The notes under the pieces: generated by a model
What the model saw: the letters and a program-made list of their open reading frames with translations, nothing else
The model's database searches: none
Told to the model about the DNA's origin: nothing
Program-made: the position numbers and the translations under genes
In this document: positions 1 through 64,000 of the stretch, one piece after another
Position numbering within the stretch: position 1 is the stretch's first letter
How the letters are laid out: each line of letters starts with the position of its first letter
Source: Takakia lepidozioides
Taxonomy: Eukaryota > Plantae > Bryophyta
Assembly: GCA_030704615.1 (NCBI GenBank)
Contig: CM060733.1
Coordinates: 15,500,001 to 15,564,000, forward strand
Length of the DNA stretch: 64,000 bases
Direction of reading: 5' to 3'

Positions 1-311
1 GAGAGGGGGTTGTTCTTCATCCACGAGCGCGCCAATGGGCCCGCAAGCTAACTGCGGTTAAGTCGGAAAGAGGAGGGAGGGGGGCAGCCATAGCCAGGCT
101 GCTCACCGAGCTTCTCGCACACATTCTGCTTCGCACGGGGGCTTGTCAGGACGAGACTCTCCCGCAGATTGAGACCTGCAATTGCAGTTTAGTTGACAAG
201 GGAGAGGTCCGGATCGTGAGGGGGGTCCTAAACTGGTTGAGAGTTGAGAGGTTACTGCGGGATGAGTGTTATAGTTGACTTGCCCTACTCCAACAGCTGT
301 GGTACCTTGGA

Positions 312-633
312 GTAGAGAGTGTGGGCAGATCTCGCGGAGGAGCATTGCCCAGGGTTGAATGGGGTGAAGAGCTTTGGTAGAGAGAACGTGTGTGGTGTTG
401 AGTTATGTTCACCCGAGACTTGTGCAGGGGGGATGGACATTACTAGGTATTTGAAAGCAAGTGGAGGTTCCGGTAGAGAGTGTGGGCAGATCTCGCGGAG
501 GAGCATTGCCCAGGGTTTGAATGGGGTGAAGAGCTTTGGTAGAGAGAACGTGTGTGGTGTTGAGTTATGTTCACCCGAGACTTGTGCAGGGGGGATGGAC
601 ATACTAGGTATTTGAAAGCAAGTGGAGGTTCCG
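312..633. repeat. Near-perfect tandem duplication, 2 x ~161 bp, upstream of the F-box/kelch start codon
   Basis: GTAGAGAGTGTGGGCAGATCTCGCGGAGG...GAAAGCAAGTGGAGGTTCCG occurs at ~312-472 and again at ~473-633 with few differences. Confidence 0.92.
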
Positions 634-837
634 GCCTGCTTGAGAGTCGGACTTCATTCAGCTGCCTGCGATCGTTGAGTACTTGGCCAAGAAGACTCTT
701 TTTCTGTCTAGGCTTGGTGGCGTGTTATGAGATGTGTTTTCATAGACGATTGTCGGCCAATGAGTTGTCTACAGCCGATTGGAATCTTGGTTGCTTACAG
801 GAGTGTTTTCTGACGAATCCGGGAAGTATGCTGGTAG

Positions 838-3294
838 ATGAGGGTCATCACTGCATCCGCCATGCATCGAAGTAGTATTCATCCTGCACAGGTAAGAGGG
901 AAAGGGGCTTCTGCTTATACTATCCAGAGTTAGTGAGGAAGCTGCATTCTCCCTTATACTTCCTTCTGATTGGACTTCTGCAGGTTGAGACTGCGGCCTG
1001 CTACTGTGGGGGAGTGGACGCGGGCCTCTCAGTTGGAGCAAGGAGATTTGTGCCTGGGCGCACAGTGGGCCACTGTGTCCGACCTGATATTAAATCTGCT
1101 ATTGTCCTTCCCAAGACTCGCCCCACAAGAGGCGAGCGGAATCGACCTCCTTCAGAACTACTGCCGGGCCTTCCTGACGATCTTGCTATTGCATGCTTGA
1201 TACGTGTGCCACGTTTCTATCATCCGAAGCTTCGGGCGGTCTGCAAAAGATGGTATCGACTCTTATCTGGCAACTTCTTCTATTCTCTGCGCAAAAGCCT
1301 AGGCATGGCCGAGGAGTGGATTTATGTCATCAAACGCGACCGTGATAACCGCATCTCTTGGCATGCATTCGATCCCAGGTATCAGTCAAGAGGATTATTT
1401 TCATTTTAGATTCCAGCTTATTTGTCATTGATCCAGTGAGAGGTTTCACTCAAGGATGCATACGCAGAACCTTCAAGATGGATGCAAATAAACTTGACCT
1501 AGATCCCTACGGGTTGAGTGAGGTGGGCCTTTCACCAACTGCTTTGGTTATTGAGAGACAACACGGAGGGAGGGGCTGGTTTGGATGACTCTAGTTTGGC
1601 ACTTGTCCTGGTGGCAATGTAGCCTAGGTGTTCCCTTCAGCTGCTGTATGGTAGCGGAATTCTTAGGGGTGGATTGACAAAATAGAGCTGTTCCCTTAGT
1701 ACGGGCTGAGGCTCATCTGCAGTTCCAAATCTTCAGAGATTGGCAAGATGTACCTTTATCAACTTCTGCATTTTGGGGGTAAACATCATCACCTTTGTAG
1801 TCTTGGAAGCATTCTCTCTCCCCAATTTTGTATGGATGAGCTAGCCTTGATAGCCTGGAAAAGTGTGGAACACAAGCATGAAGGGTGCCACAGCAAACAC
1901 TCAAAGGCTCATGTTCTCACATGTGGAATGTTGCAGAACAATGTTTGCTATCTCTCTCTCGGAAGAAACCTCGCCTTTTAGACTACTGGTCATAGGCTTT
2001 CTCTTCATTTTAAATGCTGGCACTACCACATGGTATAGGGCCAGAGCGTTGCTTGTTACAGAGGAAGTCAGATTGAAAGTTACACAGGATCCTTATGCTT
2101 GACAATGGTGGTCACCATTCTACAGGCCATAGCAGCAATTGCTTGCAATCACAGGGGAGAGAGAGAGAGAGAGAGAGACCCATTCTTCATTCTGGAGCTT
2201 GACTTTGCCCCCAGAGAGCAGATCATAATTGTATAAAATGTGGATCCAGGTACCAACTGTGGCAGGCCCTGCCACCTGTGCCGGTGGAGTACTGTGAAGC
2301 TCTTGGCTTTGGATGTGCCGTTCTGAGTGGGTGCCATCTTTACCTCTTTGGCGGCAAGGACCCAATGAAGGGGTCAATGCGCCGAGTGGTCTACTACAGT
2401 GCTCGAACAAACAAGTGGCATCGTGCACCAGATATGCAGCGACGGCGGCATTTCTTTGGCTGTTGTGTGATTAACAACTGCCTTTACGTAGCAGGTGGGG
2501 AGTGTGAGGGAATCCAAAGATCCCTCCGGTCAGCTGAGATGTATGACCCGAACAAGAACAAGTGGTCCTTCATCTCTGACATGAGCACAGCCATGGTGCC
2601 TTTCATAGGAGTGGTATATGGGGGCAGGTCAGTGATCTAGTTGTTTAGACCATTCCATCCACTTTTGGCTTATGTATGTGTCTTGTACTAGTTCGCTTCA
2701 TTCATTGATCTGTGTAGCTACTCAGACCTCTGTTTGCAGTTTGTGCAGTAGACTAGGTGTGATATATCTGATTAGTAAGGAATGTCTATTCACATACACC
2801 ATTTGTACAGGTGGTTCCTCAAGGGCCTGGGGTCACATCGGCAGGTGATGAGTGAGGTGTATGTTCCTGCCACCAATCATTGGGCCCCAATCATTGATGG
2901 AATGGTGTCTGGATGGCGCAATCCAAGTGTTACTCTTAATGGTCAGCTCTATGCATTAGATTGCAAGGATGGATGCAAGCTACGTGTATATGACCGTTCC
3001 GGTGATGCCTGGAGCCGGTCAGTTGATAGTAGGCTTCACCTGGGAAGCTCTCGAGCCATGGAGGCTGCTGCATTGCTGTCCTTGGGTGGCAAACTTTGCA
3101 TTATACGCAACAACATGAGTATCACCCTAGTGGATGTGGCCAATGCTGACAATCCCTTAAAACAGGGGCAGTTATGGGAGACAATTTCCGGGAAGGGTCA
3201 GTTCAAGTCATTCGTGACCAACCTATGGTCCAATCTCGCTGGCCGAAATCGGCTAAAATCGCACATTGTGCACTGCCAAGTGCTGCAAGCCTGA
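838..3294 (+). CDS. F-box/kelch-repeat protein (At1g55270/SAGL1-like); join(838..891,984..1378,2250..2627,2811..3294), 436 aa
   Basis: F-box motif LLPGLPDDLAIACLIRVP; kelch repeats (GCHLYLFGG, NNCLYVAGGECEG); C-terminal KSHIVHCQVLQA typical of this subfamily. All three introns are GT..AG and the spliced length (1311 nt) is in frame. The start could instead be the in-frame ATG at 862. Confidence 0.93.
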
Positions 3295-4743
3295 GCTCTA
3301 GCAGAGTTGGGCAACAGCTGGCTGTATAATTTATCTCATTCTTTCTTTGCCCCTTCAGCTCCCATGATTTACAAACCCAGCTGGGAGACTTTTTCGTGTC
3401 CTGCAGGATAGATGCCGCAGCTGCCATTCTTCGAGTAGAAGGCGTCTGTTGCCTTGGTCCTGAACACAAACACCTTGTGCTTGGTACTATAAGTGATGTA
3501 CCGCAATTTAGATATGGCTAATTACCGCATATTGAAAAACTGAATCTGGCAGGAACAATGTCAAACATTTCACAAGAAGTTACCCTTAAGAAGCTACACT
3601 TGGAGTTTTAAAAGTTCAGTTCATTTCTGCTGCTGCACAGTGATGCGGCGAAGGTGGCCTCCAACCTTCCTCCTTGTGCATGCTGGCAGGTTTTTGCTGT
3701 ATACTAGACTCTTTCTTCATTTTAATGGAAATTGGAAAGGTTGAACGACTTGTGACTCAGAAAACTCTGGACTCTTGAGTAAGCTGGTAGCATTCATGCA
3801 TCTATTACCAGCAAAATAGAAAGCATATGTCATCCCGGCCTCAGTAGGTCTCTTCTCTGCCATGCTCCTCCTTATTAGTTGATGTCTGGTCTGGATTCTG
3901 AACGCTTGGAAGACATTTATTCACACATGCTTCTTCCAGTAGCCATGAGGAGCTGAACGCTTGAAAGACAGTTTTTCAGACATGCTTCTTCGAGTAGCCA
4001 AGAGGAAAGTTGAGTTCTATGTAAAGGACAAAGCACTTCATCAACCTAACCTGCTTGATTGTTGGCTGACGGGTGAGCAGCCACGGTCGTTACAGACAGG
4101 CAGTTAGCAGGTTCTGTAGAATTATCAAGCTCTCCTAGTTATCAAGTTCAGAAGCTTCATCACGAACATCCGTTACGCAAACGCGCACCCCAAAGAAGAA
4201 CGCAGGCGAAGGAGACTAATTTGATACGTTCCGAACGAGCAATTTCTCACTACCTACCGTCACGAGACTTCAACCACAGCAGCGTGTGAACACCAAGGGT
4301 TTGATGGGGGGCGCCACATGAGGGGGCCGTGAAGCGAGGGAGGGCCAGCAGCCAGCGGTCTGCACACGCCCAGCGATGAACACGCTTTGCCGTATCGCCG
4401 CCACAGATTAGGGTAACTTATTTAGGGTTATTCACCACCCTAAACGAGATGCTTAAGAAACGGAGTGAGAAAAACTACCATTATGCTTCCACTCCCATTA
4501 CCAGATGATTCACAGCAAACAACACTGCTACATCAAAACGGAATGCTAATCTACCGTTAAGTGTCATTAGCGGCCCTAAGCAAGGGGGCAGAGAACAGAA
4601 TAGTAGAGAAGGCGAGGGTCAAAAGGCGCAGCGAGGGCCACGCGCTATGAGCGCGCTCTGTGTCCTTCCCTTTTCCTTCTTCCGCTCCTGCGCTGGAGCC
4701 TCTCCAGCGCTTCGGACAGCCTGGTCTGCATTGCTATGGCCGC

Positions 4744-4751
4744 TTATAATA
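4744..4751 (+). promoter_or_regulatory. Putative TATA box of the DIC gene
   Basis: TTATAATA followed by a CT-rich leader, ~320 bp upstream of the ATG at 5064. Confidence 0.4.
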
Positions 4752-5063
4752 CCCCGCATCCTGCTCAGTTAAGCACATCTTGTTCTTGTTCATCTTGTTC
4801 CTCTTCTTCTTCTTCATCCTCTCTATTTGTCCCAGACAAGGAGTTGCCTTTCATGTGTCCCGCTTGGTCTTCTTCGACTAGTTTGCCTATAAGTTTAGGC
4901 AAGTTGGAAGAGTTTCGCATGTGCTTCAACCATCGGGAGGGCTATAGGCTGCGAGTGTTTGATTTTGAGGAGTTAACGAGAGTGCATCTTTTGCACACGG
5001 CGTGTGCTGAAGGTTCTTGTTGAGAGCGGAGCGAGAGAAGAGAGAAAAGGTTGAAGAGAAAGG

Positions 5064-5987
5064 ATGGAGTGGAAGGGATTTGCTGAAGGCGGAGTTGCTG
5101 CTATGATAGCGGGATCTGTGACGCATCCGTTGGACCTGATCAAAGTCCGCATGCAGCTACAAGGGGAGGTGGCTGTGCCGGCGCTTGCGTATGCTGGCCA
5201 TGCTAGGCCGGCGGTCGCAATGGCTCGCAGTAGCCCTTTCACAGTGGGCATGAAGGTTGTGCAAACGGAGGGGCTATGTGCATTGTATTCTGGAGTGTCG
5301 GCAACTGTCTTGCGACAACTTCTCTACTCCTCAACACGAATGGGATTGTATGAGCATCTGAAGCATGAGTGGCGGGATTCTAACCAGGAAGGGACTGGCC
5401 TTCCCCTGCACAAGAAAGTGACTGCGGCGCTTGTTGCTGGTGCAGCAGGTGCTGCGGTTGGCAACCCTGCAGATCTTGCTATGGTGCGAATGCAGGCAGA
5501 TGGCAGGCTCCCTTTTCATGAAAGAAGAAACTACACTGGTGTTGGAAATGCACTGGGGCGAATGGTGAGACAGGATGGTTTGCTGTCTCTTTGGACTGGA
5601 TCTTCCCTCACCGTCCATCGCGCAATGCTAGTGACCGCAGCACAACTCGCCACTTACGACCAGATTAAAGATACGATCACTGCAAACAGACTTGTAGAGG
5701 ATAAATTTACAACACAGGTGGTGGCGAGCTGCTGTGCAGGAGTACTGGCATCAGTAGCGTCAAATCCTATCGATGTCGTCAAGACCAGGGTCATGAATAT
5801 GAAGGCGGAGCCTGGCCAAGCTCCACCATACCGGGGTGCTCTAGATTGTGCTGTGAAGACTGTGCGCTCAGAGGGTCCCATGGCATTGTACAAGGGCTTT
5901 ATCCCGACTGTCACTCGACAGGGCCCCTTTGCCATCGTTCTATTTCTCTCTTTAGAACAAATCAAGAAAGTGTTTGAGGATGTTTGA
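5064..5987 (+). CDS. DIC: Mitochondrial dicarboxylate carrier / uncoupling protein 4-5-like (SLC25 family), intronless, 307 aa
   Basis: Three carrier signatures PxDxxKxR (HPLDLIKVRMQ, NPADLAMVRMQ, NPIDVVKTRVM); plant DIC hallmarks GNPADLAMVRMQADGRLP and LYKGFIPTVTRQGPF. Confidence 0.95.
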   Translation: MEWKGFAEGGVAAMIAGSVTHPLDLIKVRMQLQGEVAVPALAYAGHARPAVAMARSSPFTVGMKVVQTEGLCALYSGVSATVLRQLLYSSTRMGLYEHLKHEWRDSNQEGTGLPLHKKVTAALVAGAAGAAVGNPADLAMVRMQADGRLPFHERRNYTGVGNALGRMVRQDGLLSLWTGSSLTVHRAMLVTAAQLATYDQIKDTITANRLVEDKFTTQVVASCCAGVLASVASNPIDVVKTRVMNMKAEPGQAPPYRGALDCAVKTVRSEGPMALYKGFIPTVTRQGPFAIVLFLSLEQIKKVFEDV

Positions 5988-7457
5988 GTTGATTTGCCAT
6001 ACGCCCAAGAACCTGTTTCAGGGCTGCAAAGCGGACCTTGATAGTATCTCTTGCAATGTGGTCGTCTCCAACATCATAGTCCTGGTTCTTCGTAGAGCCT
6101 GACGTCGAATAACTCCATTTTTGCCGGACTGTAGCCATGGTATACTCATCATTTTTCGCCCCTACTCAATGTATTGGGAGCCTACAGTAGCGTAATCTTA
6201 TTTCTCTGCCCCTCAACACAGGGGTCACCAATTTAATCTCATAATGGATTCATTCACTGTTACTTCTGGGGATTGTCGATATCGTGTGAGATTCATCTTG
6301 TGCATGTCTTCAGTTGTGATGGCCTGAATCATGAGTCCCTGCAGTGTACACCGCATTCCTCAAATTTATACTCTTTCACACAGGATATTGGCTACTACGT
6401 CTGCACACCTCTGCTAAGCCCGCGATCTAGTCCTTAATACTACATTGATAGATCTATGGTCCAGTTCGGATTACGGTAGACCTGAGAATGGCAAGAAGTC
6501 TAAGCTTGTACAGGAAGAGAAGCAGCAGCATCGTTCATTCGCAGCATAATAGCTACCAATCTCTCCTGGGTTTGATACATGTCCTGATTCCATGTCTCCG
6601 CAGAGCCTTTCCTCTTCGTGAAGGTTCCCGACAAGATATGAGAGGATTTGGTTTGACGACACAGCTGGGACCATCTTCCCCCATCCCATTTGACTCCAGT
6701 GTAGGTTTATCTCTCAGCACTTACCCTGTCCTGGAACTCTCTTGATCTCATGCAAACAAGCTTAATGTTTTCGAAGTGCATAATGAAGTCGCCAATGACG
6801 GCTTTCGTCAATAAAAGACATAGAAGAAGAAGACCTTTTCCTCCGCTGCCTTCAAGTGTTCCAGTGGGGCTAGGAGCTTCTGGTCAACCAGAATGTTTCC
6901 AGTCTTCAGGTGTGGAAGGCAGAAGAGTGGGCCCAGGCCCCACACACAGCCTTCTACTGCGTATATGCGGACACTTGGAAGGAAAGCAACTATTGAAATT
7001 GACACACGCTCTACTTTGTGTGGGATCAGCTTCTTCTTCTGCGATCCCCCGAGTGTTGTAAAGATCGGGTGACTTGATTCAGGTATTCTGAATTAGTATT
7101 TGGTTTGTGGGCTTTCTATTTTCTACATCTCTGTCTTCATAGGTTTCAACGTTCTTTTGTCCCAGATTCCAAACTCTGACTTCCCCTTTGTACTGAGCTA
7201 CTGCATTTGGATTCCCATCTCGCTATTTCTGCGATTACATCGGTCATTCTCGCCATAGTATATTTTCCGTAAGCTTTCTCTCTATATGCTCTCCCAGCCG
7301 AATCAATTTTTTTCCCTCAAAATCGCTGGTTTCACGATCTCTTGGTATGCGCGGGTCTCCAACTTCTAGACTGTCTGACTGAAATTCTTGATAGAATCTT
7401 ACAGCCCGATTACCCGTCTGCAGCTCTATCTCCCTCTCTTATAACGTTATAAAGCAC

Positions 7458-7851
7458 CATTTCATTTCATTTCTTCTAAGGGCTTTGGGAAGGTTTAGGG
7501 GTGGTCTTTCAGGTAGAGACTCGTAGGTGGGACGATGTGCCGGTGCCCCCCTTGCTCTGGGATGGCAGGAGGGAATTGAAAATGAAGAACATTTCATCCT
7601 TCACTGTCCTTCCTTCCTCGAGATCCGGGGGGGATACTATTGTCCCGAAATAGGGAATCTCTCACAGACTTCTCCCACTACCAGGATCAGAAATGATTGC
7701 AATATGTCTACATGAGGCTTTGTCAATCCCTTTATCAATAGTTGTTTTTGGGCTGTTGTTGAGTGCCCGACTCTCTTTCTTGTTCTTTCTCTTGTCCCTA
7801 AAGCTCTTTGAGCTTTGTACGGACGCTACAAGGAATCATTTCATTTCATTT
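7458..7851 (+). mobile_element. 5'-truncated non-LTR retrotransposon 3' end (RTE/RTEX-like) with (CATTT)n tail
   Basis: Degenerate LQVETRRW...IENEEHFILHCPSFLEIR (C-terminal zinc-knuckle region of LINE ORF2). CATTTCATTTCATTT is present at both ends. Confidence 0.6.
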
Positions 7852-8079
7852 CCCTCTCTTCCTCATCCCCCGTTCTGTCCGCCCAGTGCTTGACCATTGT
7901 CTTTGTCTGTATGGAGTGGTAATCTCCTTCCTTGACTAATGGACTGCGGCAAAGAGCCAGACTCTCATACATACCCCAACTTGTCCATAACATTCCTCTC
8001 TCAATCAAATATTCACGAGCATGAGTTCCCCCTACTTGGAGTTTTTGAACAAATAAATGGCACAGTCAAGTTGATCTCC

Positions 8080-10271
8080 AGAGTGCCAGCATCAGTATGA
8101 TTGAGGCTGATAGCATTGAGTCCTTGGAGCAGTACAACCAACCTCTCATCAATTTGATATGATCTTTGGGTTCATATCTCCATCATTTAAGGTGACAGTT
8201 ACCTGCATACTTCTGGAATTGACTTGTGAGCAGGTCTTCTTGCTACTGTAGTGTATATTTATAAAATCTCAGACTAGGCCCAAGTCTGTTTAGGTGACAG
8301 CTTTCTGTTGTTTGGGATTAGGGGCCTTAACCTATGGAGACAGATGGTCCAGGTCTGATATCGCACATTATTTGGTGTCAAACAGAGGTCAATACTCTAT
8401 ACTCACTATCAAGTTAAGGATGAAGGATGATCCATAAATATGTTCACATGAGCATTGCAACCAGGACTGCCAATTACCCTCAATCCATGCTTATCAGGTG
8501 GGACTACACTTAGCAATGTGTTTTACATATGAACCTGTGTCTAATTGAGTTTATGGTTAGGTTTCGAACCCCTCACTACTTAAAAGCTCATCTGAGGTTA
8601 CATCACCAATCTGGACACTTGAGTGACATAATCATGTGCAGCAGATAATACTGGTGGGCCACAGCATGGGAGGTGCAAGCGTGGCAGGAGCATCAGAGCT
8701 AAGATAGTAGTTGCTGTCTACATTGCTGCTGGTATGTATGTGAGTGTGGTGTCATTTACTCACATTGCAGAGGAGGTAGCTGTCCTCTTTTTCTTATTCA
8801 ACCCTAGCCATTCTTCTTAGGTTCTTCTATTGCACATTGAATTGGAATTTCTATTCAGAATTTTGAACTTTCCTCCGCACCATTGCCTTGACCATAAGGA
8901 AAGCATGGGTGCAACCATGGAACATTATGAAACACGGATTAGACTTGGGCCCTGAGGTCAACAGATGAAGCAAAGAACGTGAAAGGGAGACAGTAGTTGG
9001 AAATAAACTGAAGATGAGAGTGGTCAGTTGGCAATACAGACAAACTGAAACTCCCTGTAAGCCTACATGAGCCTTGTATGCATGTATGTGGCGGGTATGG
9101 AGCCTAATCAATGAGGCTTTCATGAGATAGCTCCACTTGGAGTCCCAGTACCCACCACCTGAAAAACTAGCATCTTCTTCCTGGTACAGTTTCAGTCAGA
9201 TGATTGGCCATTGACAAAGAATGTGCATATTAAGTTCGGCAAAGGTGTTGACCGCCCTCCAACCTCATGCCAAAGATTTCTTGAGATGTCTGCTACAATA
9301 TGAGCCCCTCTGAGGTGAGTCTCTAAACGCAGGGCAAATGCTTTATCTTAGTCTGTTCATCCCAAATTTACACCAACATTGGCCATGGCTCGTTTGGAAA
9401 TTATGCCCAACTTCGCATTGGCTTTAGTGCCCTAATCACTCAGCTTTTTTTCAGACTTGTTTTGGATTGGTGTAGTCTGAGTGTCAAGCACTGCACATAC
9501 CAGAGTGAAGAAGGAGGCCAGCCAATGGCAGACAAAGTGACAATTATGTTAGGTGCAGATATGTGGTGTTCAGAAATATATTTGGGTACAATTGGCTGCT
9601 TACTAACTTCTTCATACCTAGTGCCAGAATGCTTTGCACAAGAGTGTATCATATGAAAGGTGTCATGGACAGCGACTACGAAAACTATACTGAAAGTGGG
9701 AAAACTCGACAACTTCAGATTTTGAGTTCTTTCAGATCTATGTTGCTTGATTTCAAACCAGTTGCATTCAACCCACTAGGGCTAAGAAGCAGATTAGGAG
9801 CACAAGGCGTTACATTTTTTTTTCCTACGGGAGTAGGTCTGACCATAGGTAAGTTCGGATGAGGTACTGTCAGACTGGCAAGGTTTTTACAACTGTTACA
9901 AATGTTGGACGTGTGTTTTTGGGGGCAGGATGTCGCTCTGTAATTATTGCTGATGAGACCAAATCCACAGCGCGGTGACATGGATGCCACCATCTTCACA
10001 TCGGAAGAATATGGCAGCATTCCCCGAATCTACATGCGAGCTGCACAGGACAAGTGTGTAACCCCAGAGTTACAGGATGTTTACATCTCAAAGACACCCA
10101 CCTGAAAAGGTCCGTACTTTGGATGTAGACCATTCCCCCTTCTTATCTGCAACTCTGGAACTCCATCAGCATCTTTTGGACATTGTGGCTACATACACAA
10201 ACTCTCTTGACCAGAAATTGTACCTTCAGCTGGATAACTACAGTAGGCAAGATCGAGCTGCCTATGATTAG
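8080..10271 (+). pseudogene. Methylesterase (MES/SABP2-like alpha/beta hydrolase) pseudogene
   Basis: Exon fragments read SIESLEQYNQPLIN (~8115), IILVGHSMGGASV (8645; GxSxG nucleophile), KIVVAVYIAA, YGSIPRIYMRAAQDK (~10010) and PPEKVRTLDVDHSPFLS (catalytic His). There is an in-frame TAA at ~9941 and frameshifts near 8700 and 10090. Confidence 0.8.
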
Positions 10272-10940
10272 TTGGATCCAGCTTGAGGTGGGTACAACAC
10301 AAGGAATACAGAGAACACTCGTGCCAGAGATATATGAGGGGAAGGAACTCATAAAGGAGAGAATGTTGTATCCTGTTCTGCTGTGGGTGAGTAGAGGAAG
10401 AGCAAATACTGGAATACACATTTTTTACCTGTGCCAATAACATCGATATTCTACAGCAGATTCTATGACTCCAAAAGAAAAATTGCTTTGCCAAGGGTAA
10501 ATGGGAGGGAGAAGAAGACAAGATAACAATGGCCAGTATTTCTGTCCTCCAGCTTCCTTTTTCTATCAGGCAAATGATATAATGTCCAGAATTTGTGCAG
10601 CCATGGAAAGATCTTTCCCACTCCACAAAGACTGCCTGTTACTGCAAACAGTCACAATTATGGCCACAACAACCAGGTTAGGCCTTCCTCCTGTTCTGCA
10701 GTAGGTAGGATGGCGAGGTTGCCAGTCAACTTCCTTCTCCAAAGTGTTTTAGGAGCCTGATATTAGGGCTTTGTGCACAAGTTTCCGAAGTATGTCGAAG
10801 GCACCCACACAGGATTCGTCTGCCACAAAATGTGGTCATCCTCCAGTTTTGAAATACTAGTTGGTAAATCGAAGAAAGAGAAAACACAAACCAATTCAGC
10901 CCCACAACAATATCTAATCTTTGGAGAGGTTAAGGGCTCA

Positions 10941-11120
10941 TTCTCTCTCTCTCTCTCTCTGTCCCTCTCTCTCTCTCTCCACTTGATTCTCCTTTCTCTG
11001 CGGGTCCCCAGCCTGGATGACATTATGAAGTTTGTCCTTTCTTTCTCTCTCCATCCAAGGCTTGCACAAGCTATTAACTACTCTGTCTCTCTGTCTCTCT
11101 CTCCCTATCTCTCTCTCTGC
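10941..11120. repeat. (CT)n/(GA)n microsatellite cluster
   Basis: CTCTCT runs at 10943-10979 and 11081-11118, downstream of the minus-strand ORF. Confidence 0.85.
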
Positions 11121-11237
11121 CCACCCCCCAGAGGAGGTAGTCCCCACAAGGGGAAGTGGTTCAAATTTCTACTGGCTTCAGCCTGATTCTTCTCTCTTTC
11201 TTATTAAACAAGGTTATACTCCATGTCCATATCCTTC

Positions 11238-12434
11238 TCATTTTATACCAATCACAAGCTTGAGGAGTTCTAGTCCCTGCATGGCCTTGTCCATATCTGA
11301 GACATCCCCTGCCTCAGGCAAGTCGATGCCCACAATCTCACTCAAATCCTCCACCTCTTTCCAGAGAGAGCGTCCAGGTGTATGTTTGTGGCCTACAATC
11401 GTCATTATGATATCAATCTCTAACCGTAGTTGCATTTCAACATCAGTGGCAGATGACAGACTTCCAATTGAGCCCATGGGTGACGAAATTCCGGACAGTT
11501 CGTTCTCCCTCCAATAGTCCATTTGCGCCTCTGCCTCCCTTGCATCCTCATCCTTGTTCTCCTCATATTGAGGAGAGGATCCTAAGCCAAACCTCTCAGT
11601 AACGTCTACCTCCGAGAATGTATGCGTGGCAACTGATGCATAATCTGATGCTGCAGGAGAATCCGGGATATGGATTACATCAACCTCCTTGCGATCTGAA
11701 GGTACACCTGTGCGGGACAAATCCTCACCAACTGTGAGCCTATGATCTGCTTGTGCTTCTAAACTTTTAGAGCTACCTTCAGCCACAGCTACCTCAGCAG
11801 TGTCCGATCCTTCAGCGTGAGGACCGCCATCAGAGGCTACTTCGGAGCTCGATGTCTCATCTGTATCCTCTCCATCAGACTCAAATTCGGGGCTTGATTC
11901 CTCATCTGTGTCCTCATTTTCAGTGGTCAAAGTGACCTCGTCGGAGCTTGATACATCTGTTTCCTCTTCTTCTTCAGGCCCAAGATCGGAGACCTCTTGA
12001 GCACCCGTACCTGCTTCGACAACACGCTTCTCTTCCAGGAATTTCGCCATAACTTCTGGTACCTCGAATTGAGAAGACTCAATGTGATCTCCAGGCCCAG
12101 GCAGTGAAGAGGGAGAAGGTTCTCCCCTCAATGGCTTGATTGGCCGCCTTGTGGAGCGAGACCCACGCAAAGTGCGATATAAAATGCAGGCAACCATCCC
12201 CAACCCGAAGGGCACAATGAAGATCACCCCGAAGAACGACAACAACATAAGAACTGGAATCATGAATGGCAGTGAAGCTACAACAACCAACCACAGAGAC
12301 ACAGACTTGCTGCCCCGCCATAACCTGTTCACCACCGCACTCATCTCACTGGCAATCGACATGTCTCGGTGCGCAGGTACTCTAAATCCACAGGACCCTT
12401 TCATCCTAGTGCACAATTCCTTTTCAGCACTCAT
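11238..12434 (-). CDS. Uncharacterised 398-aa protein, putative SLDP-like (lipid-droplet-associated)
   Basis: Intact single ORF. It has a long Pro-containing hydrophobic segment (LWLVVVASLPFMIPVLMLLSFFGVIFIVPFGLGMVACILY), an acidic low-complexity middle and a C-terminal IVGH...EIVGIDLP...LELLKLVIGIK. The C-terminus resembles, from memory, Arabidopsis At5g36100/At1g65090. Confidence 0.7.
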   Translation of the reverse strand: MSAEKELCTRMKGSCGFRVPAHRDMSIASEMSAVVNRLWRGSKSVSLWLVVVASLPFMIPVLMLLSFFGVIFIVPFGLGMVACILYRTLRGSRSTRRPIKPLRGEPSPSSLPGPGDHIESSQFEVPEVMAKFLEEKRVVEAGTGAQEVSDLGPEEEEETDVSSSDEVTLTTENEDTDEESSPEFESDGEDTDETSSSEVASDGGPHAEGSDTAEVAVAEGSSKSLEAQADHRLTVGEDLSRTGVPSDRKEVDVIHIPDSPAASDYASVATHTFSEVDVTERFGLGSSPQYEENKDEDAREAEAQMDYWRENELSGISSPMGSIGSLSSATDVEMQLRLEIDIIMTIVGHKHTPGRSLWKEVEDLSEIVGIDLPEAGDVSDMDKAMQGLELLKLVIGIK

Positions 12435-13626
12435 TCACGCGTAGTAATCCACACCGTCCTAGTCTCTTTCTCTTCACCCAAAGCTTCTCGCTTCCTTCCT
12501 TACCCACCCCACCCAAACCAAAAATCCACCTTTCTTGTCTTACAGATGATATTCCATCACCTCGAAAACAAATTGAAACCCATCTTGCGCTCCAAGATCA
12601 ACCAGAAGGATCCCGACGCCGTTGCAAAAGGAAATTCTCTCTCCCCCTTCCCCCCTCATGTATGGATCCTACCATCCTTGAGAGATTCAAAGTAGAACCC
12701 CAAGTCTGAATGGAAGACAGGAATCTGAGCTTCCTAACGTCCCCACTTTCGATCTCACCGAAGTCACAATGCTCCTTCATGATCTCCCGCTCTCTGCGAT
12801 GCCCGAGATCAGCCCCGCGGAATTGAAGGCATGCTTGGAGCTGCGATGTGGCTTTGCACACGAGCATCACGCGACAAGTTTCATCACACGTGGCTTCTTA
12901 CCATTCGCTCTTCGTGATCGCCTTGTTTACTCGCGCCGCGTGCGCTCGGCCCAACACAATGACTCGACCGCAAGCGCTATCACACACTGCGTGGTTCTGG
13001 GTTCAAACCCAGGTTCGCATCATTGTGTGGAGATCTAAGCTTGCTACTATATTTTCTTAAGTACATTTAATAACGGAGCTGTGGAATATCAGGCGTCATA
13101 AATATAGGATGGGAGTTTATGGGGCGTGGGCAGTGTTTTTCTTTCTGGCGAAAAATCGCCAGATTTCGACCTGGAAACTCGGTCAGCTACTTGTACAAAG
13201 GAATTATGGGGGGGTAAAATCCGAGATTTTTGCCAAAAAGCAACAGGGGATAAACTTAGGAGCCTAATCTTGCCGACGTGGGCCAATGATTACATGACAC
13301 CTGGAATATAGCCACTTTTCTAACTTTGTCACCTCGATATTCTCGCCACATGGGCACTAATTGAAATTCACATGTGGCCCCGCCAGCGATTTTGGAAATA
13401 TGAAAAAAAAACACACTGGGCGTGGGAGACTTACCGATGGGCGCCGGCACTAGGGTAACCCCTTTGAGCACGGTTAGATATGTGGGAACAAATGTTATCT
13501 ATGTGGGAACAGGGAGGAGGCGTCTCCTTTCGGGTGAGCCCGACACGGCCTCGCAACAGTGTCAGTAGATTCCCACCCACGTGCGTCGTAAACTCTCATC
13601 CAATGTCTAGTATGTTCCATCTCAGA

Positions 13627-14850
13627 TTTTTTTTTTTTTTTTTTGTTTTTTTCCGGAGAACGAGGGGATTGTAGCCCTGAAAACTTTATTAAAAGGAGGT
13701 AAGGAAAAAATAACCTTACAAAGAGCCATAAGGCGGAGTAACAAGGTTCCACTCAAAGCCAAAAAAACCAAAGTCTAAGAAGAGAGACTAAGAATAAGAA
13801 CTTCAGAGCCAGAGTGCTGTTGAAATAAGAAGACTAACCTGCAGAGAACAGCTGCAGCAAGGAACTGCAGCCAGCTAGACGGCCAAGGCTTGAGAACTAA
13901 TAAGGTTCAAGCAAACAACAAGAAAGCAACAGACTACAAACTACCCCTTTTACGCTTTGGAGCATCGAAGGAAAGTTGAGTCTTTGATCTGTATTTCCTA
14001 GAAGTACGCCGCTTGTGCCTCCAGTTAATCTCTAAATCCCTCCGAAAGAGAGGGCTTCGAAAGTAGTAGTGCTGCCAACAAGAAGGGAGAGTGTCTGTCC
14101 ACACAACCCTAGAGTCTGATACTCTTCTGCCAAAGATGTTGTTTTTTCCCCATGTGTTGTCAAATGAGGTAAGTAGTTGGTCTCTACTTGATTGACTACA
14201 CCTGGGAAGAATTGTCACAATAACAAGCCACGACTTGCGAGCTTCAGACACTAGGTCTGAATTAGCCCTATACAACACTTTCTGTAAACATGGTTTCACA
14301 TTTTGAAAGATCACCGCACGTGGCATCTTCCAGATATTCCAAAAAATGACCCCTCTTAAAGGTTCTCACACATGGCATGAGCATAAAGAACTTCCCCCTT
14401 TACAATTCAGCAACAGTGCAGAAGTGGAGTAATTGAGATTGGGATTCCAGAAAGAATTCAAGATGAATGTTTTCCTCCAAACAGATTGAGCGAAAGGGTA
14501 ATCCACCAAGCAATGCTCCAAAGTTTCAAGAGACTGCAGATTGCAGGAAGCACAAGCATCAAATGAATCAGAGAACATAGAGGCCACCGGAAGGATTCCA
14601 TTAGCAACCTTCCACAAAAGGCAGTCACTTTGGAAGACAAATGTCAGCCCACACCGCCTTCCAAGCAATAGGAGGACCAAGGAGATGAGCCCACTTGTTG
14701 TTCCACTTATCATCAAATCTTTTCTTTGGGGCAACAACAAAGAGTAGCCCAACTTAACCGAGTATTTGAAAAACTCATGTTTGTGTTTATTTGTATTCAA
14801 ATTTATTATAACTGGAAAGAAAACCAGATGGCACAAGAGGGTTGTAGCAA
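13627..14850 (-). mobile_element. Degraded L1-type LINE 3' end
   Basis: zf-RVT-like CASCNLQSLETLEHCLVDYPFAQSVW in ORF 14366..14836, followed by a WNIW-type segment. The poly-T at 13627-13652 is a poly-A tail on the minus strand. Confidence 0.7.
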
Positions 14851-15199
14851 GCCTGGTATGAGTACATGTGCATTTGTGTTTTGGGTCTGGGGTTCATCAA
14901 TCCCATATGTGCGCCTTGGCTGGAGCTCTGTCCCTTATGTGCCTCCATGGATCAAAAAGAGATTTAATTTTTCCTCTCAAGGCCCAGTGGCTTGGATTTC
15001 CTTGGTGAGAAATCGTTTGATATATGTATTGCTACAGAATCTCTTGACATTGTCCATGTTTGGGGGCCTTAGGGTGCACACCCTTCATGTTCAGCACCAA
15101 GGAAGAAGCGGAGTGTATTTCCGCAGAAGAGCACCCTTAACCGCGGTAACAAGTTGGACGACATAATAAAAGGATGTGGTCATTCCCACCTGAAAGCAA

Positions 15200-15575
15200 C
15201 AGATGAATGCGGGATGGATGAATGTAGCGTGGATAAAACATTGATGGACGGGTGCGAACAATGCAAGTACATGGATGAAATAGAGATGGATGAGATTACA
15301 ATGGATGAATGTATGATTGATGAATGTACAATGGATGTTGAATAATGGAAAACATTCATGAATGGAGGATGCATTCATATACAGTACATGAATGCACAAT
15401 GTATATGACATGAGTGTGTGGGGTTTGTAAGATGGATTCGAGAGTGCAGTGGATGAATGTACAATGGATGTTGAATAATGGAAAACATTTATAAATGGAG
15501 GATGCATGAATACAGTGTAGATGAATGCACAATGGATTTGACATGAGGTTGTGGTGTTTGTGGGATGGATTCATG
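15200..15575. repeat. Degenerate ATGGATGAAT-type tandem repeats with an internal ~135-bp duplication
   Basis: Repeated ATGGATGAATGTA / GGATGAATGTACAATGGATGTTGAATAATGGAAAACATT units at ~15318 and ~15452. Confidence 0.75.
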
Positions 15576-16059
15576 AAGATTGTAATTTCATTCTGAATGG
15601 ATTCTTTGTTCTTTTTTCTTTCTGCCGAAACATCTGCAATAAAGTAGGGGAATTCAATCTTTTACGAAGAGGATGAGAACTGAACATTAAAAATGCGTAG
15701 TTCAGTCTGACTCGGAGTCAGTACAATGTATCCCCGCGTCCTCTGCATCCAAGTCCAAGTATTTTAGAACTCCGGATCTACGATGGCTACACCTGCGGTC
15801 GGGCAATAAAAAGTCAGGGGAGAGAGCCTCGGCCATTTGAAGTGCCATTGCTTCGGCATACACAGGAAGCACAAAAGTGGAAAGGGGGCTGTCGAAAACA
15901 GTCTCGCCACAAATGGGGGTGTCTCCTGAAGATCCACCGCTACCTTTCCTGCAAGTCACAGCAAGAAAAACGTTATTACTGCAAATTTGATGTCTGCGAT
16001 TGAAAAGGGCACCCAAAGTGGAATGACAATTCCATTGCAGACTTACTCACATGAAAAAT

Positions 16060-19000
16060 CGTTGTGGACCTGCTTATCCTCGTGATCCTCATCATTTCGG
16101 ATTTGAATCGTTTCAGTTTGTGTGCCTGATGTAGAGCCAGACAAAAGGGGGAGGAGTACAGTCTTGTATAGGTCAGAGTCACCCTCCATGCCAAAAAAAG
16201 ATCTTCTGCCTGCCTTGCATGCATGGTAAGTTTCTCCTGCAACAGACAGGAGGACATGAACAGTTTGTAGAGGGGGATTTAACGAAGATGAAAATGGTGA
16301 AAGAAAACCAAATCTGAATGGAGAAAACGAACCTGTGGATATCGAGAGGTCAACCACCCGTGCAGAATGGTGGCTGCATGACTCCAGCAGTGTCTGCATG
16401 AACACTGGGGTTTTCTCCTTTGCACCTCTCCAAGGAGTGCCATCTGGTCTTTTGAGAGTCTGACTGGGCTGCATGAAGTTGTACAAAATGTCATCGACAT
16501 GCGGCTCATACGGGGAATTATGAAACACCCTTGGTTAGAAATCTCGAAACTGTGGACGGAGGATGGTGTCTTTGAGGTGCGAATCCTCCGCAGGCAGCAT
16601 CGCCTCGAACATCCTCGTGTGCGAAAAACTGAAGGTTAGGGTGCGAAACATAAACAACAGTGGAATTTTGTAGATTGGCACTTCAAAACATAGGCATGCA
16701 ACAAACTGATCAGTCAAATATTTTTGATGATCGGTGCCGATCATCACAGATTATTGTAGAGTTACGTTGTAGAATACATTGAAATAAAGCAACAAATCAC
16801 ACCTAAGAGGGAGGCGTCATACCAGTTGACCAGAATAACCCCCTTTTACAAGGTAGAGGATGTTCACACAATTCCATGTGCGCAGAATTTCAAACCCAGT
16901 GGACTTCAGGTACGATGCCAATGCCTGACGACTATCCTTGTCACATGACTGAAAGAGTAGAAGTGTCCCTGCATCAGAAAGGAAATAGTTGCAGAACCCG
17001 AACACCCAACTCCAGTAGTTGTCATCGAATTTGTTCCAGTTTGGCATCTTGCCCTTCGGAAGAACTTCTGGCACAGCCTGGCCGTCCGGGATGTCAAGAA
17101 TGACCATGTCTGCAGCAAACGTTTTGTGCACACCGCACACGAAGGAAGGACCAGTGCTCACCTGCGACGGACATGTTCAATTTGAGAACGAAGATAAGAA
17201 TGATTGCAAAGAAACAAATACCAATACTGCCAATGTCACCTACGAATGCAAAAGAAAGAAAGTTAAATTCCCACCAGATTAAGGAATGAGATCATGTTAT
17301 CCCAAGTAGGCGAAGGCACCCCAGTATATCCTTTCTTCCGACTCTCCATCATCGCCAGCCATCCCTCATTGACAATCTTAATCTCCCCTGCCAAATCAGC
17401 ACGGGAAAGGTGTGGCCTGGCATCGAACACGCACTGAATTGTGCAGGTATACCTTCCGGCGGTGAAGTCCTTCTCACTCTCTTTCTCTTCTCCTTTTATT
17501 TCTCCTTCCCCTTCTCATTTTCCTTCTCCTTCTCCTTCTCCTTCGACTTGTCTTTGTTTTTTGTCTTTGCTGGTGACTTGGCTGTGCCATCTGGAGCCTT
17601 GTCTTTGGGTTTGCGCCCATCCTTCTTGCCTTTCTGGGTTATTTCCTGCGCGTCAGGCTCCTTGGCAGCCAGTGCTGCTATGTTTCTTTGGTACCAGTAC
17701 TCCTCATCGTTCAGAGGTGCCAGCATCTCAGCGTGATTCTTCAAATATTTCATTTGCTGCTCCTGAAAAGTCGTGTGGTCAGGAGGGCAGTCCAGGTACC
17801 AACCACAGTCCCTGAAGTGTGCAGGACTCCAGTCCTTCAATATCCCTGCAGTATACATGGTTGGATCGTTTCCTGGGTCTGACCACATATCAAGATAATT
17901 TGGGACACCACTGAGGTGATTCCATCCATTAGCACATATTTTGTGTACCTGCAAACCACGAGGCAAATTGGAAATCAATCTCTCTATGCAGAAGCCCATT
18001 GTTCTCAAAGTGAATGTCAGCACCGACATTCAGAAAATTCGTGAGAGTAACAGTGCATACAACTATTGGGCACCCTAGAAAACGTACAAGAAATCTCTCG
18101 GTATAGAAGCTCACAATAGCTTTGGATGTGATGGTCATCAACGACATTCACAAAATTCCATTCAAGAATACTGCCAACACATCCTAAGTTCCCTAATCCA
18201 TATGAATGACATAGGAGCTCACAGCCATGGAAGTGAATGTCGGCACCGACATTCACTTCCTATCAGTAATGAACCCTTCTAACAACGCCTAAGGATTTCT
18301 CACAAGATGCAACATAGTTGCTAGTTGGAAATGCACCTGTACACAACTCGCATCATGGCCCACTCCCCCCCAACCTGACTGTCAAAGTCGTTGGACCGCA
18401 AAATGTTACCATCCTTCGAAAACTCCTGGAAAAAACAGTATCGCCAAGTGAGACCTCTCCACTTCCTGATGTATGCTTCCAATGTCATTTGAGGCGGGGA
18501 AACAATAGAAATATTCAAGTCCTTCAAATTCTGCTCGAGGACAAGGATGGCACGCTTCTCCAGCTGCAAAGGGTACATTTGTCAGTTTTGCAAATAAGGT
18601 AGTCATTACATTCATGAAGTCAACAAAGATGAAACTTCAATGAATACACACCTGACTCCAAAATGTAGCCTTGTGAACCAGTTGTCAAACACAATGTCAC
18701 TGATTCCCTCCACCTTTGTGCCAGGCTGTATAGTGCTTTTAGGGAACTGATTCAAGTCCTTCACTGTCTGATCTGAGTTCCAAATCTCCAACCATCTAAT
18801 TTTGGTCTTGGGGTCAACCATGGAGATGGCCAGCCGGTGCAATTTCTCCTGCTGCATCTCCGGGTGCACATGCTTGTCATAGTGAGATTTGATCTGCAGA
18901 AGGAACTCCTCTCCAAGGCCATGATCTACTACTCTAAGCTGCTTAGAGAAGGCGGACATCAGTTTGGTTCTCCGGATTTCGTACTCCTTCTTTATTGCTG

Positions 19001-21504
19001 CCTCCACACCCTTTGATGTCATAAGTTCCTCTGTTGTAGTGCGGTAGTATTCGGATTTCCCCTTCTCAGCTGCCTCTGCCAGTTCTTGCTGCATTAATCA
19101 AAGTAGGGATGAGTAAAAACAAATTACAAACATGTATTCAAAAAGACAAGTGAGTACAGGCTCGGCCTTACCGCATACATGTACTCCAGAAACGCCTCTC
19201 GAGTCAAAGAATAACAAGTGTCTGCAGTTCTTCTTGTTTCGTACTTCTTGATTATATCGGGGTGGAGTACTGTGCGAAAATCATCCAGCTTCATCAGACC
19301 AATCCTCTGAATTCGGAAAAGTGTGTGGACCAAGTTTGTTGTCACATGCGATTTCTCTGTCGATCTGCAAAAAGAATGGAAACAATGCATTGGTAAACAT
19401 CGTTTTTTGGTGGGATGAACAAGACATTGAAGAGGCAATGGAGTCTCTAGGATGACTTACTTGTTTACGTCATACATAGCTGTAAGAAGCCTAGCGATGT
19501 CGTTTCCAGGATCCAGAACCATTGCCTCTACAACAACATGCTTGTCTTTGTCTTTTGAATGATGTTTTTGAATGTATCCCATCCATGCCAACAATCGGTG
19601 GTTGCCGTCCCAAACGTAGAACATGTGGTTGCAAAATTACTGGGTGTTTCTTCCCATCATGAGGCCCAGCTCGAACTTCTCATTAACATCTTTCCAGCAC
19701 TCATCCCAGGTATCGGTGATCTCAGGAGACACTAATGTGCTTTTCCCATTTGTATCCGTCAGTGACACATAAAAAACTTGTGCACCAAGTCTGTATCCAT
19801 GCACGAAATCAGTTTCCAAATTTGTAATGTCATGGGAAAGTGGAGGACGCACAACAGGCATAGATATCATCCGGCATAGTGGGATGTCAAGACGCCCTCC
19901 AGAGATGAGCATGTCCCTAATAACCTCCTGAGAGTTTACCTTCTGGAATGACATGAGTTCTTTCACCTTGTCAACATAGTGCACTTCATGTTCATTTGTT
20001 TCATCGCTATTCTCCGAGCTCTTGGCAGACTCGTCCACATCTCCAGAACCTTTTGCCTCTGTTCCTGTCAGCTTGGACTTCACAGTTTTCTGCACGATGC
20101 CATGCCAATCAGACACTCAGTTATGTGCAAATAGTGAATGTCGATACCGACCATCAGTCTGTCTTGTCTCAAATCACAGTGGATGGCGGCATCGACATTC
20201 ACAACCATCTACACTAACAAAGTTGAGACAGACGAATGCAAATCAAAACACTATGACTGCATAGTGATTGTCGGTACCGACCATCACTCTGTTTCTGGGC
20301 AAGCAGGTACAGAAAGGTTCTGAGCATTAGCGAATGGCGTTAACGACAATAAAAAAACATTACACTCGAAAGACTGACAAGATCGGTTTGGTGCAAAGAA
20401 ATATATCTCATAGTGATTGGCGGCACCGACACTCACTTTAGTTTGTAACAGAAAGTGAGTGGAATGCACATTGTCTGAAATGCAAGAAGTCTATATTTTC
20501 AAAAGGAATATGATTGACGTTAATCAGAGAGACTCCATTGTGATGGTCGTTAAAGACAATCATTATTTCTTGTCTCTTTGGAATGTACTTTGCAACTGTT
20601 TTTAGACATGAAGCTACAGGTGGTCTCAAGAAAAGTGATTGGCGGTACCGCCATTCCTCTTCTCTAGTTTGTTCAACCTAAAACAGAGAAAATGCAATGC
20701 AAAACAATATGACTGAATAGTGATGGTCGGTGCCGACCATCACTCTCTCTCCACGCATGCAGGTACAGGAAGCTCATGAGGAGAATTGAAGGGCGTTAAC
20801 GACACTCACACTACACTAGAATGGAAAACATTGCGTTTGGTGCAAGTCAATACTGGATCATAGTTACTGTCGGCACCGACACTCATTTTCTTTTGTATAA
20901 GAATGTGAGTTTTGAAATGAAAGAGAATGACGTTGCTTACAATCACAGGTTCCGGCTACAGAAAGAAAGAGAAAGAGTGTTGGAAAGGCAATCAGACTGA
21001 CTCTATGATCTGAAGAACAGTGAATGGCGGTATCGCCAGTCACCCTAAATTAGTATGGAAATCCTGAAACAGAGGAATACAAAGCAAATCAACACAACTT
21101 CATAGTGATGGTTGGTACTGACCATCACTTTCTAGGACATTTCACTCACTCACTTTGTACATCTGTAAACAGGAAATGGAAGGGTGGAGAACACTTACTG
21201 GCGCCTTCTTCGGTTTTGAGTTTGGATCCCCTTCTGCAGCTTTCCTCTTCCCCTTCACATCTGTCAGAATTCATGTCTGGTCTAGGGTTTGTAGACCTTC
21301 TCCCCGTTCTGCGTTTAGCGGACTTCCACCTCCTTCAGTTTCCTTGCGAATCATCTCTGCTTCCACGGTCTGGTTTCCAACGCTCACTGTTCTCTCTCGT
21401 TGTGTGACAGTTGCAGCCTCATTCTCGGTCTGCTCTTGTGTTGCAGTCTCCGCGTTCACCTGCTGCCGTGGCCCTGTGTTCTCCATCAAACGACGCCTCG
21501 TCAT
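16060..21504 (-). pseudogene. Multi-exon gene: ParB/Srx-like N-terminal domain, helical region, Lys-rich linker, beta-class N4C/N6A DNA-methyltransferase-like domain. Disrupted by premature stops.
   Basis: Exon 1 21504..21199 (GTAAGT donor); exon 2 20089..19461 contains VRPP...FYVWDGNHRLLAW (ParB/Srx GxxR motif at 19595-19612). Later exons give ADMVILDIPD (motif IV-like, 17084-17095) before EKTPVFMQTLLE...VVDLSISTG|ETYHACKAGRRSFFGMEGDSDLY (motifs X-I-II), which is the permuted beta order. In-frame stops at 21271, 19637 and 16535. Confidence 0.75.
16725..21129. repeat. Dispersed array of 12 ~26-bp palindromes, consensus AGTGAwTGTCGGyrCCGACAyTCACT
   Basis: Copies at 16725, 18009, 18229 (32-bp GGAAGTGAATGTCGG-CA-CCGACATTCACTTCC), 20133, 20178, 20263, 20412, 20634, 20719, 20862, 21019 and 21104. 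All fall in inferred introns. Confidence 0.9.
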
Positions 21505-22534
21505 TTGCTCTCTTGCTCTGAGTCTCTCTCTAAGGGAAGTAAAATAAAGTGATTTCCTTCTCTTTCGTATCGTAGAAGGAACCCTCTCTAGCTTGACTAC
21601 CTCTCTCCCTCTAAGTGCAGAAACAAGAAAGACAAAGTGACTCTCGATTTCTTGCGGAGTTGCGTGCGTTAGGGATTGTCTCTAGAAACATCGGATTCCC
21701 TCTCGCGTGACCGTTACACCAATGTCATTCCCTTATTAGTGCACCTGCCAGCCATTAGTGGACAGCTGTTCGTCTGCAATGTAGTTATCGAAGTCTGACG
21801 TGTGTCGCCCAAAATGAACGGCGTGTCGTTTATTTGAAGGGTTTCAATAATTGAATATAACAGCGACAGATATTATAAATTCATGAATATAACATTGCAA
21901 ATAAACAATTAGTTGGTCTGACTGCTCCTAGAAAATTATCTGGAATATGTCTATGTTGAAACTATGGGGCCATCTGGCGCACAAACTCAGATCTTGCCTA
22001 TGCCATCATAACCATGGCACCATGGAATAAAAAATATGGGGCCATCTGGCGCACAATCTCAGACAAATATATGTAAGTAAACGAGTATTTGTTGACAAAT
22101 TTTTGGATATCATACACATTCATCCTTGTAAGCCCACCCCACGTTCGTTTCAAAGTTTGGACTTTCCAGGTGCGCATGATCAATGACTGTTATTAAAGAT
22201 GCATTTACCACCCTCAGATCCTTTGGCACACTTCTGAGAAGTCGGCTGGTTATTATGTTAATTGATGACGTTCTGAATAAAGGTTTAACAGCTATCGAAA
22301 TTGCTCCTAGGGATACTCCGTCTACGGTTTCCACAAAAAAAGTAATTAAAATGGACGGCGGCATGTCGGGAAGAGCTTGTCAGAGGCAAGGAATAACAGA
22401 ATGTGCACAATCATCGTGTGTACTTCCTCCGTGATATTCTCTGCTCATGCTTCACCAGTGTTTTGGAGACCTCAGTCAACAGATTTCACTGAAGAGCTGC
22501 GATAGCAAGGGAACTTCGTACGAGAGGAGGCAAG

Positions 22535-25500
22535 ATGGCTTCCTCTGAAGCGGAGTTCTTCTCTGATGAGAAACCAGTGCCGTTCTCCAAGGAAGCCCTT
22601 GCCAATGGGTTCGCTGTTGTTCTCAAACATGTCTTGGCGACCCGGTTTGAGCTATAAAATGGGACAATTTTCTTGGAAAGAGAAATTTACGGTTCAGACG
22701 GGAAGTTGTTAAAATACTCCTTCCAGAACCGTGATGAGACAGCTCTGGTCAGACAGTGGAGAGTTCACCCTGGAAGATACAGGGTCCTTGGGGAGCCTCG
22801 ATGAAAGTCCCTTGGATCATAAGTCACTCCAGGAACATCTGCTTCTGTGGTTCAAGACAAAATGGACTTTTTAGTGAAAAGAGAGGAAACATCCTCCACT
22901 CCCATCGTTGAGCTTTCGGATTCATCAAATGATGACATTATTGAAATCACTACTGACGTGCATCCTCTTGTAGTTGTGCAAGACGATGTTCAGGAGATCT
23001 CCAATGTCATTCCAAAACTACGGTCAATGGGGGGGATGCCCGGTTTCAAAAGTGAGTTGCAGGGAATTCGTTGGGACACTTTTAATATTGTTCCTGTGAA
23101 ATATCTTCCAGAGACGTTGGATGGGGATATTCTTTTCGAGCTCCCTCCTCCTCCTCATGTTGGAGGTATCTCAAGCCTGATGCATGGTATGGACAAGAGA
23201 CACGATGGACACCCATGGTGTAGGACGAAAACGTCAAATATTCAAAATCAAGACAAACTCATCTTCAGGAGGACAGTTTGCAATGGGCACCTCAGGTGCA
23301 AAAATTTCAATTGTAGACACTTTCTTCAATCGGGGATTCACAACCAGAGCGAGTGGTAGGGTATCGCTGAAAATCCATTTAAGCCGGGGGCGGCTCCTTC
23401 GCGGATGGACACTTTCGTTTGCAAATTTTGTAAGCTTGTCCCATCCTGCCTGGCGGTGTGTGGTGCAAGAATGTACTACGTGGTGCACCGTTTGAAAACT
23501 ATGACTCGAGCTTGTGTGCATTTCGGATTTCATAACCATCCAGTCTCAAAGGGCGATTACAGGGAAAGTCTTGAGACAGTGTCGAGGTTGATTAAACAAG
23601 AGTACGAGAGCAACACATCCGCAACCACATCTGCAATTGCTCTTGCCGCAAGCAAGAGCTTCTTGGATAGCCATATTTTCTGTGCAGTGGATTCTGTGGG
23701 AAGTAAACTTGATGGACCAGCATTGGACATTGTCATGGACCATTTTTCAACATTGAGTTCACCCAACATTCGCCATCAGGTGAATGCATTGAGAATGCGC
23801 TTTGGAAATAGAGGCTACATTGACAACATTCTGGAATTGAAAAGAATGAGCAAGTACGACTACATACAGGACAGTGTGTTTCCAAGGCAAGGAACGACAA
23901 AAGTATATCTTTTCAAAATGTCCACAACCGGGGAGGGCAGCAGGATAAGCCTCGTCAGACGAATGCAGAAGAGTGGTGATCTTGAGAAATATTTTCTTAT
24001 GTTTGATCACGTCAAACCGGTGAAAGATTGGACGACTATGGCTTGTCATGTGTACAATCCTATTTACCAGCGAGTTATGACAATTGCAGTTTGTGACATG
24101 CAATCGGAGGATTCGGAATCCCAGCAGCTAATGTGAAAATCTCTGATTCGTGTTATGGGGTGCCATGGTGTCCTTGCTCCGAATTTTGCTGGTTTCATGG
24201 CAGATAGTGCATAGGCGAATTTCACTGCTGTGCGGATTATCTTCGGATCGGGGGACCCAAAGGTGCCAATGGAGGGAAGAAAGCATACATGTCTGTTCCA
24301 TTGGACCCAATCTCTGGAGAAACATATGAAAGCGGATATCAAACCTGAGATGTAGATACAACATCGTAAGTTGTGCAAAGAATACAAAGATGCCAAATCA
24401 ATGGCGGAGGCGAATACATTGTTCCAGACAATTCGTGCCTGGTGGTTCTCTTCAAGAGCAGCATCGCTTGACAGTATGAGAGCGTTGGAAGATTGGTTGG
24501 CGTTTTGGCAGTTCCGGTACAGGCAGTAGGGAGCATCCATGACAACGGTACGTATCTAGTATTGCATGCATTTTCTATATTTTTTCGGGGTGCAGATCTG
24601 CATTTGCTTGGGTGGTGTTGTAACCTCTTTGGTATTCTGAAGTGTGTTTTTCACTTTGCAGAACATGTCCATTGAGGAAATGACAGACATGCCATCTTGC
24701 AATTTGACAGAGACAGTGCACAACGCATGGTTGCAACAGTCTGGGAAACGGGTCGGGATTTGTATGTGGCAACAACAGATGATCTCATACGTGCACTCCA
24801 ACAACAAACCAGATATCGTGACTTCTTGAGAGGAGGCGTTGGTGGGAAGGGTCCGGACAAACAAGAGTTGTTGTTGCGTGCTGCAAGCAGATCAGGGGAT
24901 CCAAGCAAGATAGCACGAGCGGTCGACATGTGTTCCAAAGGAACGCCTCTTGTGTCTAGAGTTCCACATCTGGAAGGGAAGGAGAGATTTGGCTCCTGCA
25001 AGAGGAAATTAAACACCCCTCCTGATTCGGATTCCGATTTGCATAGGGCAGACTGTGATAACTTCTCCACGCCTCGTGTCCCTCTGCATGAGAGATATAT
25101 ATCCGGACCATCCCTTCTTGAGGAACCTGCGACAGGAGGGCAGACTCCAACATATAACAACCCCATTGCAATGGTGCAAGAGATAAAGTTACTCCCTGAT
25201 ATTGTGGAGTCCATATGCCCCGACCACATTTGGCACATAGAGCGCACAAGTGCAAGGTCTCGTGTCAAATGTACGGCGATCAAAGCAACCAAATCTGACA
25301 AATGCACTTCTTCCATATCCAGAGGTGGTGCCCGCACTCCAGCTCCAACTTTCACTGGTTTAATGCGCCCGTATGGGCAGCCAGAAGCCAAGAACCACAA
25401 GTTATGGTTATGTGCATATGATTGTGGGAGATGTGTGCATGGAACTGTGCGACCTTCTGTGGTGATGAAGCCAAGTCCACCAGCTGTTTGGCCCGTGAAG

Positions 25501-26043
25501 TTGGGAACAAATCTCACAAATCAAAAGATTGCAATGCTGGAAGAGGCAGGGTTTTCCCTTGCAAGACAACCCCGTGTGCGTGCACCTACTTCCAGTTCTG
25601 GGAATACAAGGGTCCCTCTGATAGATGCTCATTTGTGGCCAACAAAACGAAATGGAAAACTTGTTCGGCGTTTCTCTCCAACTGCAGAACACTTCGGCAA
25701 GGTGGAGTCCGCTAGATTGCTCCAAGCTCGTGTTTCCAGCACGACAGAGGTGCTCGATCCTGGGTATGGTCGGGTGTACACAATGATCACCTCGACATCT
25801 GCTATTCACGATAGGGCGTATGACATCACTGTTTCCAATTTCCCCAATTGCACATGTCCTGATTTTGTTGGGATGCTATCAACTAGTTTGGGCAAGAGAG
25901 GTACATTCGTACCCTGCAAACATTTGTACTTCATCTTCATAAAGAGGATGGTTTGTGATCCCAAACGTGACAACTTCATTCACCAGGCGACAATGAGTTT
26001 CAACGAGATCAGTACTCTCTTGCAACGAGATACAAGCACATAG
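22535..26043 (+). mobile_element. Mutator-like (MULE) transposase pseudogene: GCM/WRKY-like Zn domain, DDE, Cys-rich region, SWIM
   Basis: DGHPW...CNGHLRCKNFNC...CKFC...CGARMYYV...HFGFHNHP (GCM-like). FLMFDH, FMADSA, CLFHW (CxxH) and NLTETVHN fit a MULE DDE core. CTCPDF...CKH is a SWIM finger. One GT-AG intron at ~24548-24661. Several in-frame stops (23357, 24134, ~24212, ~24352, ~24527). Confidence 0.82.
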
Positions 26044-27961
26044 GTAGATGACTTGCTGTTTCTAGAATGTGGTGAAAGTTCAATCCGGTATCGCAAATCT
26101 GAATTCAGGTTGGTTCCGACTGTGAGTATGCAAAGGGTACAACCATGATGTGTAATGTGTAGTTGGAACATTGTCACTACCAAACATTTCAATTCAATAG
26201 CAGCATTCGTGAGGTTGTTGAATGATATGGCAGACCTTCTCTCTCCATTATGGTTCCAATTGTGTAATATGTGTGCTCTCTTTGGCAATTTTATGGAGTT
26301 CATGCATCATTGGTTCTGTGGGTGTCTACATGTGCTTCTTCCAATGTTATCCAAATTGTCAATGTTATTTGGGGAGAGTCAGGGTGTTCCTATGTCGTCA
26401 TGTACGCCACTGAATTTGTGAGGTTAGTTTGTCGTCCTAGTAATTGCAAAATTGTCAATGAGTCAAGATGTGAATGCTCCCGAGTTATATTGAATCGAAC
26501 TCAACGACTTATGTATCATCATCAAATAGTTTATAAATATGCACCCCTTCCCGCATCATTTGCTCACCTATGTGCCACACCCATGTTGGGCATGATATCC
26601 TACAATCGTCATATTCCAGGTAATATTTCAGCTTTTGATAATGTCACTACTTATCACATTTATATCATCCTCTCTACGCGGGTACATGGAGGTTACATAT
26701 CCCAACGTCAGCATGAGCATACTTACCAGTTTCTTTTTTACAAAGCTGGCACAGGATGGGTACAGTGCAATCAAGCAGTGGTTGCCCAACACTCAAGGAA
26801 CCATGAAGAAGCTAGTTGCACTTGAAGTTTGACTGTTAGGGGCCTCAACTACATAGAACTTTATGGTCATCATGACACACTTACCCAACTAATCGGAGAT
26901 GGGTGCTGTGGGTTTTTTGAAGATGTGATCAATGGTAACACAACTCTCTGTATTTTAGGGGTGCACACGAATCCTAGTGCACCATGGGGTTACAAGAGCC
27001 TAGTATTTCTCCAGTGGTACAAGAGTTCATTGTTGTCACCAGTTTTGGGAGGGACGATAATCTCTCAATCTAACTATTTGTCGTTATTTTGAATGTAGTT
27101 ATCATTGGAGCCTGGTTGTCATCAACTTCAAATCAGCTTAAACGCTACACTTGAACTCTTTGAAGAAGAGTCACATGGACATCGATGACCCCATCAAAAA
27201 GTAAGTCTCTACGATGACCTATGTGAGACCCCAAGGATTTCACCCAATCATATGCATGTTTGGATGAGAGGCGCTCTATGCAAAGCAGCCTCCATACTGG
27301 TTCCTATAATCTGAAAGATTGGCACGGGATTAGAATGAGTGTTGGAATCAGTAAAGTGTCTTCGCTTAGGGCAGCAGTTATTTCAGTAACAACTTGGGAA
27401 GTAACTATTGTTTCATGTTCTTTGAGCATCTCAACCTAAATGGATTCTTGATATTTGGCATTTGTTCATGAGATATATGTTTGTTTACAACTCATTTGTT
27501 ATACAATATCCAATAAAATATCGATAGTCTCTCGGCCCCAACATTTTGTTGATTTTAATTGTAATAGATGTAAAAAATAATTCATATAAAAAATCAAATA
27601 ATATTTTATATAAAAATAACAATAGCTAATCACAATCATAATAAAATGATAAAGCGGTGATGTTGGGGTATTTGAAGGACCTTATGAGGACTAGAGTGCA
27701 ATTCACTTGTGAATCTGCAAAAACAATTTATGTCCATTACTAATTTTTGTTTATCTTGCATGCAAAATGCAAACATTCCAACAAATAATCTCCAATTATA
27801 TGAAGAACGACTATTTGTTAGCTCATAATTCAATAATATTTCTAAAACTAAACCTACGCACAACATGGATGTGGCCCGTGGATAACACATTCTATGCATT
27901 GGCATGTGGGTCTGGATTGATCAAACCCTGGTGTGATGTCTCTATCTGACTCTGAGCCAGG

Positions 27962-28220
27962 GGTGAGTGTGCAGTATGAGCGCGTTGGGCGAGCGTAGGG
28001 AGTACTTTGGTGGGGCAATCGTTGTGAGTGTGTAGTATGAGCGCGTTGGGCGGAGCACATGGAGTACTTTGGTGGGATGTGAACAATCGTTGCGGGAGAC
28101 GTAAGTGTGCAGTTTGAGCGTACTTTGGTGGGGTGTGAACAATCGTTGCGGGAGACGGAAGTGTGCAGTTTGAGCGGGCTGGGCGAGCACAGAGAGTACT
28201 TTGGTGGGGTTTGAGCAATG
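27962..28220. repeat. Minisatellite, 4-5 units of ~55-60 bp
   Basis: Recurrent GTGTGCAGT(A/T)TGAGCG...GAGTACTTTGGTGGGG...AATCGTTG. Confidence 0.85.
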
Positions 28221-28729
28221 GTTGCGCGTCTCCGCGGATTCGATCGCCTCTTGTTGACATTGTGTGCACGCGGAAACTTAGAAAGTGGAGAGAGAGGGAG
28301 GACTCGTCGAGCTTTAAAAGATCGGAATCAGAAAGGTACGGTGCCTCCCATTGTGGATTGGTTTAGCAAGGCCGTCCTAGTAGGGTGTTTTATCTCTGTC
28401 TCAGGTTGCTGTATCTCGGTATCATACCTAGCCTTCAAGGTCAGGCAATATAATTTGGGTATTCGGTAGTCTGCCGCAGTGATGAGCACCGCTGCCGAGG
28501 CCCTGAGGGGAATTTGGACACACCAGCGCAAGTGAGCTTACAACAACAGATTTTACCCGTGTTGGAGCTGGAAGAGCTGGAAGAAGATGCAAGCATTTGG
28601 ATGAGGGTACTGTAGCTAACATGCTAGGGAGGGGCATGGGCAAAATAGGATAGAATACTATCCACATTGTCACAAGCCTCTTCAATCGTTTGGGATTTAA
28701 AGGAGGTGGGAAAAGGGAGATGTAGAGGG

Positions 28730-29745
28730 AAAATGGAGAAAAACTATGATACTGGATTTTCAATCATGTACAAGGAGAAGAAAACAACAACACTAGGAAG
28801 CAGGACATCGGATTACTGGATTGAAATGCAGCTAGTGATGCATTATGGCTGAAATTTTTGAGGGAAAATGTGGAAAAAAAACTATGATAGTGGATTTTCA
28901 ATCATGTGCAAGGAGAAGAAGATAACAACACTAGGAAGCAGGAAATCTGATTATTGGATTGAAAACACGTAGAGTGTTTGAGAACATGGCTGAACGAAAT
29001 GTGGTCTCATGGAATGCATTGATTGCAGGATATGCTCAGCATGGGTATGGTAGGGAGGCTTTTGAGATTTATGAGCAGTATTTACAGAAATCTTTTGATG
29101 ATTTGTGCTGCTCTATTTTTTTCTTAAAAAAAAAACTAAAGCTCTACTATTAACCTTTACTCAAAACACATAGTATCAGAAGACAAAAACACACAAAAAC
29201 AGTACAAGGTGCATCTTGAAAAACACAAATAGAGGTCGAAGGCCAACACATCCTCACATGTGCTTCTAATTAATCTCCATTTCGAGTGGTTAGCAATGAA
29301 GCAGGACCCGTCTAACGTGTCATATAGCATGTAGATATTGAGCCCATCCAAATGAGATGGTTGGGTCCCCATGGTTTTGCAACAATTTGTAAGAAAATCA
29401 CTTCTATATTGTATGCATTTGTGTATTATGAATTCTCTTCTAGAGTTTTTTTATTTTTATTTTTATTTTTTATTAACATTGCACACCCCAGGTGCAGCAC
29501 TTCCTAATTATAAGATATGTAGGTGAACGATACCAGCAATAACCATCACACTCTTCCTCTGGCCTATACAGTGGTAAAAAATTTCAGCCATAATGTACCA
29601 CTAGCTGCATTTCAATCCAGTAATTAGATTTCCTGCTTCCTAGTGTTGTTGTCTTCTTCTCCTGGCACATGATTGAAAATCCAGTATCATAGTTTTTTTT
29701 CCCCCTTTTCCCTCAAAATTTTCAGCCATAATGCACCACTAGCTG
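28730..29745. repeat. Fold-back structure: duplicated left arm (28730-28963) and inverted right arm (29578-29745) around a PPR fragment
   Basis: 29578-29745 (TTTCAGCCATAATG...TTCCTAGTGTTGTT...CATGATTGAAAATCCAGTATCATAGTTTTT) is the reverse complement of the units at 28734-28960. Confidence 0.8.
28959..29080 (+). pseudogene. PLS-class PPR motif fragment
   Basis: RRVFENMAERNVVSWNALIAGYAQHGYGREAFEIYEQ is a canonical S/P PPR junction, isolated here. Confidence 0.8.
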
Positions 29746-30021
29746 TATGGGGTAGGATAATAGATAAATCTTCATATTTTGGTAGGAGGTAGCCTTGTCC
29801 GGCCCCTTCGCTATAAGCTCAAGCTCTCATGTGCCCAACCTATTTAATTTTTTGGGAGAAATTTGCTTAAAACAATAAAAAAAAAATTCAAATATATTTT
29901 CAAATCTTGATCACATCAATCTTAGTTTATTTTTATTTTTATTTTTACTTTGGTTTAATAAATTTTAACCACCAGTCAGTAGCTCAGTTGGATAGTGATT
30001 ATGGGGTCAAATCCAGGTTGA

Positions 30022-33000
30022 ACTAGTGGCTGCACTAGTGGTGGCTAATGGCAGCCTAGTGTTGGACTAGAGGCTGCACTAGTGGTGACTAGTGGTTGTC
30101 CAGTGGCAGCCTAGTGGTGCACTAGTGTTTGGTGTGCACATATGTTGTGTGGTTTGGACAGCGATGTAGTTGTGTAGCGATATGTATGCGCACGACAATT
30201 GTCAAGTTATTTTACCACTAGTGTGAAACTAGCTAGGAAATAGCTAGCTTCTATATATTGACATTTGGGATTGACCCAAGTGTCAATCCAGGGGCCAATA
30301 CATGTTTGGGCACCTGGCGTTGTTATCTTCACGGCAGATCGCGGTGGGCTCATCTTTCTCGAGTTGAGCCTCACCGCGCCTAGCTATGGCGCCGTCGTGT
30401 GGATTCCCCATGGTGTGGGGTGCACTTGGCTTGACTTGTATTTGAGTGATGAGGTTATATATGCATGAGTTTATGCTTCAGCTTTGTGAGCTCGCATGAG
30501 CTTGTGCTTGTATTCTTCTTCAGATCAAGAGGCCGGGTGCAAGAGTTGCCCCATCGTTAGTCGCCGTCTTGCAACCTGTGAACTTGAGCTTGGGATCTCG
30601 TGTATTGACTCCTATGAGATTGGCCTCCCATGTCTTGTTAGCTGCCTCCAGTCGTGTCCACTACCACTATCCCAAGCAATGTGGACACAACCAATCTCCG
30701 TCATGAACCTTCTCAAGAGGTGGTGTCAAGCATCCCATATGCCAACCCCTTGAGCATCGATCACACACCAGCATGGTGGCTGCCCCTTTGGCAGACCCAC
30801 AGAGCATGCACCTCAAACCTGCAAGTACCACTGCCAAGTTTGGGTCAACTCTGCCATCGACATTGGGAAGGTGACATGGCGCACAATTACGCACATGGTC
30901 CTTCCAAGTCATGTCATCCCGACCCTCCAAGATCAAGACCCCTGAGGGCAACACCTCTCGAACCCTCAGAATAACATGCCCTGCAGTAACATCCAGAGTC
31001 GTAGGAGCAGTCTGCTGCAAATAAACATAGTCACCAGGGCTAAACCTCCGAACCCCAGGACGATATCCTCCACCACGTATAGTGACATACCTCAACGTAT
31101 CACGGTACTGTGCAATGGCAAGGTTCTCAAAAGCCATGGGCATGATTTTCTTGAACAACTCTGCACGCTGATCACATGCACGTACCCACACGTCCAGATC
31201 GTCAAGGTTAAGGACTTGAGCAGTGTCCCTACGAATGGCTGCAGGCAAATCCGGCTCTCGGCCAAAGAGAAGGAAATATGGTGAGAAGGAGGCAAGTGAT
31301 GCTTGTTTGCTGAACATGTAGCCTATGGCTAACCAAGGAACCTGAAGATCCCAATCTCCTAGGTGTCCCTTCTGCAAACCATACTTGCGCAAACCCCTCT
31401 TCACCGTCTGCACCACTCTCTCTGCCAAGCCATCGGCCTTAGGATGATCCCGATAAGTGGTATGGTGGTCTATCAAGGCTTTATCACACAAAGCTTGAAA
31501 CTCCCCCAAGAACTCTCTCCCTTGGTCCGTGAGTACCTCAGCTGGAGCACCAAATCGGCTAAGCACACGATCCAAGAATGCATACGCAGCCCCCTCACTA
31601 GCCTTGTTAGGCAATGGAACCAACTCAGTCCACTTGGAGAAGTGCTCCACCATCACCAATACATATCTGTGGTGGCGCACAGTCAGTGGCAACGGTCCTG
31701 CGAAGTCAAGACTCCACCTGTAGCCCAATCCCATGATTGGTAAAGGATGCAACTGTTGTGTAGGGGCGTTGAATGAAGCACGAACCCTGTCACACACCAT
31801 GCACCTAGTCACAAACTGTTGCACCTCTGTATGCATACCACGCCACCAATACTGCCCCTGCAGTAAATTGTGAGTGCGTCGCACTCCAAAATGCCCCAAC
31901 TCCTCATGGGCATGCCGCACTAACCGTGCACGCTGTGTGGGGTGAGGCACAATCCTCACCCGACCATCCTCCCACACTCGAAGTAGGTGTATCCCCTCCC
32001 ACTTGAACCTCTTGGCTCGTTGCAGGATCCGATCCCTCTCCCTGGCAGTCACAGTGGTTGCCGTGTCTCCCGTGCGGAGGTAGTCCAACACAGCCGAATC
32101 CTCATGTATATCTCTGGCACCACCTAGCTCAGCACTAGCCTCAGGGTCCTCAGACACTCCGTCTACAGTCATCCATGTTGTAGGTCCAACCTGACCTCCC
32201 GATGCCAAGATACACAAAAATGCAGATGCGTGCCATCCCGGCACCATCTCCTCGTCCGTCTCACCATGCCACCGAGCTCCGGTGTCATCCTGCTGGCTCG
32301 TGCATGGATTGCGACTCAATCCATCCGCATCCCGATTGACCAAACCCGGTCGATGCATAACCTGAAAGTCATACTCCTGGAGTATGAGTGCCCACCGTGC
32401 AAGCTTCCCCCTAAGCTTGTCTGACTCCATCAACCACTTGAGTGGCTGGTGATCCGTGACAAGGGTGAAAAGATTGTCGGATAGATAGCACTTGAAGTGT
32501 GTCACGGCCCACACTGCAGCTAAGCACTCTCCCTCATATGAGCTGTACTTAGCCTCTGCAGCGTTGTTCGAGCGGCTAGCATAAGCTACTACGAACTCTC
32601 TTCCCTCATCATCTCAGGATAGGCGCCGAGGTCAACCTCGCCTTGAGCTCTTGAAAAGCTCGTTCCTGCTCATCTTCCCACTGCCACTCCTAGTCCACCT
32701 TGGTCAACTTGGTTAGAGCCTTTGCAATGGTACTAAATCCCTTGACAAACCGTCTATAATAGTTTGCCAACCCCATGAAAGCTCGAACTCGGCTCACATC
32801 CGTAGGGCGTGGAATTTGTGCAATGGCCTCTACCTTAGTCTGCTGTACCCCCAATCCTCCAGGATATATCATGTGACACAGATACTCAATCTGGTTGTGG
32901 AAAAACTTGCACTTCCCCGAATGCATCTTCAATCTGTGCGCTCTCAAGCGCTCCAATACCACCTGAAGGTGTCTCTCATGCTCCTCTACCGTAACACTAA

Positions 33001-34726
33001 AGATGATGATGTCATCTATGTAGCACCGAGCAAAGTCCACCCCTGCTAGAATCCTATCCATGACTCTCTAAAACTCTGCAGGAGCACTCTTAAGCCCAAA
33101 TGGTAAGAACCGCCACTGATATAGGCAATCCTTGCCGTGCTCATTGATCCCCCAGAATGCCGTCTTCTACTTGTCCGCCTCCTTGATTGGCAACTGGTGA
33201 TATCCGGATCGTAAATCCAAAGTGCTAAAGACCTTAGCATGCCCGATGGCATCAAAGATCTCCTTTGGTGTTGGCATGGCATACTTATCGGACTTGGTCT
33301 GACGATTTACAAGGCCGGTAATCACCGCACATACGTCTCTCCGTCCAATTGCCATAGACATCTTTCTTGGTTGGCATCACTGTGGCTGAAGCATACTCTC
33401 CACCAGAGAGCTCCACCAAACCTGCCTCCCAGAGATCTTGAGTCCTCATCTGAATCAAAGACCTTTCCATGTCAATGTATCTATAGGGTCTCCGAAAGAT
33501 TGGCGTGTCAGTGGCCAACTCAATACGGATCTCTTGACCCTTCAGTGCTCCCAAGTCCTTCAAACTGAAGGCAAAGCAATTCCTGTAAGCCCTCAGGAAC
33601 CGCCGTATACGTCGTCTCTCTCCTCCGGTGACAATGGGTCCAATGTCAGGCTCCCAATTGTCCTCCGTAACTGCAACCTTAAGTCCAGTGGGCGTAGAGG
33701 TAGAGGACGCGTCCAGTGGTTGTTATGTTGCAACCTCTTGAGTAGTACTCCCTACCTGCTCAGTCAGTGACAAGGCCTCATCCTGCCCCATCGTCTCATC
33801 CTCAAGGACTTCCTCCACCCGAGAAAAATCCCTAGCCTCATCCATCACCGCCACCTTGGCTGCCAACTCCCTCTGAACCTCAAGCACCTCCCACGTGTGC
33901 CATGGATGCCTGCACCCCGTGGTCCTCACATGCTTGCCCCCACTCACTGCATGTACCGTCTTAGTAGGCATAGAGACCATCGAGGGAAGTGTACTCCGCA
34001 CTTTGCGTTGCTCAGCCATAGCCAAGCTGATAATCCAGGTCAAGCAATAGAGATCCATTGCTTGCCCCAACACCTGACGATGTGATGCCTCAGAAAGAGA
34101 CGACACCGCCGTGGTACTAGTGGTAAAACCCATTACCCGCTCACGCTCGTCAACATTAGGCTCCACTAACTGCTGCAACTGAGCATCCCACAGGAGGCCA
34201 GGTCCACTATCCTGGAAAGCATGCGATCCTGGGAAGCTGAGCAGTGTAGGTAATGCTGCTCGTGGTTGACCCACCTTGTTTACCACTGCCAAAGGCGAAC
34301 GGTCATCGTGTCTCACACGCTGAGACTGCCTCCCTGTGTCCAGAATGCTATCCACTGTGAGATGTGCTGGCCGCTGCACCCTATCAAATGCACGCTTGAG
34401 CAGTGCGGGTGGCATCAAGTTAGTCCACCATAGCCGTGGACGATGAGCCCGTGACCCCACTGTAGCTGCATCTAGCAACACTGTTGATCCAAGCCACGAT
34501 CGGACTTGATGCACACTGGCCATCACCCTGGCCCGAGAATCGCCCATCAATGGCACATTCTCCAAGATGTATGCTGGAGATACAGCTTGATGAAGCTGCA
34601 AGTGGCGCAAAACCCGCACCATCTCCCAAAACAGACCCGACCTCGAATCTCGGAATCCATTGTCATGCCCGGCTGATGAATGCCCTTGGCAGGGCCAACC
34701 TGCCACTACCAGATCAATGGAGCCAA
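30022..34726 (-). mobile_element. Ty3/Gypsy element with C5-DNA-methyltransferase, copy A (5'-truncated): DNMT C-terminal part, RT, RNase H (partly deleted), integrase, PHD
   Basis: DLVVAGWPCQGHS, ENV and RPRLWW (33723..34799); RT LDLRSGYHQ and YIDDII; integrase HHCC, LDFAGPLP, TDQGREF, GLAER; PHD CMLC...[17 protein letters not shown]...WLCPHC (30667..32514). Confidence 0.92.
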
Positions 34727-36664
34727 GCTTTTGTCGAGTTGAAGCAGCGGATGGCGGAAGCTCGGCCATTCCTGAAAATACCGGAGTTCGACCGTCCATT
34801 TGAGATTCATACAGATGCGTCGGACTTCGTAATTGGGGGTGTGCTCATGCAGGATGGACGTCCAGTAGTTTACGAAAGTAAGAAACTGAATGAAGTGGAG
34901 CGACGGTGGTCTACGCACGAAAAAGAAATGAAGGTGGTGGTGCATTGCCTTGAACTTTGACGCCACTATGTTGGTTCCGACCCGGTATAGGTGTTCACGG
35001 ACAATATCACGATGAAGTATTTTGCCACGCAGCCTAAGTTGTCCCCAAAACAACTTAGGTGGCAAGACACTTTGGCAGTGTTCGACGTGGATATGCAATA
35101 CAAATCGGGACGAGACAATGTGGTGGCCGATGCTTTAAGTAGAAAACAGCAGCTCATGTTGGTGTACAGGGGCAAGACGACGCTCCAAATGAAGATCCGG
35201 AAGGCTTACCGGAAGGATGAGATGACGAAGTCCGTGATACGAGACTTGAGGATGGGGTTAAATCGCAGTTCCACTTACACAATGGACTGCTTCGGTACAA
35301 GCAAAAGCGCGTCTACATGTCGAAGGGAAGGATCAGAGATAGTCTCTTGAGGGAATGCCATGATGGCCCGCTTGCGGGCCACGGTGGAGCCAAGTGCACC
35401 ACGACACTCTTGAAGAAAGAGTATTTCTGGCCCAAACTGAGGGAGGAGGCCGAGGAGTATGTCAAGACATGCACCACATGCCAACAAAACCGTAGCGAGT
35501 ACAAAAACCAAGGGCTGTTACAACCCTTGCCGATTCCAGAGGGGTCTTGGGAAAATGTCTCGATGGATTTCATGACTGCTATGCCACTGTCAAAAAGATT
35601 CGATACAATCATGGTGGTGGTGGATAGGTTCATTAAAATGGGCCATTTCATTCCCACCAAAGAGACGGCAGCGGCGCAGGAGACGAGGCGACTTTACTTC
35701 GTCCACGTCTTCAAGCATCATGGACTCCTGAAGGATACTGTCTCGGACCGCGATCCAAAGTTTACAGGTAAATTTTGGAGAGCATTTTGGAAGAAAATGG
35801 GGACGAGGCTCAAGATGAGCACCGCCTTCCGACCTACGACGGACGGCCAAATGGAAAGAGTGAATTCCGTGGTGAAGCAGATCTTGCGGAATTATGTGTC
35901 GGCAGACCAATCAGACTAGGTGGAGTACTTGGATGTGACAAAGTTCTGTTATAATAACACAAAACACTCCGCAACGGGAGTTTCCCCTTTCGTATTGGTC
36001 TATGGAAAAGCACCTCTGGTGCCGACAAGTTGGGCCGCCCAGGACGTTGAGGAATTGGCAGCAGCAGCGGTGCTGGAAGAACGCGAGCGTTTGTTGGAGC
36101 TCGCAAAGTACAACATTGCCAAAGCTAGGAAACGGTATGAACGGCAGGCGAATCGGAAGCGGAGGGAAGTTAAGTTTGAGGCAGGCACGGAGGTCTGGTT
36201 GAACATCAAGAATTTTCAACTACCTTCGGAAGTGGGCCCGAAGTTCATACCTCCGTATGCGGGGCCATTTCACATCTGGAAGGTTATGAATGAGGATGTG
36301 TATGAATTGGAGCTGCCGGCAAACAGCAAGGTGTATCCGGTATTCCATGTATCTCTTTTGAAGCCTTACTTCAAAGATGAAGCGCGTCCGAATCGACATC
36401 AAGTGTTGCGTCCGCTACCTGTGCTGTTGGATCATAAAAATGAACCTGAGTACGAGGTGGAGGAAGTGCTTAAATCGAGGAGGTTCAAGAATCAAGAAAC
36501 AGAGTATATCGTGAAATGGAAGGGCTATCATCAAATGGAGGCAACTTGGATGCGTGCCTCAAAAATGGGAAACGCATCCGAGGCGGTTGCAGCTTTCGAA
36601 GGGCGACCTCAAAAGCGGAAGAAGCGTTGATGGGGACATCAACCTTGGAGCGTGGGGGAGGAAA
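34727..36664 (+). mobile_element. Chromovirus (Ty3/Gypsy) 3' fragment: RNase H, integrase, chromodomain, PPT
   Basis: FEIHTDASDFVIGGVL, NVVADALSR, HDGPLAGHGG...CTTC, SMDF, SDRDPKF, TDGQMER, YAGPF and EYEVEEVL...EYIVKWKGY. A purine tract GTGGGGGAGGAAA ends at 36664, followed by TG. In-frame stops present. Confidence 0.92.
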
Positions 36665-38744
36665 TGCATACTTAGTGCGGCTTAGCTAGCTCAGGAATCC
36701 GATTGCAAAAACTTGTGTTGTATAAATTTTGTTATATAAATGAAATGGTTTCCAAATGTTGTGCTTTCTATTTTGTTTGGAATGGTGATGCATGGTATGG
36801 TTGGCTAGTGTGGAGAATGCATGCTAGCTTACAAAAGTGGGAGAGATAAATTAGATTAATCGTGTGTTTGCGTAGTGCCGAAATCGCAGGTGGAATGCTT
36901 TACGCTCCACCACATTGGGATGCTTTTTGGGGCGTCCAATGGTCCCAAATGTTTCCTATGTGTCTTGGATTGGTTCCACATGTTTGAAGTCATTGTCATT
37001 ATTGTACCTGTACAACAAATTCCATGAAAGTTGGATTGCAAAGGGGTAACTGAAGGAACAATGACAGAGGAGTAGGTACCAGACTACATTGAGCGTCGCC
37101 ATAACGATGACTATACATTGCGAGTGTTGGGATCCGTTGTGCATACAGCTGATTATCATACTGCAATCGTGTTCTTGGGCGATCGTATTTCGAAGTTTGC
37201 TAGTGATAAGTCTGAAAATTTGTTTGAGCAAATAGTGGATATACTTGAACACTCAGAAATCACATCACCGGAGAAAAACACGAGGAGATATGTTGGTCTC
37301 GATGAAACCAACAATGTGAAGCATATTTAGGGTCGGGTACAGATTGTCTTGGATGGGATCGAAGACGACATTATGGTGGCGAGTGATTCTATTGTTGTCG
37401 TTCTTTAACGATATGCAAAAGTAATGGAATACATCGTGAAGTATCACGACAACCCCTGTTTGTTTAACTAGAGAGAGGATAATGAATTTGCAACATGGGT
37501 AGAACAGAAGACACATTTGTTGGTACACCTTCGCAATCCCAACTTCTCCAAAAATTTTCCGTTCATTTCTTTTCTTGCAAAACGATCTCTCATGGATTGT
37601 TCTCGAGGTATGGATCGTGATTTATGGATTTTAGATAAAAAAAAATGGGAGAGGTGGTTGCGCAAGGATCCGGTGATAAATGATATCCTCGATTCGTCAA
37701 TGATTGCAATAGAATTGGTCCAGCCTACCGATTATCCCCATATGGATGACCCTGCAGGACCTCCCGGCCGAGCAATTTTTGACACATTGATTGAATGTAC
37801 TACACCTAATGATGCTCACATAAATTTTGCTGGCATCCTACGGACACATTTATGCAATGCTCAGCTTTTAGGGGGTGCAGGGAGACCAATTTAGAGTTGT
37901 GGTGCTTTGTACTGCCGCAAGAGGCTTTATGATTTAGTGAGATTGCACTGCGGGTTTATAGGAGGGAACAAGTTTTTAGAATTGTTTATGCTACTTATTG
38001 AACTACATTGGTCTTGAATTTTGACTATTACTTGGTTGTACCTTACATAGTGAATTTCTCTTTCAAATGCATCATTTGATAACTCACATGTACGTGAAGT
38101 CTACGAGTTATGTTTGTCCATAAAAACAAAACCTTTGCCTAAATCAGACTGCTCTTTGGGTGATTTTCACATGTATCATGAAAGCCCTAGTTTGTTAGTT
38201 AGATTTTGATGGGATTTCATGTGGATATTGTATTTTACAATGAACTCCATTCATGTTCATGCAAAGCCAGCATTGAGTGGAGAACGCGCATGGTAAATTT
38301 TCACAAACCTATGCACATGAGCCTTTTCGCAAGGGTTTTAAATATTCTCCTACTAACATGACAAACATTAATAGGTTCGTTGGATTATTCTAGACTCTAG
38401 TGACGACTGAAAGTCGGAAACTAGTTTTAATGTAAAACAAGAATATGGCCATAGTACCATAGTGACATATCATCATTGCCATATCGTCGTCGTCATTTTT
38501 TAAGCTATCTAAAAAAAATGAATTATGAAATTTATTTATTTTTTCTAATATTATTATTTTTCTTTATTTTGTTTCCTTCACAATTTTATTATTATTATTT
38601 AAATTAAAAAAATGACAACTCACTGATCAAGCCCCCTTAATTATAGTGAGAGGAGAAAATAATCTCTTTCAGTGTAACCTCACTGTGAAGGTTACTCATG
38701 GAACACGGCCTAAAAGAATGAAGATAAAACATACTATACCCAAC

Positions 38745-39362
38745 ACTAGTGGCTGCACTAGTGGTGGCTAGTGGCAGCCTAGTGGTGGACTAGTGGTGCC
38801 TAGTGACAGCCTTCTCAAGAGGTGGTGTCAAGCATCCCATGTGCCAACCTTTTGAGCATCGATCACACACCAGCATAGTGGCAGCACCACGAGCATGCCC
38901 ACATAGCATGCAACGCAATCCTACATGTACCACTGCAAGGTTGGGATCTATCATCCCATCCACATGTGGAAGGTGACATGGCGCACAATTACGCACATGG
39001 TCCTTCCATACCATGCTATCTCGACCCTCCAGAATCAACACTCCTAAAGGCAACACCTCCCTGACCCTTAGAATCACACGTCCTGCTGTGACATCCAAGG
39101 TCGTAGGCGCTGTCTGCAGCAAATACACATAGTCCCCAGGGTGGAAACGCCGAACACCTGGCCGATATCCCCCTCCACGTATAGTGACATACCTCAATGT
39201 GTCTCGGTGTTGGGCAATAGCAAGATTCTCAAAAGCCATAGGCATGACTCTCTTCAACAATTCTGCCCGCTGGGCACATGCTTGTGTCCACACATCCGGA
39301 TCATCAAGGTTGAGGACTATTGCAGCCTCCCTGCGAATAGACGCAAGCAAATCTGGCAAATC
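38745..39362 (-). mobile_element. Third, more diverged fragment of the DNMT-Gypsy family (integrase C-terminus and PHD) joined to an ACTAGT array
   Basis: ORF 38790..39359 is paralogous to the C-terminus of 30667..32514 (MAFENLAIAQHRDTLRY, CMLC...CDRCSKGWHMGC). Confidence 0.88.
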
Positions 39363-39410
39363 TGGCCCTCAAAGACTTAGAGGGACCTAAGCGCCAGCTA
39401 GGGGGGCGAT

Positions 39411-39616
39411 TGTGATGGACTAGTGGCAGCACTAGTGGTGGCTAATGGTAGCCTAGTGTTGGACTAGTGGCTGCACTAGTGGTGACTAGTGGTTGTCCAG
39501 TGGCAGCCTAGTGGTGCACTAGTGGTGCACTAGTGATAGACTAGTGTTTGGTGTGCACATATATTGTGTGGTTTGGATAGCAATGTAGTTGTGTAGCGAT
39601 ATGTATGCGCACGACA
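39411..39616. repeat. LTR-like direct-repeat block (CTAGTG/ACTAGT array plus conserved tail ending GCGCACGACA); further copies at ~30022-30197 and 48480-48655, partial at 38745-38805
   Basis: TGTG(A)TGGACTAGTG...GATGTAGTTGTGTAGCGATATRTATGCGCACGACA is seen at both ends of copy B and at the left end of copy A. Confidence 0.75.
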
Positions 39617-40104
39617 ACTGTCAAGTTATTTTACCACTAGTGTGAAGTTAGCTAGGAAATAGCTAGCTTCTATATATTGACATTTGGGATTGACCCAAGT
39701 GTCAATCCAGGGGCCAATACATGTTTGGGCACCTAGCGTTGTTATCTTCACGGCAGGTCGCGGTGGGCTCATCTTTATCGAGTTGAGCCTCACCGCGCCT
39801 AGCTATGGCGCCGTCGTGTGGATTCCCCATGGTGTGGGGTGCACTTGGCTTGACTTGTATTTGAGTGATGAGGTTATATATGCATGAGTTTATGCTTCAG
39901 CTTTGTGAGCTCGCATGAGCTTGTGCTTGTATTCTTCTTCAGATCAAGAGGCCGGGTGCAAGAGTTGCCCCATCGTTAGTCGCCGTCTTGCAACCTGTGA
40001 ACTTGAGTTTGGGATCTCGTGTATTGACTCCTATGAGATTTGACTCCTATGAGATTGGCCTCCCATGTCTTGTTAGCTGCCTCCAGTCATGTCCACTGCC
40101 ACTA

Positions 40105-40251
<147 letters not shown>

Positions 40252-43200
40252 TCACCAGGGCTAAACCTCCGAACCCCAGGACGATATCCTCCACCACGTA
40301 TAGTGACATACCTCAACGTATCACGGTACTGTGCAATGGCAAGGTTATCAAAAGCCATGGGCATGACTTTCTTGAACAACTTTGCACGCTGATCACATGC
40401 ACGTACCCACACGTCCAGATCGTCAAGGTTAAGGACTTGAGCAGTGTCCCTACGAATGGCTGCAGGAAAATCCGGCTCTTGGCCAAAGAGAAGGAAATAT
40501 GGTGAGAAGGAGGCAAGTGATGCTTGTTTGCTGAACATGTAGCCTATGGCTAACCAAGGAACCTGAAGATCCCAATCTCCTAGGTGTCCCTTCTGCAAGC
40601 CATACTTGCGCAAACCCCTCTTCACCGTCTGCACCACTCTCTCTGCCAAGCCATCGGCCTTAGGATGATCCCGAGAAGTGGTACGGTGGTCTATCAAGGC
40701 TTTATCACACAAAGCCTGAAACTCCCCCAAGAACTCTCTCCCTTGGTCCGTGAGTACCTCAGCTGGAGCACCAAATCGGCTAAGCACACGATCCAAGAAT
40801 GCATACGCAGCCCCCTCACTAGCCTTGTCAGGAAATGGAACCAACTCAGTCCACTTGGAGAAGTGCTCCACCATCACCAACATATATCTGTGGTGGCGCA
40901 TAGTCAGTGGCAACGGTCCTGCAAAGTCAAGACTCCACCTGTAGCCCAATCCCATGATTGGTAAAGGATGCAACTGTGGTGTAGGGGCGTTGAATGAAGC
41001 ACGCACCCTGTCACACACCATGCACCTAGCCACGAATTGTTGCACCTCTGTATGCATACCACGCCACCAATACTGCCCCTGCAGTAAATTGTGAGTGCGT
41101 CGCACTCCAAAATGCCCCAACTCCTCATGGGCATGCCGCACTAACCGTGCACGCTGTGTGGGGTGAGGAACAATTCTCACCCGACCATCCTCCCACACTC
41201 GAAGTAGGTGTATCCCCTCCCACTTGAACCTCTTGGTTTGTTGCAGGATCCGATCCCTCTCCCTGGCAGTCACAGTGGTTGCCGTGTCTCCCGTGCGGAG
41301 GTAGTCCAACACAGCCGAATCCTCATGTATATCTCTGGTACCACCTAGCTCATCACTAACCTTAGGGTCCTTAGGCACTCCGTCTACAGTCATCCCTGTT
41401 GTAAGTCCAACCTGACCTCCCGATGCCAAGATACACAAAAATGCAGATGCATGCCATCCCGGCACCATCTCCTCGTCCGTCTCACCATGCCACCGAGCTC
41501 CGGTGTCATCCTGCTGGCTCGTGCATGGATTGCGACTCAATCCATCCGCATCCCGATTGACCAAACCCGGTCGATGCACAACCTGAAAGTCATACTCCTG
41601 GAGTTTGAGTGCCCATCGTGCAAGCTTCCCCGTAAGCTTGTCTGACTCCATCAACCACTTGAGTGGCTGGTGATCCGTGACAAGGGTGAAAAGATTGCCG
41701 TATAAATAGCACCTGAAGTGTGCCACGGCCCACACTTCAGCTAAGCACTCTCCCTCATATGAGTTGTACTTAGCCTCTGCAGCATTGTTCGAGCGGCTAG
41801 CATAAGCCACTACGAATTCTCTTCCCTCATCATCCACCTGTGTGAGCACCACTCCAAGCCCCAGCATGCTCCAATCCGTATGCAGCTGAAAGGGACGCCC
41901 CCTGATAGGTCGTCTCAGGATAGGCGCCGAGGTCAACCTCACCTTTAGCTCTTGAAAAGCTCGTTCCTGCTCATCTTCCCACTGCCACTCCTAGTCCACC
42001 TTGGTCAACTTGGTTAGAGCCTTTGCAATGGTACTAAATCCCTTGACAAACCGTCTATAATAGTTTGCCAACCCCATGAAAGCTCGAACTCGGCTCACAT
42101 CCGTGGGGCGTGGAATTTGTGCAATGGCCTCTACCTTAGTCTGCTGTACCCCCAATCCTCCAGGATATATCATGTGACCCAGATACTCAATCTGGTTGTG
42201 GAAAAACTTGCACTTCCCCGGATGCAACTTCAATCCGTGCGCTCTCAAGCGCTCCAATACCACCTGAAGGTGTCTCTCATGCTCCTCTACCGTAACACTA
42301 AAGATGATGATGTCATCTATGTAGCACCGAGCAAAGTCCACCCCTGCTAGAATCCTATCCATGACTCTCTGAAACTCTGCAGGAGCAATGTTAAGCCCAA
42401 ATGGTAAGAACCGCCACTGATATAGGCAATCCTTGCCGTGCTCATTGATCCCCCAGAATGCCGTCTTCTACTTGTCCGCCTCCTTGATTGGCAACTGGTG
42501 ATATCCGGATCGTAAATCCAAAGTGCTAAAGACCTTAGCATGCCCAATGGCATCAAAGATCTCATTTGGTGTTGGCATGGCATACTTATTGGACTTGGTC
42601 TGACGATTTACAGGGCCGGTAATCACCGCACATACGTCTCTCCGTCCAATTGCCATAGACATCTTTCTTGGTTGGCATCACTGTGGCTGAAGCATACTCT
42701 CCACCAGAGAGCTCCACCAAACCTGCCTCCCAGAGATCTTGAGTCCTCATCTGAATCAAAGACCTTTCCATGTCACTGTATCTATAGGGTCTCCGAAAGA
42801 TTGGCGTGTCAGTGGCCAACTCAATACGGATCTCTTGACCCTTCAGTGCTCCCAAGTCTTTCAAACTGAAGGCAAAGCAATTCCTGTAAGCCCTCAGGAA
42901 CCGCCGTATACGTCGTCTCTCTCCTCCGGTGACAATGGGTCCAATGTCAGGCTCCCAATTGTCCTCCGTAACTGCAACCTTAAGTCCAGTGGGCTTAGAG
43001 GTAGAGGACGCGTCCAGTGGTTGCTATGTTGCAACCTCTTGAGCAGTACTCCCTACTTGCTCAGTCAGTGACAAGGCCTCATCCTGCCCCATCATCTCAT
43101 CCTCAAGGACTTCCTCCACTCGAGAAAAATCCCCAACCTCATCCATCACCGCCACCTTGGCTGCCAACTCCCTCTGAACCTCAAGCACCTCCCACGTGTG

Positions 43201-46200
43201 CCATGGATGCCTGCACCCCGTGGTCCTCACATGCTCGCCCCCACTCACTGCCTGTACCGTCTCGGTAGGCATAGAGACCATCGAGGGAAGTGTAATCCGC
43301 ACTTTGCGTTGCTCAGCCATAGCCAAGCTGATAATCCAGGTCAAGCAATTGAGATCCAGTGCTTGCCCCAACACCTGACGACGTGATGCCTTAGAATGAG
43401 ACGACACCGCCGTGGTACCAGTGGTAAAATCCATTACCCGCTCACGCTTGTCAGCATTAGGCTCCACTAACTGTTGCAACTGAGCATCCCACAGGAGGCC
43501 AGGTCCACTATCCTGGAAAGCATGCGATCCTGGGAAGCTGAGCAGTGTAGGTAATGCTGCTCGTGGTTGACCTACCTCTTTACCACTGCCAAAGGCGAAC
43601 GGTCATCGTGTCTCACACGCTGAGACTGCCTCCCTGTGTCCAAATTGCTATCCACTGTGAGATGTGCTGGCGGCTGCACCCCATCAAATGCACGCTTGAG
43701 CAGTGCGGGTGGCATCAAGTTAGTCCACCATAGCCGTGGACGATGAGCCCGTGACCCCACTGTAGCTGGATCTAGCAACACTGCTGACCCAAGCCATGAC
43801 CGGACTTGATGCATACTGGCCATCACCCTGGATCGAGAATCGCCCATCAGTGGCACATTCTCCAAGATGTATGCTAGAGATACAGCTTGATGAAGCTGCA
43901 AGTGGCGCAAAACCCGCACCATCTCCCAAAACAGACCCGACCTCGAGTCTCGCAATCCATTGTCATGCCCGGCTGATGAATGCCCTTGGCAGGGCCAACC
44001 TGCCACTACCAAATCAATGGAGCCAACCCGCTCCAAATCCTGCGCCCCCAACAACGAAATGTCTGCTGCCAAGGCCTGTTGATATCCACGAACTGCAGAC
44101 ACCGGCAACAACTCAGGGTACCGCTGCACCAACTGAGCAACATGGCAAAGTGAAATGCGTCGTGCAGTCTCATCCCTCTCCACATACAGGTAACGCCAAA
44201 CTCGTACACCTGCCTGTAACACAGCAGCCAATCCGGTCTGATCCCGCCAAACAAGTCCAGAAGACAAATGTCTTCATCCGGATACTGCCACACAATAGGT
44301 GTGGTGTCCAATGGAGACAACTGAGGTTGTCCTGGTGCAATCCCCGCACTCTCCTCCTCTCCTGACGGTACAAAAGCCTCCACCCAGGCTTGTTGCACCC
44401 GTCGATCAGCATCCCGCTACAAATCCTTGCTCGTGCCCCACAATGGAGTCTGAGCAACCATGGTAGGCAACTCCGCCATACCATACATGTCATCCTGCTC
44501 TCCCGGAGGTGGCACATCCTCTGAATGAGCGTTGCCCTCAAGCAACTCTCCAGGCCAACTCACTGCCACTATGAATGCTGCTAGTGTCGGCATCTTGCCT
44601 CGCTGGGCAACCGCAACTCCTCCTATGAACGTCACAAGGAGCTGCACACGCCGGCCCTCCCCTGACTGCCATGCAGGCCTATAGGAAGCTGACTCCGCCC
44701 AAAAATCCAGGGTGAAGCCCATGGGGTACAACACTGCCCCACCAACAAGGACATCGTACGAGACCGCGTCTGTCACAATGGCCTTGGCTCTCATCTCTGA
44801 GCCATCTGTAGGATGATCCGGCTGTAGTCTGATAGCCAACTCACGCTGTGTCATGCCCCGAGCCTGCTCTGATCCTCCCAGAGATGTCTGTATCTGGAAA
44901 GGGCACGGCTCCATATCCGCCTCCGTGAGGCCCAAGCCTGCAATAGCAGCTCTGCCCAGCATCAATGGTTGAGCTCCCGAGTCCAACAAGACTCGCAGTG
45001 GCCGGTACCTCTTGCCTGCCGGTCCACTCAAACAGAAAATGCCATCCTGGTTGTCTAACATAACAACTCTAGGTGTCACCATGGCGCGCTCAATGGCTGG
45101 CCTAGCTGGCAGCTCCATCAACCTAGCAACTGCAGCTTGCCATGGCGCCGCCGTGGCAGTCTTGACCCTCACATCCGAGGATCCCTCCGGCATTACACCT
45201 CCCACTATCTCCGTAGAAGATGAAGTAACCTCCCCACTCTCACAGAGTGTAGCTGCCAGCCTGAACACCTCAGCTGGTCTTACCCCCGGCGTCGCAATCA
45301 TGGTAGCCGAGAACAATGGAGCCTGACACACAGATGTGGCCGCTCCTAGCAGCACACTAGCTGCCGTAGCCTTGGCAACATTAGGTAATGGTGCTTCCCG
45401 TGTAGCTCTCCCCAATGGCATAGTAACCTCCGCCTCGGTAACAGTCGGACAAGAACTAGGTGCCATGGATGGCGTCGACACTGTCTCCACCAATGTGAAT
45501 GACTAAGGAAGCCAAAGCCTGATGGCTTGCCTCCCCACGTTGTGGATCCAACTGCACCTCTGCACCTTGTGGCTCAGGAACTCGTGCTGCTCCTCGAGTC
45601 ACGGCTGCAGCAGACTCCACCTGCACTAGTGGTAGTGCTGCTCCGCATATGAATCCCATGCCTCCCATATCTCCTCCCTCAGGAGCAGGAGGTGGACCAT
45701 CCGGCCTTGGAGCCGGTACCACCTGAGCTGTAGCCATGGCAGCGAGCCTCTGCTCTAGCTGCTGAAGCCGGTTGGCCAGGCCTTGGTCAACACCCTGACC
45801 TCCGCGTCCTTGGCCATGTTGAGCTTGCCCTTGGCCTGCACCTCGTCCTCTCTGGGCTGCTCCACCTCACCCCCGGGCACCATTGTTCCCTTGGAACTGG
45901 CCCTCTGCCTCCCTCTGGGCAATCCTTCTTGACATGGGGTCCTCCACATATCCAGCACACCACATCCGCCCGTTGTTGGCCAGCAAATGAAGGGAGAGAC
46001 CCCTGCATCTGAGGTCCTCTCTGCCCTTCCCTGAGCTTCACCTGAGCCCCCTTGTTGCCTTGAGCACGTTGAGGTAGTGGTTGGCTAGGAGCACCACTAC
46101 CCCGTGGTGTCTCCTTAGCAAATCCCACCATGACCACTCGTTCCTCCACCATGTTGAGCTCTATCCGCTCTGCCAGCAAAAACACATTTGCTAAGGTGGG

Positions 46201-47809
46201 TTGGGCCGCTTGTAGGAGAGTTGCATCCTGCACCCTTCTCCTCAGCTCCTTGTCCAATATCCCATACCAGAATTGGACTGCCTGAACTTCCGTAACCCCT
46301 TGGGTTACATTTATCAAGCGCCTCATGGGAGTGAAAGCCTCCCTCAAGCTCTCGGTCGGCTTCCGTTGGAACTCTTGCAAGCTCCGCAACTTCTCTGTCC
46401 TCACCCCTTGGTAGTTCCCTCTCAACTCTTTGAAGAACTCCACAACAGGGTTGAAGGCAGACACTGGTACTAGTGCTGGTGCGGTAGCGGCTTGGGTGGA
46501 CGTCGTAGCTACTGTACCACCAGTCCCACTAGTCCCACTGCTGCTTGCTGAAGCTGCCAGTGCAGCGGCAGGTGTAGCCACTGCCCTCGTGGCTCTAGTG
46601 CCCCTAGTGATGGAGACATAGTCGGGTGACCAGTACATCCTCCACTCCTCGATCTCAACCTCATGCCCCTACCTGAACTCATGGTAATCATCCATAGGGG
46701 GCCCCTCAAGGTGCTGAAACAGCCCCTTCCATGCCATGAAAGGCGTAAATAGTTGTGGATTGCGCATTTGCTGCAAATCACACCAACTATCAAACTCTTG
46801 GATAAAATCATCCAACTCGATGGTGCCCACCGCCCCAGAGTACCTTCGTGGCCCCTTGGTGGCTCCATATATCTCCTCCATTGTGTCCCACAACAATGGC
46901 AAGGAAACAACTTGCACCGCCGGTATGAGTCTTCCTGATTCACAATCCGAATCAGAACCTTCCGTAGAAGACACAGGAGGTGAAGGTGGCCTAAACCGCA
47001 CACCTCGTCTCGTGTACCCACTAGTATCGCTACTGCTCGAACCGGCACTGTCCCCAGCAACTAGTGGCACCTCCGTGTTGACAAACTGTCATTCAACCGG
47101 TCATGAACATGTCCCTAACCCCCTCTCCACAAGGTAACCGGGTAGAGAACCTGTTGCGGCTTATGGTTTGGAATACTAGGTTCCTAACATAGCCTACACC
47201 TGTACCTGCATCCACCGCAAGCACTCCTATGGTTGGCTGGTCATCACCTCCAACCTCACCACATGAGAAATAATGATGGTCTGGCTGGTCATCACCCCAG
47301 CCTTACCATTGACAGCATGCTCTAGGACTGGCCAGTGATCAAATCCGGACCAATCACCTATAAAAACAAGCGCCCACACAAAACTAGCATGGCGCACAGT
47401 CAAGCATGCAGGTATGGAGGGGATCCAAACACAAGAAATCAGAACGACAACTCCCCCACACCAAAAACAATTCCACGGTGTTGCTCCTGCAAGGACACCC
47501 CAGCCCAAACCCGGACTGACTCTTGCCTCCACCTACAGAAAGGTTTTGGCCTAATGAGAGGGTGGAAACTACAAAGAAGAGAAGCTAAAGCAATGCCTAA
47601 CCCCAGCATGCCCTCATCGCAACACTCTTCCTCTCCTCTCTTCCCTCACTTGCATGACCATGGGAATATCATGAAGATACTCCTCAAACCGCCCTCCACG
47701 AGCTTCAAAATTCGGCCTTCAAGACCACATGCCAGTCCTTAGGCAGTCCACCAGTGCCTCCACGAGTCAGCACAGGTCGTCCACAGGTCAACACGGGCCA
47801 CCACAGACT

Positions 47810-48465
47810 AGCACAGGCCCACACAGCTCACTGGTCATAGCCGTCACAGCCCCACACAGGCCACAACCCTACACAGGTCACAGGGTCACAGCCCCACAGG
47901 CCGCAGCCTGTCACAGCCCATCACAGCCCCAAAGGCCACATGTCACAGCCCATTACAACCCCAAATGCCATAGGCACAACCTGTCACAACCCTACAATGA
48001 ACACAGGGTCACAGCCCCAAAGGCCACAGCCTGTCACAGCCCCTCACAGCCCGTCACAGCCCCACAGGCCACATGGCACAGCCTGTCACAGCCCTCACAG
48101 CCCATCACGGCGTGTCACAGCCCGTCACAGCCCCACAGGCCACAGGCCACAGCCCACCACAGCCTGTCACAGCCCATCACAGCCCCACAGGGCACAGCCT
48201 GTCACAGCCGTCACAGCCCCACAGGCCACAGGGCACAGCCTGTCACAGCCCCTCACAGCCCCACAGGCCATATGGCACAGCCTGTCACAGCTCGCCACAG
48301 CCCATCACAACCCATCACAGCCTGTCACAACTCGCCACAGCCCCACAGGCCACAGGGCACAGCCCCTCACAGCCCCACAGGCCACTGGGCACAGCTTGTC
48401 ACAACCCGCCACAGCCCCTCACAGCCCCTCACAGCCCCACAGGCCACATGGCACAGCCTGTCACA
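47810..48465. repeat. CACAGCC/TGTCACAG minisatellite (~650 bp) in the 5' region of Gypsy copy B
   Basis: Dozens of CACAGCC(C/T), GTCACAG and CACAGGC units. These produce the spurious low-complexity ORFs at 47729-48537. Confidence 0.92.
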
Positions 48466-48779
48466 TGCCTCTTTATCTTTGTGTGGACTAGTGACTGCCA
48501 TAATGGGCAGCATAATGGCAGCCTAGTGACTGACTAGTTGTAGCCTAGTCGTTGGACTAGTGGTGGACTAGTGGTATACTAGTGTGTGGTGTGCACATGT
48601 GTTGTGTGGTTTTGGACAACGATGTAGTTGTGTAGCGATATATATGCGCACGACACATGATTGGCATTGTCAGTGACAACTTATTGCTTTATGCATCTAT
48701 GTAAGCTTTGTGTGATGTGGAATCTTTGCCTCTTGTAGTGATTCCGATGAATAGATACAGAGAACAATACCAAGAAATT

Positions 48780-51700
48780 CACTAGAAGAAAAACGCGGAA
48801 TAACCACTGACCCTTTAACCACTACTGTCTTTTCCCACTCTATAAACCACTAGTAACCACTTGCCAGTGGTTAACCCCGATGAAATGCCACGGTGGCATC
48901 ATAGACAGTGGTTGGAAGTTGTTTCAACCACTCAGTAGTCCACGTGTAATAATTTATTTTCATTTTTCATTTTTTATTTGGTAATATATTTTAGTTAATA
49001 AATATTGTATTCCACGTGGACGTGTGCAGTGGTAGATTGTGAGTGGTTATAGACACCTCAGTGATGGGAAGTGGTTGAAACCACTTGATACTCCACGTGT
49101 AATAATTCAAATTTTATTTATGATTTGTGATTTGGAAATCTATTTAATTAATTAATATAATATTCCACGTGAACGAGGACAGTGCACGTTGATCTTGAGT
49201 GGTTAAAGACACTTCATTGACTTTTACCACTTTGATAGTGGTGGAGAGTGGGTGGTGAAAGACACTGCAGTAATTGGAACCACTATTCTAGTGGTCGCTC
49301 ATGAGTGGTTGCCCACACAGCAATGATTGGTACCACTTTTGTGGTGATACATGAAAAACTTTAAGTGGTTTGTGCACCTATAACTTTGAAAAACAAACAA
49401 GTGTCCATACCATTGTAGGATGATGCTATTGAACAAATGGTTCCAACAATAAACTTTATTCTGAATCTGAAACATATTCGTCACCATCTGAATCACTTTG
49501 CTCAACTGGAATAGCGGTTGGTTGTACAAATGCCGCTTGAATGGTAGCCAATATAGCCAAGTCTTTTTTATTTAGAGCCGTGGCACCATCTAATGACCTC
49601 GGTATTGGCGATTTGGCAAGAGCACATGGTTCAACAGAGAGTGAGAGTGGAGGAGAAGATGAGTCATTTATCCCAGGAGAATGCGATGGGATGGTGGAAT
49701 ATGAATGGTATCGTGCTATCAGGGTAGCTGAAAACAAAGCTTGGTTGTTGGATTGGAGCTCCAAGGGCACTCCACTGTAAGTTGAAGCTGTCTTCCTGCT
49801 CGAATATTGTTCATGCAATAATTCCTTCCCTCCTTCCCTGCACTTGCAATGCGATCGCAGCACCTGAGCCGAGAGGTGGCCTCCCCTTCGTTGCCTCCAT
49901 GTCAGACTTACGTTTGTTTAATGAAAGGTAATTGAGGTCCCAAGAGCCCCTAGAAGACTGCCATGTCAGCAGGATGTAGTGGTTATGGACACTAGTGTCG
50001 TGGTTAATATGTACCCTATTTTTTTTAATAAAAAAAAACGACATGTCCACATCCCATCTCCGCCATTGGATGGATGTGGACCGTCGGATGCAACCCGACA
50101 CTTGGACATCCTCATGTCCCTCACGCAAGCGTACTCAGTGTGTGTGCTTTGCTTTTTGAGCTTCCTGGGCTTGTGAGGGCGTTTTGTTGTGAGTGACCCG
50201 GGCGATTGTGGGAGAGTAGAGAGAAACAAAGACCCATGCGTACTGCCCGCTATGTGTGGAATGGCCCAATGCGAAGGAGTACTCATTTGAGGGAGAGGAG
50301 TCCTGTTCACATGGGGGTGGCGGAGAAGGAGTCAAGCGACTTGGAGAGCAACCCGGGGAGGATAGTGGAGCGACTCCTAGTGCTGACTACTCAGCAGAGA
50401 GCAAGAGCACGGATGAGGAGGAAGAGCAGAGTGCTGAGAAGATCGTTGTTCACATGACTCCTTCCAAGCGGCCCTTAAGGACATCCACCCCAACCAAGGA
50501 GGGTAACAAGCCCGTGGTGGGATCCCTAAGACCCCTTCTGTCTTTGTCTCTGTCTCTCTCCCTCTCTCACCTTTAGTTCCTCTCAGATTGTGGAAGCAAT
50601 TGAGCATTTTGATGATGTATAGGGTTTAGGGTAGAGTTTTGTGTAAAACAGAGGTAGAGGCAGAACCGAGCAAGGTTTAGGGTAAATCGGAGTGAGTAAG
50701 AGGCTGGGGGGTATGGTGGTGGAATGATCTTTGGAGTGATGAACTGAAGGAGAAGGGAGTGTGTGGGGCTGGATTGAGAGTGAGGGAGAGGCTGGAGAAA
50801 TTATAATTAAGAAGCTGCGTTTTGCAACTGTTTTGGGGGCATTGGTGAATGGGTGATTCAGTCATTGAGTGCTGCGATTTGTAGCAGATGGAGGGGCGAT
50901 TGTGTTGGGGACTCTTTAGTGATTAACTCATAGCATTTTGTCTCGTTCTCATGCTGTAGTGTGCATTGATATGTCCCTCAGAATCCTTCTTGTGTCTTGG
51001 CACTGATATATCAGTTTCAAGCCTACACATGAAACCTTTTTAGGAAGGTGAATGGCTCATGAAATGCATCTACTTACAGTGACTCAGATAACCATGTTCT
51101 TGCGAGTAGTGCTTGCTTGTATGTTTGCACTGCTGGTTGCAGGACCATATCAGCTAATGTTTTAGAATCCATTTTCTGCATATGTCATTTCCTGGTACCT
51201 TAAGATATTATTCCATGGCCTAAACCTGGTCCTGATACACCTTGCTAAGTACTATGAAGTTCTTACTCGAAAAAAAAGTAAGCAAGAAAGCTGGTAAACT
51301 ATTTTAGAACAAAGACTATATCATGAAACATCGTGATATCTGTTTTGTCATGGTTTATGTCATTATGTCACCAGTAAAGTATATAAACTAGCATAAATTT
51401 GCTATCTCAGTTGGTACTTGAAGTATTTATCTAAGATCTAGTGTACTATCTTCAAACATACAACAAGCATACAACCTGTTTTGTGTGTTGTGGAATCTGC
51501 ATAGAAGATGGTGATTGGTTTACGTAACCAAGCCTATTACTACTATGAATGGCTTGTGAACTTAAGGCATGAGTGGTTGATTGTTTCATTTCCAACCTGA
51601 TATGCTTTGAGCCTGGTTCTGGAGATTTATCTCCAGACCTGCAATCTGCATTTGTGATGAGTTTACAATCTGCATATAGGCAATGATATATTAGTTTCAA

Positions 51701-54630
51701 GCTATACAAGAAACCTTTTCAGGAAAATGAATGGCTCATAAAATGTATATGCTTACAGTGACTCAGATAGCCATGTTCTTGCTTGTAGTGCTTGCTCGTA
51801 TGTTTGCACTGCTATGATTACCTTCAGGCTAGCAGTGGGTTTGAGGAAATGACATATGCAGAAAATGGATTCTAAAACATTAGTTGATATGGTCCTGCAA
51901 CCAGCCTGTCATGGTACCTTAAGATACTTTTCCATGGCCTAAACCTGGTCTTGATACACCTTGCTAGGACTACGATGTTCTTACTTAAAAAAAAGTAAGC
52001 AAGAAAGCTAATAAACTACAGACTATATCATGAACCATCATGATATCTGTTTTGTCCTGGCTTATGTAATTGTGTCACCAGTATATAATATATAAATTGG
52101 CAGAAATTTGTTGTCTCAGTTGGTACTTGAAGTGTTTATCTAAGGTCTGGTGTACTATCTTCAAACATACAACCTGGTTTGTGTGTTGTACAATCTGCAT
52201 AGAAGATGGTGATTGGTTTATATAACCAAGCCTATTACTACTATGAATGGCTAAGGCATGAGTGGCCGATTGTTTCATTTCCAACCTGATATGCTTTGAG
52301 CCTGGTTCTGGAGATTTATCTCCAGACCTGCAATTTGCTTTTGTGATGAGTTTACAATCTGCATATATGGTGGTAAATGTTATATATCAAACCAAGGTTC
52401 TTTCCTAAATGTGAATGACTTGGAAACCTTGCTAGAAAGATGAATGGCTTAAGAATTGGACTATGTATGGCTTGACCCATTAAATTTCAAAGGGTTAGAA
52501 CATGTGTTAGGGTTTTAATACTGAATGGATGTGGGACATTGCTAGGGCGCCAGAGCATGACATTCCATGCATTCACGCCATTGGATGCCAAACTTTTTTT
52601 GGCACGTTGGGCCAAGGTTTGTATGCGTTCATGAACTGCCGACCTTGCTCGTTGCCCGGTTGACCTTATTTTTCATAATTGCGGGTCTTTGCGGGGGTGG
52701 AGGGGCTTGTGTTAGGCTGCATCAAAGCGCGCAAAGGAAGGGGGGACTGAGGCTGTGGCGAATGCTACTGGTCCACCTATGACATGGGTGCAACAAGGCC
52801 CAAATGGCCCATGGGTGCAATCCAGAGGTGGGCAGACGTGGCTGCAGCAAGGACCACCTACCTAGCAGCAGCCCATGGCCCCTCCACAGATGACGAACAC
52901 GTGGTCATGGATTCCAAGTGGGTCCAATGGAGGACCCCAAGGAGCTTGGGTACAAGGAGGTGCCCAAACTTGGGGCCCTCCAAGCAACGCCGCTGGTGGG
53001 CAGTGGGCAGGCCCCCCTTTTAATGGTGCTACTCCTCCATTCACCCCCCTTGCTGGTGATGATCAAGATTCCACACAGCAAGGGGATGTTGCGTCGTAGG
53101 CTGCAAACAAAAAAAAAACAAAAAAGGCTGGCCACAAAGGAACATGAAACTGATGCGAAAGCCCACAAATCTGCTAGGCTGAAGCCGCACAAGGTACAAC
53201 TAAATTCTAAGGGGGAAGTAGACCAAGGGTGTGAGGGGAAGGATTACTGGCAGAGCTCCTAGCGGGGACTCTGCATCAGATATCTTGATCCTAGCGTTTT
53301 GCTAGCAGACAAGTATGAACCCAGTGACATGACCAATGGAATCCATGGACAAGGTGGACTGTGGATTGTGGATTATGGACGAGGTGGATTGTGGCGGGTT
53401 GAGGTGAATGATATCTATATTTCCAATTGTGTCTTGCCTCACCCTAACGAGGAAGAGGTTTCACCGCAAACAATGTTAGAGGATGTCGTCGGTCTGAATT
53501 GTCTTTGGCCAGAGAAGAACATGAAGAGGGAATTTCGTTCGCCTGGGCATAGACATTGCTGGCAGTGAGAAGAAGGCAGGAAAGCAGTTCAGTATTCCTA
53601 GCATGCATGCGGAGACGTTGTGTAGAAGTTAGGCTTAGACTTTTATCATGGCTGGATTTTGTTGACAGTGTTCCAGCACTTACTCTCTGGGATTCTATTA
53701 TATTTTGTGGAGCTTGAATCCTCAATGGTACTTCTTTCACTACACTAGTGGTGTGTGTTCCTCTAGTCATGTTCATAATCACTTGCACATCACTGTTATA
53801 GTGGTAACATTATGCGGGGGCCTTGCTGAATCCATTCTTGCTGGACAATACTGATTTGAGAGACGATGTGAATGCCAAAGCCAGGCTTGTACGGGTCATC
53901 ATGCAGCTTGCACACAATTGCCTACATTACCACTCATATAGTGGTATAAGTAATCACCTATATATTACTGTATTAGTGGTATGAATTCCTCCAGTGGTAT
54001 TCCTAATCACTTACACACCACTCTGTTAGTAATCACTCCAATCTATAGTTCCCACTCAGAGAGACACCATGGATGACTCAAATAGCTTACATACCACTCT
54101 GTGGGTAATCATTCCAATGACCTGCTGAGAGACGTCATCCACTCATATAACCACGTTGTGAGTGATATTGTATATTCTCAGTTTTCATAGAATGACTCTA
54201 TGAGTCATTTCGTGATCACTCAACAAGTGGTTTCGGAAGTCATTGAATTTTTCACTCCATCCATTTCGTAGCACTGACACACGACACGTGTCCATGCTGA
54301 GAATGTCGCCACGTGTCGACATAATCTCCAATATCATCCACGGACCACCGGCTTACACGTGTCCACTGCAAAACGGAAGTGGTTACTTTACCACTATGAC
54401 ACGTCATAAGTGGTTGATTTACCTCAGTGACACGTCAGCTAACAGGTGGACCCGGATGTGAGTGGTTCGAACGACTGTCTTTAACCACTGGTGCCACGTA
54501 ATGTCTTTTACCACTCACACTGTCCTAATCCACTGGTTTTTCATCCCTCTGGGGCCAGAGTGGTTTAGTGTCTTTTACCACTCAAAATGAGTGGCTAACA
54601 GAGTGGTTATTCCGCGTTTTCCTTCTAGTG
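48780..54630. mobile_element. Non-autonomous CACTA (En/Spm) DNA transposon, 5.85 kb
   Basis: TIRs CACTAGAAGAAAAACGCGGAATAACCACT (48780-48808) and AGTGGTTATTCCGCGTTTTCCTTCTAGTG (54602-54630), 28/29 match. Dense subterminal ACCACT/AGTGGT repeats. A Tnp1/TnpA-like remnant (IHGQ...RVEVNDIYISNCVLPHP...LEDVVGLNCLWP) lies at 53299-53530. No DDE transposase seen, and the 3-bp TSD does not match. Confidence 0.9.
50995..52366. repeat. Internal ~700-bp tandem duplication inside the CACTA, with a micro-inversion
   Basis: GATATATYAGTTTCAAGC...CAATCTGCATAT occurs twice. The segment at ~51133-51193 appears reverse-complemented at ~51844-51905. Confidence 0.85.
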
Positions 54631-54869
54631 AAAACAACAAGATGTACCTGAAGAGGAAGTTGTACAAAGGAAATTGTATACTTTGGCTCATGGAAGAGAG
54701 GGTCCACTAAGATAGAACCTCCGTTTTGTCCCACTTCTACTGGTACTGTATTCCATAATCTTTGGACCGTGACAGCCAAGTGCTAAAGAAAGAAGTTTGA
54801 CTGGTGATAGCTCGTGCATTCGATTTTCCGGGGCTTCTATTTGTGTATACTGTTGGGTGTTGTGATCCA

Positions 54870-55326
54870 AGTGAAGCAGTGGGAGCTGGGTTACCAACAT
54901 GTTGCAGGCGTGGATGAGGCAGGGCGCGGTCCTTTGGCTGGCCATGTGGTGGCAGCTGCATGTACCATCCCAGCCTCTATCACGATTTCGGGTAAAAAAC
55001 TTCTCAACTTACAATTGTCAAATTGAGTCTTTTGGATGGTTTGATCACTCCCCTCTCTTCCCTTCAACATGGTGTCTCCTCTCTTCTACCCTGTTCTGGT
55101 CAATTTTAAACCCACACAAAAGAAATCCACACAGAACAACTTTGGAAAGAGAAGTAAAGCCAGCCAAATTGTAATTTGATGTGTTGGCTACAAACTGACA
55201 AAACAAGTTGACTTTGTCATTATTCACATGTAAAATTGCAGGTGTTGATGGCAACAAAAGGTTGATTGAAGAGAGATGAGATGAACTCTACTCTCATATC
55301 ATAACAACATCGGGTGTCACTTATGC
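54870..55326 (+). pseudogene. Ribonuclease HII fragment (two exons), probably a pseudogene
   Basis: [24 protein letters not shown] is the RNase HII DEAGRG motif. After a GT..AG intron the next exon reads VDGNKRLIEER*DELY, with a degenerate DSK motif and a stop. Confidence 0.8.
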
Positions 55327-57461
55327 TGTATGTGATTCTCTTTGTGGTTGCACTTTGCCCTACACACAACCCAGAGTGATGGCAGTTGCCTTCCCCCATG
55401 CATGTCATTCCTGTGGTAAACGTAGGGATACAAAATGTCGTGCACCTAAGCATTGTGCCACAACATACATCGTTGTCCAACCACACTTCCTAGCATATAG
55501 TCCTAGAAAGCCACACCACAATCCTCCCGAGGCCTCTCTCGCCGCCATAGCTCTAGTACTTGAGATAGAGAGTGGGTGAGGTCTATATGGTGGAGTCCTT
55601 TAGCAAAGGTGCCATTGGCTTGACTTATATAACGTGATAGAGTGGGTTCATCTCTTTTCACCATTTCTGTGTCACTAGAAGAAGACGAGCTTGCCTACGT
55701 CTCACGTGGAGATAACCTCTCCACGTCCTAAGTGAAGTTCGTCACTTCACTTGGCACATGGAACCAAATGAAGTCCCAATGCCAACAAAATACAAATATA
55801 AATGTATAATGTCCTAATTAGCTAGAAATAACTATTTCTAACTAATCACAAACAAAACCATGACAAAAACTAAAATCAATAACTCTGCAACTGGGCTGTG
55901 GGGATAAGCTAAAACCTGGGGGGTGCCAACCCACAAAAGACTCTGGGTGGTTTAGTTTGTCATGGGGTTGATGGCCATAAGGCTATGGCAAGTCGATGTT
56001 TGCAGGGATCAACATGAGTACATTCTGTGGTTGCTGTACACATTTTGTTTAATTATTTAGTCACTCATTTATCAAAGTTGGAAGTTGGCAGAATTGTGTG
56101 ATGATTTCCCAAAGCCTTAGATAAAGGGAGCTTTGAACAGGTGAGACGAGTAATTTAGAGGTTGAGGGTATATGGGGATACATAATATGACTGTCACAAC
56201 CACAATGCATGAATTGTCAAATAGGGAACATGTCGTCAAATACAAAATAGGTCTGTGACAAGATCAAAATGTTGGAATTTGTTATAACCCAAATAATTAG
56301 GGCGTCAAGTCTCTTGGGATATGTGTTGGGTTGTGAATCTGACAGGGGGAAGGAAGGTTGGGTAAGAAGCTTGATTGGGGGTAGTAGACGTGACAAAGCA
56401 GATGACCATACTTCTATGCTCTAGCAGCATATTACTTTCTCCTACTTGCCATGCTCTAAACCACTGCTAGTGCTGTAACATGGTTACACAAAGGCATGCC
56501 AGTAGTGATAGAAGCCACATGAATTTGTGGATTCCAGTAGTTCACTTTTCTTTTTTTTGTTTGAGTAATTTTACTTGCATCAGGCAACAACTAGGGAGTA
56601 TAGGAGTAAGGCAATGAAGGCTTAGATTCCCTAGTACTGACGCAGGATGTAACTACAGCCTTCGCAGGAGTTCCAGGGAGGATTGCTGCTGTGACTATGA
56701 GACAGTTGATTCACTAAACAACTTCATCCACTTCTCCAGAAACTTGCGAAGACAGCCTTCTTCCGTTACTTTAAGGTATTCTTATTCTTGAGATGGGAAC
56801 ACTCCCCTGCAGAAATGTACCACTCCCTTGCAATCTATCATGAAATTCAGCAAGGATCCAACTGCCTTTGGGCTATCAAGTGAACTTGTGAATCCTCTGC
56901 TCATGTGGTATTTCAGTACTTCAGCCAGATTCAATATTTCAACATTTCAGTAATTCAGCCAGTTTTCCAGCCAGTATTTCAGTATCTCAGCCAACAAGAA
57001 TTTAATATTTTAGTTAGTTCTTTAACAAGTATTTCAACTTCATCATATTTCAACAAGCATCTCAATATTTTAATAATTAGTGAATCTGAAGATCAGTTTT
57101 GTAATATCATACATCAATAATTTAATTCATTCATCAATAAAGTTCCGACAGGGCCTCCTTTCCCGGCTTTATAAATAAATAAATAAATAAATTTTCCTCT
57201 TATGCAGTTTAAATATAGTTTGAATGTATGATTGTCTTATTTCAATATAATATTTTAAGAAAATCTTTTACTTGGACGTTTAGGGTGGAGCCATTACGCG
57301 ACTAGCCGCTTGTTGTTTTTATTGTTGTATATATTTAAAGGGAGAATACTAGAGATGAGGTAAGAACTTAATGCACACGTGCAACCCTATGACAAGACGC
57401 TATGCCGGGTTTTGGCATCTCAAATCTTCCCCACCCTATCTTGAGAATGACATGGAACTGA

Positions 57462-57645
57462 AGGAGTGTAAACTCCAGTCAGGGTTACACTAGGTTACAC
57501 GATGGGGGGAGTAACTCCACTTGGGGTTACACTGGGTTACAGGGTGGGGAGTGTAACTCCACTTAAGGTTACACTGGGTTACATCACGAGGTTTGTAACT
57601 CCACTCGGGATTACACAGGATGGAGTGTAACTTCACTTGGTGTAC
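57462..57645. repeat. Short palindromic tandem repeats (GTGTAACTCCAC...GGGTTACAC)
   Basis: About five units, each pairing GTAAC with GTTAC. Confidence 0.8.
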
Positions 57646-57719
57646 CTCACACTTGACTATGGATTAAGAAAAAACTACACGAGACACCGGGGTTAAGGGG
57701 GTTACAAAGGTTGAGGTAC

Positions 57720-58580
57720 TAACTGGATGTTTCCCATGGGTCAAAAATTAGCAAAGTTGTCCTTTAGAAGAAACCAAGTGGATGGTGTTTAGTTCTATGC
57801 ATTAGGAGCCATTTAGAGCCGGGATTTTCCAAACAAACAACAAAGTAGTGAATTTCCCAATTTAACGGTTGACTGTTGATTCCATGTGCGCATGCCAATA
57901 CTAGGTGTCAGATGCTCAATTTGGATTCTTCCCAAGAATTAGTAAACATGTCCTTTAGAACAAACCAAGTCGAGGGTATTTAGTTTCATGCATTAGCAAC
58001 CCAATCAGTCATTTAGAATCTGGATTTTCCAAACCAGCAGCAAGTAGTGAAGTTTCCAATTTGACTTTTGACTGTAATAACCCTATGCACATGCCTACTT
58101 TCCAGCCGACTGGGTTCCAAATGCTCAAGTTGGATGCTTCCTAAAAACTAGAAAAGCTCTATTTAGAAGAAACCAACTGGCGGGTGTTTACTTTCATACA
58201 TTGGCTACCCAATAAGCCATTTAGAACTTGGGTTATCCAAACCAGCAGCTAGAAGTGAATTAGGAAACTGGTCCTTTAGAAACAACAGGTTGAAAGTGTT
58301 TAGTTTCATGCATTAGGTACCCAATGAGTCATTTAGAACCTTGATTACCCAAACCAACAACACATAGTGAATTTTCCATTTTGACTGTGATTCCCTGTGC
58401 ACATGCCAACTTTCCAGTTGGCACGGGGTGGCAGATGCTCAATTTGAATGAGGGTGTTTAGTTTCATGCATTAGCTACCCAATGAGCGATATAGAACCTA
58501 GATTGTCAGAACCGGTAGCAAATACATAGTGATTTTTCAATTGGATGGAACTGTTGCTCCCTGTGCACTTGCCCAACCAC
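57720..58580. repeat. Diverged ~160-200-bp tandem repeat (4-5 copies)
   Basis: Recurrent CCTTTAGAA..AAACCAA..GGTGTTTAGTTTCATGCATTAG..ACCCAAT..CATTTAGAA..CCAAACCAGCA..TAGTGAATTT. Confidence 0.8.
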
Positions 58581-58935
58581 ATCATCATCTGTTTGCGTTT
58601 GTAATGCGTGTGTGAGACAGCCCTGGAAAAGGGCAAAGAGGTCCATGGCGCCATGGTCATAGCTAGAATTGGATTAGATGTCATTAGGATGCCCCATTCG
58701 TTGCTGCATGATGCAAAGGAGTGTTCGACATTATGGCTGAACGTATTTGGTGTCTTGAACTGCCATGATTGCAGGATATGCGTAGCATGCGTGTGGGATG
58801 GAGGATTTGGAGACATATGAGCAAGTGATGTGGGAAGTGGTATTGAAGCCCAAACACATAATCGTTTGTTTGCATTTGTAATGCATGTGTGAGGCAATCC
58901 TGGAACTGGGTAAAGAGGTCCATGGCGACATGACC
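58580..58935 (+). pseudogene. Degraded PLS-class PPR gene fragment
   Basis: ALEKGKEVHGAMV (L motif), GVFDIMAER and VS*TAMIAGYA*H, with frameshifts and stops. Confidence 0.7.
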
Positions 58936-59486
58936 ATTTGAGGTCAAGTGACTACACCATAAGTCACACTTGCTTCAACAAGAGTCTTTCAGCTTGCTCA
59001 ATCCCAAGGCCTTCTCCCTGACCTCAACATGGTTTCGAAGGCTTAGTATGGACCCCATGACACATTTCAAGTAAATTTAAGGTGCGCGAGGGTCTTATGC
59101 AGTCCAGCCCTTCGGCATCAACCTGCATCTGGTCATTGATTCAATCCTCCTTATTGCATGGCAAGGTCTCTACTCTATCCCACCCTGAATTGCCCGAGTT
59201 CAAAGGAGAGGTAAACTCAAGGCACATAAAAGGAAACCGACTTGCTCATATTTGTTTCAAGGCTGTCATTTGTAGAAGGCTGTCATCCCTGCTCAATTCT
59301 CTCCAAAAGTAACTATGTCCAGACTCCACATGGCTTTTTCCCTCCTCTTGAATGCTCAATCATCGGGCCTTCTCCTTGTCGTCCCCCTTTCGTATTGTTT
59401 TTCTGATTCCTTATTGTCTCTCTCAGATTTGGTGTTGTGGGGTTTGCCCTTCATTTTGGGTTATAGTCATCAATTTTCGCCACGTC

Positions 59487-62157
59487 TGTTGAAAAACGTA
59501 GATAGAACAACAAATGAGGATTGTATAGAAGCTCTCCACCCAACCATAGAAGCACACAGCATGAACAACTGATATGTGGCTTCACCTCCGAGCTTCATAT
59601 ATAGTTCTAGCTAGGCTAAAAGCAATCACTAAGACTTGTCTTTTAGACCTACTTTTACTATATATGTTAAGTAGTCCCATAATGGATTAGCTTTAACCTT
59701 AAGAGACAAAAGCCTCTCTAAATAGAGAGTTATTTTTAATGTCTCTAACTTTATCTACAAGTCACGATGAGATTGTGGAGCTGTTCCAACACCCTCCCTC
59801 GACGAGATAATCACGTAATCTCAACCGTCCAATGTCTTTGGAGACATTACACCAAGTTCAAGTGAACACTTGATGTGTTTTGGCTTTGGCAGGCTCTTTG
59901 TCAAAATATCCACCATCATGTCTCATGGAGAACAATAGACCACTTTGATTTCTTCTTTGCTTACAATCTCCGGCTAAGGTGTGGCTGTAGTTGCCCCAAA
60001 TCTCCAAGTAGCTTCCACAACCAAACAACTTCATTTGCTACTTGTATAGCTGACATGTACTCAACTTTTGTTGATGTAAAAACTGTTGAAGTTTGTCGTT
60101 TGCTAGACCAACCAAGACACGACGCCACCATGCAGTACATCAAACTCCCAACCGCACTTTGATAGGGAATAACCTTCAGATCCTCCTCTTCTTCCCTCGT
60201 CATGAGTGCCATATTTGAGATTAACTCTGCTCCGTTGTCAGATCTGAGAATCTTCGGGACATTTCCTGTTTGTTTCTTTGCAAATACTTTGAACTCCTTA
60301 ATTTTTGTAAGACTCTTCCAAAGGACTTAGTTTGCATTGGTCAACATACATCAGAATGTATGATTTCTAGAATGTTTGTGGCTCTCCGTCCACCATCACT
60401 AGGAAACTGAGTTCTATACTGCTTCCCTTCTATGCAACCTTTACAAAGATCAAGGTTGGTGACATCTATCAATGACAGTCCTTCTATAAAAGAAGTTGGC
60501 TGTTTCATTTGTCTCAACTTATTGATGCTCACATGTCCTAATCGTCTATGCCATAACTTTCTGACATGACTAGTCTTGATCCCGTCCCTGGTGAATAGGT
60601 TGTAAGAGCACTAGAACTTTGATTCTCCAATCTAGACCGTTGTCTGTGCTACTACTTGACCTTTATTATCTGAGATGAAGCAGCCTTCTTTTTGGAATAA
60701 CACTCTATATCCTGCATCAACTATCTTCCTCACTGACAACAATTTTTTTTGGTTAATGAAGGTACATATAGTACACCTTGCACTTCTCGAATATCTCCTT
60801 GATTTATCAGAAGTGAGACTGAACCTTCTCCACTAATGATGTGTTTGCTATCACCTTCCAAGAGAACATACTAGGAAAGAGAGATAGGTTTGTATGTGAG
60901 AAAGGGTTCTCTGGAGTCATATGTTGAGATGCTTCTTAATCAATATACCACTCATACTTCTGCCTAGGAGTACATGCTGAAAGTGAAACTAAAATAAGAC
61001 AGGGTGATTCTGACGAGTAGCTACATTTCCTCGTGTTTTTTGATTCTCTCGTTCACGTTCCTCTGCTAGACGTATGCTACAATCTTTTATCCCATGTCCA
61101 TATTTGTTGCAATGATAGCACTTAATCCTTGACTTCAGCTTAAACTTTGAGCCAGACTTTGCAATCTGATATGAAGGGAATTTCTTCTTCTGGATTCCTC
61201 TAGGTTTAATATCTGCAAAGCCCTATCTACCAATGTAGACGCCCCTTGACCTCTTCGTTTCTCCTCCTTGAGGAGAAGACCTATGACCACCTCAGTTGTT
61301 AAGTTGGTTTGTCCTGTTAAGGATACCACGAAACTGTCATAGGATTCAGGTAAGGTCGCTAGCAACACTACTGCTGCTCGTTTATCAGATATTATAGTTC
61401 CCACAAATTTTAGCTCGTCTCTTAAGACACTGAACAAACTCAAATGTTGTTCGATTGAATCTGTCTCGGTCATTTTTAGACCATAGAACTTCTGTGTTGC
61501 AATCACTTGTGACGTTCCATCATTTGTCTAAAAAATAGCTGCTAGCTTATCCCAAACTTCTTTGGAACTTTTAGCGTCAAAGACTATATTCATCTGATTG
61601 TCTCTCAAGCTCATTATGGGCTGCCGCTTCGAGGGACCTTTGGATTATTAGCTTTTGGAAGACTAGGAAAAACTATTGATGGTAGCCCTAGCCCTCTGAT
61701 CTTTTCTATCCCATAAAGCTTGGCCAACTGCATCATGAGGTCTTACATATGACCAATCAATCAATCCCCACAGGTCTTTGTCTAGAAGAATCATTTCCAT
61801 TCTAAACTTCCAGGACTGGTAGTTGGTTCCATTGAACCAATCTTCTACTCTTATATCTAATACGTTTCCATGAGCAGAATTTGCCAGTAGGTCTTCCCTT
61901 TCTCAGTATTTAAGACTTTATATTTGACAATCAGCAAACTCATTCCACCCAACCATAGAATCACACAACATGAACAACTGATATGTGGCTTCACCCCCGA
62001 GCTTCTTATAGTTCTAGCTCGGCTAAAGCAATCACTAAGACTTGCCTTTTAGACCTACTTTTACTATATATATTAAGTAGTCCCATAGTGGACTTAAGAG
62101 ACAAAAGCCTCTCTAAATAGAGAGTTACTTTTAATGTCTCTAACTTTATCACAAGTC
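59487..62157 (-). mobile_element. Internally deleted Ty1/Copia element with paired LTRs
   Basis: LTR TGTTGAA...TTCCAACA at 59487-59791, next to CCCTCCCTC (PPT on the minus strand). A truncated second LTR lies at ~61943-62157. gag FNGTNYQSWKFRMEMIL and TLPESYDSFV, CCHC knuckle ~61080-61125, LWHRRLGH...CKGC...IIHSDVC, RNase H SKRQ...EYM. Most of RT and integrase is missing. Confidence 0.9.
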
Positions 62158-64000
62158 TTGGTCGTAACCACTGCCGTGTGCTATAGCATTCATTCTAGTA
62201 CCATTGGTGTGATGTTTTCATGGAATCCAATGGCCCCCTTTTTTGTTCTTTGCTAGGCCATGTGAGTGGGTGTGTGATTGTGCCTCCACTATGGCTTCTT
62301 GAGGGTTTTTTGTTTTTTCCCTCCTTATCAGAAATAAATTGAAATTTATTCCCCAAAAAAAGAGAAAAGTAGTGCCATACTCTCACATTACTATGCTTCA
62401 TTATCAAGAATATCAATTTTGGTGCACTCAACATTATTTCCGGCAACATTGTTTCAATTAGTGCCTTGAGCCAAACTTACGCAATAATGACATGGTTTCT
62501 GCAACATCAGTGTGATGTTTTAAGTAGCAGAGTTGTGCACAAGTGATATCCAAACACAATTCTGAAAATATAACTTGGTTGTTATCTCAAAGGATGTCAT
62601 TTTGCTATAAATTAACAGATTACAAAAAAGAATAGCTTTGCATATAGGCATGTACCTCAGCCATGGACATCTAGTTCTAGTCAATTAATACTTTGGAAAG
62701 CCCAATAAATGACAGAGATTGTGGTGCATGGTCTAGCATTTCACTTTACTCAAACTGTGGATACAACCCCACCCAGTTCAGCATCCAGTTCAGCTCTCAA
62801 TACAGGTGCCATTGGCAGTAATGAAGAGTGGTGCTGACGTCCTAACTTGATAACGTTGGTGGAGCTTAATTCACATCATATGGTCATACTAGTCACTTCG
62901 AGAAATTGGGTTATCCACTCATACAAATGTACTGACAAATCATGTATTCATAAGTTTTTCTTACATCTTTCTGGAATGGTGACAGGAAAACTAAGCCAAG
63001 ACTCTCAGTTATTACCAGTATAAAAAGAGGATGCAGTGATTCTGAGCAGCTAATCCATCCAAGAACATGACAATTGAGGATGGAAGAAAGGAAAAACAAG
63101 ACCTCTTTTTTCACAACCAAAAGCTCCCCACTTTGACTTCATTTTATTGTCCAGACCATCAAAGATAATTTCCCAAAAGCCCAATTGTTATGCGCATACC
63201 TTTGAGAGATAATTAATGTTTTTATAGAGACCCTTATATGTGAGGGAGGGCCTACTACACAGTGGATTTGAATTTCTAACCCATATACTAACTACAAGAA
63301 AAAAACAGTTTTAAGATTCAAACAGATTTTCATATTGCCGTGTTTTTTGTGGGTTTTTTTTTTTTTTGAAGATGAAGCCAGGCTTGTTAGTATTGTGAAA
63401 TATCATCATTGTGGATGTAAACTAAATATCAAGCTCATACTAGCACAGCTATAGACTTCTCTCATTTAGGTTTAATTTAGTACAACCTACCAGCAATAAA
63501 ATATATTTATATCAGTTCTCTTTTACTTTGGTTTATTGAGCAAAGGTGTACTCACAAATCTAATGTTACACAGAAAATTCCAGACAATTTGTATGAAACT
63601 CCACACATACTGAGTTCAAAGCTCCAAATGCCACTGGAAGATATGTCAAAAGAATATATGACAAAATCTGTTTAATAACATCACTTAGTTCTCGAAAGTC
63701 GCAAAAAACTGTTGCGTGGACTTGTCTTTGACCACCACAGTGACTCTTTAGACTATAGACTATGACATCTATAGACTAACTTTGACATTGGGTTTGGCTA
63801 CTATCCTCTGGACAGGCCCACTTGAAATCAAGTGGAAACCTAACCGAAAGCTCAACCCAACTCAGCACCTTTTAACATCTAAGAGAAACCTTTTCGCATC
63901 TGAGAGGAAAAGCATGTCAGATAAGAGGCACATATCGCACACCCATTTCTTTAGTCTTCACCACCGAGCCATCCAATAATTTGTCAACAATCATCAAGTC

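Follow-up and report, generated by a model that had tools for sequence, protein, structure and literature searches.

Palindrome arrays in the introns of a moss transposon gene are candidate binding sites for its ParB-like/methyltransferase-like product

We analysed a 64-kb stretch of the Takakia lepidozioides genome (contig CM060733.1, positions 15,500,001 to 15,564,000; hereafter the window, numbered from its first letter) and found a multi-copy element carrying two head-to-head genes at 15500..26460, with its right end at approximately 26430-26460 and its left end below 15500. In run X1, 9,282 contigs aligned to this region, and the summed contig depth, which is not a copy number, was 5e3-2.8e5 per bin inside the element and 66-74 past 26.7 kb. 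Searches for a target duplication, or for a terminal inverted repeat above shuffles, yielded only chance-level 8-mers, the left end being unmapped. The gene on the plus strand (22823..26043) is broken and transposase-like, with an N-terminal Cys/His cluster, acidic motifs and a C-terminal SWIM-like finger. The SWIM profile matched it at E 0.0033 and 17.4 bits, under the 19.6 cut-off, and no MULE family in Pfam matched. We take its conserved acidic and Cys/His motifs to resemble MULE. The opposite-strand linkage of this gene to the second, accessory gene recurs in six clusters of relatives. Run X7, RNA by guess, gave 19 contigs, 17 of them below 90% identity, and was uninformative on expression or splicing; intron prediction used splice signals and homology at the protein level rather than RNA.

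The accessory gene, likewise broken, lies on the minus strand. Its predicted exon 1 (21199..21504) has one in-frame stop and no homology support, and exon 2 (19461..20089) encodes a predicted ParB/Srx-fold domain with a WDGNHRL motif and an in-frame stop at 19637-19639. The fold was assigned through a homologue, P0002, that is 55% identical and whose predicted structure (pLDDT 88) has the ParB/Srx N-terminal fold. The matches listed by Foldseek for this model were all ParB/Noc/Srx-fold chains, none reaching E 0.001, and the best match in VIA was KorB (Z 7.9, rmsd 2.5 over 90 residues), followed by PadC (Z 7.3), with sulfiredoxin and free serine kinase nearly equal (Z 6.4). Predicted exons 3-6 on the same strand (19172-19364, 18652-19088, 18337-18552 and ~17478-17948) encode a conserved all-helical middle region and then a lysine-rich linker. 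In the Ceratodon homologue the middle region is all-helical in a predicted model (pLDDT 74); no helix-turn-helix was identified there, and structural and profile searches gave no informative match, which is no proof of a new fold. Single window exons matched neither ParB nor methyltransferase families in Pfam and found nothing in word-based searches, and searches for a close viral or prokaryotic relative returned only short or weak matches. The ParB CTP clamp comprises Box I (ELxxSIxxxGxxxP) and Box II (GERRxRA) (PMC10653881). Box I of the present family reads L-x-x-x-F-x-x-GY, the serine not being conserved, and the first arginine of GERR in Box II is not kept: GNHR was found in 62 of 150 matches and a GxRR-like form in 1, with 51 fragments giving no match. 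The CTP-clamp motif is altered in the family, which weakens the proposal of an earlier note on this DNA that the protein loads and spreads like ParB on parS.

Predicted minus-strand exons at 16046..17160 encode a circularly permuted amino-methyltransferase-like domain, in which motif IV (DIPD) precedes motif I (VVDLSISTG); the window copy has one base more than the family contigs at 16598. The full-length Ceratodon homologue P0159, which the window exons match at the end of motif I, contains PF01555 at residues 903-1119 (30.4 bits against a cut-off of 26.7), and an Atlas lead (0.90) points to clusters with 56% PF01555. Together with the predicted ParB/Srx fold, the PF01555 match in Ceratodon bears out the initial reading of a combined ParB and methyltransferase gene. 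The catalytic motif of permuted N4C/N6A DNA methyltransferases is (D/N/S)PP(Y/F/W). In this lineage motif IV reads D-[IV]-P-[D/E/R/S] (DIPD in the window, DIPE in L002, DVPR in L020 and L022, DIPS in L067 and DVPS in L072), and the aromatic residue is missing from the window and from every metagenome locus readable there; it is kept in Ceratodon (DTPF) and in ferns (DLPF/DVPF). To judge from these motifs, it is doubtful that the window lineage has a catalytic methylation step, which weakens the 'modify' step that had been proposed; the role of the methyltransferase fold is more likely to lie in binding DNA or in dimerisation.

Seventeen palindromes lie in the window, all within three predicted introns of this gene. 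Intron 1 (20090..21198, minus strand, GT..AG, in frame) holds 13 of 26 bp each, with a consensus of approximately AGTGAWTGTCGGYRCCGACAWTCACT; they start at 20133, 20178, 20263, 20329, 20412, 20539, 20634, 20719, 20785, 20862, 20922, 21019 and 21104, at spacings of 45, 85, 66, 83, 127, 95, 85, 66, 77, 60, 97 and 85. Three more (18009, 18127 and 18232) lie in an intron at 17949..18336 (minus strand), whose flanking exons match Ceratodon P0159, and a single one (16723..16748) lies in an intron (donor 16822, end ~16680) that splits the methyltransferase-like domain. The array is non-coding, adjoins the region between the two head-to-head genes and has no match in Rfam. All twelve copies listed in the earlier note exist, although the dyad-centred starts of two are 16723 and 18232 rather than 16725 and 18229; five more had been missed (18127, 20329, 20539, 20785 (core GTYRAC, not GGYRCC) and the decayed 20922), so that the nine placed in intron 1 become 13. 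A degenerate consensus built from the copies themselves found, at four or fewer mismatches, exactly 17 sites in the 64 kb and zero others, and the claim of confinement to introns holds for all 17. With a symmetric position weight matrix (PWM), 16 sites scored 15.2-40.4 bits and the copy at 20922 scored 8.8 bits; the top score outside the gene was 8.6 bits. Maxima in 20 Markov shuffles were 7.3-17.0 bits, which leaves 20329 and 20922 within the range of this null on PWM score alone.

Intron 1 was built partly by an internal duplication (76% identity at an offset of ~456 bp), as the earlier note had supposed, and within it the motifs have outlasted the diverged spacers. Across three duplicated blocks, motif versus spacer identity was 84/69%, 86/70% and 84/61% (Fisher p = 0.01, 0.035 and 0.005; the blocks overlap and are non-independent). 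The claim that paired changes keep the dyad stands in weak form only: left-right base matching of half-sites was 134 against 125 +/- 3.7 expected (p 0.015, copies non-independent), and many window copies join unlike half-sites, with many mismatches of the non-wobble kind. At 10 of 12 motif positions where several family contigs depart from the window copy, the better-paired base is found in the contigs, in a tally counted by hand among 40 of 52 rows listed. Sense-strand G·T versus A·C mismatches number 4 to 7 in the window and 408 to 432 in 20 relatives, and this lack of G·U bias favours DNA sites over RNA hairpins. The CpG observed/expected ratio was 1.13 in motifs and 0.29 in intron-1 spacers. 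In the main duplicated block, CpGs were kept at 8 of 9 motif and 0 of 4 spacer positions (p 0.007); in the two smaller blocks, just 2 of 4 motif CpGs were kept in each. The central CG has decayed in 16 of 16 scored window copies, and the cores of relatives show CG-to-TG/CA decay, which suggests that protection from methylation, if any, was not lasting.

Distant relatives of the element carry arrays of their own. Counting as an array a score at least twice the best of 8 shuffles, we found one 0.2-2.2 kb upstream of the ParB exon in 20 of the 31 non-redundant relatives with at least 1 kb upstream (8 of 39 clusters, with less than 1 kb, were excluded); 11 fell under the threshold, L065 narrowly. 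These loci are mostly badly decayed. In L008, L014 and L072 the locus's own motif is repeated in a second, downstream non-coding cluster, as in the window. A 25-bp tandem array in L008, like the AT-rich AACCATGGTT arrays in L005 and L057, is possibly a separate repeat; L057, one of the 20 positives, was retained in the counts. On 424 kb of relatives the window PWM gave just 3 chance-level matches, indicating that the exact motif is subfamily-specific. Motif flanks vary by subfamily, and a CG-rich core is common to many relatives: the pattern TYRRYRYYRA, derived from the same motifs in which it was counted, occurs at 2.46 per kb upstream versus 0.44 per kb elsewhere, and is present upstream in 17 of 21 elements. 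Motif-masked upstream DNA was alignable in just 14 of 210 element pairs. Nearest protein and nearest motif coincided for 11 of the 21 elements (Mantel rho 0.36, p 0.016; one motif class chosen by eye from two per locus). Subfamily palindromes thus differ and track the protein tree, as the earlier note had raised, but because motif and gene are physically linked this fits shared descent and is not proof of co-evolution. The comparisons support the view that the palindromes behave like sites in double-stranded, non-coding DNA that are under selection and vary from one subfamily to another.

Our preferred reading, held with moderate confidence, is that selection maintains the palindromes as sites bound by the ParB-like/methyltransferase-like accessory protein of the same element, likely in an anti-silencing role. 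The protein, as a dimer, would bind the palindromes of its own element, each protomer presumably reading one 11-12 bp half-site and leaving the central two bases (YR) unread, and duplication within introns would multiply the sites. In this way each subfamily could tell its own copies from others and would likely keep them open to expression. That the outcome of binding is anti-silencing is possible, though we would put its chances at somewhat under even. More tentative, and on balance unlikely, is a wider extension in which a large clade of transposons in non-seed land plants shares a modular code for self-recognition. Each subfamily's ParB-derived protein would read its own 24-26 bp palindrome, load and counter host silencing of its own copies; its nucleotide pocket would be altered, and its methyltransferase fold would be atypical or lack catalysis.

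Other readers of the same sites have to be weighed. The transposase-like protein might bind the palindromes to activate or organise its own copies; its first ORF is within ~1.6-2.7 kb of the main array, the protein has an N-terminal Cys/His cluster, and sequence-specific activation by the AtMu1 transposase is described in a 2026 preprint (10.64898/2026.08.24.746577). We consider this improbable, however, since the palindromes sit inside the accessory gene, away from the mapped right end, and since a ParB gene has an array of this kind beside it in one element whose transposase is unrelated. That element is of the Plavaka type, from Bostrychia: the PAG3 product has an N-terminal ParB-like domain and adjacent inverted-repeat arrays, and self-binding and self-modification were proposed in the preprint text (bioRxiv 10.1101/2025.02.11.637652), so the ParB gene would be the common partner. 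L038, with a transposase ~730 bp from its ParB exon and no array, fits deletion and is non-discriminating.

A neutral origin, by tandem duplication and template switching at the palindrome or by a tiny mobile repeat landing in introns, is slightly less likely still. Intron 1 does contain duplications, and other family members skip or back-step between copies (for example 20381 to 20831 and 21108 to 21056), but motifs outlast spacers, the same motif recurs in separate introns, and the core is shared by elements whose proteins are 30-50% identical and whose introns cannot be aligned. Intron-1 contigs running on into unlike sequence made up 2% in X1, 19% in X3 and 43% in X5. About equally unlikely is a host transcription factor that uses the palindromes as an intronic enhancer. 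First introns often carry regulatory sites, and the core is common across subfamilies; yet sites of 24-26 bp are long, their flanks vary by subfamily among elements from the same assembly kinds, and zero copies lie near host genes in the window. Least likely of all are RNA hairpins in the pre-mRNA that affect splicing or yield small RNAs, the alternative named in the earlier note: intron 1 in the sense orientation does fold more stably than shuffled sequence (z -8.6), which is to be expected of any array of palindromes, and left-right matching is in slight excess, but mismatch type lends no support and the primary sequence, beyond pairing alone, is kept across distant elements.

Binding by the element's own accessory protein is not a new idea, having been proposed for red and brown algal transposons (bioRxiv 10.1101/2025.02.11.637652; PMC12477816). 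As described in these texts, PAG3 shares with the Takakia gene a ParB-like accessory protein and inverted-repeat arrays, but its second domain is of the 2OG oxygenase type, another gene (PAG2) encodes the methylase, the arrays are tandem and adjacent rather than dispersed in introns, and the host element is EnSpm/Plavaka, with no subfamily comparison in that text. Opposite in strand to its transposase gene, Sola1-1_Ec32 of Ectocarpus encodes a ParB-like and N4C/N6A methyltransferase fusion of ~1,100 aa, which has been suggested to bind and modify its own element (PMC12477816); the likeness to our gene is one of description, and the element differs in having a Sola transposase, in coming from a brown alga and in that 'palindrom' is absent from the main text. 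In Arabidopsis, VANC/VANDAL pairs a Mutator-type element with an accessory protein whose family-specific motifs are duplicated in introns and other non-coding parts (PMC5735166). The subfamily-specific, multiplied non-coding motifs are alike in the two systems, but according to that account VANC motifs are 8-9 bp and are not described as palindromes, and VANC binding and demethylation were shown experimentally; Pfam detected no VANC-like domain in the exons or homologues here. The predicted N-terminal fold and the dyad-symmetric DNA sites recall ParB/parS, KorB and VirB, the last a ParB relative that acts as an anti-silencer in Shigella (PMC10653881). Unlike in these proteins, as presented there, the CTP residues of Box I/II differ, the domain is fused to a methyltransferase fold and no helix-turn-helix was identified.

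What is new is the land-plant setting, the placing of the arrays in introns and the subfamily-specific sites, which make a protein/site specificity-swap test possible. For about 20 elements, the locus and its relatives yield candidate targets, which fall into several motif classes, and Ceratodon is a tractable moss model with a full-length homologue. In algae, ParB-type accessory genes have been put forward as a second system. Iyer et al. (2011) is reportedly cited for green algal elements. If the wider extension is true, plants would possess, besides VANC and independent of it, a second anti-silencing system that is sequence-specific and came from bacteria. The subfamilies would then also form a natural set of DNA-binding proteins whose target sites are long and differ from one another. 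A second palindrome class, centred on AAGCTT, occurs in many relatives, so a second reader is possible.

The palindromes, dyad sites of about 26 bp in predicted introns of the broken ParB-like/methyltransferase-like accessory gene (minus strand), form a real array, and they are conserved. An earlier note had claimed twelve copies, all of which we found in the window; a symmetric PWM and a degenerate consensus brought the set to 17. Predicted intron 1 (20090-21198) holds thirteen of them, another three lie at 17949-18336 and one at 16723, and these searches returned zero copies beyond the accessory gene in 64 kb, as had been stated. Four added copies have the core GTYRAC in place of GGYRCC, a symmetric change. 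The dyad centre was YR in every one of the 16 scored copies (TA in 8, CA in 6, TG in 2) and CG in none of the 16, and the CpGs flanking it were mostly retained. Within a 76%-identical duplication inside intron 1, motif identity was 84-86% versus 61-70% for the spacers, which bears out the proposal that the palindromes were kept after duplication. The claim of paired symmetric changes held only weakly, as a small excess (p = 0.015 over non-independent copies). At the left edge of several intron 1 palindromes, for example at 20251-20266, there is an overlapping second dyad, a weak one (ACTATG-N4-CATAGT).

Exon 2 (19461-20089), which encodes the ParB-like fold, had 529 relatives at E ≤0.001 among 50%-identity representatives; of ten looked up, those that were named were all from Adiantum ferns. 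A full-length homologue of 1,147 aa, recovered from Ceratodon purpureus by profile search, scored above the PF01555 cut-off. With relatives in ferns and in this moss, a non-seed land plant is the likely host. Most predicted introns are supported because the Ceratodon protein aligns with the window exons in order; the prediction of intron 1 was based on splice signals only. A homologue of exon 2 with 55% identity gave a confident fold prediction that matched ParB/Noc/KorB and sulfiredoxin-fold chains (best Z 7.9), though none of its Foldseek rows reached E 0.001. The middle region, predicted to be all-helical, gave no informative match in searches. Canonical methyltransferase motif IV includes an aromatic residue, which the Ceratodon and fern proteins retain and which is missing from the window copy and from the metagenome loci where the motif was readable. 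ParB box II reads GNHR where PMC10653881 gives GERR, and the Box I serine of that paper is absent from the accessory family. These motifs lend no support to a parS-like CTP clamp or to the methylation step that had been suggested. The window copy is broken: it contains stops and, at 16598, differs by one base from family contigs. The metagenome locus L002 has matched exons without internal stops at 122-3756, a candidate intact gene, on a contig without its upstream intron.

Contigs from three public DNA runs cover the accessory and transposase-like genes at very high summed depth, which drops to single-copy level past ~26.45 kb. The transposase-like gene, which looks Mutator-like, encodes a protein with a weak SWIM match. 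SWIM is common in MULE groups (PMC6446971). Of the 39 clusters of relatives, 6 share the head-to-head linkage of the two genes, and many contigs do not extend far enough to reveal it. Family contigs skip and back-step between palindromes, so copies of the element differ in array size. Several contigs depart from the window copy at 12 motif positions, and at 10 of these the contig base pairs better (counted over 40 of 52 rows). Repeats rich in ATGGATGAATG at 15197-15572, including a 133-bp duplication, are possibly subterminal repeats of the element. Between the genes lies a 33-bp direct repeat (21959-21991 and 22031-22063, 94%), and family contigs include a variant without one unit.

The relatives, the best 80 of 121 confirmed metagenome loci, came to 39 clusters once de-duplicated. 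The window's own motif was not found in these 39; a de novo search recovered different palindromes at the corresponding place in 20 of the 31 testable clusters. They include CCAACTTTYRRYRYYRAAAGTTGG (L014, L045, L072), GSTTCTYTYRRYRYYRARAGAASC (L022, L079), RCTACTYTYRRCGYYRARAGTAGY (L029, L044), TCCATATGYRTYRAYRCATATGGA (L016), TRTGAARAACCYRGGTTYTTCAYA (L033, L043) and AGSRTTCGGCGCCGAAYSCT (L007). A second, AAGCTT-centred class, RRACYYRAGCTYRAGCTYRRGTYY, is interleaved with the first upstream of the ParB exon in L020, L027, L029, L033, L036, L039, L043 and L044. The motifs track the protein tree (rho 0.36), but linkage alone predicts such tracking. A core like TCGGCGCCGA, with CG-to-TG/CA decay, is retained where flanks are unalignable (14 of 210 pairs alignable), and this retention is the stronger point. 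None of 170 palindrome sites fell inside coding matches, partly by construction as motifs were learned upstream. The locus L008 carries an intronic 25-bp tandem array of >30 units at ~4840-6130.

We propose that a dimer of the accessory protein would bind the dyad sites, which cluster beside the intergenic region of the two genes, that subfamily-specific flanks would restrict its effect to its own element copies, and that the outcome would most likely be a countering of silencing. Alternatively, the palindromes may be transposase sites or host factor sites, or the array may come from neutral amplification. RNA hairpins are a further alternative; mismatches in the relatives' palindromes are symmetric between the strands (408 G·T and 432 A·C), consistent with selection at the DNA level and not with RNA wobble pairing.

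The proposed mechanism has precedents. VANC binds motifs located in non-coding DNA of VANDAL elements, introns included (PMC5735166), and the window palindromes are likewise intronic; VirB, a relative of ParB, is an anti-silencer (PMC10653881). The Sola1-1_Ec32 accessory protein of Ectocarpus is a known comparable system (PMC12477816), and in Bostrychia inverted-repeat arrays adjoin a ParB accessory gene, with self-binding proposed by the authors (bioRxiv 10.1101/2025.02.11.637652). Chlorophyte ParB-HTH fusions carry a different methyltransferase group (Iyer et al. 2016, PMC4738411). The window array is of a kind already proposed in print as candidate binding sites; a literature search covering mostly open-access main texts turned up no paper that describes elements or arrays of this type from mosses or ferns.

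Elsewhere in the window, a weak zf-RVT match at 14369-14893 (E 3e-4, under the cut-off) probably represents part of a LINE lying immediately to the left of the element. Two Ty3/Gypsy-like retrotransposon copies occupy 30667-47137 on the minus strand (for example 33723-34844 and 43572-44273); both encode a PF00145 domain of the C5 cytosine methyltransferase type (E 3e-14 and 4e-13), with a PHD finger after the integrase, and one is split by another retroelement on the plus strand (~34466-36630). A short-period low-complexity repeat at 47675-48537 gives rise to long ORFs in three frames.
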